Positions 1-32,000 of a DNA stretch of 32,000 bases are shown here, in pieces. How positions within the stretch are numbered: position 1 is the first letter of the stretch; every line of letters begins with the position of its first letter. Below the pieces are notes generated by a model. The model saw only the letters and a list, made by a program, of their open reading frames with translations. It had not been told where the DNA came from and searched no databases. The translations under genes were made by a program, and so were the position numbers. Origin of the DNA: Candidatus Iainarchaeum sp. (lineage in GTDB: Archaea > Iainarchaeota > Iainarchaeia > Iainarchaeales > VGJJ01); contig JAUYHT010000002.1 of assembly GCA_030688545.1 (NCBI GenBank), forward strand, positions 90,001-122,000, written 5' to 3'.

Positions 1-553
1 AGGAGGCGGCATCCTGGACATCGGTGTCCGTTATTCGTCCTTGGGGGCCGGTGCCTTTTACTTTTTGGATATCCACATTCAACGAACGTGCGAGTTGGCG
101 CGTGGCGGGGGTGGCAAGCACCGGGGCATTCGCGGGCGAGGAAAGGGGAGGGGTTTGGGATTTTTCAGGAAGAGGAGGCGGCGTTTTGGGAGGAAGCGGA
201 ACGGATGTTTTTTTTCCGGTGGCGGGTGCGGGGGAAACAGGAGAAGAGGGAGCGGTAGACGCGGGGGCAGGGGTTGCGGGGGTAGCAGCAGGGGAGGGAG
301 AACCTGCTTGCTCCCCGGCCTCGCCGATGGTTGCCAACACGCTCCCCACTTTGATGAGCTCGCCGGGTTTCCCGTACAGCTTGAGAATAACTCCTGCTTT
401 GGGCGCGGGTATTTCCACCACGGCCTTGTCGGTTTCTATCTCCGCAATGGCCTGGTCGACCTTAATGGTTTCGCCCTCCTTCACCAGCCACTTGATGAGG
501 GTTCCTTCGGTTGTACCCTCCCCCACATCCGGAAACTTGAAATCGTACGGCAT
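1..553 (-). CDS. 2-oxoacid dehydrogenase complex E2 (dihydrolipoamide acyltransferase), N-terminal part; 3' end runs off the window
   Basis: Absent from the ORF track because it is open at the window edge. Hand translation of the minus strand from ATG (553-551) gives MPYDFKFPDVGEGTTEGTLIKWLVKEGETIKVDQAIAEIETDKAVVEIPAPKAGVILKLYGKPGELIKVGSVLATIGE, a lipoyl domain with the ETDKA lipoyl-lysine motif. A Pro/Ala/Ser/Thr linker follows, then VLATPATRQLARSLNVDIQKVKGTGPQGRITDTDV, a peripheral subunit-binding domain. TATA-like box on the minus strand (575-584) lies about 27 nt upstream of the ATG. Confidence 0.85.
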   Translation of the reverse strand, partial: MPYDFKFPDVGEGTTEGTLIKWLVKEGETIKVDQAIAEIETDKAVVEIPAPKAGVILKLYGKPGELIKVGSVLATIGEAGEQAGSPSPAATPATPAPASTAPSSPVSPAPATGKKTSVPLPPKTPPPLPEKSQTPPLSSPANAPVLATPATRQLARSLNVDIQKVKGTGPQGRITDTDVQDAAS

Positions 554-607
554 AGGTATCCTCATCCGGACGGCGAATAAAAAGGGTGATGGAACGGCCC
601 GGTGTTT

Positions 608-1270
608 TTATCCGGTCGTTTCGGTCTGGTAGCGTAAATAGGAATAGGCGATTAGGTAGAGGACGATGGCCAGGAGAGGAAGGAAGAAGGTCTGGAATGG
701 ATTGTCGGGGAAAAAGGACGTGATCAAGGCGAGGAACCCCAAGAGCATAAACAATTTTCCCCCGCGGGCATGCACGTCCCGCCACACCTTGGTGTTTGCC
801 AAAGTCCAGGGCGTGCGGATCCCGAACAACCAATTGGGAGTAACTCGCTCCAGCATTTTACCCAGGATGAGGAACAGCATTCCAATTCCAACGAATACCC
901 ATTGGGAGACCGAGAAGACGTGTCCCAGGTTCCAGGCGATGGTTCCCAATTGAACCAAAATGAGGAAAACGAGAAAAACGAGGATGAACCCATGCAACTC
1001 CGGAGGATACAGGGGGAGTGTCCCCACTTTGGACGTTGATTTACGGGTGACCAACCAATAATATCCGGCGGTGAAAATACCCATGATGAAGGGAAGAAGG
1101 AAAAGACCCACATCCTTGGGCATGCTCCCGTCCGGTTGCCCCGCGGCATTCCAATGCGTCACCATGGTGTCGGGAACACTGGGATAAAAATAAAGGCTCA
1201 CCAGAAAAGCCGCGAGAACGAGCGCAGCCCCCGCATACAAGGAAAAGCGCACGGCGGAATGGGCAAGCAT
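608..1270 (-). CDS. SdpI/DUF1648-family integral membrane protein
   Basis: 220-aa ORF. N-terminal YPSVPDTMVTHWNAAGQPDGSMPK is DUF1648-like. NWLFGIRTPWTLANTKVWRDVHARGGK is an SdpI-like motif. Multiple hydrophobic helices. Own TATA-like box (1293-1301, minus strand) about 27 nt upstream of the ATG at 1270. Confidence 0.7.
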   Translation of the reverse strand: MLAHSAVRFSLYAGAALVLAAFLVSLYFYPSVPDTMVTHWNAAGQPDGSMPKDVGLFLLPFIMGIFTAGYYWLVTRKSTSKVGTLPLYPPELHGFILVFLVFLILVQLGTIAWNLGHVFSVSQWVFVGIGMLFLILGKMLERVTPNWLFGIRTPWTLANTKVWRDVHARGGKLFMLLGFLALITSFFPDNPFQTFFLPLLAIVLYLIAYSYLRYQTETTG

Positions 1271-1353
1271 TCCCCAAATGGGATGTTCCGGAGAATAAAA
1301 GAGGACCTATTCCTTTTTTGGATGGGGGATTAAACCTCCCCCAGATGAACCCA

Positions 1354-2331
1354 TCAAAACCGCATGACATCCTGGATAGCGGCATAGATGCGGTCGGCGT
1401 GGGGGATGAAGTGCTCTTCATTCTTGAGCAGGGGCATGATGGTGTCAAATCCGGTGACGCGGCGCACGGGAGCTTCTAATGACAGGAGATCATTCTCAAG
1501 AATGCGGGCCATGACCTCGGAGGCCAACCCCAATGTCTGGGGGGCTTCCTGGGCGATGACACAGCGACCGGTTTTCCGTACACTTTTATGGATGATATCC
1601 CAGTCAATGGGAGAAAGGGTGCGGAGATCAATGAGTTCAATGGACCATTTCTCATTCTGGGAAATGGTTTCCAATGCTTCCTTACACGCTAGGGTCATGG
1701 TGCCCCAGGTGATGAGGGTAATATCTTCCCCAGGTTGACGGATGAATGCTTCCCCGAGGGGAGTGGCATACTGTTCCTCGGGCACCTCTTCCTTGAAAGC
1801 TCGGTAGAGACGCAGGGGCTCTAGAAATATCACGGGATCCTTCTCCCGCATGGATGAGGTCAACAAACCTTTAGCATCCGTGGGAGTGGAGGGCATCACC
1901 ACTTTCAACCCAGGAGTATGGATGTAGTAGGCTTCCGAACTCTCAGAATGGTGCTCGGGCGCTTTCACCCCACCCGAACAGGGGGTGCGCACCACTAATG
2001 GGCAGGAAAATCGTCCCCGGGAACGGTTGCGGATGCGAGATGCGTGGGAAATGAGCTGATTCAAACCCGGATACATGAAACCAGAGAACTGCACCTCCGC
2101 CACGGGGTGCAAACCATACGCAGCCATCCCAATGCCTAACCCAATGATTCCCGCTTCCGCGAGGGGGGTATCAAATACGCGGTGGGAACCATGCTTGGCC
2201 TGCAACCCATCGGTTACCCTAAAAACGCCCCCATCCTTTCCCACGTCCTCCCCATACACCACTAAATCAGGATTAGATTGGAGCTCGAGGTCCATCGCCT
2301 GATTGAGGGCTTGGATCATGTTGACCTTCAT
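1354..2331 (-). CDS. 2-oxoacid dehydrogenase E1 component, beta subunit
   Basis: 325 aa. Typical E1-beta N-terminus (MIQALNQAMDLELQSNPDLVVYGEDVGKDGGVFRVTDGLQAKHG..RVFDTPLAEAGIIG) and transketolase-like C-terminal domain. Start ATG overlaps the E1-alpha stop (ATGA, 2328-2331). Confidence 0.9.
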   Translation of the reverse strand: MKVNMIQALNQAMDLELQSNPDLVVYGEDVGKDGGVFRVTDGLQAKHGSHRVFDTPLAEAGIIGLGIGMAAYGLHPVAEVQFSGFMYPGLNQLISHASRIRNRSRGRFSCPLVVRTPCSGGVKAPEHHSESSEAYYIHTPGLKVVMPSTPTDAKGLLTSSMREKDPVIFLEPLRLYRAFKEEVPEEQYATPLGEAFIRQPGEDITLITWGTMTLACKEALETISQNEKWSIELIDLRTLSPIDWDIIHKSVRKTGRCVIAQEAPQTLGLASEVMARILENDLLSLEAPVRRVTGFDTIMPLLKNEEHFIPHADRIYAAIQDVMRF

Positions 2332-3446
2332 GGGAATCCCGGTCCTATCGTGTCGGGTTGATTTTCCTTTCCATGAGTTTGTCGGAAACCCACATAGGCG
2401 CGTTTCTGTTCCGCCAAATCCTTAGGAGTAATAGCATACATGTGGTCGAAAAGATCCTCTATTTTTTGTGGGGGCATGGTTTCATACGCTTGCACCGCCT
2501 TTTCCACTTTCGCAACGGCTTCCTGCTTGATCTGGTCGATGAGGGATGGGGAAAGAATGCCTTTGGCGAGAAGAAATGTTTCAAAACGAGCAATAGGATC
2601 CTTGGCCCGCCAAGCCGCTATTTCTTCTTTTGTTCGATACCGCGTGGAATCATCCGCGGTGGTATGGTCACCTATACGGTAAGTTTCAAATTCAAGGAAA
2701 GTAGGTCCTTTTCCCGAAATGGCTTTTTCGCGCGCGATCGAGGTGGCCAAATAGCAGGCCAACACATCATTCCCATCCACTTGCAATCCTTCGATGCCAT
2801 ACGCAATCGCTTTCTGCGCGAGGGTCTGCGCGGCCGTCTGGTTTTTTCGCGCCACGGAGATGGCATATTGATTGTTCTGACATATGAGAATGACAGGAGC
2901 ATTGAACACCCCTGCCGCGTTCATGGCCTCATGAAATTCTCCCTCGCTCGTGCCCCCATCCCCCATATAACCCACGGCGACCGCATCCCTTTTTTTGTAT
3001 TTCATCCCTAGCGCGCACCCCACCGCGTGCAAGGGCTGGGACCCCACCGGAATGGAAACGGGAAAACAGTTCTGCCCCTCTCCCGGGTCCGAACCCCGTT
3101 CGTCGCCTCCCCAATACTGTAATGTCTTCACCATTTCCACGCCCCGGGTGAAAAATACCCCATGTTCTCTAAATGCGGGGAATGTCCAATCCTGGTTTTT
3201 TAGGGCGAAGGCACTTCCCACGGTACAGGCCTCTTGACCTAAGCTTGAGGCGTACGTCCCAATACGTCCCTGGCGCTGGAGCTTGAGGGCCTTGTCATCA
3301 AAAATGCGGAGCTGGAGCATGTGAATATACAAGGCTATCAGCTGGGGCGGGGTCAAGGGAGGCAACAATTTCTCGTCAGCCTTCCCATTCTCATCCAGGA
3401 TGGACAATCTGTTCACCCCGAATTGGGCGATTTGGGTCAGGGGCAT
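2328..3446 (-). CDS. 2-oxoacid dehydrogenase E1 component, alpha subunit (TPP-dependent)
   Basis: 372 aa. TPP-binding region GDGGTSEGEFHEAMNAAGVFNAPVILICQNNQYAIS. First gene of the E1alpha-E1beta pair. TATA TTTAAATA on the minus strand at 3468-3475, about 25 nt upstream of the ATG. Confidence 0.9.
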   Translation of the reverse strand: MPLTQIAQFGVNRLSILDENGKADEKLLPPLTPPQLIALYIHMLQLRIFDDKALKLQRQGRIGTYASSLGQEACTVGSAFALKNQDWTFPAFREHGVFFTRGVEMVKTLQYWGGDERGSDPGEGQNCFPVSIPVGSQPLHAVGCALGMKYKKRDAVAVGYMGDGGTSEGEFHEAMNAAGVFNAPVILICQNNQYAISVARKNQTAAQTLAQKAIAYGIEGLQVDGNDVLACYLATSIAREKAISGKGPTFLEFETYRIGDHTTADDSTRYRTKEEIAAWRAKDPIARFETFLLAKGILSPSLIDQIKQEAVAKVEKAVQAYETMPPQKIEDLFDHMYAITPKDLAEQKRAYVGFRQTHGKENQPDTIGPGFP

Positions 3447-3467
3447 GGGCAGGAAATGAAACTGGAT

Positions 3468-3475
3468 TATTTAAA
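3468..3475 (-). promoter_or_regulatory. TATA box (TTTAAATA on the minus strand) for the E1alpha-E1beta unit
   Basis: Centre about 25 nt upstream of ATG 3446. Confidence 0.5.
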
Positions 3476-3558
3476 CCACTCCCAATCGCTTGGCTCTATA
3501 GGAAAAGGCTGGGTTTTTCCCCCAACTCACTCTACCTCCCGACGTGGCGTTCGAACGG

Positions 3559-3567
3559 TTTTATTAA
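3559..3567 (+). promoter_or_regulatory. TATA-like box TTTTATTAA for the aminopeptidase gene
   Basis: Centre about 29 nt upstream of ATG 3592. Confidence 0.45.
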
Positions 3568-3591
3568 GGGATTTTCCTTCCTGGGGAAAGA

Positions 3592-6075
3592 ATGCACCGA
3601 CACCTCTTCGAGGGAATGAATGGAATGTCCTGCCATTTTCAGGTAGGGGGGGAGGATTCCCGCTTCCTGGCGCCGGATGCCAAACCCCAGTATGCGGAGG
3701 ACCGGGGGTTTATTCCCACGCATATCGACCTCTCCCTGAGTGTGGACATAAAGAAGCAGCACGTGCGGGGAGAGGTGAAAACGAAGGTGGAATTATTCCC
3801 CCATTCCAAGGAAATGATTTTTCACGCGGTGGAGATGACCATCCATTCCGTAAAAGTAAATGGGAAAAAATCCCCGTACGACTATGATAAGGAAAAAATC
3901 ACCATCCCCCGGGGAAAACTGGCGGGAAAGGGAGTGGTGGCGATCGCCTTCGAATACACTCATCCTCCCATGGGGATGCACTTCATCCACCCCACCAAAG
4001 ACCGGCCGGACAAACCCTATCAGGTGTGGACCCATTCCGAAGCCCAGGAGGCGCGGTACTGGTATCCGTGCCAGGATTTGCCTGAAACCAAATGCCCCAT
4101 CACCCAACGCATCACGGTGGAATCCCCATTTCAGGTGGTGGGAAATGGGAATCTCATCTCAACCAAAAAAGAAAATGGATGGATCACCTACACCTGGGAT
4201 TTCCCCCACCCCAATCCCTCCTACCTCAATGCCATCATGATTGGGGAATTCGACGTCATTCGGGAAAAATGGAAACACGTGGACATCGCCTACTATTTCA
4301 GGAAAGGGAAGGAAAAGGAAGCCCGTAATGGCTTCAAGAACACCCCCCAGTGCCTCGCGTTCTTCTCGGAATACACGGGGTTCGAATACCCTCACAACAA
4401 ATATGCACAAGTGGGAGTGGCGGATTTTATCTATGGCGGGATGGAGCACACCACCTGCACCACGATGACGGACAACATCCTTCAGGATGATATTATTCAT
4501 GCGGAATTCGATGCCCGCCCCCAACAACTGATTGCCCACGAGCTCGCGCACCAGTGGTTCGGCGATCTCCTCACGTGCAAGGATTGGTCGCACGGCTGGC
4601 TGAACGAGGGATTCGCCACCTTCTTCGAGATGCTGTGGCAGGAACATAGAAACAAGGACGAAGGGCGGTATGCCTTCTACCAGGACATCCAAATCTATCT
4701 CCAGGAGGATAAAGACCTTTACCGCCGCCCCATCGTGAGCAAGTTATACCAGAATCCCTCCGACCTGTTCGACGAACATCTGTATGCGAAAGGGGGTATT
4801 ATTCTCCATTACCTCCGCTACTACCTGGGGGAAAAAGCGTTCCGAGAGGGAATATCGCATTACCTCCATAAGCACGCGCACACCACGGTGCAGACGGAAG
4901 ACCTGCTCAACGCGTTCCGCGAGAAGACGGGGAAAAACCTAACTTTGTTCTTTGACCAATGGATTTACGCCGCTGGATTTCCCGAGCTGCGCATCTCCAT
5001 GCATGCCCAAGGTAAAAAAGCGATGGTGCGGGTGGTGCAGGTGCAGAAAGGAAATGATAATCCCTTGTACGATTTCGATGTGGATATCGGAGTATACTAC
5101 GGAAACCACCAGGTGAAAGTGGAACGCCACCGCATCCACCGGAAGGAACACCGCTTCACCATCCCAGTGGGAGGAAAAATCCATAATATCGTTTGGGACA
5201 ACGCCTACGCGGTGTTGGAAAACGCTCCCCAGCGGAAATCTCGGGAAATGTGGCGCTACCAAGCTCTCCACGATCTGCATGTCCTTCACCGCATCGACGC
5301 GGCGAAAGAATTGGCAATCATGGGGGGACCGGAAGAACTGGGGGTTTTGAAGGAAGTGCTGCATCACGACCCCTTCTGGGGAGTCCGCGCAGAGGCCGCG
5401 TTGGCATTAGGCAACATCCCCAATACCCGGGCAGCGGAGATCCTCATCCATGCTTATGACACGGAGAAAAACCACCGCGTCCTCAAGAACATCCTGGGGG
5501 GATTGGGAACCCATTCCCTTCCCGAAGCCCGCGAAGTACTTCTGCGAGGAATCCAGAGGGAAGACTCCTACCTCATTCCCATGCAGGCGTATGCTTCCCT
5601 GGGAAAACACAAGCACCCGGCCAATTGGGCGGTGCTCATGGAAGGGCTTAAACGGGAATCCTGGATGGACATCGTGCGAACAGGATGTGCGATTGGCATT
5701 TCAAATTTCCAGGACGGGCGCGCCCTCAAGATATTGGATGGGCTCATGCACCCCCGTTATTCCAATGAATTGAGGCAGAATGTCATCCGCAGTCTCGAGA
5801 TAGGAGGAAAAGGGTATGAGAAAACCTATGCAATGGTGGAAAAAGCGCTGAAGGACCCCTACATCAACCTCCAACTGGATGGGCTAACCATTCTCGGCAA
5901 GATCGGGGACGAGCGCCATCTCCCCATCCTCCGGGAATTCCAGAAGGGTCACCGGGATTCACGGCTGAAACGGAAAGCCATGGAAAGCATCCGGATGATC
6001 GATGGGGGATTGGACCTGCCCACATTCAAACCTGAAAAAGTTCCTTTGGTCAGGGCAGGAAAAGAGACCAAATGA
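3592..6075 (+). CDS. M1-family zinc aminopeptidase with C-terminal HEAT (PBS-lyase-type) repeats
   Basis: 827 aa. GGMEHTT (GxMEN-type exopeptidase motif) and HELAHQWFGDLLTCKDWSHGWLNEGFATF (HExxH-x18-E). The C-terminal ~270 aa carry repeats of the type DPFWGVRAEAALALGNI. The start could also be Met9 or Met12. Confidence 0.85.
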   Translation: MHRHLFEGMNGMSCHFQVGGEDSRFLAPDAKPQYAEDRGFIPTHIDLSLSVDIKKQHVRGEVKTKVELFPHSKEMIFHAVEMTIHSVKVNGKKSPYDYDKEKITIPRGKLAGKGVVAIAFEYTHPPMGMHFIHPTKDRPDKPYQVWTHSEAQEARYWYPCQDLPETKCPITQRITVESPFQVVGNGNLISTKKENGWITYTWDFPHPNPSYLNAIMIGEFDVIREKWKHVDIAYYFRKGKEKEARNGFKNTPQCLAFFSEYTGFEYPHNKYAQVGVADFIYGGMEHTTCTTMTDNILQDDIIHAEFDARPQQLIAHELAHQWFGDLLTCKDWSHGWLNEGFATFFEMLWQEHRNKDEGRYAFYQDIQIYLQEDKDLYRRPIVSKLYQNPSDLFDEHLYAKGGIILHYLRYYLGEKAFREGISHYLHKHAHTTVQTEDLLNAFREKTGKNLTLFFDQWIYAAGFPELRISMHAQGKKAMVRVVQVQKGNDNPLYDFDVDIGVYYGNHQVKVERHRIHRKEHRFTIPVGGKIHNIVWDNAYAVLENAPQRKSREMWRYQALHDLHVLHRIDAAKELAIMGGPEELGVLKEVLHHDPFWGVRAEAALALGNIPNTRAAEILIHAYDTEKNHRVLKNILGGLGTHSLPEAREVLLRGIQREDSYLIPMQAYASLGKHKHPANWAVLMEGLKRESWMDIVRTGCAIGISNFQDGRALKILDGLMHPRYSNELRQNVIRSLEIGGKGYEKTYAMVEKALKDPYINLQLDGLTILGKIGDERHLPILREFQKGHRDSRLKRKAMESIRMIDGGLDLPTFKPEKVPLVRAGKETK

Positions 6076-6157
6076 TGACTCGTCAGATTCTGGAATAAAT
6101 TTATTTGTATGAGTCGATTCACTTGAATTAAAATTGAAATGGATCAAAGAGGAACAA

Positions 6158-6307
6158 ATGGTTAAAAAAATAAATGATTTGTACCAGTGCGTGGCATGTG
6201 AATTGCTTTACAAAGAAAAAGGAATCGCGGAATCATGTCAATCATGGTGCCAGACCCACCACTCCTGCAATCTCCAAATAATCCAGTTGGCTGTAAAGAA
6301 AGAATAA
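6158..6307 (+). CDS. small Cys-rich (putative zinc-binding) protein, 49 aa
   Basis: Below the ORF-track size cutoff. Hand translation: MVKKINDLYQCVACELLYKEKGIAESCQSWCQTHHSCNLQIIQLAVKKE. It has CxxC, then CxxxC, then HHxC. An A/T box GAATTAAAATTG (6125-6136) lies about 27 nt upstream, and AGAGGA lies 5 nt upstream of the ATG. Confidence 0.4.
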   Translation: MVKKINDLYQCVACELLYKEKGIAESCQSWCQTHHSCNLQIIQLAVKKE

Positions 6308-6406
6308 CCGACGCGGCTTAAACGCGAGTATGTTCTATTCAGAAATGTAAATCACCCTTATAATGGAAATATGAACCTTTTTCGTCGGCCTTTTTTATGA
6401 AAAATG

Positions 6407-6422
6407 GGGGGCTAAAGCCCCC
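6407..6422. other. GC hairpin GGGGGC-TAAA-GCCCCC in the AT-rich spacer upstream of the CDPS gene
   Basis: Perfect 6-bp G/C stem with a 4-nt loop, preceded by a T6 tract (6391-6396). Function unknown. Confidence 0.4.
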
Positions 6423-6457
6423 AAGGCATTAGAGAATGAGGGAAGGGGCCAGTTAGA

Positions 6458-6469
6458 AATAATTAAATA
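6458..6469 (+). promoter_or_regulatory. TATA-like box AATAATTAAATA for the CDPS gene
   Basis: Centre about 27 nt upstream of ATG 6491. Confidence 0.5.
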
Positions 6470-6490
6470 GGATAGTTTGATTCATCCAAG

Positions 6491-7177
6491 ATGAAAGTAA
6501 AATTGTATAATATTACCCCAAAAGGCCTGTCGCTGAGACAGCACCACATTTTTATTGGAATCAGCCTTGGAACGGCCAAGAAGTTGACAAAGGATCAGAT
6601 TACCAATTGGATTAATTGGGGTAAATTGTATACTAAGGGGCAAATCGTCTTTTTGATTGCTGATGAGATAGCGCGTTTCAATTACCGCGTTTTTAGCGGT
6701 TATGGAGAAACTAAATCGATTAATCGTGCCTTTAATGAAGGTTTAAAATATGAGAAACTAATTCGAGACATAACCATGGAAAAAGGCATTATGAGAGTAG
6801 GTGTGATTCATTGGAGGGATATTTGGAATAATGAAAAAGAAAAGATTAGATTAGTATTAACAGAGGAATATTGCACAAATGAAAAATTTAGGACTAATAT
6901 TCTTTTTTTCGTTCGCAAATATGTGAAAAATAGGGGAGTTGACCCGGATGAATCGCAACTAGATTATTTGTCACAGTATATTTTGTATGAACTGCCTACA
7001 CTAATGGATGGAATTTCCTATAACCGGACGAAATATTCATTACTACTTTATCCAATCTTCGGGCGCAGCAGCGGAATGAGTGAATTTGTTGTTGGTCTCA
7101 AAAAGAGTTTTCCAAATCTCAATAAAAAGTTAACCCCTTACATTCAGATTCCTTTAGTCGAAACCAACATCGAATGA
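6491..7177 (+). CDS. tRNA-dependent cyclodipeptide synthase (CDPS, AlbC family; XYP subtype by motif)
   Basis: 228 aa. HHIFIGISLGT matches AlbC HALIGISAGN (Ser25 = AlbC Ser37). QYILYELP matches AlbC NYVLAEAP (Tyr163/Glu167 = Tyr178/Glu182). LLLYP has Tyr187 exactly 20 residues after the Glu, as AlbC Tyr202. Thr at the N40-equivalent position plus Tyr-Pro indicates the XYP subtype. Size is typical of CDPSs. Own TATA (6458-6469) and T6 terminator (7182-7187). Confidence 0.7.
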   Translation: MKVKLYNITPKGLSLRQHHIFIGISLGTAKKLTKDQITNWINWGKLYTKGQIVFLIADEIARFNYRVFSGYGETKSINRAFNEGLKYEKLIRDITMEKGIMRVGVIHWRDIWNNEKEKIRLVLTEEYCTNEKFRTNILFFVRKYVKNRGVDPDESQLDYLSQYILYELPTLMDGISYNRTKYSLLLYPIFGRSSGMSEFVVGLKKSFPNLNKKLTPYIQIPLVETNIE

Positions 7178-7181
7178 ACCC

Positions 7182-7187
7182 TTTTTT
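7182..7187 (+). terminator. oligo-T tract after the CDPS stop
   Basis: T6 begins 5 nt after TGA (7175-7177). Archaeal termination typically uses oligo-T. Confidence 0.4.
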
Positions 7188-7276
7188 ACAAGTAAATACG
7201 ATGCTGTATTATTCCTTACAAAAGAGGATTTACTGCTATCAACTATACGCCTGGAGGACATTATTTTACTCTTGGA

Positions 7277-8131
7277 TTAGTTTCTATATTGAATAAATAG
7301 TTCGCCCGCCTTATAGGAACTCCTCACCAGGGGTCCCGCCGCTACGAAAGTGAAACCCATGGCGCGAGCCTCTTTTTCAAGGGTAGCAAATCTTTCTGCG
7401 GAAGCATACTCAACGACCGGAAGGTGCCAAAGGGAGGGTTGCAGGTACTGGCCCAGGGTGAGCATGTTCACGCCGTGTGAACGCAAGTCGCGCAGGGTGG
7501 AAATCACCTGATCATCGGTTTCCCCATGACCCAATTGGATGGATGTTTTAGTGTAAGCCATTCCTTTCTTCCTTGCATAGGCGAGCACGCGCAAGCTCTG
7601 GGCATACGAGGCCCTGGCATCTCTTACTTTTCCCTGAAGGGATTCAACCGTCTCGATGTTGTGCGCGAATACCGTGGGTTTGGATGCGAGAACAATGTCG
7701 ATCAAGTCTTCCCGACCCTGGAAATCCCCTACTAAAGCTTCGACGGGAAAACCATTCTGTTTCAAAGCCGAGATGCACGCCGCGACGTGATGCGCGCCCT
7801 GATCGGGAAGATCATCCCGGTTGACCATGGTGAGAACCACATACTTCAGGCCCATCTGCTTGGCAGCCCGCACCAAATTCCCAGGCTCATTCGCATCCAC
7901 CCCATCCCCGATCGCCGCCGCCCTTATCTGACAGAATTTACACCCCCGCGTGCAGGTCTTTCCTAAAACCATGAACGTGGCCGTTCCCGCGGACCAGCAT
8001 TCGCTCTGATTGGGGCAATGGGCTTCCTGGCAAACCGTCGGTAACATCAAATCGGAAGTAATACTTTTCAAACGCTGAAATTGCTCCGAGGAGGGGGGGC
8101 GAATGCGGGGCTTTTGAGGTGGGAAAGTCAT
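7277..8131 (-). CDS. lipA: lipoyl synthase (radical SAM)
   Basis: VCQEAHCPNQSECW (auxiliary cluster Cys motif) and CTRGCKFCQI (CxxxCxxC radical-SAM motif). The track ORF begins at a TTG (8137). The first ATG is at 8131, with a TATA-like box (8153-8161, minus strand) about 26 nt upstream. Confidence 0.9.
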   Translation of the reverse strand: MTFPPQKPRIRPPSSEQFQRLKSITSDLMLPTVCQEAHCPNQSECWSAGTATFMVLGKTCTRGCKFCQIRAAAIGDGVDANEPGNLVRAAKQMGLKYVVLTMVNRDDLPDQGAHHVAACISALKQNGFPVEALVGDFQGREDLIDIVLASKPTVFAHNIETVESLQGKVRDARASYAQSLRVLAYARKKGMAYTKTSIQLGHGETDDQVISTLRDLRSHGVNMLTLGQYLQPSLWHLPVVEYASAERFATLEKEARAMGFTFVAAGPLVRSSYKAGELFIQYRN

Positions 8132-8183
8132 AGCCAAAAAATCATTTTCCCCAATTTAAACGAATTGGGAAACATTATTGTTT

Positions 8184-8612
8184 TCAGGAATGGATAGGGT
8201 TCATCCGGATCTCAATCCCATCAAAACACGTATATGGAAACACTTTTCGATTGGATTTGCGGACATCGATCATACGCATGCTCCGCAATACCTGCAAATC
8301 CCTACTGATCGCCTCCTGTTTTCGGTCTAATTTTCTGGCGATCTCTCCTACCGATTGCTCCTGGCCCTGGTTGTGGGAATCAATTAAAAATTTCAATAAG
8401 TCCAATCGGCTCGCGGAAAGTGCTTTGAACAATTGGGAGTAAGATTGGACGTAAAGGATATTATCGGGTTGCCGCATCCCTTTTTTAGGATTATCCAGAA
8501 AGGAGTCCAAATCCCCTTTCATGTCGCCTCCTATGAAAATAGTCAATTTTTCATCCTTTTTCCGTTTGCTGAAAGCCATACTTCTATCATCCCCATTAAC
8601 CGCAAGCACCAC
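8184..8612 (-). CDS. winged-helix DNA-binding protein (COG4190-like putative transcriptional regulator)
   Basis: 142 aa. ILYVQSYSQLFKALSASRLDLLKFLIDS...QSVGEIARKLDRKQEAISRDLQVLRSMRMIDV fits a wHTH preceded by a short beta region. The track start is GTG at 8612. An ATATATAA box (about 8631-8641) lies 24 nt upstream. Alternative ATG at 8579. Confidence 0.6.
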   Translation of the reverse strand: MVLAVNGDDRSMAFSKRKKDEKLTIFIGGDMKGDLDSFLDNPKKGMRQPDNILYVQSYSQLFKALSASRLDLLKFLIDSHNQGQEQSVGEIARKLDRKQEAISRDLQVLRSMRMIDVRKSNRKVFPYTCFDGIEIRMNPIHS

Positions 8613-8642
8613 TCCACTAATAACACGCTTGTTATATATCCC

Positions 8643-9671
8643 TTACCCCCATTTCCCCAGGGTGCTCTGTTTCTCATCCTCGGGTTTGCGGGCGATCTTG
8701 TTCAAGGCATTCGTGACCCGTGTCGAGTCAAAACCGTGGCGGTCGCAGTAGAAGGAAAGAACTTTTTCCGAATTCATTTCAGCAGAGGGAATAGATTCCA
8801 ATGGCTGGATATGAGGATGGGTGAAGAGACGCTCCACTTTTTCCCAGGGGTAATCCACCTCCGTTTTGAGGCCTTTCACTACCTCCGGAAACGAATCCTT
8901 TCCTTTCACGGCATTCAATGCGGTTTTAGGCCCCACCTTAGGGATTTTTTCATTGAAATCGGTGCCAATGAGCATCCCCACCCAAATGAGTTGTTCCCGG
9001 GTGATGGCTAATGAGGATAGGATTTCCTCCAATTCATAGCGTTTTGGTTCGATGGTGACGAAGGCATTACGGTAGGGAAGCTTGCGCTTCCCCGTCACGG
9101 CAAGATTGCGCACCACGCGGGTTGAACCAAAGAGAAGCGCGTCATAATCCTGGGTTACCGTGGCATATGCGAGATGATGTTCCACCATCCACGCGGCCTG
9201 CGCCTCGCCCTCCTGAGGGGCGACCACGACGGGCAATCCCAGGTATTCCATGGCCAACTTGGCCTCCGCGATCATATCCTGGTCTAAGGAGATGGCGCGC
9301 GCGCCCATCATACGCGCCTTTTCCAAATCCCCAGCCTCGATGGCTACTTCCATATCCACTTTAGCCTGTGTCCGGATTTCCCGGCGTTTGGCCAATGTCT
9401 CTTTCTTTAGCGGGTGGGGTTGGCCGTCAAAAACAAAAATGGGTCGGATGCCCGCTTCGATGAGATTGGAGGTGCGATACAGTAAACCCGCGAGATGCGA
9501 GGTCACATGCCCCTCCGCGTCCATCAAGGGACGTCCTTCCGGGCCGCGGATGGAGGTGAGGAATTGATAAAGAATATTGTGGGCATCCACAGCGACGGAA
9601 CGGTTTTTCAATTCCGCTAAATCGATGGGATGGCCGAATGCTTTGATGATATCCCCGATCGCAGTGCCCAT
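8643..9671 (-). CDS. fen: flap endonuclease 1
   Basis: MGTAIGDIIKAFGHPIDLAELKNRSVAVDAHNILYQFLTSIRGPEG is the canonical archaeal FEN-1 N-terminus. C-terminal PIP-box-like QSTLGKWG. I start at Met20 of the track ORF (ATG 9671). This removes the overlap with the upstream gene and leaves an AAGGGGAT SD-like element before the ATG. Confidence 0.9.
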   Translation of the reverse strand: MGTAIGDIIKAFGHPIDLAELKNRSVAVDAHNILYQFLTSIRGPEGRPLMDAEGHVTSHLAGLLYRTSNLIEAGIRPIFVFDGQPHPLKKETLAKRREIRTQAKVDMEVAIEAGDLEKARMMGARAISLDQDMIAEAKLAMEYLGLPVVVAPQEGEAQAAWMVEHHLAYATVTQDYDALLFGSTRVVRNLAVTGKRKLPYRNAFVTIEPKRYELEEILSSLAITREQLIWVGMLIGTDFNEKIPKVGPKTALNAVKGKDSFPEVVKGLKTEVDYPWEKVERLFTHPHIQPLESIPSAEMNSEKVLSFYCDRHGFDSTRVTNALNKIARKPEDEKQSTLGKWG

Positions 9672-9684
9672 GCCATATCCCCTT

Positions 9685-10608
9685 TCATCCCACTTTAGGA
9701 GCGGCGTAATAGATTTTTTTGGGAGCATTACTGGCCAACCATTCCCCCACCTGGTCGCGCAATGGTCGAGAGCGGGAAAAGAAGCCCTTGAAAAGATTGG
9801 TGTAGGCCTCGATGATGAAAGGGGAATCCATCTTGAGGACGAGGATCTGGTCCTTCACGTAGATAGTGGAGATAACCGTTTGATTGGTTATCACCATATG
9901 ATTGGCGGCCACATCAGGGATGATGTTGATCTGAATGCGATGCTGTTCCATGTGAGTAAAAATCTTTTCCAATTGCTTTTCGAGGTAAGGGCGGCCATAC
10001 CGTTCCTGGAGGGCGGATAAGTAATTGTGCAGGGTGTATTCGGATAGTACATGTTGCTCGTCGGGGCACTTGCCTAAGTGTTTCCACATGAGCGCCCGGT
10101 TGGAGGTCTTCTCGGGAGTGGGAACATAATTAGGAGTAACGGCCTGGAGAATGCGGAGGGATTCTTCCTCATCCTGATCCAGGAAAATAAGAGGGTACGC
10201 GGTGCCCACATCAATATGGTAACAGTAATCCGCCCCTGAAATCCAGGAGACGTATTGGGATTTGTATTGGGCCATGTTGGTGATGATATGCACATACGGC
10301 CGTGCTTCGGTTGACAATGCTTCGAGGATGGATTGCTTCCTGTACACCAAGCGCTGATTCTCACGATCTAAAAATTCGGACACGCGCTCGTCCCAGGGCT
10401 TACTGGTATACGTGCGGGGGTTGCCGCGATGGACCACCAGGCCTTTCTCCTCCAACTCCTGCAATACCGAATAGATTCGACCCATGGGGACCTTGGAGGC
10501 ACGGCTCAACCGCTTCACTGAAAAAGAGCCTTCTTTTAGGAGGGCAAGGAGTTTGACCTCATTGTCGGAGAGGCCGAATTGCTTCTGGAGCTCCATCACC
10601 ACATGCAT
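9685..10608 (-). CDS. TrmB-family transcriptional regulator
   Basis: N-terminal GLSDNEVKLLALLKEGSFSVKRLSRASKVPMGRIYSVLQELEEKGLVV is a TrmB-type wHTH. The ~200-aa C-terminal domain is not recognised. TATA-like box (10633-10642, minus strand) about 29 nt upstream. Confidence 0.75.
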   Translation of the reverse strand: MHVVMELQKQFGLSDNEVKLLALLKEGSFSVKRLSRASKVPMGRIYSVLQELEEKGLVVHRGNPRTYTSKPWDERVSEFLDRENQRLVYRKQSILEALSTEARPYVHIITNMAQYKSQYVSWISGADYCYHIDVGTAYPLIFLDQDEEESLRILQAVTPNYVPTPEKTSNRALMWKHLGKCPDEQHVLSEYTLHNYLSALQERYGRPYLEKQLEKIFTHMEQHRIQINIIPDVAANHMVITNQTVISTIYVKDQILVLKMDSPFIIEAYTNLFKGFFSRSRPLRDQVGEWLASNAPKKIYYAAPKVG

Positions 10609-10965
10609 TACACATATTCATGATAAAGTAGAGTTAAAAAAGGAGATGTTTAAATAGAAGTTTTAGCCCATATAGCCTTCGTGCAACGCGTGTTGCAAAT
10701 AATGGTGAGCCTATCCCAAATTCTATTCCGACCATGGGGGGAGGTGTTCCCGGGAGCTGTTCCGGAGGGCATCCTCTCTTCACTATTTTTTCCCAGCCCT
10801 ACGAATGAAAGGCCCTTCCTTTTTCAGCCTATTATTCACTACTCTTTTTTTTGATTATTAACAAATATTGGAAGAAAAAAATCAAAAAAAATTATCGAAA
10901 AACTTTTCATTCATTCCAAAGGACGTTTATTGCATTTGGTAGAGCCCCTCCCCGAGGAAATGGTT

Positions 10966-12201
10966 TCACACCAGCATTTTCTCTCGATTGGGTTTGGCTT
11001 CATCCCAATCTGAGCTCTGGCGGGCCAGGAGGATCTTGTTCAAGGCGGATTCAAAATGGGTTTGCTTAATTTTATTCGCATCCTCCCGCAAGGCGACCAT
11101 CCCCGCTTCCATGCACATCGCCTTGAGGTCCGCGCCCGTAAACCCATCCGTCTGATCCACGATTTTATCGAGAACCACATCCTTGTGAACATTCATCCCT
11201 TGGGTGTGGATGGCGACGATGGATTGACGGGCTTTGGCATCCGGTAACGGAATTTCAACAATTCGATCGAAACGCCCGGGGCGCAGGAGCGCGGGGTCGA
11301 TGACGTCGATGCGGTTAGTGGCCGCAATAATCTTGACATTCTTCTTGTTACGGAACCCATCAATTTCGGCCAATAATTGGATGAGGGTGCGCTGGACCTC
11401 CCTATCGCCCCCGGAAGAGTCGCCATCGGTGCGAACGGTGCCGATGGCATCCAGCTCGTCGATAAAAATAATCGCATTCTCTTTCTCTTTGGCTAGGTTG
11501 AACACGTCCCGTACCAGTTTGGCGCCCTCCCCAATATACTTGTGAACCAATTCGCTCCCCACGAGGCTGATGAACGCCGCATTACTTTCGCGCGCCACCG
11601 CTTTAGCCATGAGGGTCTTTCCCGTGCCGGGGAGACCGTGCAACAACACCCCTGACGGGCTTGGGATACCTAATCGCTCGAATTTTTCGGGATGCGTCAT
11701 GGGTAAAATGACGGCTTCCTGGAGCATCTGGATCTCATGGTCCAGGCCCCCGACCATGGCGAATGTTTCCTTGGGACGCTCAACGAGTTCCATCGCACGG
11801 GCCCGGGCATCCTTGGAATCGGGAAGCACCTCCAATACCGCCAAATTCTTCTGGGACATCGCCACCCGCTTTCCCGCATCATCAGGGGCCAAGGGGAGGT
11901 TGAATTCGGTGACCACGAGGAATTCCACGCCATTGGAATTCCGCACCACGCATTTCCCATTGGGGAGAATGTCCTGGATGGTACCCACCATTAATGGCGG
12001 GGTTTTGAAACGGTTAAGCTCGTCGCGGAGACGCTGAAGCTCGGTTTGCATCTGGGAGTTCTTCTCTTCGGAATGGACATTTTGCATCTGGAGATGCCTG
12101 ACCTGCTCCTCGAGGTTGAAGACATAGTCATAGAAATTGGTGACGTTTCGCCGCGGCATGGCGGCACTCCCATTCGGAGAAGACGTTCCGTAGGATTCCA
12201 T
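10966..12201 (-). CDS. pan: proteasome-activating nucleotidase (AAA+ ATPase, Rpt/PAN family)
   Basis: 411 aa. N-terminal coiled coil (EEQVRHLQMQN...LQRLRDELNRFK), OB region (PPLMVGTIQDILPNGKCVVRNSNG), Walker A GLPGTGKT, Walker B IIFIDELD, second region of homology ATNRIDVIDPALLRPGRFDR. Confidence 0.85.
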   Translation of the reverse strand: MESYGTSSPNGSAAMPRRNVTNFYDYVFNLEEQVRHLQMQNVHSEEKNSQMQTELQRLRDELNRFKTPPLMVGTIQDILPNGKCVVRNSNGVEFLVVTEFNLPLAPDDAGKRVAMSQKNLAVLEVLPDSKDARARAMELVERPKETFAMVGGLDHEIQMLQEAVILPMTHPEKFERLGIPSPSGVLLHGLPGTGKTLMAKAVARESNAAFISLVGSELVHKYIGEGAKLVRDVFNLAKEKENAIIFIDELDAIGTVRTDGDSSGGDREVQRTLIQLLAEIDGFRNKKNVKIIAATNRIDVIDPALLRPGRFDRIVEIPLPDAKARQSIVAIHTQGMNVHKDVVLDKIVDQTDGFTGADLKAMCMEAGMVALREDANKIKQTHFESALNKILLARQSSDWDEAKPNREKMLV

Positions 12202-12234
12202 TGGTGAGCCCTATTCCTTTTGAATAGCCACGAG

Positions 12235-12242
12235 TTTATATA
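12235..12242. promoter_or_regulatory. TTTATATA box between divergent pan and the S2P protease gene
   Basis: Consensus-like archaeal TATA. It lies about 27 nt upstream of ATG 12266 (+) and about 37 nt upstream of the pan ATG 12201 (-). Confidence 0.5.
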
Positions 12243-12265
12243 TGTTAACGCGTTGCTCCTTTTGT

Positions 12266-13681
12266 ATGCTCGACTTCTGGGGCTGGCTCATCCTCATAGG
12301 AATCGTCCTCGTCGCAAGCACCGCAGTGATTAAGAAATATGTGAAGGGCGCCAAATCCTGGGCCATCATTACCATGTTGCGGTTCGAGAAACCCCGGCGG
12401 ATTTTCGATGCATTCCGGCAGCACCCAAAATGGGTGGATCGTCTCACGGATTTGGGATTGGTCATTGGATTTGGAGCCATTGCGGTGGATTATCTGTGGA
12501 TGCAGAAAAAACCCATGTGGCATCGCCTCCTGGTTTTTTTGGTGGTCACGGCCGCGCTGGGAATGCTCATCCCCCTCCTTTTTCCTTTGGACAATCCCAT
12601 TGTCCCTATCCCCCCGCCCGTGATCCAGGTGGGGTTTGGCATATTTGGTCTGTCGGGATTGATATTAGTCAGCCTGTTCTATTCGGGAGTGGATATCCTC
12701 AACAAGATGCTCCTGGGAAAGAATGCCTGCGCAGGAGTAGCGCCCGTGATACCCGGGGTTGATCTGCCCAATTCCCCCATTTCAGTCCCCCTGCACGCGT
12801 GGTTGAGTTTCGTGATCATCCTTATCGTGCATGAGGCCTCCCATGGATTCGTCATCCGCAAATTAGGGATGAAAATCAAATCCTATGGCCTGCTCCTCCT
12901 TGGATTTTTACCTATTGGGGCGTTCGTGGAACCCGACGAGAACGAATTAAAAAAACTTGAAAAAAACCACCCGCGGGAAGCCCTCCGCATGTACGCGGCG
13001 GGGCCGGCGAGCAACTTCTATTTCTTTGTCATCGGAACCTTATTAGTATTCCTATTCACCTTTGGAATTGCCGGCCCTATATTGGGCCCCACGCTCACCC
13101 AAATACATGGTAACGCGGTTTCGGGAGTCATAGTTCAAGAGGTGCAGGATAGCATTGTTATCTGCGGCACCGAGTTCGAGGCGCCGGCGCATAATGTCCT
13201 CTTGCCCGGGGACAAAATAATAGCCGTGGACGGGCAGCCCATCCAAGTGTTGCGGGATTACGTGCTCGCGGTGCAGGGAAAAACCGCTTACACGCTGACG
13301 ATCGACCGCGATGGGGCCATAATGGATCATTCCTTCAACGCCAATGAATTAGGAAGGATTGGCATCACGGTGCGCGAGGTCGCCAATCCCGATTATACTC
13401 CTCCCTCGTGGTATGAACCCTTCCTCCAGGTCGCGGGATTTGTTGCTTCATTCGTGGGATGGTTGCTGCTCTTGAACTTCCTCGTGGCCACCGCCAACTT
13501 CATCCCCATTTTACCCTTCGACGGGGGAAAAATGGCCGTGCTCTTATTGGCCCCCTACCTGGGTTTCCTCAAGATGGATGACGCGAGCACCAAGAAAGCC
13601 ATCCAAAAAGTATTCCTCTGGATCATGCTTGCCCTCATCATTGTGAACGCCGCGCCCTTGGTGATTGTGAATCCGGTGTAA
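12266..13681 (+). CDS. site-2 protease (M50) family membrane metalloprotease with PDZ-like insert
   Basis: HEASHGF (HExxH in a TM helix) and NFIPILPFDGG (NxxPxxxxDG motif). PDZ-like stretch GDKIIAVDGQPI. The track ORF starts at ATG 12242, which lies inside the TTTATATA box (12235-12242). ATG 12266 is about 27 nt downstream of that box, so I prefer it. Confidence 0.8.
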   Translation: MLDFWGWLILIGIVLVASTAVIKKYVKGAKSWAIITMLRFEKPRRIFDAFRQHPKWVDRLTDLGLVIGFGAIAVDYLWMQKKPMWHRLLVFLVVTAALGMLIPLLFPLDNPIVPIPPPVIQVGFGIFGLSGLILVSLFYSGVDILNKMLLGKNACAGVAPVIPGVDLPNSPISVPLHAWLSFVIILIVHEASHGFVIRKLGMKIKSYGLLLLGFLPIGAFVEPDENELKKLEKNHPREALRMYAAGPASNFYFFVIGTLLVFLFTFGIAGPILGPTLTQIHGNAVSGVIVQEVQDSIVICGTEFEAPAHNVLLPGDKIIAVDGQPIQVLRDYVLAVQGKTAYTLTIDRDGAIMDHSFNANELGRIGITVREVANPDYTPPSWYEPFLQVAGFVASFVGWLLLLNFLVATANFIPILPFDGGKMAVLLLAPYLGFLKMDDASTKKAIQKVFLWIMLALIIVNAAPLVIVNPV

Positions 13682-13794
13682 CACATTCCTATGTGGTGGG
13701 AGGTTGATAACTTGCACACGCCTAAATGGCCATAAAAATAGAAAAAAATGAGAATATAGAGTACTCTATTAAACCAAAAAGGAATTTTCTAACC

Positions 13795-14184
13795 ATGAAA
13801 TTGACAAAAGAGGACAAAAAATTGATTGCTCGGGCGAAAATTCTTGTCCGGCCAAAAAAAGTGAGTGGAGGCATTATCAAGGAAGTTGGTGCCGCACTCC
13901 TTTCTATGAAAGGAAAAATTTTTACGGGAACAAGTTTAGACCTTGGCTGTGGAATTGGATTTTGCGCAGAACATTCCGCCATCGCCAATATGATTTCTCA
14001 TACTGATGAAACCCAAATTAAGACCATCGTGGCTGTGGGAGGGGAGAAAGTGATATACCCTTGTGGCCGTTGCAGAGAAATAATGAGATTGATAGATAAG
14101 AGAAATTATAGGAAAACGAATGTGATAATTTCTGAAAAAAAGAAAGTTAAACTAATTGATCTGTTGCCTGGAGAATGGATGTGA
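13795..14184 (+). CDS. cytidine deaminase-fold zinc enzyme, blasticidin-S-deaminase-like
   Basis: CAEHSAI (CAE zinc/catalytic motif) and PCGRCRE (PCxxC). Overall collinear with fungal BSD: LTxEDxxLIxRA...GxIFTG...CAE...IVAxG...PCGRCR...LLP. I start at Met24 (ATG 13795). A/T box CTATTAAACC (13766-13775) lies about 25 nt upstream. Confidence 0.75.
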   Translation: MKLTKEDKKLIARAKILVRPKKVSGGIIKEVGAALLSMKGKIFTGTSLDLGCGIGFCAEHSAIANMISHTDETQIKTIVAVGGEKVIYPCGRCREIMRLIDKRNYRKTNVIISEKKKVKLIDLLPGEWM

Positions 14185-14186
14185 AT

Positions 14187-14414
14187 TTAATTCGCCAATA
14201 AATAAATGACCATCAACACAAACGCCGTGCCCCAAAAAAGAGTCCAAAATGTTTGGTACTTCTTTCCCGACCAATTGGGCCAATAATTGATTTTCCGAAC
14301 CAAAAATATATTTTCCTTCCCGAAAAAATAAACCAGATGGATCGACCAATCGTATAAAATCATGAGTGTTACGAATACTGGGATCCAATAAACCATGAGA
14401 CTGAAATCAAACAT
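14187..14414 (-). CDS. small membrane protein (two predicted TM helices), third gene of the ImmA-DUF4411 operon
   Basis: MFDFSLMVYWIPVFVTLMILYDW...FWTLFWGTAFVLMVIYLLAN. ATG at 14414 is preceded by AAGGGTGATATC, a GGTGAT Shine-Dalgarno-like element. It lies 26 nt after the DUF4411 stop. The track start (GTG 14453) overlaps the upstream gene. Confidence 0.45.
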   Translation of the reverse strand: MFDFSLMVYWIPVFVTLMILYDWSIHLVYFFGKENIFLVRKINYWPNWSGKKYQTFWTLFWGTAFVLMVIYLLAN

Positions 14415-14440
14415 GATATCACCCTTGGTATTAGAATTTT

Positions 14441-14926
14441 TTAAAACTTCCACTCCTCATTCCTAAACAATCCGACTATATCCACGGCCTCGATCCCGAA
14501 TTTTTGACAAATAAAGGGGATCCGTACGCGGTCGCCACGCAACCGCTCCTCTGTGACAACTATTTGCTTAATTGAAATCAGTCGGGATTGATCTTTAAGT
14601 TCAATAGCCAATGCGACAATCCAAGGATCGGCACAGTAGTCACTCGATTCATCCAGAAGGGAGGGATACTTGTGCAATATTTTTTTCACTATTTCAATCT
14701 GTTTTTCTGTTTGTTTTTTGAACATTGATTTACACTTCTTGGCCCAATCCAATAGTTGATCATCTCCTTGATTAATCTCTTCAAGCACCTCCATCGGAGC
14801 CACTAATCTTTCTTTATGAGCCAATTTTGCCATTTTCTCCCAAATGCTTGGAAATACATCCATCGGGTTCCGCCGATTCAAGGTTATTAAAGAAGAACTA
14901 TCAACTATATAGCAGTCTGATTTCAT
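14441..14926 (-). CDS. DUF4411-family PIN-like protein (putative nuclease/toxin)
   Basis: 161 aa. N-terminal YIVDSSSLITL (PIN-type acidic beta-strand), DQLLDWAKK, CADPWIVALAIE, IVVTEE, and RIPFICQKFGIEAVDIVGLF fit the DUF4411 consensus as I remember it. The ATGA overlap with the upstream ImmA gene indicates translational coupling. Confidence 0.75.
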   Translation of the reverse strand: MKSDCYIVDSSSLITLNRRNPMDVFPSIWEKMAKLAHKERLVAPMEVLEEINQGDDQLLDWAKKCKSMFKKQTEKQIEIVKKILHKYPSLLDESSDYCADPWIVALAIELKDQSRLISIKQIVVTEERLRGDRVRIPFICQKFGIEAVDIVGLFRNEEWKF

Positions 14927-16077
14927 AATTTTGCCTTAGAAAGAACCCTTTCAAAAGATTTCGATTTGATTGACAAATAGTTCAGAGCATCGGAGTAAGT
15001 TATATAATCACGATCGAAATTGTTGGCAACCAGTGATACGAACTTGCCGCCCACCTCGGCTAGGCACTTTTTGTCTGATGGCATGCCAGCCATTTTCCTT
15101 CCTTTTTTATTCTTGATAAGTGACATTTTTATTTTGAATCTCCCAAAAATTTCATCAAATTGCGTTTTACTAATAAATTTTCCTTTCAGCATCGTTACTA
15201 ATAGAAGTGCTTTACTCACTTTGAAATGAGATGACAATTTGTTGAGGTATTTCGTTTCGGTCAATGAATCACGATTTTTTTCAAATAGTCCTTTCGAAAT
15301 AAGATTTGGCAGCAAAAATGAGGCGGCAAATCGATTACACCAGGATTCTATAGAATTGTGATCATTTTGGGTAACATCTGGAAGGTCTATCGCTGATTCC
15401 CCTAACAAGATATGTCCAAATTCATGCATGAGTGAAAATAATCGGGCTTCAATTGTATCTTTTGTACTAACCGTAATTACTATAGGGTTTTCATCTAATA
15501 GGACAAAACCCCGTGCGTCTTCAACAGGCATTGGAAGCTGCAGGATAAGAATGTTCAAACCTTCCAGGTTTTCGCGCAAATAGCCAAAAAACGCATATGG
15601 TGTTTTGAATTTAGTCTGCTTTTCCTCGGATAATGAAAACCTTTCACGATAGTATAGTGCTAGATTTTCTGGACTTAAGGATAAATCGATTCGCTCAATT
15701 TTCGATTTGGTCGACCTATCAATATTGGTCAAGAGAATTCGGCCGATCGTTTGAATTTTTCGTGCTTTTCTGATTGCGAAGATAGTTTTTGTGTCAAATA
15801 CCCCTGCCTTTTCAGGCAACATGCGATAATCTTTAGGCAATGGTTTTTCGATCTTCGGTGACGATAACAAAAAGGATGCCACGGGGCGCTTGTAAGCGAC
15901 CGCAAGTATTTTTATTTGCCTGAAACTGATTTCCTTTTTTCCGCCTTCAAACTCTTCAACTATTTCAATTGGCAGGCCCAGTTTTTCCGCTATCATCTCC
16001 TTTGACCAGCCCGCACTCTCGCGCAACCATTTGAAAACCGATGGTTTTACCGTCGTGGTCAGGGTTCTCATAGGCAT
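14923..16077 (-). CDS. XRE-type HTH fused to ImmA/IrrE (COG2856, DUF955) zinc metallopeptidase
   Basis: 384 aa. N-terminal HTH (FKWLRESAGWSKEMIAEKLGLPIEIVEEFEGGKKEISFRQIKILAVAYK). HEFGHILL (HExxH) followed by ESWCNRFAASFLLP, the typical ImmA/IrrE signature. Confidence 0.85.
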   Translation of the reverse strand: MPMRTLTTTVKPSVFKWLRESAGWSKEMIAEKLGLPIEIVEEFEGGKKEISFRQIKILAVAYKRPVASFLLSSPKIEKPLPKDYRMLPEKAGVFDTKTIFAIRKARKIQTIGRILLTNIDRSTKSKIERIDLSLSPENLALYYRERFSLSEEKQTKFKTPYAFFGYLRENLEGLNILILQLPMPVEDARGFVLLDENPIVITVSTKDTIEARLFSLMHEFGHILLGESAIDLPDVTQNDHNSIESWCNRFAASFLLPNLISKGLFEKNRDSLTETKYLNKLSSHFKVSKALLLVTMLKGKFISKTQFDEIFGRFKIKMSLIKNKKGRKMAGMPSDKKCLAEVGGKFVSLVANNFDRDYITYSDALNYLSIKSKSFERVLSKAKL

Positions 16078-16228
16078 GTTAAAACCTTTATATCGCAGTG
16101 ATTACTTGATTCTAGTCGATAGCAATCCAACTTTAAAAAGGAAAGTAGACGCCAAACCGCCATTAAAAAAAAGGATTACCCAGGGAGCGACCCTGGGAAC
16201 ATATTTTAGGAAAAGTAATCGATATTAT

Positions 16229-17299
16229 TCATAAGTAATCTATTCCAAACTCCCCCGAGCGCGAGCGGGCCTGCTTGTAGTCGTTCCGGTCGTGCCCGCT
16301 TCGGATGAAGGGACTCTTCACGCCTGTGAAGATGGTGATGACCTCAATTTTGTTCTCGAAGGTCGGGTCGACCCGGGCCCCCCAGATGACTACTGATTTT
16401 TGGTCCAATTGCTCGGTGAGCATAGTGCCAATGGCGTTGGCTTCACCCAATGTGAGCTCGGCGCCCCCGGTGATGTGAATTAAAGCGCCCTTCGCGTCGG
16501 CGATATCCACATCGAGGAGTGAATTCTTGAGCGTGTCTTCCACCACTTCATTCACTTTCTCCACGCCCTTGCTCTCTCCCACGGCAATCATGGATAATCC
16601 AGTGCCCACCATCACCGAGCGCACGTCGGCATAATCCAAGTTGATCAACGAGGGCTGGGTAATAGTTTCCGTGATTCCGCGCACGGTGCGTGCCACGAGT
16701 TCATCGGCCACTTTGAACGCATCCTGGATGGGCAGATTGGGAACTAATTCCACGAGGCGGTTGTTGTCAATAACCACTACCGTGTCGCAGACCTTGCGCA
16801 GGGACTCGATACCTTCTTCGGCCTTCAACACGCGTGCCTTCTCGAGGGCAAACGGGTAGGTAACCATGGCGATGACAATGGCCCCTTGCGACTTGGCAAT
16901 CTCGGCAACGATGGGGGCGCTTCCCGTACCTGTTCCCCCTCCCATACCGGCGGAGATGAAGAGCATGTCCACGCCCGCGAGCACTTCCTCGAGGGCTTGG
17001 CGGGAGACTTCCGCGGCCTTGGCGCCTATTTCAGGATAACCCCCAGCTCCCAAACCTCGGGTAACTGACTTTCCAATGAGAATTTTGGTTATTTCATCAT
17101 TGATGATGGATAAATGTTGCTTATCCGTATTCACGGCCACTAATTGAGCGCCCGCGATCCCCATATTGGCTAAGCGGTTGACCGCATTACACCCGGCACC
17201 CCCGGCGCCAATGACCATAATTTTAGGTTGACCGAAATCATCCAACCGCTCCTCTTGCTTGGGTGCGTTGGTGACGGCGTTAGAAACAATCGATTGCAT
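16229..17299 (-). CDS. ftsZ: cell division GTPase FtsZ
   Basis: GAGGAGCNAVNRL and tubulin signature GMGGGTGTGSAPIVAEIAK. I start at Met40 of the track ORF (ATG 17299, MQSIVSNAV...), which is preceded by AAGGGGGAT (SD-like). Confidence 0.9.
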   Translation of the reverse strand: MQSIVSNAVTNAPKQEERLDDFGQPKIMVIGAGGAGCNAVNRLANMGIAGAQLVAVNTDKQHLSIINDEITKILIGKSVTRGLGAGGYPEIGAKAAEVSRQALEEVLAGVDMLFISAGMGGGTGTGSAPIVAEIAKSQGAIVIAMVTYPFALEKARVLKAEEGIESLRKVCDTVVVIDNNRLVELVPNLPIQDAFKVADELVARTVRGITETITQPSLINLDYADVRSVMVGTGLSMIAVGESKGVEKVNEVVEDTLKNSLLDVDIADAKGALIHITGGAELTLGEANAIGTMLTEQLDQKSVVIWGARVDPTFENKIEVITIFTGVKSPFIRSGHDRNDYKQARSRSGEFGIDYL

Positions 17300-17537
17300 T
17301 GAAATCCCCCTTTTTTGCTCCTCCGAATGGAGTGCATCCCCTAAACAACTGGACTTAAAATACCTTTTCCTGATCGAACGGAGTATGATTAACGCTTTCC
17401 TGGAAACATAACCCATTCTTTCGGGAATGGACGTTGAATTTATGACGATTTTATTTTTTTGGGGTAAAAAGGGTTAATGCTGGTCCGATTCAGTATGTAG
17501 GGAAAAAAAAACGTTATTTGGTGGAGTAGGTGGAGTT

Positions 17538-17550
17538 GATTTTAAGGATA
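17538..17550 (+). promoter_or_regulatory. TATA-like box for the SRP RNA
   Basis: GATTTTAAGGATA is centred about 25 nt upstream of the predicted SRP RNA 5' end. Confidence 0.5.
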
Positions 17551-17567
17551 TTGGGCCGTATTTTGCT

Positions 17568-17833
17568 CGGGCTAGGTGGAGGGGTAGCCGTCCTCCCGTG
17601 CGCGAAACCGGCTATAGCGCGGCCGAATCCCGGTCATGAAGGACTGCAACCGTAGACGCCGCCAAGACGGATCGACGACCTTCTGTCCGGGAAGACTGCC
17701 CTAATTGTTGAACCCCGCCAGGCCCGGAAGGGAGCAACGGCAGGCCATTAGGATGGTGCTTCTCGGGTCGCGGAAGCGAGAGACGGATTGGCATCCGCGC
17801 CTGCGCGACCGGTATCGGTGATCGGGGCCCGCT
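17568..17833 (+). ncRNA. ffs: signal recognition particle RNA (archaeal 7S/SRP RNA)
   Basis: 5' CGGGCUAGGUGGAGGGG... and the highly conserved helix-8 motif CCGCCAGGCCCGGAAGGGAGCAACGG (about 17716-17741). The 5' CGGGC can pair with GCCCG at 17828-17832. TATA-like GATTTTAAGGATA (17538-17550) lies about 25 nt upstream, and a T-rich tract follows at 17835-17848. Ends are approximate (+/- 5 nt). Confidence 0.8.
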
Positions 17834-17893
17834 ATTTCCATTTTCTTTGGAGAAGATCGAATCGAATAAAACCTCTTGAGGAATGAAAAAACC

Positions 17894-18121
17894 ATGGACG
17901 AAACACACATGAAATTCGACCAAGCCAAACGCATCATCCAGGAATGGGTGGATCAGCAAGGGCATGAGCGATGCTGGTATTACCCTGAATTGTTCAACCA
18001 ACTCATGGAGGTGTTCGACATACGCTCAACTAAGGAAAAGAAACTCCCGCCATTGGAAGAATTCAAGGAGGGGTGTCGCCGCTACCAGAAAGAGGAATAT
18101 CATTTGGATGACGATGACTAA
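17894..18121 (+). CDS. hypothetical small acidic-tailed protein (75 aa)
   Basis: MDETHMKFDQAKRIIQEWVDQQGHERCWYYPELFNQLMEVF...EEYHLDDDD. No family recognised. A/T box CGAATAAAAC (17863-17872) lies about 26 nt upstream of ATG 17894. The track start at 17876 would sit on that box. Confidence 0.4.
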   Translation: MDETHMKFDQAKRIIQEWVDQQGHERCWYYPELFNQLMEVFDIRSTKEKKLPPLEEFKEGCRRYQKEEYHLDDDD

Positions 18122-18232
18122 TTCCCATTCTGCCTTTCTCATACATTCCCGCTCTTCCCGCCAAACAAAATACCCATTTAAAACCCTTATCCGGCGTGGT
18201 TCGTCTGTTTCCGGAAGGAAAACAGGTCAGAT

Positions 18233-18304
18233 GCCCCGTTAGCTCAGTGGTAGAGCGCCCGGCTGTTAACCGGTAGGTCGGTGGTTCAAGTCCACCACGG
18301 GGCG
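18233..18304 (+). tRNA. tRNA-Asn (anticodon GTT)
   Basis: Hand-folded cloverleaf. Acceptor GCCCCGT/ACGGGGC, D arm GCTC-AGTGGTA-GAGC, anticodon arm CCCGG-CTGTTAA-CCGGT (C27-U43 mismatch), variable AGGTC, T arm GGTGG-TTCAAGT-CCACC, discriminator G. No encoded CCA. T-run follows. Confidence 0.95.
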
Positions 18305-18422
18305 TGTTTTATTGAGTGTATGAATCGCATTTTTTCAGTGGTAGAAAAATGATTGTAATTGGACGCATATTAGATAGAATTAAAATGGCCCCTTTTTTTA
18401 ATCGAATAGAAGGGATCCAGTA

Positions 18423-19109
18423 ATGGGACGTCGAAAGCGATACCGATCAAAATCCTTTGATTTTCTTTCTCGCAAATATGATATTATTCTTATTTTAATA
18501 TTCATGGCAATCGCATCAATTTATTTGTTCGCAGCAGGAATGTATTTACCGGCTTTAATTATTGGGGCCATTCCCGTAATGTATTTGCATATAAAAACTA
18601 ATTATTTAAATTTATTATTTGCATTTTTATCTGAAATGATAGATGAATTAAAAATTACTTTTGGGATTGATAAAAACCATGATGAAAAAACTATTGAGAT
18701 AGTAAGGTATTTGAAATCTTTTCGTACCAATAGGATAATTCATAATGAATTCGAAATACAATTGGCACTGGAAGTTTATTTGAAAAACAAATATCAAATT
18801 TTTTCAGAATTTAGGACAAAACGCGGGGAATCAATAGATTTTATTATAAATAAAAAATATGCAATTGAAGTTAAAATAGCTAAATCAAACAACACGTTAA
18901 GAAATTTAATTTCTCAAATAGAAGAGTACATGATGGAATATCCAAGATTGATTGTTTTCATTTATGATTATGGTGCCCCAGTGGATTTGAATTATTATGC
19001 CTCTAGGATAAAAGAAAAAGGGGCCAATGTCATTATTTGCAAGGGTAGATTTACCTCAAACGATTTAGATAGGAGAGAGGATAAATATGGAGTATTATAT
19101 TCTCGATAG
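18423..19109 (+). CDS. membrane-anchored protein with C-terminal PD-(D/E)xK nuclease-like core
   Basis: 228 aa. Basic N-terminus MGRRKRYRSK, then about 2-3 TM helices (ILILIFMAIASIYLFAAGMYLPALIIGAIPVMYL). The C-terminal domain has EFEIQLALEVYL...GESIDFIINKKYAIEVKIAK (D-x10-E-x-K) and a downstream Q (LISQIEEY). T/A box (18393-18402) lies about 26 nt upstream of the ATG. Confidence 0.55.
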   Translation: MGRRKRYRSKSFDFLSRKYDIILILIFMAIASIYLFAAGMYLPALIIGAIPVMYLHIKTNYLNLLFAFLSEMIDELKITFGIDKNHDEKTIEIVRYLKSFRTNRIIHNEFEIQLALEVYLKNKYQIFSEFRTKRGESIDFIINKKYAIEVKIAKSNNTLRNLISQIEEYMMEYPRLIVFIYDYGAPVDLNYYASRIKEKGANVIICKGRFTSNDLDRREDKYGVLYSR

Positions 19110-19168
19110 CAAAATGAAGACGGATCAGGGATATTATATTGTTAATTCTTATTTGAGAGGTAATGATT

Positions 19169-19843
19169 TCATATTTTCTTCCCATTTGCCCCATCCATAT
19201 ATTTTTTGCTCACGAAGAAGCCCACAGCCATGAGGATGAGGAATAGGGCCAGGCCGACGTAGGAGTAGAAGCCGGTTTCAGTGATGCCCGCGCCGATGAG
19301 GACGAAAGAGAGGGTGGCGGGCATCATCCCGAAGAAGGTGGCGGTGACGAAGGGAAAATATCTCAGTTTGGTCAATCCCGCGGCATAGGAAACCAGATCA
19401 AAAGAAACAGTAGGGATGAGGCGCAGGACAAACACGAACCACGCAGCGTTCTTTTCGAAAAATTGGTAGAAGGAATGCGTCTGCGGGAGAAAGCGGCGGA
19501 CCACGTCCCGACCGAAGGTGCGTGCAACAATGAACGCGGTGCTCGCCGCGAGCACCCCTCCCACTAATGCCAGGGCGAACCCCGCCACGGGACCATAGAT
19601 GGCACCGATGGTAATGATAATGAGGGACTGGGGGATGGGGGTTATCACGGTGGCGACGACCAACATTATGATGAGGATGAGTGGGGTGAACACCCCGAAG
19701 CTAGTCGCTTCCATCCGGATGAATTCTACGATGGGATTGAAGAACCCCGGGAAGAGGGTGGGGGATATGGTGATTCCCATCACGAAAAGGACGAAGAGGG
19801 TAAAGAGGATATTTTCCTTGGTCAGCTTCACCATAAGAGCCAT
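19169..19843 (-). CDS. TVP38/TMEM64 (DedA-related) family membrane protein
   Basis: 224 aa. TPIPQSLIIITIGAIYGPVAGFALALVGGVLAASTAFIVARTFGRDVVRRF is the characteristic TVP38/YdjX-type core. Multiple TM helices. Confidence 0.75.
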   Translation of the reverse strand: MALMVKLTKENILFTLFVLFVMGITISPTLFPGFFNPIVEFIRMEATSFGVFTPLILIIMLVVATVITPIPQSLIIITIGAIYGPVAGFALALVGGVLAASTAFIVARTFGRDVVRRFLPQTHSFYQFFEKNAAWFVFVLRLIPTVSFDLVSYAAGLTKLRYFPFVTATFFGMMPATLSFVLIGAGITETGFYSYVGLALFLILMAVGFFVSKKYMDGANGKKI

Positions 19844-20170
19844 CCCTCGTCAAATAGGAGAGCCGGGACGCATTAATAAAGCCTTGCGGGAAGGAAAAAG
19901 CGAATCCAAAAGAGAAAAAGCAGATAAATTTGGGGCGCAGTTCCTAGCTTCCGCGCACCCAAGAGTTTTCAGGCCGGCCCGGTGGTACGACGCAGGCCGG
20001 TAATTGTTGTGAGCCAATCACTGATCCCTATGAGTCCTCCTCTCAGGAACACACTCTTGGTGCCCATGAGCCTATCCCATGTATTCAACTATCCATCCGG
20101 GAACCTATTTATAGTTTTGGCCAGAAAAAGAGGAAAATTTGCCAAAAAAGACAAGGTTATAAGGAATTCG

Positions 20171-20185
20171 TTGGAAAATTTCCAA
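20171..20185. promoter_or_regulatory. 15-bp palindrome TTGGAAA-A-TTTCCAA, candidate Lrp-type operator
   Basis: Perfect 7-bp inverted arms around one central base. It lies between the TATA-like GGTTATAAGG (20155-20164) and the Lrp ATG (20187). It resembles the published Ss-LrpB box consensus TTGYAW-N3-WTRCAA in length and shape. Confidence 0.45.
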
Positions 20186-20186
20186 T

Positions 20187-20651
20187 ATGGCATTGGATAA
20201 TCATGACAAGGACATCCTGAACGCGGTTAGGTGGAAGGCCAAAGCCCCCCTTCAGCAGATCGCCAAGAAACTCCACCTCCCCCTCTCCACGGTGCACCAT
20301 CGCATCAAGCGGTTTGAAGACCAAGCCATTATTACCCGTTATGAGGCGCGGGTGGACTATTCCAAACTGGACCGCCCCATCCAGGCCTTTGTCCTTATTG
20401 AAGCCCAAAACACCCTTCCCAGCGGGGAAAAGGTGCTTCAGCAGGATATATTGAAACACGTCAAGGAATTCGCGGCCGTGGAAGAAGCCTTCGTTATTAC
20501 TGGGGGAGCCGACCTCATGCTGCGGGTGCGCGTGAAGGACCTGGAAGAACTGAACGATCTCATCACTGTCAAACTCCGCAAGCTGGATGGGGTGGGGAGC
20601 ACGCAAACGATGATGGTGCTCAAGGAAAGCGGCCACCACCCCGGACTCTAA
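20187..20651 (+). CDS. Lrp/AsnC-family transcriptional regulator
   Basis: 154 aa. N-terminal HTH (LDNHDKDILNAVRWKAKAPLQQIAKKLHLPLSTVHHRIKRFEDQAIITRYEARVD) plus a C-terminal RAM/ACT-like domain (AFVLIEA...VEEAFVITGGADLMLRVRVKDLEELNDLI). Confidence 0.9.
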   Translation: MALDNHDKDILNAVRWKAKAPLQQIAKKLHLPLSTVHHRIKRFEDQAIITRYEARVDYSKLDRPIQAFVLIEAQNTLPSGEKVLQQDILKHVKEFAAVEEAFVITGGADLMLRVRVKDLEELNDLITVKLRKLDGVGSTQTMMVLKESGHHPGL

Positions 20652-20654
20652 CAC

Positions 20655-20664
20655 GGTTATAAAC
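20655..20664 (+). promoter_or_regulatory. TATA-like box GGTTATAAAC for the NlpC/P60-like gene
   Basis: About 25 nt upstream of ATG 20685. It shares the GGTTATAA core with the box upstream of the Lrp gene (20155-20164). Confidence 0.45.
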
Positions 20665-20684
20665 TTCCAAAATGCCGGAATAGC

Positions 20685-21314
20685 ATGGCTATGGGGCGCA
20701 AAGTAATGAGAACGGATCCAAAAATTTTTCACTGGAAAAAATCATCCAAGAAAAGATGGACCCTACGTGCCGGATTACTTGCGGCCAATGTTGCTGCGGC
20801 GGTCGGGTTATATAAAATGGTGGAAACGCCACGCCCGACAGCCGTTAAACCGAATGTAGTGGCAGAGAAGATGATCGAATCACCCCGCCAAGTGATTCAA
20901 CGTATTCCATCGTCACCATTGCATTTTTCAGAAATACCGCATGGAAACTGGTGCGCCATGTACGCCCGGTTGGCCGCGGAGCATCTATTCGGATTACGAT
21001 ACGTCCGTGGAGACGCTTGGAAAATAGCGGAGTTAAATCGAACGGTCTGGAAATCATCCCGGGATGGGGATCAAGGGTTCCGATCCCACCTGCGTCCCGG
21101 TCAGGTTCTTGGAATTTTTAATCCAGTCTCGAAGTATAATAAGGAAGGTATCCCCTACACACACGTAGCACTATACGTGGGAACAAAAAACGGAGCGCAT
21201 TATATCATGCATCGAGTCGGGTCCAAAGACATCTTGGAAACACTGGAGTCTTTCTATAACAATCGACGCGGATGGGTCATCCGTGAAGTTATCGAACCTA
21301 AAGAGGGGTCATGA
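20685..21314 (+). CDS. membrane-anchored putative papain-fold (NlpC/P60- or CHAP-like) hydrolase
   Basis: 209 aa. Basic N-terminus plus one TM helix (LRAGLLAANVAAAVGLY). Candidate catalytic Cys in GNWCAMYARLAAE and His in PYTHVALYVGTKNG, then IMHRVGS, in the NlpC/P60 order. Own GGTTATAAAC box (20655-20664) about 25 nt upstream. Confidence 0.5.
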   Translation: MAMGRKVMRTDPKIFHWKKSSKKRWTLRAGLLAANVAAAVGLYKMVETPRPTAVKPNVVAEKMIESPRQVIQRIPSSPLHFSEIPHGNWCAMYARLAAEHLFGLRYVRGDAWKIAELNRTVWKSSRDGDQGFRSHLRPGQVLGIFNPVSKYNKEGIPYTHVALYVGTKNGAHYIMHRVGSKDILETLESFYNNRRGWVIREVIEPKEGS

Positions 21315-21317
21315 AGA

Positions 21318-22199
21318 ATGAGCATCCGGAAGTATGTGGGTAGTAAGGTCCGTCATGCCCGGGTGGTGGGGGGGTTTATCCGGAATTCCCTGGTGTTCAA
21401 GCTCAAGCGGCAGGCATTGAGACCCCGGTACTGGTTCCGGAAGGTGAACCTCATTGTCGTGGATATGGATGGGACATTGTTCGAGGACGACGCCGGACGA
21501 TGGGGATTGAAAGTGGCGTACCCGGACAGAATAGACCATTCGTCGATGGGGGATATATTGCACGATGCCATCCTGCAAAACCTATCCAAGGGCGAATTGA
21601 GTGTGGAAGAGGCCATCATCGATGGGAATAGGTTGCTACAATACCGCGGATTCACAAGAGATGATTTTCAAATCGTATTGAAGAAGATGTGGCCATCCCT
21701 GAGGAAAGAATTGGTGTATGCCCTCAAGGAATTGCAGAATGAAGGAAAACACATCGTGCTCGCCACCCTCTCCTCCAAGGAATTCGCGGACATGGTGAAT
21801 GATGAATTGATTGGACGCTATGGGTTCGGCTTCGATGGTATTATCGGAACACAAGTATCGTTCGATGCCAAAGGGAAGATGGATGGGGTGAAGGATATAC
21901 TGGGATTGCGCAATGGCACCACGCGAGGCGTGAAGGTGCGGACCAAGCTCTCCGCCACTCGGGAGTTGGCCCGGACCAAACGATGGAAATTCGCCCTCAA
22001 TCACACGGTGCTCATCACCGATTCCTATGGGGATATTGATATGGCCAAGCACGTGAAGACCATTCTCCTTGTTCCACGGAAACCCACCCGCATCCAAGCG
22101 GTGAGCGCCGATTTTCGGCTAGCGGACAGGATCATCCCTACTGATCGGTATATGAAAGAGGAAATACTGTTTTCGTTTGGAATAGGAAAAAGGAAATAG
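21318..22199 (+). CDS. HAD-superfamily hydrolase (subfamily IB-like phosphatase)
   Basis: Motif I IVVDMDGTLFEDD (DxDGT). Motif IV-like ITDSYGDIDMAKH. ~45-aa basic N-terminal extension. Starts 4 nt after the preceding stop. Confidence 0.7.
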   Translation: MSIRKYVGSKVRHARVVGGFIRNSLVFKLKRQALRPRYWFRKVNLIVVDMDGTLFEDDAGRWGLKVAYPDRIDHSSMGDILHDAILQNLSKGELSVEEAIIDGNRLLQYRGFTRDDFQIVLKKMWPSLRKELVYALKELQNEGKHIVLATLSSKEFADMVNDELIGRYGFGFDGIIGTQVSFDAKGKMDGVKDILGLRNGTTRGVKVRTKLSATRELARTKRWKFALNHTVLITDSYGDIDMAKHVKTILLVPRKPTRIQAVSADFRLADRIIPTDRYMKEEILFSFGIGKRK

Positions 22200-22275
22200 A
22201 GGGCATTTCATCCAAATAGGTATCTCATGGATTTTATTTCATCGATTTATTTCATGAATATTTTTAATAGGGAAA

Positions 22276-22620
22276 TTATTTCATAGGAAAATAGCCAAAG
22301 CGGGAAAGATCGATGTGACCGCGCGCATCCACTTGGATATTTTCACGGCGCAATAATTGTTTCTTCTTCCGCACACCCAAATCATACCCACCCAACCCCC
22401 CATCCGCGGCCACGACCCGGTGGCAGGGGACATGGGGAGCGAAGGGATTGCGATTACACGCATTCCCCACCGCCCGAGGGGCAAGGGGGTTTCCCGCCAT
22501 CCGGGCGAGCGTCTGGTAAGTGACCACTTTGCCTTTGGGGATGCGCAAGAGGGCTATCCACACCCGCTTATGGAAAGGCGGCGCGGGATAGGATTGGATG
22601 CGTTGGAGCCAGGAGACCAT
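22276..22620 (-). CDS. ogt: methylated-DNA--protein-cysteine methyltransferase, single-domain (MGMT/Ogt DNA-binding domain)
   Basis: 114 aa. VTYQTLARMAGNPLAPRAVGNACNRNPFAPHVPCHRVVAADGGLGGY contains the PCHRV active-site motif. Confidence 0.85.
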   Translation of the reverse strand: MVSWLQRIQSYPAPPFHKRVWIALLRIPKGKVVTYQTLARMAGNPLAPRAVGNACNRNPFAPHVPCHRVVAADGGLGGYDLGVRKKKQLLRRENIQVDARGHIDLSRFGYFPMK

Positions 22621-22643
22621 TACCTAGAAAGGAAAGTCCCCCC

Positions 22644-22655
22644 TATATTTTTATT
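22644..22655. promoter_or_regulatory. A/T box TATATTTTTATT placed symmetrically between divergent ogt and the small membrane ORF
   Basis: The centre is about 29 nt from the ogt ATG (22620) and about 27 nt from ATG 22677. It is the only A/T-rich element in the 56-nt spacer. Confidence 0.5.
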
Positions 22656-22676
22656 GGCGAGAATGGATGGAAAGGA

Positions 22677-22904
22677 ATGCCTGCCACCATTGGTCCTACT
22701 GGAATCAAGCGACGCCGGTCCATTGGATTGGTCAGTCTGGTCATCGCAGGAGTGTTGAGCGGGTACCTGGTGGCGTTCTCATTCGATGCCCTGGCCCGCG
22801 TGATCGTATTTCCATTTTTCCTGGTTGGATTCATCTCGCTCCTCGAGGCCCAAAAAGGGGTGTGCGTGGTGCAACCCTTTCAAAAGAAGACGGAGATGGA
22901 TTGA
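22677..22904 (+). CDS. small membrane protein (75 aa, two TM helices)
   Basis: IGLVSLVIAGVLSGYLVAFSF and VIVFPFFLVGFISLLEA. The ATG is about 27 nt downstream of the A/T box at 22644-22655, which is also about 29 nt from the divergent ogt ATG. Confidence 0.45.
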   Translation: MPATIGPTGIKRRRSIGLVSLVIAGVLSGYLVAFSFDALARVIVFPFFLVGFISLLEAQKGVCVVQPFQKKTEMD

Positions 22905-23063
22905 ATGGCTTTCAAACGAAGGAAATTTAACTCCTCCTCCAAAAAAATATCGATGGCTCCCAAACCCCGCCATGACCAGGAAGTGGAAAGGATTTCTCAT
23001 CAAATAATTTGGGTGGGAATCCTCGCTGCAAGTGTGTGTACGCTCATCGTGATGGCAATCTGA
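22905..23063 (+). CDS. possible 52-aa tail-anchored membrane peptide
   Basis: Hand translation: MAFKRRKFNSSSKKISMAPKPRHDQEVERISHQIIWVGILAASVCTLIVMAI. The ATG directly abuts the TGA of the preceding small ORF. Below the track cutoff, with no family recognised. Confidence 0.25.
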   Translation: MAFKRRKFNSSSKKISMAPKPRHDQEVERISHQIIWVGILAASVCTLIVMAI

Positions 23064-23082
23064 AAAAAAAAGATGTGACATC

Positions 23083-23703
23083 ATGAAAAAAATCCAAACA
23101 CCCATCCTCATCTCCGGCTTAATCGGAAGCGGGAAAAGCACGCTCGCACGAAGATTGGGAAAAAAATATGGGTTGCGTTTCATCTCGGGCTCGCAGGTGC
23201 ATCGTGACGTGCTCGCGGAACGATTAGGCATTTCAGTGAAGCGGATGAACACCCCCGGATTCTGGGAAACGGAATTAGGAAAGAAAGGAACTCACATGCG
23301 GGCTGGCGATTTGAATATGGATAAGGAAGTGGACGCGCGGCTCGTGAAACGATTGAAACAATTCCCTTCATCCATCACGGATTCGAGATTGATGCCCTGG
23401 CAGTATAAGGGAAAAGCCATCCGCATCTGGCTCACGGCCCCTGAGAAGGAGCGGGCGGCGCGCGTGGCCCAGAGGGATGGAAGCACGCATCACGCGGCTC
23501 TGACAGCCATTCGGGAGAGGGGGAACACTGACCAGAGAATTTACAAAAAGCTCTATGGCATCGCCTTCGGAATGGATCTATCCCCATTCGATTTGGTGCT
23601 CACCAACACAGGATTCACCCCGACTGAAACATTCGGGTGTGTAGATAAATACATCCGGGTATGCATGGGTGTTGAAAAATCCCAGGGGAAAAAGAAGCGT
23701 TAA
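23083..23703 (+). CDS. cmk: archaeal-type cytidylate (CMP) kinase
   Basis: P-loop ISGLIGSGKST. IRIWLTAPEKERAARVAQRDG...IRERGNTDQRIYKKLYGIAFGMDLSPFDLVLNT is collinear with archaeal Cmk. Confidence 0.8.
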   Translation: MKKIQTPILISGLIGSGKSTLARRLGKKYGLRFISGSQVHRDVLAERLGISVKRMNTPGFWETELGKKGTHMRAGDLNMDKEVDARLVKRLKQFPSSITDSRLMPWQYKGKAIRIWLTAPEKERAARVAQRDGSTHHAALTAIRERGNTDQRIYKKLYGIAFGMDLSPFDLVLTNTGFTPTETFGCVDKYIRVCMGVEKSQGKKKR

Positions 23704-23729
23704 TAAGCCTGTCGGGCTCTGGATGCGTG

Positions 23730-24281
23730 ATGCGCCCGCTCGTATTGTTGGGATTAGGAATGCTTTTTCTCCTCTTTGCCGGGTGCACGGAAATCGCCTC
23801 GCGGAACAATGCCGGGGAGAGCAATCTGTTGGATCGACTATCAACCGAAGAGGGCATCCAACCCGGGGACACGGTGATTCTTTATTATTGGGGACGATTT
23901 GAAGACGGCACCCAATTCGATGGAACGATGGCGGGGAGCCCGGCGACATTCGAAGTGGGAAAAGGCATGCTCATCCCGGGGTTCGAGCAGGGATTATACG
24001 GATTGAAAGTGGATGACCGCACCTTCATCGACGTGGAGCCCGCCATGGGATACGGGGAATATAACCCCGCCTTGGTTCAGGAATTCGACTCCCAATTACT
24101 CATCGATGCCAACATCCCCCTGGAAGTGGGACGGAAGGTGGACACCAGCATCGGCGGAGGGGAAATTGTGGATGTGAACATGGAAACGAATAAGGTGACG
24201 GTAAACTTCAACCACCCCCTCGCCGGGAAGAAACTCATATTTGAAGTTGTTATTGTGGAAATACGGCGAAATTTAGGGTGA
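23730..24281 (+). CDS. FKBP-type peptidyl-prolyl cis-trans isomerase with signal peptide and lipobox-like Cys
   Basis: GDTVILYYWGRFEDGTQFDGT...ATFEVGKGMLIPGFEQGLYGLKVDDRTFIDVEPAMGYGEYNP...NHPLAGKKLIFEVVIVEI is a SlyD/FKBP-like core with an IF insert. N-terminal MRPLVLLGLGMLFLLFAGC. The track start is GTG 23727; the first ATG is at 23730. Confidence 0.85.
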   Translation: MRPLVLLGLGMLFLLFAGCTEIASRNNAGESNLLDRLSTEEGIQPGDTVILYYWGRFEDGTQFDGTMAGSPATFEVGKGMLIPGFEQGLYGLKVDDRTFIDVEPAMGYGEYNPALVQEFDSQLLIDANIPLEVGRKVDTSIGGGEIVDVNMETNKVTVNFNHPLAGKKLIFEVVIVEIRRNLG

Positions 24282-24433
24282 ACCGTTAGAAATAATCAAA
24301 AAACCACCGTGAATAAATTTGATGGGGAGAAAAAAAAATTGATCCCAATTCTATTTTGGAAATAATTCTATTTTTGAAAATTTGAACGAGGAAAAAAAGC
24401 AAAAAAAATAAATGGATTACCGTGTAGAAACAC

Positions 24434-24637
24434 TCACTTCTTTATCGCCAATCGGATATCCGCGCCGGTGATGGTTTTTCTCCCCGCGTGCTTGGCGAAC
24501 ACTGCGGCCTCGCGGGAGAGGTGCATGCCAGAATCTTCCATGTGCTCGGCCAGGACTTTGGCGGCCTCTTCGGAGACACGGATACCCGTGGCTTTACGGA
24601 TGATGCGGTCCACGGCAGCCAAGGGGAGTTCGGTCAT
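24434..24637 (-). CDS. archaeal histone (single histone fold, 67 aa)
   Basis: MTELPLAAVDRIIRKATGIRVSEEAAKVLAEHMEDSGMHLSREAAVFAKHAGRKTITGADIRLAIKK is HMf-like. I start at Met35 of the track ORF. TTTATATT box on the minus strand (24670-24677). Confidence 0.85.
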   Translation of the reverse strand: MTELPLAAVDRIIRKATGIRVSEEAAKVLAEHMEDSGMHLSREAAVFAKHAGRKTITGADIRLAIKK

Positions 24638-24774
24638 AGGGGGTCCTAACCCATTATCTCGTGCACCAAAATATAAAGCCATTGCCTTTATTTCGCCGAA
24701 GAAACCCGCAAATGCCTTAGAATGACGAAAAAGAGGCATTCCAAGCCATTTTCTCGGCGGCGCGGTGTTAGCGG

Positions 24775-24784
24775 CTTTAAAATA
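24775..24784 (+). promoter_or_regulatory. TATA-like box CTTTAAAATA for hef
   Basis: Centre about 25 nt upstream of ATG 24805. Confidence 0.5.
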
Positions 24785-24804
24785 CGCGCCAGCAAAAGAT
24801 AAAC

Positions 24805-27192
24805 ATGACCTCCTATATTTCGCACCCCCTCATCCAAGAGCATACGCTCGAGCGGCGGCTCTATCAGGAAGTGATTGCCGCCCAGGTGATGGAGAAAGGG
24901 AATACCCTCGTTGTAGCTCCCACGGCCCTGGGGAAAACGGTGATAGCGGTCCTCGTGGCGGCGCATCTCCTTCAAAAAAACCCTCAAAGAAAGATATTAT
25001 TTCTCGCCCCCACCAAACCATTAGCGGTCCAGCACGCGGCCCGGATGAAAGCATTCCTCACCCTCGAGGAGGGAAAAATCAATGTGCTCACGGGCGCATT
25101 ATCCCCTGATAAACGGAAAGCCCTGTGGGATACCTCCATAATTATCACCGCCACTCCCCAAACCATTGAAAACGATGTCCTCACGGGGAGACAGGAACTG
25201 GAAGATGTGCAACTACTCATATTTGATGAGGCGCACCGGGGGGTGAAGGATTATGCCTATGTCTATTTGGCCCAGCGCTACATGAAAATCCGCGCCCCAG
25301 AAGGAAAAAGGATCATCCTCGCTCTGACAGCGTCCCCGGGATCGGAAGAGGAAACGATACAGGATGTGTGCAAGAACCTCTTCATCCAACACATTGTCGT
25401 GAAGACGATGCAGGACCCGGATGTCAAACCGTATGTGAATCCCATCAATGTGGAATGGCGTCGAGTGAAACTGCCGGAGGAATACCGCGAGATAAAAAAC
25501 CATTTGGAAGAATTCATAAAAGAACAAATCCACTTCTTCAAACGAATGGGGTATGCGCAGAAATTGCATTTCCCCCACTACATCAAGCGGAAGGACATCA
25601 TGGAATTACAGATACAGCTGCGGGAGGACATGCTGCAATACGGGAACACCAAACCATCGTTATACCATGCGGTGAGTAAAGTGGCGGCCCTCTTGAAGGT
25701 GACGCATGCTATTACCTTGTTGGAGAGCCAGGGCGTGCATACCTTACTCATTTATTTTGAAAAACTCTATGCCGAATCCACACGCAGTGGGTCATCCAAA
25801 GCCGCCAAATTGGTTTTCGAAAACCCGCATATCCGACAGGCGTATGTGCGGACCAAAGTCCATGCTGAAACTAAAGAATTAGAACACCCCAAGATAGGAT
25901 TGCTCACGCGCCTGCTCACCTCCCAATTTGAGAAAAACCCAGATTCACGAGTATTGGTATTCAACCACTATAGGGACTCGGTGGCCTATGTGACGGAGGC
26001 CCTGAATGATCATCCCCCCATCCGAGCGGCGCGATTCATCGGGCAGGCCACCAAATCAGCCAAAGACAAAGGGTTGAGTCAGAAACAACAGATCAACCTG
26101 CTTGAATTATTCAGGGAGGGGACGTATAATACTCTCGTAGCTAGTTCGGTCGCGGAGGAAGGATTGGACCTTCCCTCCGTGGATTTGGTAATATTCTATG
26201 AACCGGTGCCCAGTGAAATCCGCTTAATTCAGAGACGAGGAAGGACGGGGCGAAAGGAGGCGGGAAAGGTCATCATCCTCATGGCGGAAAAGACGATGGA
26301 TGAGGCCATGTATTGGGCGTCCATGCGGAAAGAGAAAAATATGCACGCCACGCTTGATAAACTCTCATCCACCGCCACCCATATCACCGCCCCGTTCAGG
26401 GACCAAACAACCCTCGCCCAGCACGCGGAAGAGAAGATCATTGTATTCGCGGACACGCGGGAGCAAGCCTCTTCGGTCATGCGCGAACTCTCATTCTACA
26501 CGGATGTCAAAGTGCACGTGAAACAGTTGGAAGTAGGGGATTTTATCGTTGGACCGGATGTGGTGGTGGAACGGAAAACCGTGAATGATTTCCTGAGCAG
26601 CGTGCTGGATGGACGATTATTAAATCAGCTCATGGACATGAGCCAGGCGTATGCGCGACCGGTGATCCTACTAGAGGGAAAGCCGGAGGAATTATTCACG
26701 CTCCGCAACATCCATGAGCACGCCATCATCGGGATGCTATCTACCATTGCCCTGACGTATCGGATTCCCATTCTTTTCACTCGAGATGCCAAAGAGAGCG
26801 CCAAATTCCTCCACCAGATGGCCAAGCGGGAACAGGTGGCCAAGGATAGGGAAATACGTTTACGTCTGGGAAGGAAAGGGTTTACCCTGGAGGAACAACA
26901 GCAATTCCTCGTGGAAAGCCTCCCCCTTGTGGGGCCTAACCTGGCCCAATCCCTCCTAGGACATTTTGGAAACATCCAGAAATTGACCAATGCCACATTG
27001 GAAGAGTTGGAGGAGGTGGAGAAAATAGGCCCAAAAAAAGCCGCGGCCATCCTCAAGGTGCTGCAGGCCCCCTATACCTCCGAGAAGAAAGAGAAGACGA
27101 CGCGTGTCCTCCCTCCCGAATGGGAAAAGGAAATGGCCGAAATGAAAACGGTTACGGATGTTCCGGATGGGGAGGAGTTGCCATTTGATTGA
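24805..27192 (+). CDS. hef: Hef (helicase-associated endonuclease for fork-structured DNA; archaeal XPF/FANCM homologue)
   Basis: 795 aa. SF2 helicase motifs (APTALGKT, FDEAHRG, helicase C LVASSVAEEGLDLPSVDLVIFYEPVPSEIRLIQRRGRTGR). ERCC4 nuclease domain (VGDFIVGPDVVVERKTVNDF). C-terminal HhH2 (LPLVGPNLAQSLLGHFGNIQKLTNATLEELEEVEKIGPKKAAAI). Confidence 0.9.
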   Translation: MTSYISHPLIQEHTLERRLYQEVIAAQVMEKGNTLVVAPTALGKTVIAVLVAAHLLQKNPQRKILFLAPTKPLAVQHAARMKAFLTLEEGKINVLTGALSPDKRKALWDTSIIITATPQTIENDVLTGRQELEDVQLLIFDEAHRGVKDYAYVYLAQRYMKIRAPEGKRIILALTASPGSEEETIQDVCKNLFIQHIVVKTMQDPDVKPYVNPINVEWRRVKLPEEYREIKNHLEEFIKEQIHFFKRMGYAQKLHFPHYIKRKDIMELQIQLREDMLQYGNTKPSLYHAVSKVAALLKVTHAITLLESQGVHTLLIYFEKLYAESTRSGSSKAAKLVFENPHIRQAYVRTKVHAETKELEHPKIGLLTRLLTSQFEKNPDSRVLVFNHYRDSVAYVTEALNDHPPIRAARFIGQATKSAKDKGLSQKQQINLLELFREGTYNTLVASSVAEEGLDLPSVDLVIFYEPVPSEIRLIQRRGRTGRKEAGKVIILMAEKTMDEAMYWASMRKEKNMHATLDKLSSTATHITAPFRDQTTLAQHAEEKIIVFADTREQASSVMRELSFYTDVKVHVKQLEVGDFIVGPDVVVERKTVNDFLSSVLDGRLLNQLMDMSQAYARPVILLEGKPEELFTLRNIHEHAIIGMLSTIALTYRIPILFTRDAKESAKFLHQMAKREQVAKDREIRLRLGRKGFTLEEQQQFLVESLPLVGPNLAQSLLGHFGNIQKLTNATLEELEEVEKIGPKKAAAILKVLQAPYTSEKKEKTTRVLPPEWEKEMAEMKTVTDVPDGEELPFD

Positions 27193-27255
27193 CATCATTC
27201 AAGCTATTTTGGGATGAAATTGTTTTGGATTGAAATTGAACGATGAAAAAATAAA

Positions 27256-28671
27256 TCACCCATTCACCGCATACACCCGTGCGTGCTCAGAGGAATGTAC
27301 CAGGCTCAGCTGCTCGCAGGGGGAAAGATCGAGCAAACCCAATTCCACGGAACGGGAATATAATTCGTCTTGAGGAAGATACAGGTGCGTGGCTCTGAAG
27401 GATTGTAGGGCATGGGAAACCGTTTGGCAATTAGAGGAATAGAAAGCCTCCCCCATGATGGCATTGCGCCTATCCAGATCGGGGGCGAATTCAAAATAGC
27501 CATCGATCACCACGGGACGTTTAGTATAGTAGGTCATCACGTGGCCCTGGTCCCAAATGGTCAGAATGACGGCATCGGAGGGCGTATTGGTTTGGATGAA
27601 CGTGAGCGCCGCGTGCTCGGCGGGGTGCACATACGGGTTTTCCGCACTCATGATTTGACCCACGACAACTATTCCTAAGAGTAACATCATCCCCCCCAGA
27701 ATGGGGAGACCGCGTTTGAGGGAATGAATATGGGAAATGACCCACATCATTCCATACCCCCCCAGGATGGCCAGGAAGGGGGTCAAATAGTTCACTAACC
27801 GCATACCGAATGCGGCCGCGATAAAGGCGAGGAAAAACCAGACCAGCACGTATTCGTGGGGTTTTCCTTTGACCAAACCGGCGAGACCCAAAGCCCAAAC
27901 AAAAGGGAAGAATAGAACGATTCCCAGCACCCAAAAAGGGGTTAATTCGGAGGCGTCCAAGGAGACGGGGGAAATGTAATCCGAAAAGGGCAATCCTATC
28001 GAATGAATCCAGAGGAAGAAAGTGAGGAGCATGCCGACTAAAGCAAGGGGAAGAAAAAGAGAAACGTGGTGGCGCCTGAACATAGCGACACCCAACATTC
28101 CCATGAGGAGAAACGCGTACACCACCGCGGAGAGGGGGTGGAGGAGAACCAGAGCGACGCTTCCCACCAACGCAGGAATCTCCCGGCGGGACACCCACAA
28201 ATACAGGAGAAAAGGAATCATGAGTGTGGCCAGGGAATCCGGGCGCAAAAAAGCGGCCGTGCGCCAAGCATAAATAGTGGTCATTCCCGCGAAAAGAGCG
28301 GACCACACTGCCATTCCCTGGGATTGTGAGAGATGGTGCGCCAATCGGTATACGGCGAAAACGAATAATCCGCCCACTAGTACGCCGAGGATTTTTAGTA
28401 CGAGCAAGGAAGAAAGTCCGGTGAGCAAAGCCAGTGTGCCCACGAGCACATGTAACAAGGGGGGATACGAATACACGCGCCCCTGCATGGAAAGGAAATC
28501 CCATTCGAGAAGGGACTGGGAGGAAGCGATGTTGTCTGACAGGCGGGCATGGAAATGGGCATCCGGATCCACCAAACCTTCAAACTGGAAAGGGACGCTG
28601 CGCACCATCATGGCGAGAAGGGCAATGAGGAGGAGCACCAGCCATGGATGGCGGAGCGCGGACCTAATCAT
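27256..28671 (-). CDS. GT-C fold membrane glycosyltransferase, short STT3/AglB-like
   Basis: 471 aa with at least 11 hydrophobic helices. First external loop LVDPDAHFHARL resembles the STT3/AglB DxD...H.R loop. TIWDQGHVMTYY sits where WWDYG is expected. Only ~85 aa follow it, ending in the AglB-like RVYAVNG. Confidence 0.55.
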   Translation of the reverse strand: MIRSALRHPWLVLLLIALLAMMVRSVPFQFEGLVDPDAHFHARLSDNIASSQSLLEWDFLSMQGRVYSYPPLLHVLVGTLALLTGLSSLLVLKILGVLVGGLFVFAVYRLAHHLSQSQGMAVWSALFAGMTTIYAWRTAAFLRPDSLATLMIPFLLYLWVSRREIPALVGSVALVLLHPLSAVVYAFLLMGMLGVAMFRRHHVSLFLPLALVGMLLTFFLWIHSIGLPFSDYISPVSLDASELTPFWVLGIVLFFPFVWALGLAGLVKGKPHEYVLVWFFLAFIAAAFGMRLVNYLTPFLAILGGYGMMWVISHIHSLKRGLPILGGMMLLLGIVVVGQIMSAENPYVHPAEHAALTFIQTNTPSDAVILTIWDQGHVMTYYTKRPVVIDGYFEFAPDLDRRNAIMGEAFYSSNCQTVSHALQSFRATHLYLPQDELYSRSVELGLLDLSPCEQLSLVHSSEHARVYAVNG

Positions 28672-28674
28672 ATA

Positions 28675-29220
28675 TCACTCCCTCAACCCGGATAGGGCAG
28701 CGCGCTCGATGAAATAATCTTCAGGGGACAAGGGGAAGGAAGGAAGTGAGAGGCCAGCCCCAAAAGAAACCAGGCCTGGAGTGAAATGAATGTCTTTGGA
28801 AAAAGATGAGAGGATACTATTCATTCGGGCAGAAGAAGGGAGAAGAAATCCTACAACGCATTCTTTTTCTTTGGACGACCATCCCACGCGGGATTGGGCC
28901 TTCTCCAGATGCCTCTCGCCCGCCACCCGGCCCAACCATTCTAATTCAGGCCGGCGGAAGGCCATGGAGTTGGCATTCAGCGCCAAGGCCATCCCGGCCC
29001 CGGCAAATCCCACATGCGCCAGCCCTCCTATTTTGGAAGCGGGAAACACCTGAACCACGCATGGGGAAAAAGGACGCGTTTGGGTCCACGTCGATATCTT
29101 TTTAAGCGTGTCAATGGCACTCGTGCTATCCAACACGCCCGGCATGATCCCTATTTTCCATGGCTTCCCCAGGAGTGGACGCAAGTCCATTGAAAGGGGG
29201 GCGATAGAAGAGGGAGACAT
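28675..29220 (-). CDS. hypothetical protein (181 aa), abutting the downstream AglB-like gene
   Basis: No motif recognised (MSPSSIAPLSMDLRPLLGKPWKIGIMPGVLDST...). Its stop and the downstream ATG read TGA-TAT-ATG. A CTATAAAA/TTTTATAG box (29245-29252) lies about 28 nt upstream of its ATG. Confidence 0.5.
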   Translation of the reverse strand: MSPSSIAPLSMDLRPLLGKPWKIGIMPGVLDSTSAIDTLKKISTWTQTRPFSPCVVQVFPASKIGGLAHVGFAGAGMALALNANSMAFRRPELEWLGRVAGERHLEKAQSRVGWSSKEKECVVGFLLPSSARMNSILSSFSKDIHFTPGLVSFGAGLSLPSFPLSPEDYFIERAALSGLRE

Positions 29221-29266
29221 GCTAATCCCCCAAACGGGACAGGGCTATAAAACAAGGGGTTTCACG

Positions 29267-29779
29267 ATGACGCAATGGCATGAGAAGAGCAAACGGAAGA
29301 GCACCGGGGGCATCCGTACGAGCGTCAACCGCGCCACCAAGCGATTGCACCAGAAAGGAGGGGATTTCTCTGGGACGACATTGGATGCCCAGCGGAATAC
29401 TGTGAAAGTACTCTCCGGACGCGGAAACACCCACAAATCCAAAGCGATGCATGCCCATACTGTCTCGGTGACGGATCCCAAAACCGGGAAAACGGAAAAG
29501 ATGACCATTATCTGGGTGCATGAAAATGCCGCCAACCGCCTCTGGGTCCGCCGGAATATCCTGAGCAAAGGAACCCTTATTGAGGTCCAGGATGCCCAAG
29601 GAAACAAACACTTCGCTTCCGTAACCAGCCGACCCGGGCAATCCGGGATCGTTAATGCAGTCATGGCCGCGGCCCCTGAAGAAAAGAAAAAGGCCGGCCG
29701 AGGCGCCCGTGCGCGCACCGCGCGAAAAGCCCGCGCACCCAAAAGCCCGGTGAAGACCAGCGACGAAACCGCTAAATAA
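29267..29779 (+). CDS. rps8e: 30S ribosomal protein S8e with a basic C-terminal extension
   Basis: MTQWHEKSKRKSTGGIRTSVNRATKR... is the canonical S8e N-terminus. The core ends near SGIVNAVM, then AAAPEEKKKAGRGARARTARKARAPKSPVKTSDETAK. I start at Met54 of the track ORF. AAGGGGT SD-like element lies 8 nt upstream. Confidence 0.9.
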   Translation: MTQWHEKSKRKSTGGIRTSVNRATKRLHQKGGDFSGTTLDAQRNTVKVLSGRGNTHKSKAMHAHTVSVTDPKTGKTEKMTIIWVHENAANRLWVRRNILSKGTLIEVQDAQGNKHFASVTSRPGQSGIVNAVMAAAPEEKKKAGRGARARTARKARAPKSPVKTSDETAK

Positions 29780-29821
29780 TGTAGAAGCCTTTCGCCCGTC
29801 GATGACCTATCCGTCTGGGGA

Positions 29822-30433
29822 ATGTTTAATAATCTGGGAATGCTTTTCCAGGTCACCATGACAAGACCCGGACAAAAACCACCCGCTCGAAAAACGCCCA
29901 TACGGAATGCGGCACGTGCCACCAGAGACGCACTCACAAAATTCGCATTGGCAGGCACCCTGAAATCAAGAATTGGACGGGCGGAGGAGCGAAAGAAATT
30001 GATTGAACAAGATATACGCTTTTTTCCTCCGTGGGATCCTGCTAGAACTTTTTACGAAGAACTATACCAACGCCAACAAGAACGGCTAGAAGAACTTCGC
30101 AGCAAAGCTGGAAGAAAAGCCGGACGAATAGAAGAGAAAGCGAAAACCAAAGATGAGAGAGCACGTAGATATTCTATCGGAGCCGAAAAATTATGGCAAG
30201 ATAAAGAAAGGGCGAAGTTGGCTTGGCTTCAAGCCCCCAGAAGTACCGCTAGAGAAAGTTATGAAAGAAATAAACTACACGCGATTTACAAATTTCTTTT
30301 AGCTGAATCAAGAAAAACTAATCTTTGGATTCGAGAGTCGGAAATAGCTACTGATAAAGCAGAAAATCTCAGAAGAAAAGCCCGCCGATTCCGAACGTTA
30401 GCCGCTGGAAAACCCCCTCGGGAAAGAAAATAG
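29822..30433 (+). CDS. hypothetical Arg/Lys-rich coiled-coil protein
   Basis: 203 aa, highly basic (RKKLIEQ..., RQQERLEELRSKAGRKAGRIEEKAKTKDERARR, KAENLRRKARRFR). No family recognised. It is the only long ORF in 29780-30530. Start uncertain. Confidence 0.4.
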   Translation: MFNNLGMLFQVTMTRPGQKPPARKTPIRNAARATRDALTKFALAGTLKSRIGRAEERKKLIEQDIRFFPPWDPARTFYEELYQRQQERLEELRSKAGRKAGRIEEKAKTKDERARRYSIGAEKLWQDKERAKLAWLQAPRSTARESYERNKLHAIYKFLLAESRKTNLWIRESEIATDKAENLRRKARRFRTLAAGKPPRERK

Positions 30434-30626
30434 CCCAAATTTTTTCCATTTCGCATGAAACACATGGGCCGCTATTATAAGCGGAAAGTCATTTTATTTA
30501 TAAAGAAAACTATCTCTTTTATATAGTTCAAGCGCAGCAATGGATTATCGGGTTCTCTTTAGCACAGGCTCTTTTTATGTAGGAGTCTTTGGCGTCAGGG
30601 TCCTGGAGAGGAAAGGTGGTACGATC

Positions 30627-31535
30627 ATGGCCGGCTTGGTTTGTCCAGAATGCGGGAGCGATAAGCTCCGCAAAGATACGGAAAAAGGGGAAATAGTCTG
30701 CCAGAAATGCGGACTCATCGTTTCCGAAGACGAGATGGACTTTGGAAAAGAATGGCGGAGCTTCGACGGCGACTCTTTCGAGGATAGCGCCCGGACCGGG
30801 AGCCCCATGAAATATGTGAAGCTCAACAAGGGACTTGTTACGGTTATCGACCGCCGGGGTGCCGACGCCCGGGGAAATAAATTGTCCAGCAAGAGCAAAG
30901 CGCAAATGTACCGACTCATCAAATGGCACAAGCGCGCCAGCATCTCCAGCAGCATGCAGCGAAATCTTTCCATTGCACTGACCGAGTTGCGACGCGTGGC
31001 CAGCTACTTGAACATCCCCGAACAACTGGTGGAAGCCGCTGCCCTCCTCTACCGGAAAACTGTCAAGAAAGGACTCATTCGGGGACGGCTCATCGAAGCC
31101 GTCGTGGCGGCCGTACTTTACACGGTGTGCCGCACCTACCAGGTGCCCCGCACCCTCAATGAGATGGCCGAAGCCTCTGGATTAACCAAAAAGGAGATCG
31201 GGCGGACGTATCGTTTTCTCGTGCGCGAGCTGAAACTGGAAGTGCCCCTCACGAACCCTATCCACTATATCCCCCGCTTCGCGTCGGAATTGAATTTGAG
31301 CGGCGAGGTGCAGGAAGAAGGGCGGAAAATTTTGGAAGATGCCATAGGAAAAGGATTAATCTCCGGACGCGGACCCACGGGTGTCGCGGCCGCTGCGGTG
31401 TACATCGCCGGTCTCCTCAAAGGTGAACGGCGCACCCAGAAAGAAGTGGCCAACGTCGCGGGGGTTACGGAAGTCACCATCCGCAACCGCTACCGCGAAC
31501 TCAAGAAACGATTGGATATTGAAGTGTCGGCGTAA
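30627..31535 (+). CDS. tfb: transcription initiation factor IIB (TFB)
   Basis: MAGLVCPECGSDKLRKDTEKGEIVCQKCGLIVSE is the N-terminal Zn ribbon, followed by a B-reader/linker and two cyclin repeats (…RGRLIEAVVAAVLYTVCR…, …GRGPTGVAAAAVYIAGLL…). I start at Met30 of the track ORF, preceded by AAAGGTGGT (SD-like). Confidence 0.9.
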   Translation: MAGLVCPECGSDKLRKDTEKGEIVCQKCGLIVSEDEMDFGKEWRSFDGDSFEDSARTGSPMKYVKLNKGLVTVIDRRGADARGNKLSSKSKAQMYRLIKWHKRASISSSMQRNLSIALTELRRVASYLNIPEQLVEAAALLYRKTVKKGLIRGRLIEAVVAAVLYTVCRTYQVPRTLNEMAEASGLTKKEIGRTYRFLVRELKLEVPLTNPIHYIPRFASELNLSGEVQEEGRKILEDAIGKGLISGRGPTGVAAAAVYIAGLLKGERRTQKEVANVAGVTEVTIRNRYRELKKRLDIEVSA

Positions 31536-31561
31536 CGCCGGCATTTCAAACTATTTTTTTT
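31525..31561 (+). terminator. hairpin spanning the tfb stop codon, followed by a T8 tract
   Basis: GTCGGCG-TAA-CGCCGGC (5 GC pairs plus a G-U and a G-C pair, with the stop codon in the loop), then T8 at 31554-31561. It opens an extremely AT-rich convergent intergenic region (31536-31662). Confidence 0.45.
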
Positions 31562-31662
31562 ATTAATATTATTTTAAAAAATAAATTATTTTTAATAAAA
31601 TTTTTTCCTTAGAAAATAATTTGTAGTTTTTATTCCTCCAATGGGGAAAAGAACCCATTTTC

Positions 31663-32000
31663 TCACAAGTCATTCCGCACATGATGCAATTCCCGCTCGC
31701 GGTAGATTTGCTCTTTCAGCTTGACCATGTTGGGGATCGTCATGGGGCGGCCTTTACGGAGGAAGAAATTCACATTCTCCATGAATGATTTGCCCCCGAT
31801 GATTTCGGTGAGGACCACGTAATCCGCTCCCAGCTTATAGAGCTTCATGGCCTCCTCGTAATAATTGGCTTTCACGAAAATCTTGAGGCGGGGAAAATAG
31901 TGTTTCACGTAATCCGTGATGTACATGGCTTCCGGGATGTCGGGAATAACTATAATGAGTAATTTGGCCTTATCCGCATGCACATTCTCCAATATCTCGG
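31663..32000 (-). CDS. RCK/TrkA-N domain protein (K+ channel or transporter regulatory domain), C-terminal part; 5' end beyond the window
   Basis: ADKAKLLIIVIPDIPEAMYITDYVKHYFPRLKIFVKANYYEEAMKLYKLGADYVVLTEIIGG fits the second half of a TrkA-N Rossmann domain. The frame stays open to the window edge. Confidence 0.6.
   Translation of the reverse strand, partial: EILENVHADKAKLLIIVIPDIPEAMYITDYVKHYFPRLKIFVKANYYEEAMKLYKLGADYVVLTEIIGGKSFMENVNFFLRKGRPMTIPNMVKLKEQIYRERELHHVRNDL

Follow-up and report, generated by a model that had tools for sequence, protein, structure and literature searches.

A solo XYP-type cyclodipeptide synthase gene, probably acquired horizontally, in a low-GC islet of an archaeal chromosome

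The cyclodipeptide synthase (CDPS) gene described here lies in a 32-kb stretch of DNA, which was analyzed over its whole length and is referred to as the window. The gene is located in an AT-rich islet between two convergent genes, encoding an M1-family aminopeptidase and the lipoyl synthase LipA (Table 1). Both neighbors had been named in an earlier note made from the sequence letters, which also placed the locus in an archaeal chromosome. Profile searches returned the same two families, including the HEAT repeats of the peptidase, and the archaeal origin is borne out by archaeal FEN1, PAN, and TFB genes nearby and by the NCBI source label "Candidatus Diapherotrites archaeon." A separate ORF and an intergenic region separate the aminopeptidase gene from the CDPS gene. 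The sole database match of this small Cys-rich ORF was itself ("hypothetical protein Q8P05_00985"), and its match to DUF7128 was weak and below threshold.

Table 1. Features of the CDPS locus (positions refer to the window)
Feature	Position	Strand	Remarks
M1-family aminopeptidase, C-terminal HEAT repeats	3592..6075	+	Host gene, left boundary, outside the insertion; Pfam Peptidase_M1, E 3e-54; GC 53%, GC3 67%
AT-rich inserted islet	6076..7276	.	1201 nt with a GC content of 36%; separates the stop codons of the two convergent host genes; comprises the CDPS gene and a single small ORFan
Small Cys-rich ORF, ORFan	6134..6307	+	57 aa by the longest-ORF rule; 49 aa at NCBI, which fits a start at 6158
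TATA-like A/T box AAATAATTAAATA, candidate promoter	6457..6469	+	22-34 nt upstream of the ATG, read from the sequence
CDPS gene	6491..7177	+	228 aa, ATG start; identical to NCBI MDP2666061.1
Key codons of the CDPS gene: S25; T28; D58	6563-6565; 6572-6574; 6662-6664	+	
Key codons of the CDPS gene: Y163; E167; Y187-P188	6977-6979; 6989-6991; 7049-7054	+	
T6 run, candidate archaeal oligo-T terminator	7182..7187	+	5 nt past the CDPS stop codon
Lipoyl synthase gene lipA	7277..8137	-	Host gene, right boundary; TIGR00510, 330 bits versus a cut-off of 310; GC 54%

By family and by fold, the ORF encodes a genuine and intact cyclodipeptide synthase. The Pfam CDPS model PF16715, recommended in the earlier note as a check on this identification, matched residues 16 to 188 with 40 bits (curated cut-off, 27; E 4.7e-10), and NCBIfam TIGR04539 matched with 55.9 bits (cut-off, 45). 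CDPS chains were the sole matches in a phmmer search of the PDB. The AlphaFold2 model (pLDDT 92.3, pTM 0.89) adopted the Rossmann fold, similar to that of class-I aminoacyl-tRNA synthetases, that is found in solved CDPSs, and the top 50 Foldseek matches in the PDB were all CDPSs, with TM-scores of 0.60 to 0.74. In the alignment, the N-terminus lined up with residue 1 of the homologs. The exact match in NCBI, MDP2666061.1, carries the name tRNA-dependent CDPS. The gene adds an uncharacterized, divergent (≤49% identity) archaeal XYP CDPS to which the NCBI pipeline had already given the correct name.

The nearest solved structure is that of ParcuCDPS (CDPS 90) from Parcubacteria bacterium RAAC4_OD1_1 (PDB 7QB8), which makes cyclo(His-Pro) and cyclo(His-Glu) (PMC7613923). 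It was matched with an E of 4.6e-11 by the single sequence and 2e-36 by the family profile, and with a TM-score of 0.74. The two proteins share the XYP type, the catalytic set S/D/Y/E/Y-P, in which D58 is essential, and a similar length (230 versus 228 aa), and the source lineage of ParcuCDPS is likewise ultra-small with a reduced genome. However, their identity is only about 22 to 26%, ParcuCDPS has Asn at position X40 where the window CDPS has Thr, and the host of the former is a bacterium (CPR) whereas that of the latter is an archaeon.

The motifs HHIFIGISLGT, YILYELP, LLLYP, and VFLIADEIARF, on which the identification had originally been based, were all found in the ORF. In AlbC, S37 is the nucleophile, Y178 and E182 anchor the first aminoacyl group, and Y202 acts in cyclization (PMC5935735); the equivalents in the window CDPS are S25, Y163, E167, and Y187. 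S25, within the sequence GIS, aligned with S26 of ParcuCDPS, and Y163/E167/Y187 aligned with its residues Y167/E171/Y191, catalytic equivalents whose roles have been described (PMC7613923). Across a 22-sequence alignment, S25, D58, Y163, and E167 were invariant, and Y187 and P188 were at least 90% conserved. The S-x-D-Y-E-Y-P motif recurred among approximately 168 cluster representatives, a set made up of the 150 top-ranking hits of the family search and of hits found earlier. Given the fold match and the way in which the sequence aligns with solved CDPSs, S25, Y163, E167, and Y187 would be expected to cluster in one pocket. A spacing identical to that of AlbC had been proposed. This holds for the residue three positions after the Ser, for the step of 4 from Tyr to Glu, and for the step of 20 from Glu to the second Tyr, but not for the distance from Ser to the first Tyr, which is 138 residues compared to 141 in AlbC (numbering according to PMC5935735).

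At AlbC positions 40, 202, and 203, XYP enzymes by definition have a nonconserved residue, Tyr, and Pro, respectively (PMC7613923). The window CDPS carries T28 (S25+3), Y187, and P188 at these positions; T28 and P188 occupy the places where the NYH signature has Asn (position 40) and His (position 203). Besides ParcuCDPS, the family profile matched the XYP enzyme Fdum-CDPS (5ocd) with an E of 1e-5, whereas the values for the NYH enzymes YvmC and AlbC were 2e-3 and 0.0099, respectively. TM-scores of the fold alone fail to separate the two subfamilies. Judged by these residues and by its best matches, the window CDPS belongs to the XYP and not to the NYH subfamily, as had been claimed. The label "AlbC-type" that accompanied this claim is loose. 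AlbC of Streptomyces noursei (PDB 3OQV/4Q24) has the same fold (Foldseek E 9e-7, TM 0.61), yet it is an NYH enzyme (N40, H203) and a distant relative whose similarity in sequence is marginal, with no phmmer match at E ≤ 10.

The composition of the islet sets it apart from the surrounding genes. The CDPS ORF has a GC content of 35.5% and a GC3 of 0.367, compared to 51 to 55% and 0.58 to 0.72 in host genes. Measured in 400-nt segments, the GC content ranged from 33.5 to 40%, and composition flipped abruptly at both borders. The contrast that had been counted by hand is therefore real, but the values given for it (25 to 35% versus 55 to 65%) are not those measured. Similarly, Arg was said to be often encoded by AGA; this codon is enriched, accounting for 3 of 13 Arg codons compared to 4% in host genes (AGR, 6 of 13 versus 15%), but it is not frequent. 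The codon usage of the ORF is atypical, its score of 1.198 reaching the upper end of the values for the host.

Neither an integrase nor a transposase was detected in the islet, and no integrase gene flanks it. Direct repeats resembling att sites and terminal inverted repeats were limited to imperfect ones of 10 to 19 nt, at the level expected by chance, and no tRNA gene is closer than 11 kb. An inverted repeat that brackets the gene (6484-6500/7261-7277; 17 nt, 82%) was discarded as being close to chance level, since we estimate that roughly 10 such repeats are expected in 2 kb of AT-rich DNA. Carriage by a virus or plasmid was also rejected, given that IMG/VR viral contigs and PLSDB plasmids contained no relative. 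In PHROGs and PADLOC, neither the CDPS nor the small ORF had a meaningful match.

The gene had further been credited with its own TATA box and oligo-T terminator. Both elements exist, and the position of the TATA-like box is compatible with a candidate promoter that would give rise to a leaderless archaeal transcript. As evidence they count for little because similar runs abound: the 1.2-kb islet contains 12 A/T runs of at least 8 nt and 7 T runs of at least 5 nt.

The CDPS gene is solo and not part of a CDPS-dependent biosynthetic gene cluster within the 32-kb window. Pfam and NCBIfam scans of 27 of the larger ORFs of the window revealed no cyclodipeptide oxidase, P450, methyltransferase, 2OG oxygenase, prenyltransferase, or other tailoring enzyme, in agreement with the earlier statement that none is adjacent. 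All-against-all clustering of the ORFs within 5 kb of the CDPS gene in 28 loci yielded no conserved neighbor family; the only recurrent neighbors were lineage-local, namely, an integrase shared by five loci that are closely related and a SET-domain ORF shared by three. Besides the CDPS, no gene was common to the window and the mobile-element-rich homolog loci. The small ORF was considered as a partner and rejected, having no homolog but itself and being missing from all other CDPS loci. The CDPS was solo in all related loci, and the solo arrangement is the norm across the CDPS clade.

A gene with these properties could be an intact-looking but idle passenger, that is, recent foreign DNA which is unexpressed or useless in its host and is heading for decay. 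A recent arrival is suggested by a GC3 of 0.37 that is nearly unameliorated relative to approximately 0.63 in the host, and the islet contains neither a regulator nor partner genes, its co-inserted ORF being an ORFan. Its promoter and terminator signals do not stand out, and the window contains several other low-GC accessory islets. We nevertheless regard an idle gene as unlikely. The reading frame is full length, the catalytic and pocket residues are all conserved, and the structural model is very confident. As the solo arrangement is the norm throughout the clade, missing partners are no sign of decay.

To address substrate specificity, pocket positions were mapped onto the window CDPS via the ParcuCDPS sequence. 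This mapping is valid because the published motifs (Table 2 of PMC5816076) are reproduced exactly from that sequence. The residues that recognize His in the P1 pocket of ParcuCDPS (Y55/E174/Y189) correspond to L55/T170/L185 in the window CDPS; due to these replacements, His is not expected as a substrate. Hydrophobic substitutions at the same positions of ParcuCDPS switch its specificity to Leu/Phe (PMC7613923). The P1 pocket of the window CDPS (F21, G23, L55, A57, W108, T170, L171, and L185) is wholly hydrophobic, from which we predict that Phe or a different large hydrophobic residue is incorporated first.

A comparison with published specificity groups, as proposed in the earlier note, was fruitful for P1 and found no counterpart for P2. 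The XYP enzyme CDPS 91 from Methylovulum miyakonense produces cFF (51%), cFY (36%), and cFL (8%) (Gondry et al. 2018, PMC5816076). Its P1 motif FGLAWSLL, a Table 2 row which we assigned to CDPS 91 by row order and product labels, is identical to FGLAWTLL of the window CDPS at seven of eight positions, the difference being a conservative S/T exchange. Both enzymes have Tyr at P2 position 3, whereas the rest of P2 differs (LNYSTYA in CDPS 91, FKYNI.. in the window CDPS). The two are probably not close relatives, since FGLAWSLL was not found among the aligned cluster representatives, a set limited to the 150 top-ranking ones and those found earlier. The P2 motif of the window CDPS matches no characterized motif; thus, the second residue and, with it, the full product are not predictable. 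It should also be noted that similar P1 motifs can be associated with different specificities and are imperfect predictors (PMC5816076). The P1 match to a cFF/cFY synthase suggests that the product would be a cyclodipeptide containing Phe or another hydrophobic residue.

By homology, the predicted reaction would follow the ping-pong scheme of CDPSs. The first aminoacyl-tRNA would transfer its aminoacyl group to Ser25, with the side chain placed in P1; Asp58 would be needed to activate Ser25, as in ParcuCDPS, and Tyr163 and Glu167 would anchor the aminoacyl group. Attack involving a second aminoacyl-tRNA, accommodated in pocket P2, would yield a dipeptidyl-enzyme, from which intramolecular cyclization with Tyr187 as proton relay would release the 2,5-diketopiperazine. 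With no gene for tailoring in the vicinity, the pathway would end with a plain cyclodipeptide. In AlbC's case, the gene is clustered with those for the cyclodipeptide oxidase AlbA/AlbB, unlike the solo gene of the window. The analysis shows the family, fold, catalytic residues, insertion, composition, phylogenetic affinity, and solo status of the window CDPS; we infer its enzymatic activity, product, expression, and biological role, and a function of the cyclodipeptide in signaling or antagonism is speculation.

The same fold could serve another chemistry, such as aminoacyl transfer to a different acceptor or the release of a linear dipeptide. This possibility derives from a DPANN clade without a characterized member and from XYP enzymes for which no product was detected in E. 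coli (PMC5816076). It appears very unlikely, given that the cyclization residue Y187 and the full S/Y/E/Y set are conserved and that the nearest characterized relative, ParcuCDPS, yields cyclodipeptides.

Syntenic relatives that lack a CDPS gene reveal the site in its empty form. In these, the M1 aminopeptidase gene adjoins lipA, the two stop codons being approximately 30 nt apart in one relative (L029) and approximately 7 nt apart in another (L028), compared to 1201 nt in the window. L029 retains the order PAN-FEN1-lipA-M1pep-E1alpha-E1beta at 49 to 74% amino acid identity, with nothing between lipA and M1pep.

The closest homologs of the window CDPS, which forms a 50%-identity cluster of its own, are encoded by metagenome-assembled genomes of Woesearchaeota and Pacearchaeota; identity is 49% over the full length, and the GC content of the loci is 30 to 33%. 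These enzymes (e.g., MDP4039026.1 and those of loci L010 to L012) agree with the window CDPS in the P1 motif (FGLAWTLL), in having a residue other than Asn at position 40, in their solo genes, and in their DPANN hosts. Differences concern P2, where N147 and I189 of the window CDPS correspond to Lys and Thr, and a one-residue insertion (G191/R192 region) in a loop that contributes P2 residues. Furthermore, the window host has a GC content of 53%, whereas the genomes of these relatives have 30 to 33%. A phylogeny had been suggested as a means to find the donor. In a crude neighbor-joining tree, the window CDPS grouped with the Woesearchaeota/Pacearchaeota enzymes, apart from bacterial-labeled sequences, in 97 of 100 bootstraps, with the exact sister relationship (to P0031) having only 27% support. 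The CDPS of "Candidatus Forterrea," which we take to be a Diapherotrites-type DPANN archaeon and hence a relative of the window host, is only 27% identical. On this tree, and with that assumed kinship, the CDPS phylogeny is incongruent with the host lineage.

Taken with composition, codon usage, and the two empty sites, this placement strongly supports horizontal acquisition of the CDPS gene, as had been proposed together with the AT-rich islet. In our reading, to which we assign a probability of roughly 80%, a Diapherotrites-type DPANN archaeon gained an XYP CDPS when 1.2 kb of low-GC DNA was inserted where the M1 aminopeptidase and lipA genes converge, most probably from a low-GC DPANN lineage akin to Woesearchaeota/Pacearchaeota. 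An ancestral gene, lost separately in the relatives and low in GC due to local constraints, would require two independent precise deletions leaving junctions of 7 to 30 nt. Deletions are possible in the relatives with an empty site, whose flanking proteins are only 49 to 76% identical. However, the GC3 and codon usage of the islet are foreign and resemble those of homolog-bearing loci, and the CDPS nests among Woesearchaeota/Pacearchaeota rather than with the divergent Forterrea enzyme, which makes an ancestral origin highly improbable.

Equally slim is the chance that the CDPS is no true orphan and cooperates with the neighboring M1 aminopeptidase, for instance, in diketopiperazine tailoring or hydrolysis or in dipeptide supply. 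M1-family ORFs do recur near CDPSs: a cluster of 12 leukotriene-A4-hydrolase-like ORFs of this family was found to occur repeatedly in their vicinity (Skinnider et al. 2018, PMC5767969), and the window peptidase matched the LTA4 hydrolase model with an E of 1e-44, although its score stays below the cut-off of that model. In the other 27 loci, however, no M1 peptidase was present near the CDPS. The window peptidase is host-like in composition and lies beside lipA in CDPS-less relatives, which attributes the adjacency to the insertion. An assembly or binning artefact, in which low-GC DNA was joined chimerically into a contig of higher GC, has a negligible probability: the source is a metagenome-assembled genome and composition switches abruptly at both borders, but the islet is flanked by host genes on a 418-kb contig with stop codons intact on both sides, it is unlikely that two chimeric joins arose only 1.2 kb from each other, and the window has other low-GC accessory islets of this kind.

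Archaeal CDPSs had been described in the earlier note as sporadic. This is true of the literature, in which Gondry et al. (2018) listed one archaeal metagenomic XYP CDPS (AQS34941) of unknown specificity (PMC5816076) and in which our searches on CDPSs in DPANN or CPR found nothing else of relevance. It is not true of databases, which contain a whole clade dominated by DPANN and CPR. DPANN archaea or CPR/Patescibacteria bins were the source of 15 of 18 related loci in species-representative genomes. Related CDPS loci often adjoin integrases, TnpB, toxin-antitoxin, or restriction-modification genes or are situated in a conjugative-element-like cluster. A broader reading, which we put forward tentatively and hold to be doubtful, is that the gene stands for a large, unstudied clade of solo XYP CDPSs, mainly in ultra-small, host-dependent DPANN and CPR/Patescibacteria, whose genes would be carried singly by integrative elements from one of these lineages to another. 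Their untailored cyclodipeptides would act in interactions between episymbiont and host or among symbionts, through signaling, host manipulation, or antagonism. If true, this would explain why genome-reduced organisms retain an enzyme that drains charged tRNAs.

The stakes of the gene alone are modest, and it offers a clean, datable scar of horizontal insertion; the wider pattern of solo CDPSs in DPANN and CPR is of more interest. In the literature searched, archaeal CDPSs are represented by the single metagenomic sequence of Gondry et al. (2018), and no archaeal member has been characterized. The product of one clade member would be the first for an archaeal CDPS, would show whether the P1-motif rules of bacteria carry over to archaea, and would raise the question of how diketopiperazines benefit episymbionts.

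Some minor features were recorded during the analysis. A structured RNA in the islet was considered and dropped, as Rfam gave no match at E ≤ 1 over positions 5900 to 7400. A GC-rich hairpin is located at 6405-6423 within the islet. Another low-GC ORF of 228 aa (18423..19109) was rejected as a second CDPS copy; it is unrelated (BLASTP E 2.7) and showed only a weak DpnII/MboI-like match. Several further low-GC accessory islets are present elsewhere in the window.

The open reading frame (ORF) that the earlier note had taken for a cyclodipeptide synthase (CDPS) gene matched the Pfam CDPS family PF16715 over residues 16 to 188 (40 bits versus a gathering score of 27; E value, 4.7e-10) and the NCBIfam model for tRNA-dependent cyclodipeptide synthases, TIGR04539 (55.9 bits versus a cutoff of 45). 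All four motifs quoted in that note were found, and CDPSs were the sole matches when all PDB chains were searched with phmmer. Based on these matches, the observation is real and far beyond chance, and the protein is almost certainly a member of the family. A database search yielded 51 homologs. The 100% match was MDP2666061.1, [quoted passage not shown] from a contig of 418,565 bp, and the best homologs after this self-match shared at most 49% identity. In a 22-sequence alignment, S25, D58, Y163, and E167 were invariant, and Y187 and P188 were at least 90% conserved. The corresponding profile ranked the Parcubacteria enzyme ParcuCDPS (PDB 7QB8 and mutants) at the top (E value, ~2e-36), followed by several other solved CDPSs; it matched YvmC and AlbC with E values of 2e-3 and 1e-2, respectively. 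An AlphaFold2 model built from the alignment (mean pLDDT, 92.3; pTM, 0.89) agreed with the fold that had been anticipated, since the 50 best PDB matches by Foldseek were all CDPSs, with ParcuCDPS the best (TM, 0.74) and AlbC at a TM of 0.61. Judging from alignment to solved structures, the catalytic residues would cluster in one site.

The enzyme had been described as AlbC-type and assigned to the XYP rather than the NYH subfamily. With AlbC numbered as in PMC5935735 (S37, N40, Y178, E182, Y202, and H203), the equivalent of position 40 is Thr28, and Pro188 directly follows Tyr187. Under the definition in PMC7613923, these residues make it an XYP enzyme, and the N40 and H203 that define NYH are absent from the window protein. 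The subfamily assignment therefore held, whereas "AlbC-type" applies in the whole-family sense only, AlbC itself being NYH. Similarly, the AlbC-identical spacing claimed for the catalytic signature was correct for the offsets S+3, Y+4, and E+20 but not for the Ser-to-Tyr distance, which is 138 residues compared to 141 in AlbC.

By homology to the ping-pong mechanism described for AlbC (PMC5935735), the acyl group of the first aminoacyl-tRNA would be transferred to S25, Y163 and E167 would anchor the aminoacyl group, attack on the second aminoacyl-tRNA would give a dipeptidyl-enzyme, and Y187 would relay cyclization. D58 aligns with D58 of ParcuCDPS, the mutation of which abolished activity (PMC7613923). 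Pocket positions for P1 and P2 were taken from Gondry et al. 2018 (PMC5816076) and mapped via the ParcuCDPS alignment. The published ParcuCDPS motifs, GAYAWELY for P1 and FEWKYTR for P2 (PMC5816076), were exactly recovered (G22/A24/Y55/A57/W112/E174/L175/Y189 and F144/E147/W148/K151/Y193/T195/R196), which validates the pocket register. In the window protein, P1 consists of F21/G23/L55/A57/W108/T170/L171/L185 (FGLAWTLL). Its P2 motif, F140/K143/Y144/N147/I189 plus two uncertain loop positions, matches none of the characterized motifs, and its P2 loop carries one inserted residue in the 22-sequence alignment. FGLAWTLL is identical at seven of eight positions to FGLAWSLL, a row labeled Phe for P1 and Phe/Tyr for P2 (PMC5816076), which we assigned by row order and labels to CDPS 91, the XYP enzyme of Methylovulum miyakonense that produces cFF (51%), cFY (36%), and cFL (8%) (PMC5816076). 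Leu, Thr, and Leu stand where ParcuCDPS has its three His-recognizing residues, and hydrophobic substitutions at these positions in ParcuCDPS moved its specificity to Leu and Phe (PMC7613923). This loss and the likeness to FGLAWSLL suggest that P1 accepts Phe or some other large hydrophobic residue, and our prediction is confined to this pocket. A product containing Phe or a hydrophobic residue is proposed only tentatively; similar P1 motifs may accompany different products (PMC5816076).

The neighboring host genes, with a GC content of 0.51 to 0.55 and GC3 of 0.58 to 0.72, include those for PDH E1 alpha and beta, M1 aminopeptidase, lipoyl synthase (lipA), archaeal FEN1, PAN, FtsZ, Hef-like helicase/ERCC4, and TFB, a set confirming the archaeal chromosome proposed earlier. 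The islet between the M1 aminopeptidase gene and lipA, at positions 6076 to 7276, has a GC content of 0.36, and the GC3 of the CDPS gene is 0.367. The earlier note was right in placing the ORF below its host in G+C content, but the values are 35.5% rather than 25 to 35% and, for flanking genes, 51 to 55% rather than 55 to 65%. Its "often AGA" for Arg amounts to only 3 of 13 codons (AGR, 6 of 13), although this is raised against 4% (AGR, 15%) in 16 host genes. When scored with 16 host-type genes, the CDPS gene was the second most atypical in codon usage.

A metagenome scan with LipA identified two syntenic relatives, both lacking a CDPS. In L029, which has the gene order PAN-FEN1-lipA-M1 peptidase-E1alpha-E1beta and 49 to 74% amino acid identity to the window, the lipA and peptidase stop codons are ~30 nt apart; in L028 (LipA, 76% identical), they are ~7 nt apart. 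The interval in the window is 1,201 nt and contains the CDPS gene and a 57-amino-acid Cys-rich ORF that matched itself alone in the database search. There is hardly any doubt that the islet is an insertion, and its scar is unusually clean. The closest CDPS homologs are from Woesearchaeota and Pacearchaeota MAGs, at loci of 30 to 33% GC, and a neighbor-joining tree of 75 sequences grouped them with the window protein to the exclusion of all bacterium-labeled sequences in 97 of 100 bootstraps. Identity is only 27% for the CDPS of Ca. Forterrea, an archaeon that we take to be a DPANN member of Diapherotrites type. Composition, empty sites, and phylogenetic affinity together support the horizontal acquisition suspected earlier, putatively from a low-GC DPANN donor to which no lineage sampled so far is close. 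We assign a probability of about 0.8 to the window gene being a functional, horizontally acquired XYP CDPS gene, its function being predicted.

Features of the window and of related loci
Feature	Sequence	Position	Strand	Remarks
CDPS gene	window	6491-7177	+	228 aa, ATG start
Hairpin	window	6405-6423		TGGGGGGCTAAAGCCCCCA
Inverted repeat	window	6484-6500/7261-7277		17 nt, 82% complementary
ArsR/HVO_A0114-like HTH gene	window	8184-8612		GC 0.44; between lipA and FEN1
TrmB-like regulator	window	9685-10608		between FEN1 and PAN
Second low-GC islet	window	13726-16077		GC 0.37-0.40; between M50 peptidase and FtsZ
Cytidine/dCMP-deaminase-like ORF	window	13726-14184		second islet
DUF4411 ORF	window	14441-14926		second islet
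HTH + M78/IrrE peptidase ORF	window	14923-16077		several PADLOC RmrA and CapP models matched
tRNA-Asn	window	18232-18305		sole tRNA gene of window
Low-GC ORF	window	18423-19109		228 aa, GC 0.288
SET-domain ORFs	L019; L022; L024	5677-6132; 3197-3685; 2664-3140		one each Patescibacteria, Saccharibacteria, Woesearchaeota
DUF3419/SAM-methyltransferase-like ORF	L001 (also L002, L003)	4950-5765	as CDPS	271 aa, before CDPS
Intervals noted at loci with 48%-identical homologs	L001; L008	6922-7464; 6847-7683		locus order CDPS, tyrosine recombinase, TnpB of IS605 type
P0031 cluster	L004 (and L005)	1-12708		conjugative/integrative-element-like

The islet has neither an integrase or transposase gene nor a tRNA target, and none of the repeats flanking it was convincing. 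The inverted repeat brackets the CDPS ORF almost exactly; by a rough estimate, chance alone would yield ~10 such pairs over 2 kb with this base composition, and it was therefore not taken for a terminal repeat. The GC-rich hairpin, set in the otherwise AT-rich stretch that separates the small ORF from the CDPS gene, is bordered by plus-strand T runs, scores as terminator-like on the minus strand, and has no Rfam match.

Consistent with the claim that no tailoring enzyme is adjacent, the 27 ORFs that were scanned in the 32-kb window include no gene for a known tailoring enzyme such as a cyclodipeptide oxidase, P450, or methyltransferase. When all ORFs located up to 5 kb from the CDPS at 28 loci were clustered, no neighbor family was common beyond closely related contigs, and the CDPS alone is common to the window and the homolog loci. 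A functional link with the M1 aminopeptidase could be considered, since leukotriene-A4-hydrolase-like ORFs recur near CDPSs (Skinnider et al. 2018; PMC5767969). However, the peptidase predates the islet insertion and is absent beside all other clade members, making such a link unlikely. At three loci, a SET-domain ORF (~155 amino acids; Pfam E values, 1e-9 to 1e-13) either overlaps the stop codon of the CDPS gene or begins at it. These ORFs may encode a methyltransferase partner in a subclade crossing the bacteria/archaea boundary; the window lacks such an ORF.

In some relatives, a tyrosine recombinase gene immediately follows the CDPS gene, and genes for TnpB, ParE, HEPN/NTase, and restriction-modification are nearby; in others, the CDPS gene belongs to a cluster that also encodes integrase, excisionase-like HTH, Replic_Relax, and HerA/TraG-like ATPases. 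These mobile-type settings are plausible vehicles for CDPS transfer. No relatives were detected in the viral contigs or plasmids searched. The loci with 48%-identical homologs have ParE, HEPN/NTase pairs, or a BsaWI-like restriction-modification system close by. P0031, the weakly supported neighbor-joining sister of the window protein, is accompanied by an integrase, HTH_17, Replic_Relax, two DUF87/HerA-TraG-like ATPases, an N6/N4 methylase, and GNAT.

CDPSs and their XYP subfamily are well established, as is the mechanism. As the family is known and the NCBI pipeline already names MDP2666061.1 a CDPS, the window protein is a divergent, uncharacterized addition to established enzymes. One metagenomic archaeal XYP CDPS (AQS34941), its specificity not known, has been listed (Gondry et al. 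2018; PMC5816076); full-text searches returned no paper on CDPSs in DPANN/CPR, apart from work employing the enzyme ParcuCDPS. A HMMER scan of 1.84 billion cluster representatives detected 759 clusters at an E value of ≤1e-3 and 115 at ≤1e-30, with the window protein representing its own 50% cluster. Among ~168 aligned full-length representatives (the best 150 of the family search plus earlier matches), SNDYEYP and SVDYEYP were the commonest of many strings at the seven catalytic/subfamily positions, and FGLAWTLL was the most frequent P1 motif. Related loci in species-representative genomes numbered 18. Labels comprised Woesearchaeota (8), Pacearchaeota (2), Nanoarchaeota (2), Ca. Forterrea, Saccharibacteria (2), and Patescibacteria (1), with single bins labeled Gammaproteobacteria, Victivallales, and Methanosarcinales. 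Members of the clade thus come mostly from the ultra-small DPANN and CPR lineages. One homolog at L007 (P0050; ~33% identity) is surrounded by bacterial-type genes for sigma-70, DNA polymerase III alpha, and RecG. That this whole clade of solo CDPSs is mobile cargo serving episymbiont-host interactions seems rather improbable.

The CDPS neighborhood has gained several extra genes. The ArsR/HVO_A0114-like HTH and TrmB-like genes had no tblastn match in L029, where the corresponding gaps are ~40 and ~380 nt. The second low-GC islet looks like an acquired toxin-antitoxin or defense module. The ORF with the lowest GC content measured in the window starts 118 nt downstream of the tRNA-Asn gene, is unrelated to the CDPS, and has a subthreshold DpnII/MboI restriction endonuclease match only; this ORF may be a remnant of a tRNA-targeted insertion. 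In most of the more distant relatives (L030 to L073, compared with window positions 1354 to 8137), PDH E1 alpha and beta directly follow lipA. Only the window, L028, and L029 have the M1 aminopeptidase gene in between, on the opposite strand in all three, which marks the peptidase gene, too, as the product of an older insertion or rearrangement within the lineage.

Follow-up and report, generated by a model that had tools for sequence, protein, structure and literature searches.

An AT-rich islet beside ftsZ in the 32,000-nt stretch of DNA analyzed here (the window), from a metagenome-assembled genome of a Diapherotrites (DPANN) archaeon, very probably carries a horizontally acquired two-gene type II toxin-antitoxin (TA) or abortive-infection module of the VapBC52 (Rosmer-like) kind, followed downstream by an unrelated membrane-protein gene. 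Three open reading frames (ORFs) of the islet, encoding a 384-aa protein with helix-turn-helix (HTH) and ImmA/IrrE-type peptidase domains, a DUF4411 protein and a small protein with two transmembrane segments (2-TM), are all present on the minus strand between an M50 protease gene and ftsZ (Table 1). Assemblies of SRR13727534 and SRR26726065 contain an identical locus. The initial annotation had read them as a tripartite TA or abortive-infection operon. The pairing of the HTH/ImmA-IrrE protein with the PIN-like DUF4411 protein as a TA or defense module stands, and the third, membrane-bound component is unsupported because the 2-TM family is never found next to DUF4411 modules elsewhere. A supposedly undescribed tripartite system is thus replaced by a known two-gene module and an unrelated neighbor. 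The VapBC52-type assignment follows from the domains of the two proteins, their homology to a solved complex, the PIN fold, the invariant catalytic and motif residues and the coupling of the two genes; the locus also bears a signature of horizontal transfer, and the small gene has no linkage with the pair.

Table 1. Features of the islet and its borders, in positions of the window
Feature	Position	Strand	Details
Cytidine-deaminase-like gene, 152 aa	13726..14184	+	Convergent, in the same AT-rich islet; Pfam dCMP_cyt_deam_1 2.3e-6
Small 2-TM protein gene, 75 aa	14187..14414	-	ATG at 14414, stop at 14187
DUF4411 PIN-like nuclease gene, VapC52-like, 161 aa	14441..14926	-	Start overlaps antitoxin stop
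Antitoxin gene, VapB52-like / RmrA-like, 384 aa	14923..16077	-	XRE-HTH and M78/IrrE peptidase
Zinc-binding HEFGH codons (H218, E219, H222; residues 218-222)	15412..15426	-	Read in the sequence; aligns to HEFVH of VapB52
D83-Y84-R85 codons	15823..15831	-	Opposite 'DFR' of VapB52 in the HMMER alignment to 9vzy_A
Non-coding region upstream of the module	16078..16178	-	Between the ftsZ terminator-like hairpin and the antitoxin ATG; A/T-rich TATA-like stretches
G+C-rich hairpin followed by T-run	16179..16197	-	Just 3' of ftsZ; 7-bp stem with 6 G-C pairs, then TAATCCTTTT...; T8 run in the sequence

The characterized relative is VapBC52 (Rv2515c/Rv2514c) of Mycobacterium tuberculosis (PDB 9VZY and 9VZZ; Singh et al., Nucleic Acids Res, June 2026, PMC13273310), whose structures, toxicity, tRNA targets, activation mechanism and phage defense have all been described. 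VapC52 is a DUF4411 PIN toxin that cleaves tRNAs and is neutralized by the HTH-peptidase VapB52 in a 1:2 complex of solved structure, until binding of single-stranded DNA (ssDNA) leads to self-cleavage of VapB52 (PMC13273310). The proposed cleavage site is F75-R76, where the N-terminal domain meets the middle one, and in the resting state C229 in a "cysteine switch loop" occludes the zinc (PMC13273310). Since VapBC52 is this very pair, the earlier statement that the DUF4411 pair was experimentally uncharacterized is out of date. Nor is the arrangement new, as the initial annotation had supposed: COG2856-Xre-PIN three-component systems were predicted in 2009 (Makarova et al., PMC2701414), a fused HTH-DUF955(COG2856) gene followed by DUF4411.1 was predicted in 2017 (Matelska et al., PMC5499597), and the pairing was characterized in 2026.

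Profile searches bore out the XRE-HTH and ImmA/IrrE-type peptidase domains of the 384-aa protein, with Pfam matches to Peptidase_M78 (2.3e-13) and HTH_3 (1.2e-5). Its layout comprises an XRE helix-turn-helix at about residues 16-66, the D-Y-R motif at 83-85, the M78/IrrE zinc peptidase at about 172-293 and a C-terminal helical region at about 300-384. H218, E219, H222 and E244 are invariant in an alignment of 26 antitoxin sequences, as are D83 and R85, and Y84 is conserved in at least 90% of them. The change from F to Y in the D-[F/Y]-R motif, DFR in VapB52 and DYR here, is conservative. VapB52 (PDB 9vzy_A) matches residues 10-296 of the protein with an E-value of 4.5e-18, and no sequence homology to VapB52 was detected past residue ~296. 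The antitoxin is also matched by 17 RmrA models of PADLOC (best 7.7e-16) and, partially, by the NCBIfam spr1629 antitoxin model at a score of 52.7, far under the cut-off of 335. In its AlphaFold2 (AF2) model the HTH and the peptidase are followed by four C-terminal helices, with low confidence over the final 70 residues. The top Foldseek matches of this model were IrrE (3DTI), CapP (7T5T), PprI-ssDNA (8SLN) and PrpR, along with C-protein-like HTHs; the same structural neighbors are reported for VapB52 (PMC13273310). Conservation extends over the full length of the protein, at 53-69% in 120 homologues among the matches listed.

The DUF4411 call likewise found profile support, with a Pfam DUF4411 match of 1.5e-28 spanning positions 1-159 of the 159 in the profile. 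Comparison with VapC52 (PDB 9vzy_D) gave an E-value of 9.9e-8 with the single sequence and of 3.3e-20 with a profile, and 9vzz_A also reached 3.3e-20 with the profile. A PIN-like fold is supported by the predicted structure (AF2, pLDDT 87.8), for which the top Foldseek matches were all VapC/PIN toxins at a probability of 1.00. The acidic residues D9, E46, D100 and E127 are invariant in 15 toxin homologues, and D9 aligns to D6 of VapC52, the residue mutated in the VapC52 crystal construct. None of the RmrT models of PADLOC matched the DUF4411 protein, its sole PADLOC match being PDC-S70 at 0.0018.

The two genes are tightly coupled. Their ATGA overlap was confirmed at 14923-14926, and an overlapping antitoxin-DUF4411 pair is kept in about 77 of 82 other loci. 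The antitoxin gene stands directly upstream of DUF4411 in nearly every locus with enough DNA, with an overlap of 4 nt or 1 nt. The pair gave at least 499 matches in genomes, at 50-60% identity over DPANN, Thermoplasmatota, Methanosarcinales and some bacteria. The VapBC52 family is abundant in DPANN and other archaea and strongly conserved there, with a full-length identity of ~55%. Some loci elsewhere have a defense context: a DUF4411 homologue of 76% identity is adjoined by type III restriction-modification genes, and three DUF4411 loci have a PLD-SNF2 helicase 9-10 nt downstream. Other short hydrophobic ORFs lie 3' of further DUF4411 genes (L009, L011, L022, L035, L054 and L064). These short ORFs are unrelated to one another and to the 2-TM family, and most look like chance ORFs.

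One residue sets the present clade apart from VapB52. Ile230, which stands opposite C229 of VapB52, is invariant in 26 homologues and lies inside the conserved GES[VA]IDLPD loop. Because Ile replaces the cysteine, activation may differ from the ssDNA/cysteine-switch model, and this large, mostly archaeal clade may respond to a signal, or act by a mechanism, other than the route of VapB52 and CapP. The cysteine switch is part of the described mechanism and not of family descent, and a clade without the switch residue offers a natural test of the current activation model.

By analogy with the mycobacterial pair, antitoxin and PIN nuclease would be translated in a coupled manner from one transcript. 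The N-terminal HTH domain of the antitoxin would bind the toxin dimer and probably represses the operon too; the C-terminal helices, which are modeled at low confidence and have no detected sequence homology to VapB52, might cover the nuclease site. The M78 zinc peptidase would then be switched on by a signal of stress or infection, which for the mycobacterial homologue is ssDNA, and would cut its own polypeptide chain close to the D-[F/Y]-R motif that lies between the HTH and the peptidase. Such a self-cut would free the PIN toxin to cleave tRNAs, of the host and/or of a virus, and growth or virus replication would be halted. Toxicity, the mode of neutralization, the tRNA target, the trigger and the defensive role are what we infer for the archaeon from its homologue. 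A possible self-arrest or killing module beside ftsZ in a reduced-genome DPANN archaeon may provide a small data point on archaeal virus defense.

The AT-rich islet itself proved real, with a G+C fraction of 0.36-0.44 over 13500-16000 versus about 0.52-0.55 in the surroundings. Third-position G+C (GC3) is 0.36-0.50 in the four islet genes versus 0.58-0.72 in the majority of the window's remaining ORFs that reach 100 aa. From its composition the islet looks horizontally acquired, and the low GC3, together with the 50-60% identity that the pair retains across distant lineages, points to horizontal transfer of the module. The hairpin and T-run 3' of ftsZ likely form the ftsZ terminator, separating ftsZ from the module, and the non-coding region between them and the antitoxin ATG presumably contains a putative promoter and operator belonging to the module. 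A sigma-70 promoter scan, which uses a bacterial model inapplicable to archaea, found sites no more numerous than in shuffled sequence. The convergent cytidine-deaminase-like gene in the islet was not mentioned in the initial annotation. It matches NCBIfam cytidine deaminase models at about 1e-15, yet under their cut-offs, and has a GC3 of 0.36. This gene is a neighbor outside the module. As a candidate conserved partner of the 2-TM gene, it was absent beside the 2-TM family members checked and absent among the recurrent neighbors of 29 loci.

The small gene encodes a product with two hydrophobic segments, at about residues 4-30 and 55-74. An alternative GTG start at 14453 would lengthen it to 88 aa, and the family alignments favor the 75-aa form. 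No match was found for the 75-aa ORF in Pfam, PADLOC, NCBIfam or PHROGs, and a word-indexed search of 5.8 billion proteins returned only the ORF itself and one homologue. An exhaustive profile search of 1.84 billion proteins gathered a family of 20 representatives at E<=1e-3, of the same length and with conserved motifs; the metagenome scan for loci of this family used a 6-sequence alignment. The gene defines a rare, uncharacterized 2-TM family found mainly in metagenomic contigs, and the flanks of three members appear to resemble genes of CPR bacteria. Judged by these matches and by its gene neighborhoods, the 75-aa gene is genuine, belongs to a separate family and is not a conserved part of the module.

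Whether the small protein could nonetheless be a third component, acting as a membrane effector or sensor, turns on what accompanies it here and elsewhere. At this locus the arrangement is suggestive. The gene lies on the same strand and in the same AT-rich islet, the 26-nt gap to DUF4411 was confirmed (14415-14440), and a Shine-Dalgarno-like GGTGAT stands at 14418-14423, 3 nt before its ATG. No terminator-like element (T-run or hairpin) lies between the DUF4411 stop and the start of the small gene, the first T-run (T7) coming after it, so that the gene is possibly co-transcribed with the module by read-through. In addition, Rosmer-type antitoxins can pair with membrane-depolarizing toxins (PMC10440598). 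The initially suggested link between GGTGAT-type elements and operon-internal genes of this window found no backing: a crude scan with mechanical start choice, which counts as weak evidence, detected no such motif in the 20-nt upstream stretches of 31 long ORFs. Elsewhere, however, the small gene is not recurrently third. With tblastn and with the family HMM run with its filters off, the 2-TM family was found near DUF4411 in none of 82 other loci (561 kb), and a DUF4411 or M78 gene lay within 3 kb of a 2-TM family member in 0 of 29 other loci. Other genes follow the two closest DUF4411 homologues (75-76% identity), and members of the 2-TM family stand alone in their own loci, where they frequently face a ClpB-like gene in convergent orientation or follow a LAGLIDADG gene. 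A TATA-like TTTTAAAAAA at about 14444-14453, some 30-39 nt ahead of the small-gene ATG, would allow the gene its own promoter, and VapBC52 functions with two proteins (PMC13273310). A tripartite module is therefore highly improbable, and would then be a lineage-specific addition. Equally slim is the chance that the gene was captured by read-through into a VapBC52-like operon in this Diapherotrites lineage, as an accessory effector or sensor in a newly born three-gene variant. Another reading takes the module for a degenerating or inactive remnant and the small ORF for a chance product of AT-rich DNA. It draws on the frequency of spurious ORFs in such a setting and on the several unrelated hydrophobic mini-ORFs 3' of other DUF4411 genes. 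Neither large gene is truncated, however, both retain every catalytic and motif residue, and the small protein has a 72%-identical homologue behind a LAGLIDADG gene in a G+C-rich contig, of quite different composition, besides the 20 profile matches of its own length and motifs. This makes a remnant extremely improbable.

The HTH-peptidase might instead serve a mobile element or prophage as a regulatory switch, controlling other genes in the manner of ImmR/ImmA, DdrO/IrrE or CapH/CapP, with the PIN gene as cargo. M78/IrrE peptidases are classical repressor-cleaving switches (PMC2701414), the 384-aa protein matches phrog_2439, annotated as a transcriptional regulator, at 4.6e-41, the DUF4411 protein matches phrog_11126, and the islet looks horizontally acquired. 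Yet the ORF list and Pfam show neither an integrase nor any structural or replication genes in the islet, and a separate small XRE repressor is absent as well. Its borders have no tRNA and no convincing flanking direct repeats, the sole tRNA (Asn) lying 2 kb beyond ftsZ. The pair is rare in viral data, with 4 IMG/VR contigs and 2 phage records against its many genome matches, and this rarity also counts against a viral origin of the module. Finally, a TA system fits both the strict linkage to a PIN nuclease gene and the neutralization complex solved for the homologue. We therefore regard a switch as very unlikely and retain the two-gene VapBC52-like module as the best explanation.

Comparison with described systems places the pair closest to VapBC52. 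The same acidic residues are present in both DUF4411 PIN toxins. Each antitoxin, of about 390 aa, begins with an XRE HTH, continues with an IrrE/M78 peptidase (HExxH plus Glu) and ends in a helical region, with a D-[F/Y]-R motif at the HTH/peptidase junction. In both systems the antitoxin gene precedes the toxin gene, and sequence similarity is significant for the two proteins alike. They differ in that identity is only about 25-30%, the host here is a DPANN archaeon, "FR" is "YR", the zinc-occluding C229 of VapB52 (a cysteine also present in CapP) is an invariant Ile, and homology of the C-terminal domain goes undetected by sequence. The systems predicted by Makarova et al. and Matelska et al. 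have exactly the arrangement seen here, their "three components" being three domains (HTH, protease and nuclease) and not a third membrane gene. RosmerTA (RmrT/RmrA), an anti-phage TA system (Millman et al. 2022; Ernits et al. 2023; RipAB/spr1630-spr1629 of S. pneumoniae), shares the two-gene format with interchangeable toxins and an HTH plus Zn-peptidase antitoxin that matches the RmrA models, and ImmA-type antitoxins have been reported to pair with PIN-like toxins (PMC10440598). The toxin sets the two apart: ours lacks an RmrT model match, whereas the known RmrT toxins depolarize the membrane or act on the sliding clamp. CapH/CapP (CBASS regulation), DdrO/IrrE and ImmR/ImmA have the same peptidase fold and a signal-activated cleavage of an HTH protein in common with the present pair. 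In contrast to these systems, substrate and protease form one polypeptide here, with no separate XRE ORF in the islet, the cysteine switch residue of CapP is absent, and the output would be release of a nuclease toxin and not derepression of a regulon.

Three consecutive minus-strand ORFs of 384, 161 and 75 aa were found at 13.7-16.2 kb of the window, in an AT-rich islet that Pfam places between an M50 site-2 protease gene and ftsZ. The initial annotation had read this layout from the sequence correctly: the ATG of the 161-aa ORF overlaps the stop codon of the 384-aa ORF as ATGA, a 26-nt gap separates the 161-aa and 75-aa ORFs, and GGTGAT lies 3 nt before the ATG of the latter. Its domain calls, an HTH plus ImmA/IrrE peptidase followed by DUF4411, also held in profile searches. 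The GC content of the islet is 0.36-0.44 versus ~0.53 around it, and its GC3 is 0.36-0.50 versus 0.58-0.72 for most other long ORFs of the window. A hairpin followed by a T-run directly after ftsZ gives the module an upstream region of its own; this archaeal hairpin resembles the intrinsic terminators of bacteria. The islet is shared by a cytidine-deaminase-like gene that is convergent with the 75-aa gene, their stop codons 2 nt apart, and whose GC3 of 0.36 suggests that it is also foreign.

Coordinates of the module, of nearby features and of genes at the compared loci (L-numbers, other loci carrying DUF4411 homologues or 2-TM family members; window positions unless a locus is named)
Feature	Position	Strand	Remarks
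384-aa ORF (antitoxin)	14923-16077	-	Pfam Peptidase_M78 2.3e-13, HTH_3 1.2e-5
GES[VA]IDLPD loop, antitoxin residues 226-233	~15379-15402	-	
161-aa ORF (DUF4411)	14441-14926	-	Pfam DUF4411 1.5e-28, whole profile
75-aa ORF (2-TM)	14187-14414	-	two hydrophobic segments
Other 2-TM family genes	L004 1263-1469; L086 634-846; L088-L113		
Hairpin + T8 run, directly after ftsZ	16179-16197	-	perfect 7-bp G+C-rich stem
Cytidine-deaminase-like gene, 152 aa	13726-14184	+	Pfam dCMP_cyt_deam_1 2.3e-6; below NCBIfam cut-offs
Second AT-rich islet, GC 0.36	6491-7177	+	228-aa protein, PF16715, 4.7e-10, above cut-off
tRNA-Asn	18232-18305	+	
Most AT-rich ORF of the window, 228 aa	18423-19109	+	GC 0.29
129-aa gene and PIN_2 gene	L005 705-1535		
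1058-1068-aa gene	L051 4487-7663; L055 449-3625; L083 4497-7703		

Elsewhere in the window, the protein of the second AT-rich islet matches the cyclodipeptide synthase family, which seemed unexpected in a DPANN archaeon. The most AT-rich ORF follows the tRNA-Asn gene and matches the DpnII-MboI restriction endonuclease family weakly, below cut-off; the two together may mark a hotspot of integration that carries a defence gene.

A 2009 study predicted that COG2856-Xre fusions pair with PIN toxins (PMC2701414), and a 2017 study predicted the exact arrangement, in which DUF4411.1 follows an HTH-DUF955 fusion (PMC5499597). Against PADLOC, the 384-aa protein matched many models of RmrA, the HTH and Zn-peptidase antitoxin of RosmerTA (best 7.7e-16), and no RmrT toxin model was matched by the 161-aa protein. 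A sequence search of the PDB identified a solved complex, 9VZY, together with 9VZZ for the toxin. The 393-aa "HTH cro/C1-type domain-containing protein" of 9VZY aligned with residues 10-296 of the 384-aa protein (E=4.5e-18), and the "DUF4411 family protein" of both entries with the 161-aa protein (E=9.9e-8 in a single-sequence search, 3.3e-20 when a 15-homologue profile was used). Both entries come from M. tuberculosis VapBC52 (Rv2515c/Rv2514c), which was described in Nucleic Acids Research in June 2026 (PMC13273310), so the statement that the DUF4411 pair is experimentally uncharacterised is out of date. The PIN toxin VapC52 cleaves tRNAs, and VapBC52 confers phage resistance in M. smegmatis (PMC13273310).

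Conservation of the pair was examined by scanning a single genome per species, which returned at least 499 relatives. Archaea (DPANN groups, Thermoplasmatota, Methanosarcinales, ANME, Altiarchaeota and Promethearchaeota) predominate among the best 80 of these, which share 40-60% identity and include a few bacteria; viral data rarely contain the pair (4 IMG/VR contigs and 2 phage records). When these 80 were combined with two metagenomic contigs carrying 75-76% DUF4411 homologues, the HTH-M78 gene lay immediately upstream of DUF4411, overlapping it by 4 nt or 1 nt, at nearly all loci with enough DNA. The downstream gene varies among loci. A convergent gene and a type III R-M system adjoin the 76% homologue, and hydrogenase, DUF2283 or unknown genes occur at other loci. 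Beside the 75% homologue (L005), an unknown 129-aa gene overlaps the DUF4411 gene by 13 nt and precedes a PIN_2 gene; these two genes probably form another TA pair, behind the first. A gene of 1058-1068 aa begins 9-10 nt beyond the DUF4411 stop at three archaeal loci, two from Thermoplasmata and one from Altarchaeum; domain scans of the L051 and L083 products identified a PLD nuclease with an SNF2 helicase. The pair and this gene may form a recurrent three-gene defence arrangement, unlike the one proposed for the window.

That proposal placed the 75-aa gene as third member of a tripartite module. The ORF had no match in Pfam, PADLOC, NCBIfam or PHROGs, and a word-indexed search of 5.8 billion proteins returned only itself and a 68-aa protein (72% identical), encoded behind a LAGLIDADG_3 gene on a G+C-rich 1.5-kb contig lacking a DUF4411 gene. 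When 1.84 billion representatives were searched exhaustively with a HMMER profile, 20 proteins of 50-86 aa emerged (E<=1e-3), with common motifs, [MI]xYDxSxHL in TM1 and YxxFWxxYWGxAF in TM2. The ORF is thus a real gene and defines a rare, uncharacterised family of predicted two-TM proteins. However, no DUF4411 or M78 ORF lay within 3 kb of a family member at any of 29 loci (26 metagenome loci and three others), and neither tblastn nor a filters-off family HMM detected a member near DUF4411 homologues (4592 ORFs, 561 kb) apart from the window-locus copies, the outcome that the initial annotation itself had taken to speak against its proposal. The few other hydrophobic mini-ORFs downstream of DUF4411 genes are mutually unrelated. 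Two neighbours of the family recur, a ClpB-like gene in convergent orientation at 7 loci and a LAGLIDADG-type gene at 3, and one member sits between divergent and convergent genes. At three family loci, our impression was that the divergent upstream gene resembles a CPR-type pilin or VirB2-like membrane protein. In the window genome, co-transcription of the 75-aa gene with the pair is possible, since no terminator-like element separates it from DUF4411; a T7 run follows it. A TATA-like TTTTAAAAAA ~30-39 nt upstream of its ATG would also make a promoter of its own possible.

The two-gene core was supported by residues and folds as well as by homology to VapBC52. In the toxin, D9, E46, D100 and E127 do not vary across 15 homologues, and D9 aligns with catalytic D6 of VapC52. 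The PIN-like fold expected of DUF4411 was recovered in an AlphaFold2 model (pLDDT 87.8), whose top Foldseek matches in the PDB were all VapC/PIN toxins (Rv0301, VapC11, PAE2754 and VapC21; probability 1.00). In a 26-sequence alignment with the window protein as reference, the antitoxin is 53-69% identical to its homologues over its full length, C-terminus included, and H218, E219, H222, E244 and D83-Y84-R85 are invariant or nearly so. Its model (pLDDT 71.8, with low confidence in the C-terminal 70 residues) matched IrrE 3DTI, CapP 7T5T, PprI-ssDNA 8SLN, PrpR and C-protein HTHs, the set of structures that VapB52 was also reported to resemble (PMC13273310). The toxin-antitoxin or defence reading of the pair is supported, whereas that of an undescribed tripartite system is not; the locus is an archaeal member of an already known two-gene system.

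In the 1:2 complex, VapB52 contacts the outer face of the toxin dimer through its N-terminal HTH and covers the active site with its helical C-terminal domain; an IrrE-type peptidase forms its middle domain (PMC13273310). Single-stranded DNA triggers its HExxH-dependent self-cleavage and release of the N-terminal domain; a conserved "FR" motif where the domains meet is proposed as the cut site (PMC13273310). The window pair is most likely a translationally coupled toxin-antitoxin or abortive-infection module of this kind. What is observed directly is its architecture, its residues, its fold and the coupling of its genes; its toxicity, target, trigger and defence role would follow by analogy with VapBC52. 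The antitoxin would keep the PIN toxin dimer inactive and would probably autorepress the operon, until a stress or infection signal switched on the M78 peptidase; cleavage near the DYR motif, which aligns with DFR of VapB52, would then free the tRNA-cleaving nuclease. Activation is the least secure step, because the cysteine switch is absent. Beyond the orphan-like 2-TM family, the remaining interest of the locus lies in this difference within a large, unstudied, mostly archaeal clade. In VapB52, C229 occludes zinc in the resting state (PMC13273310); the corresponding Ile230 is invariant in this clade, within the almost invariant GES[VA]IDLPD loop that separates HExxH from the third zinc ligand, where VapB52 and CapP both carry a zinc-occluding cysteine.
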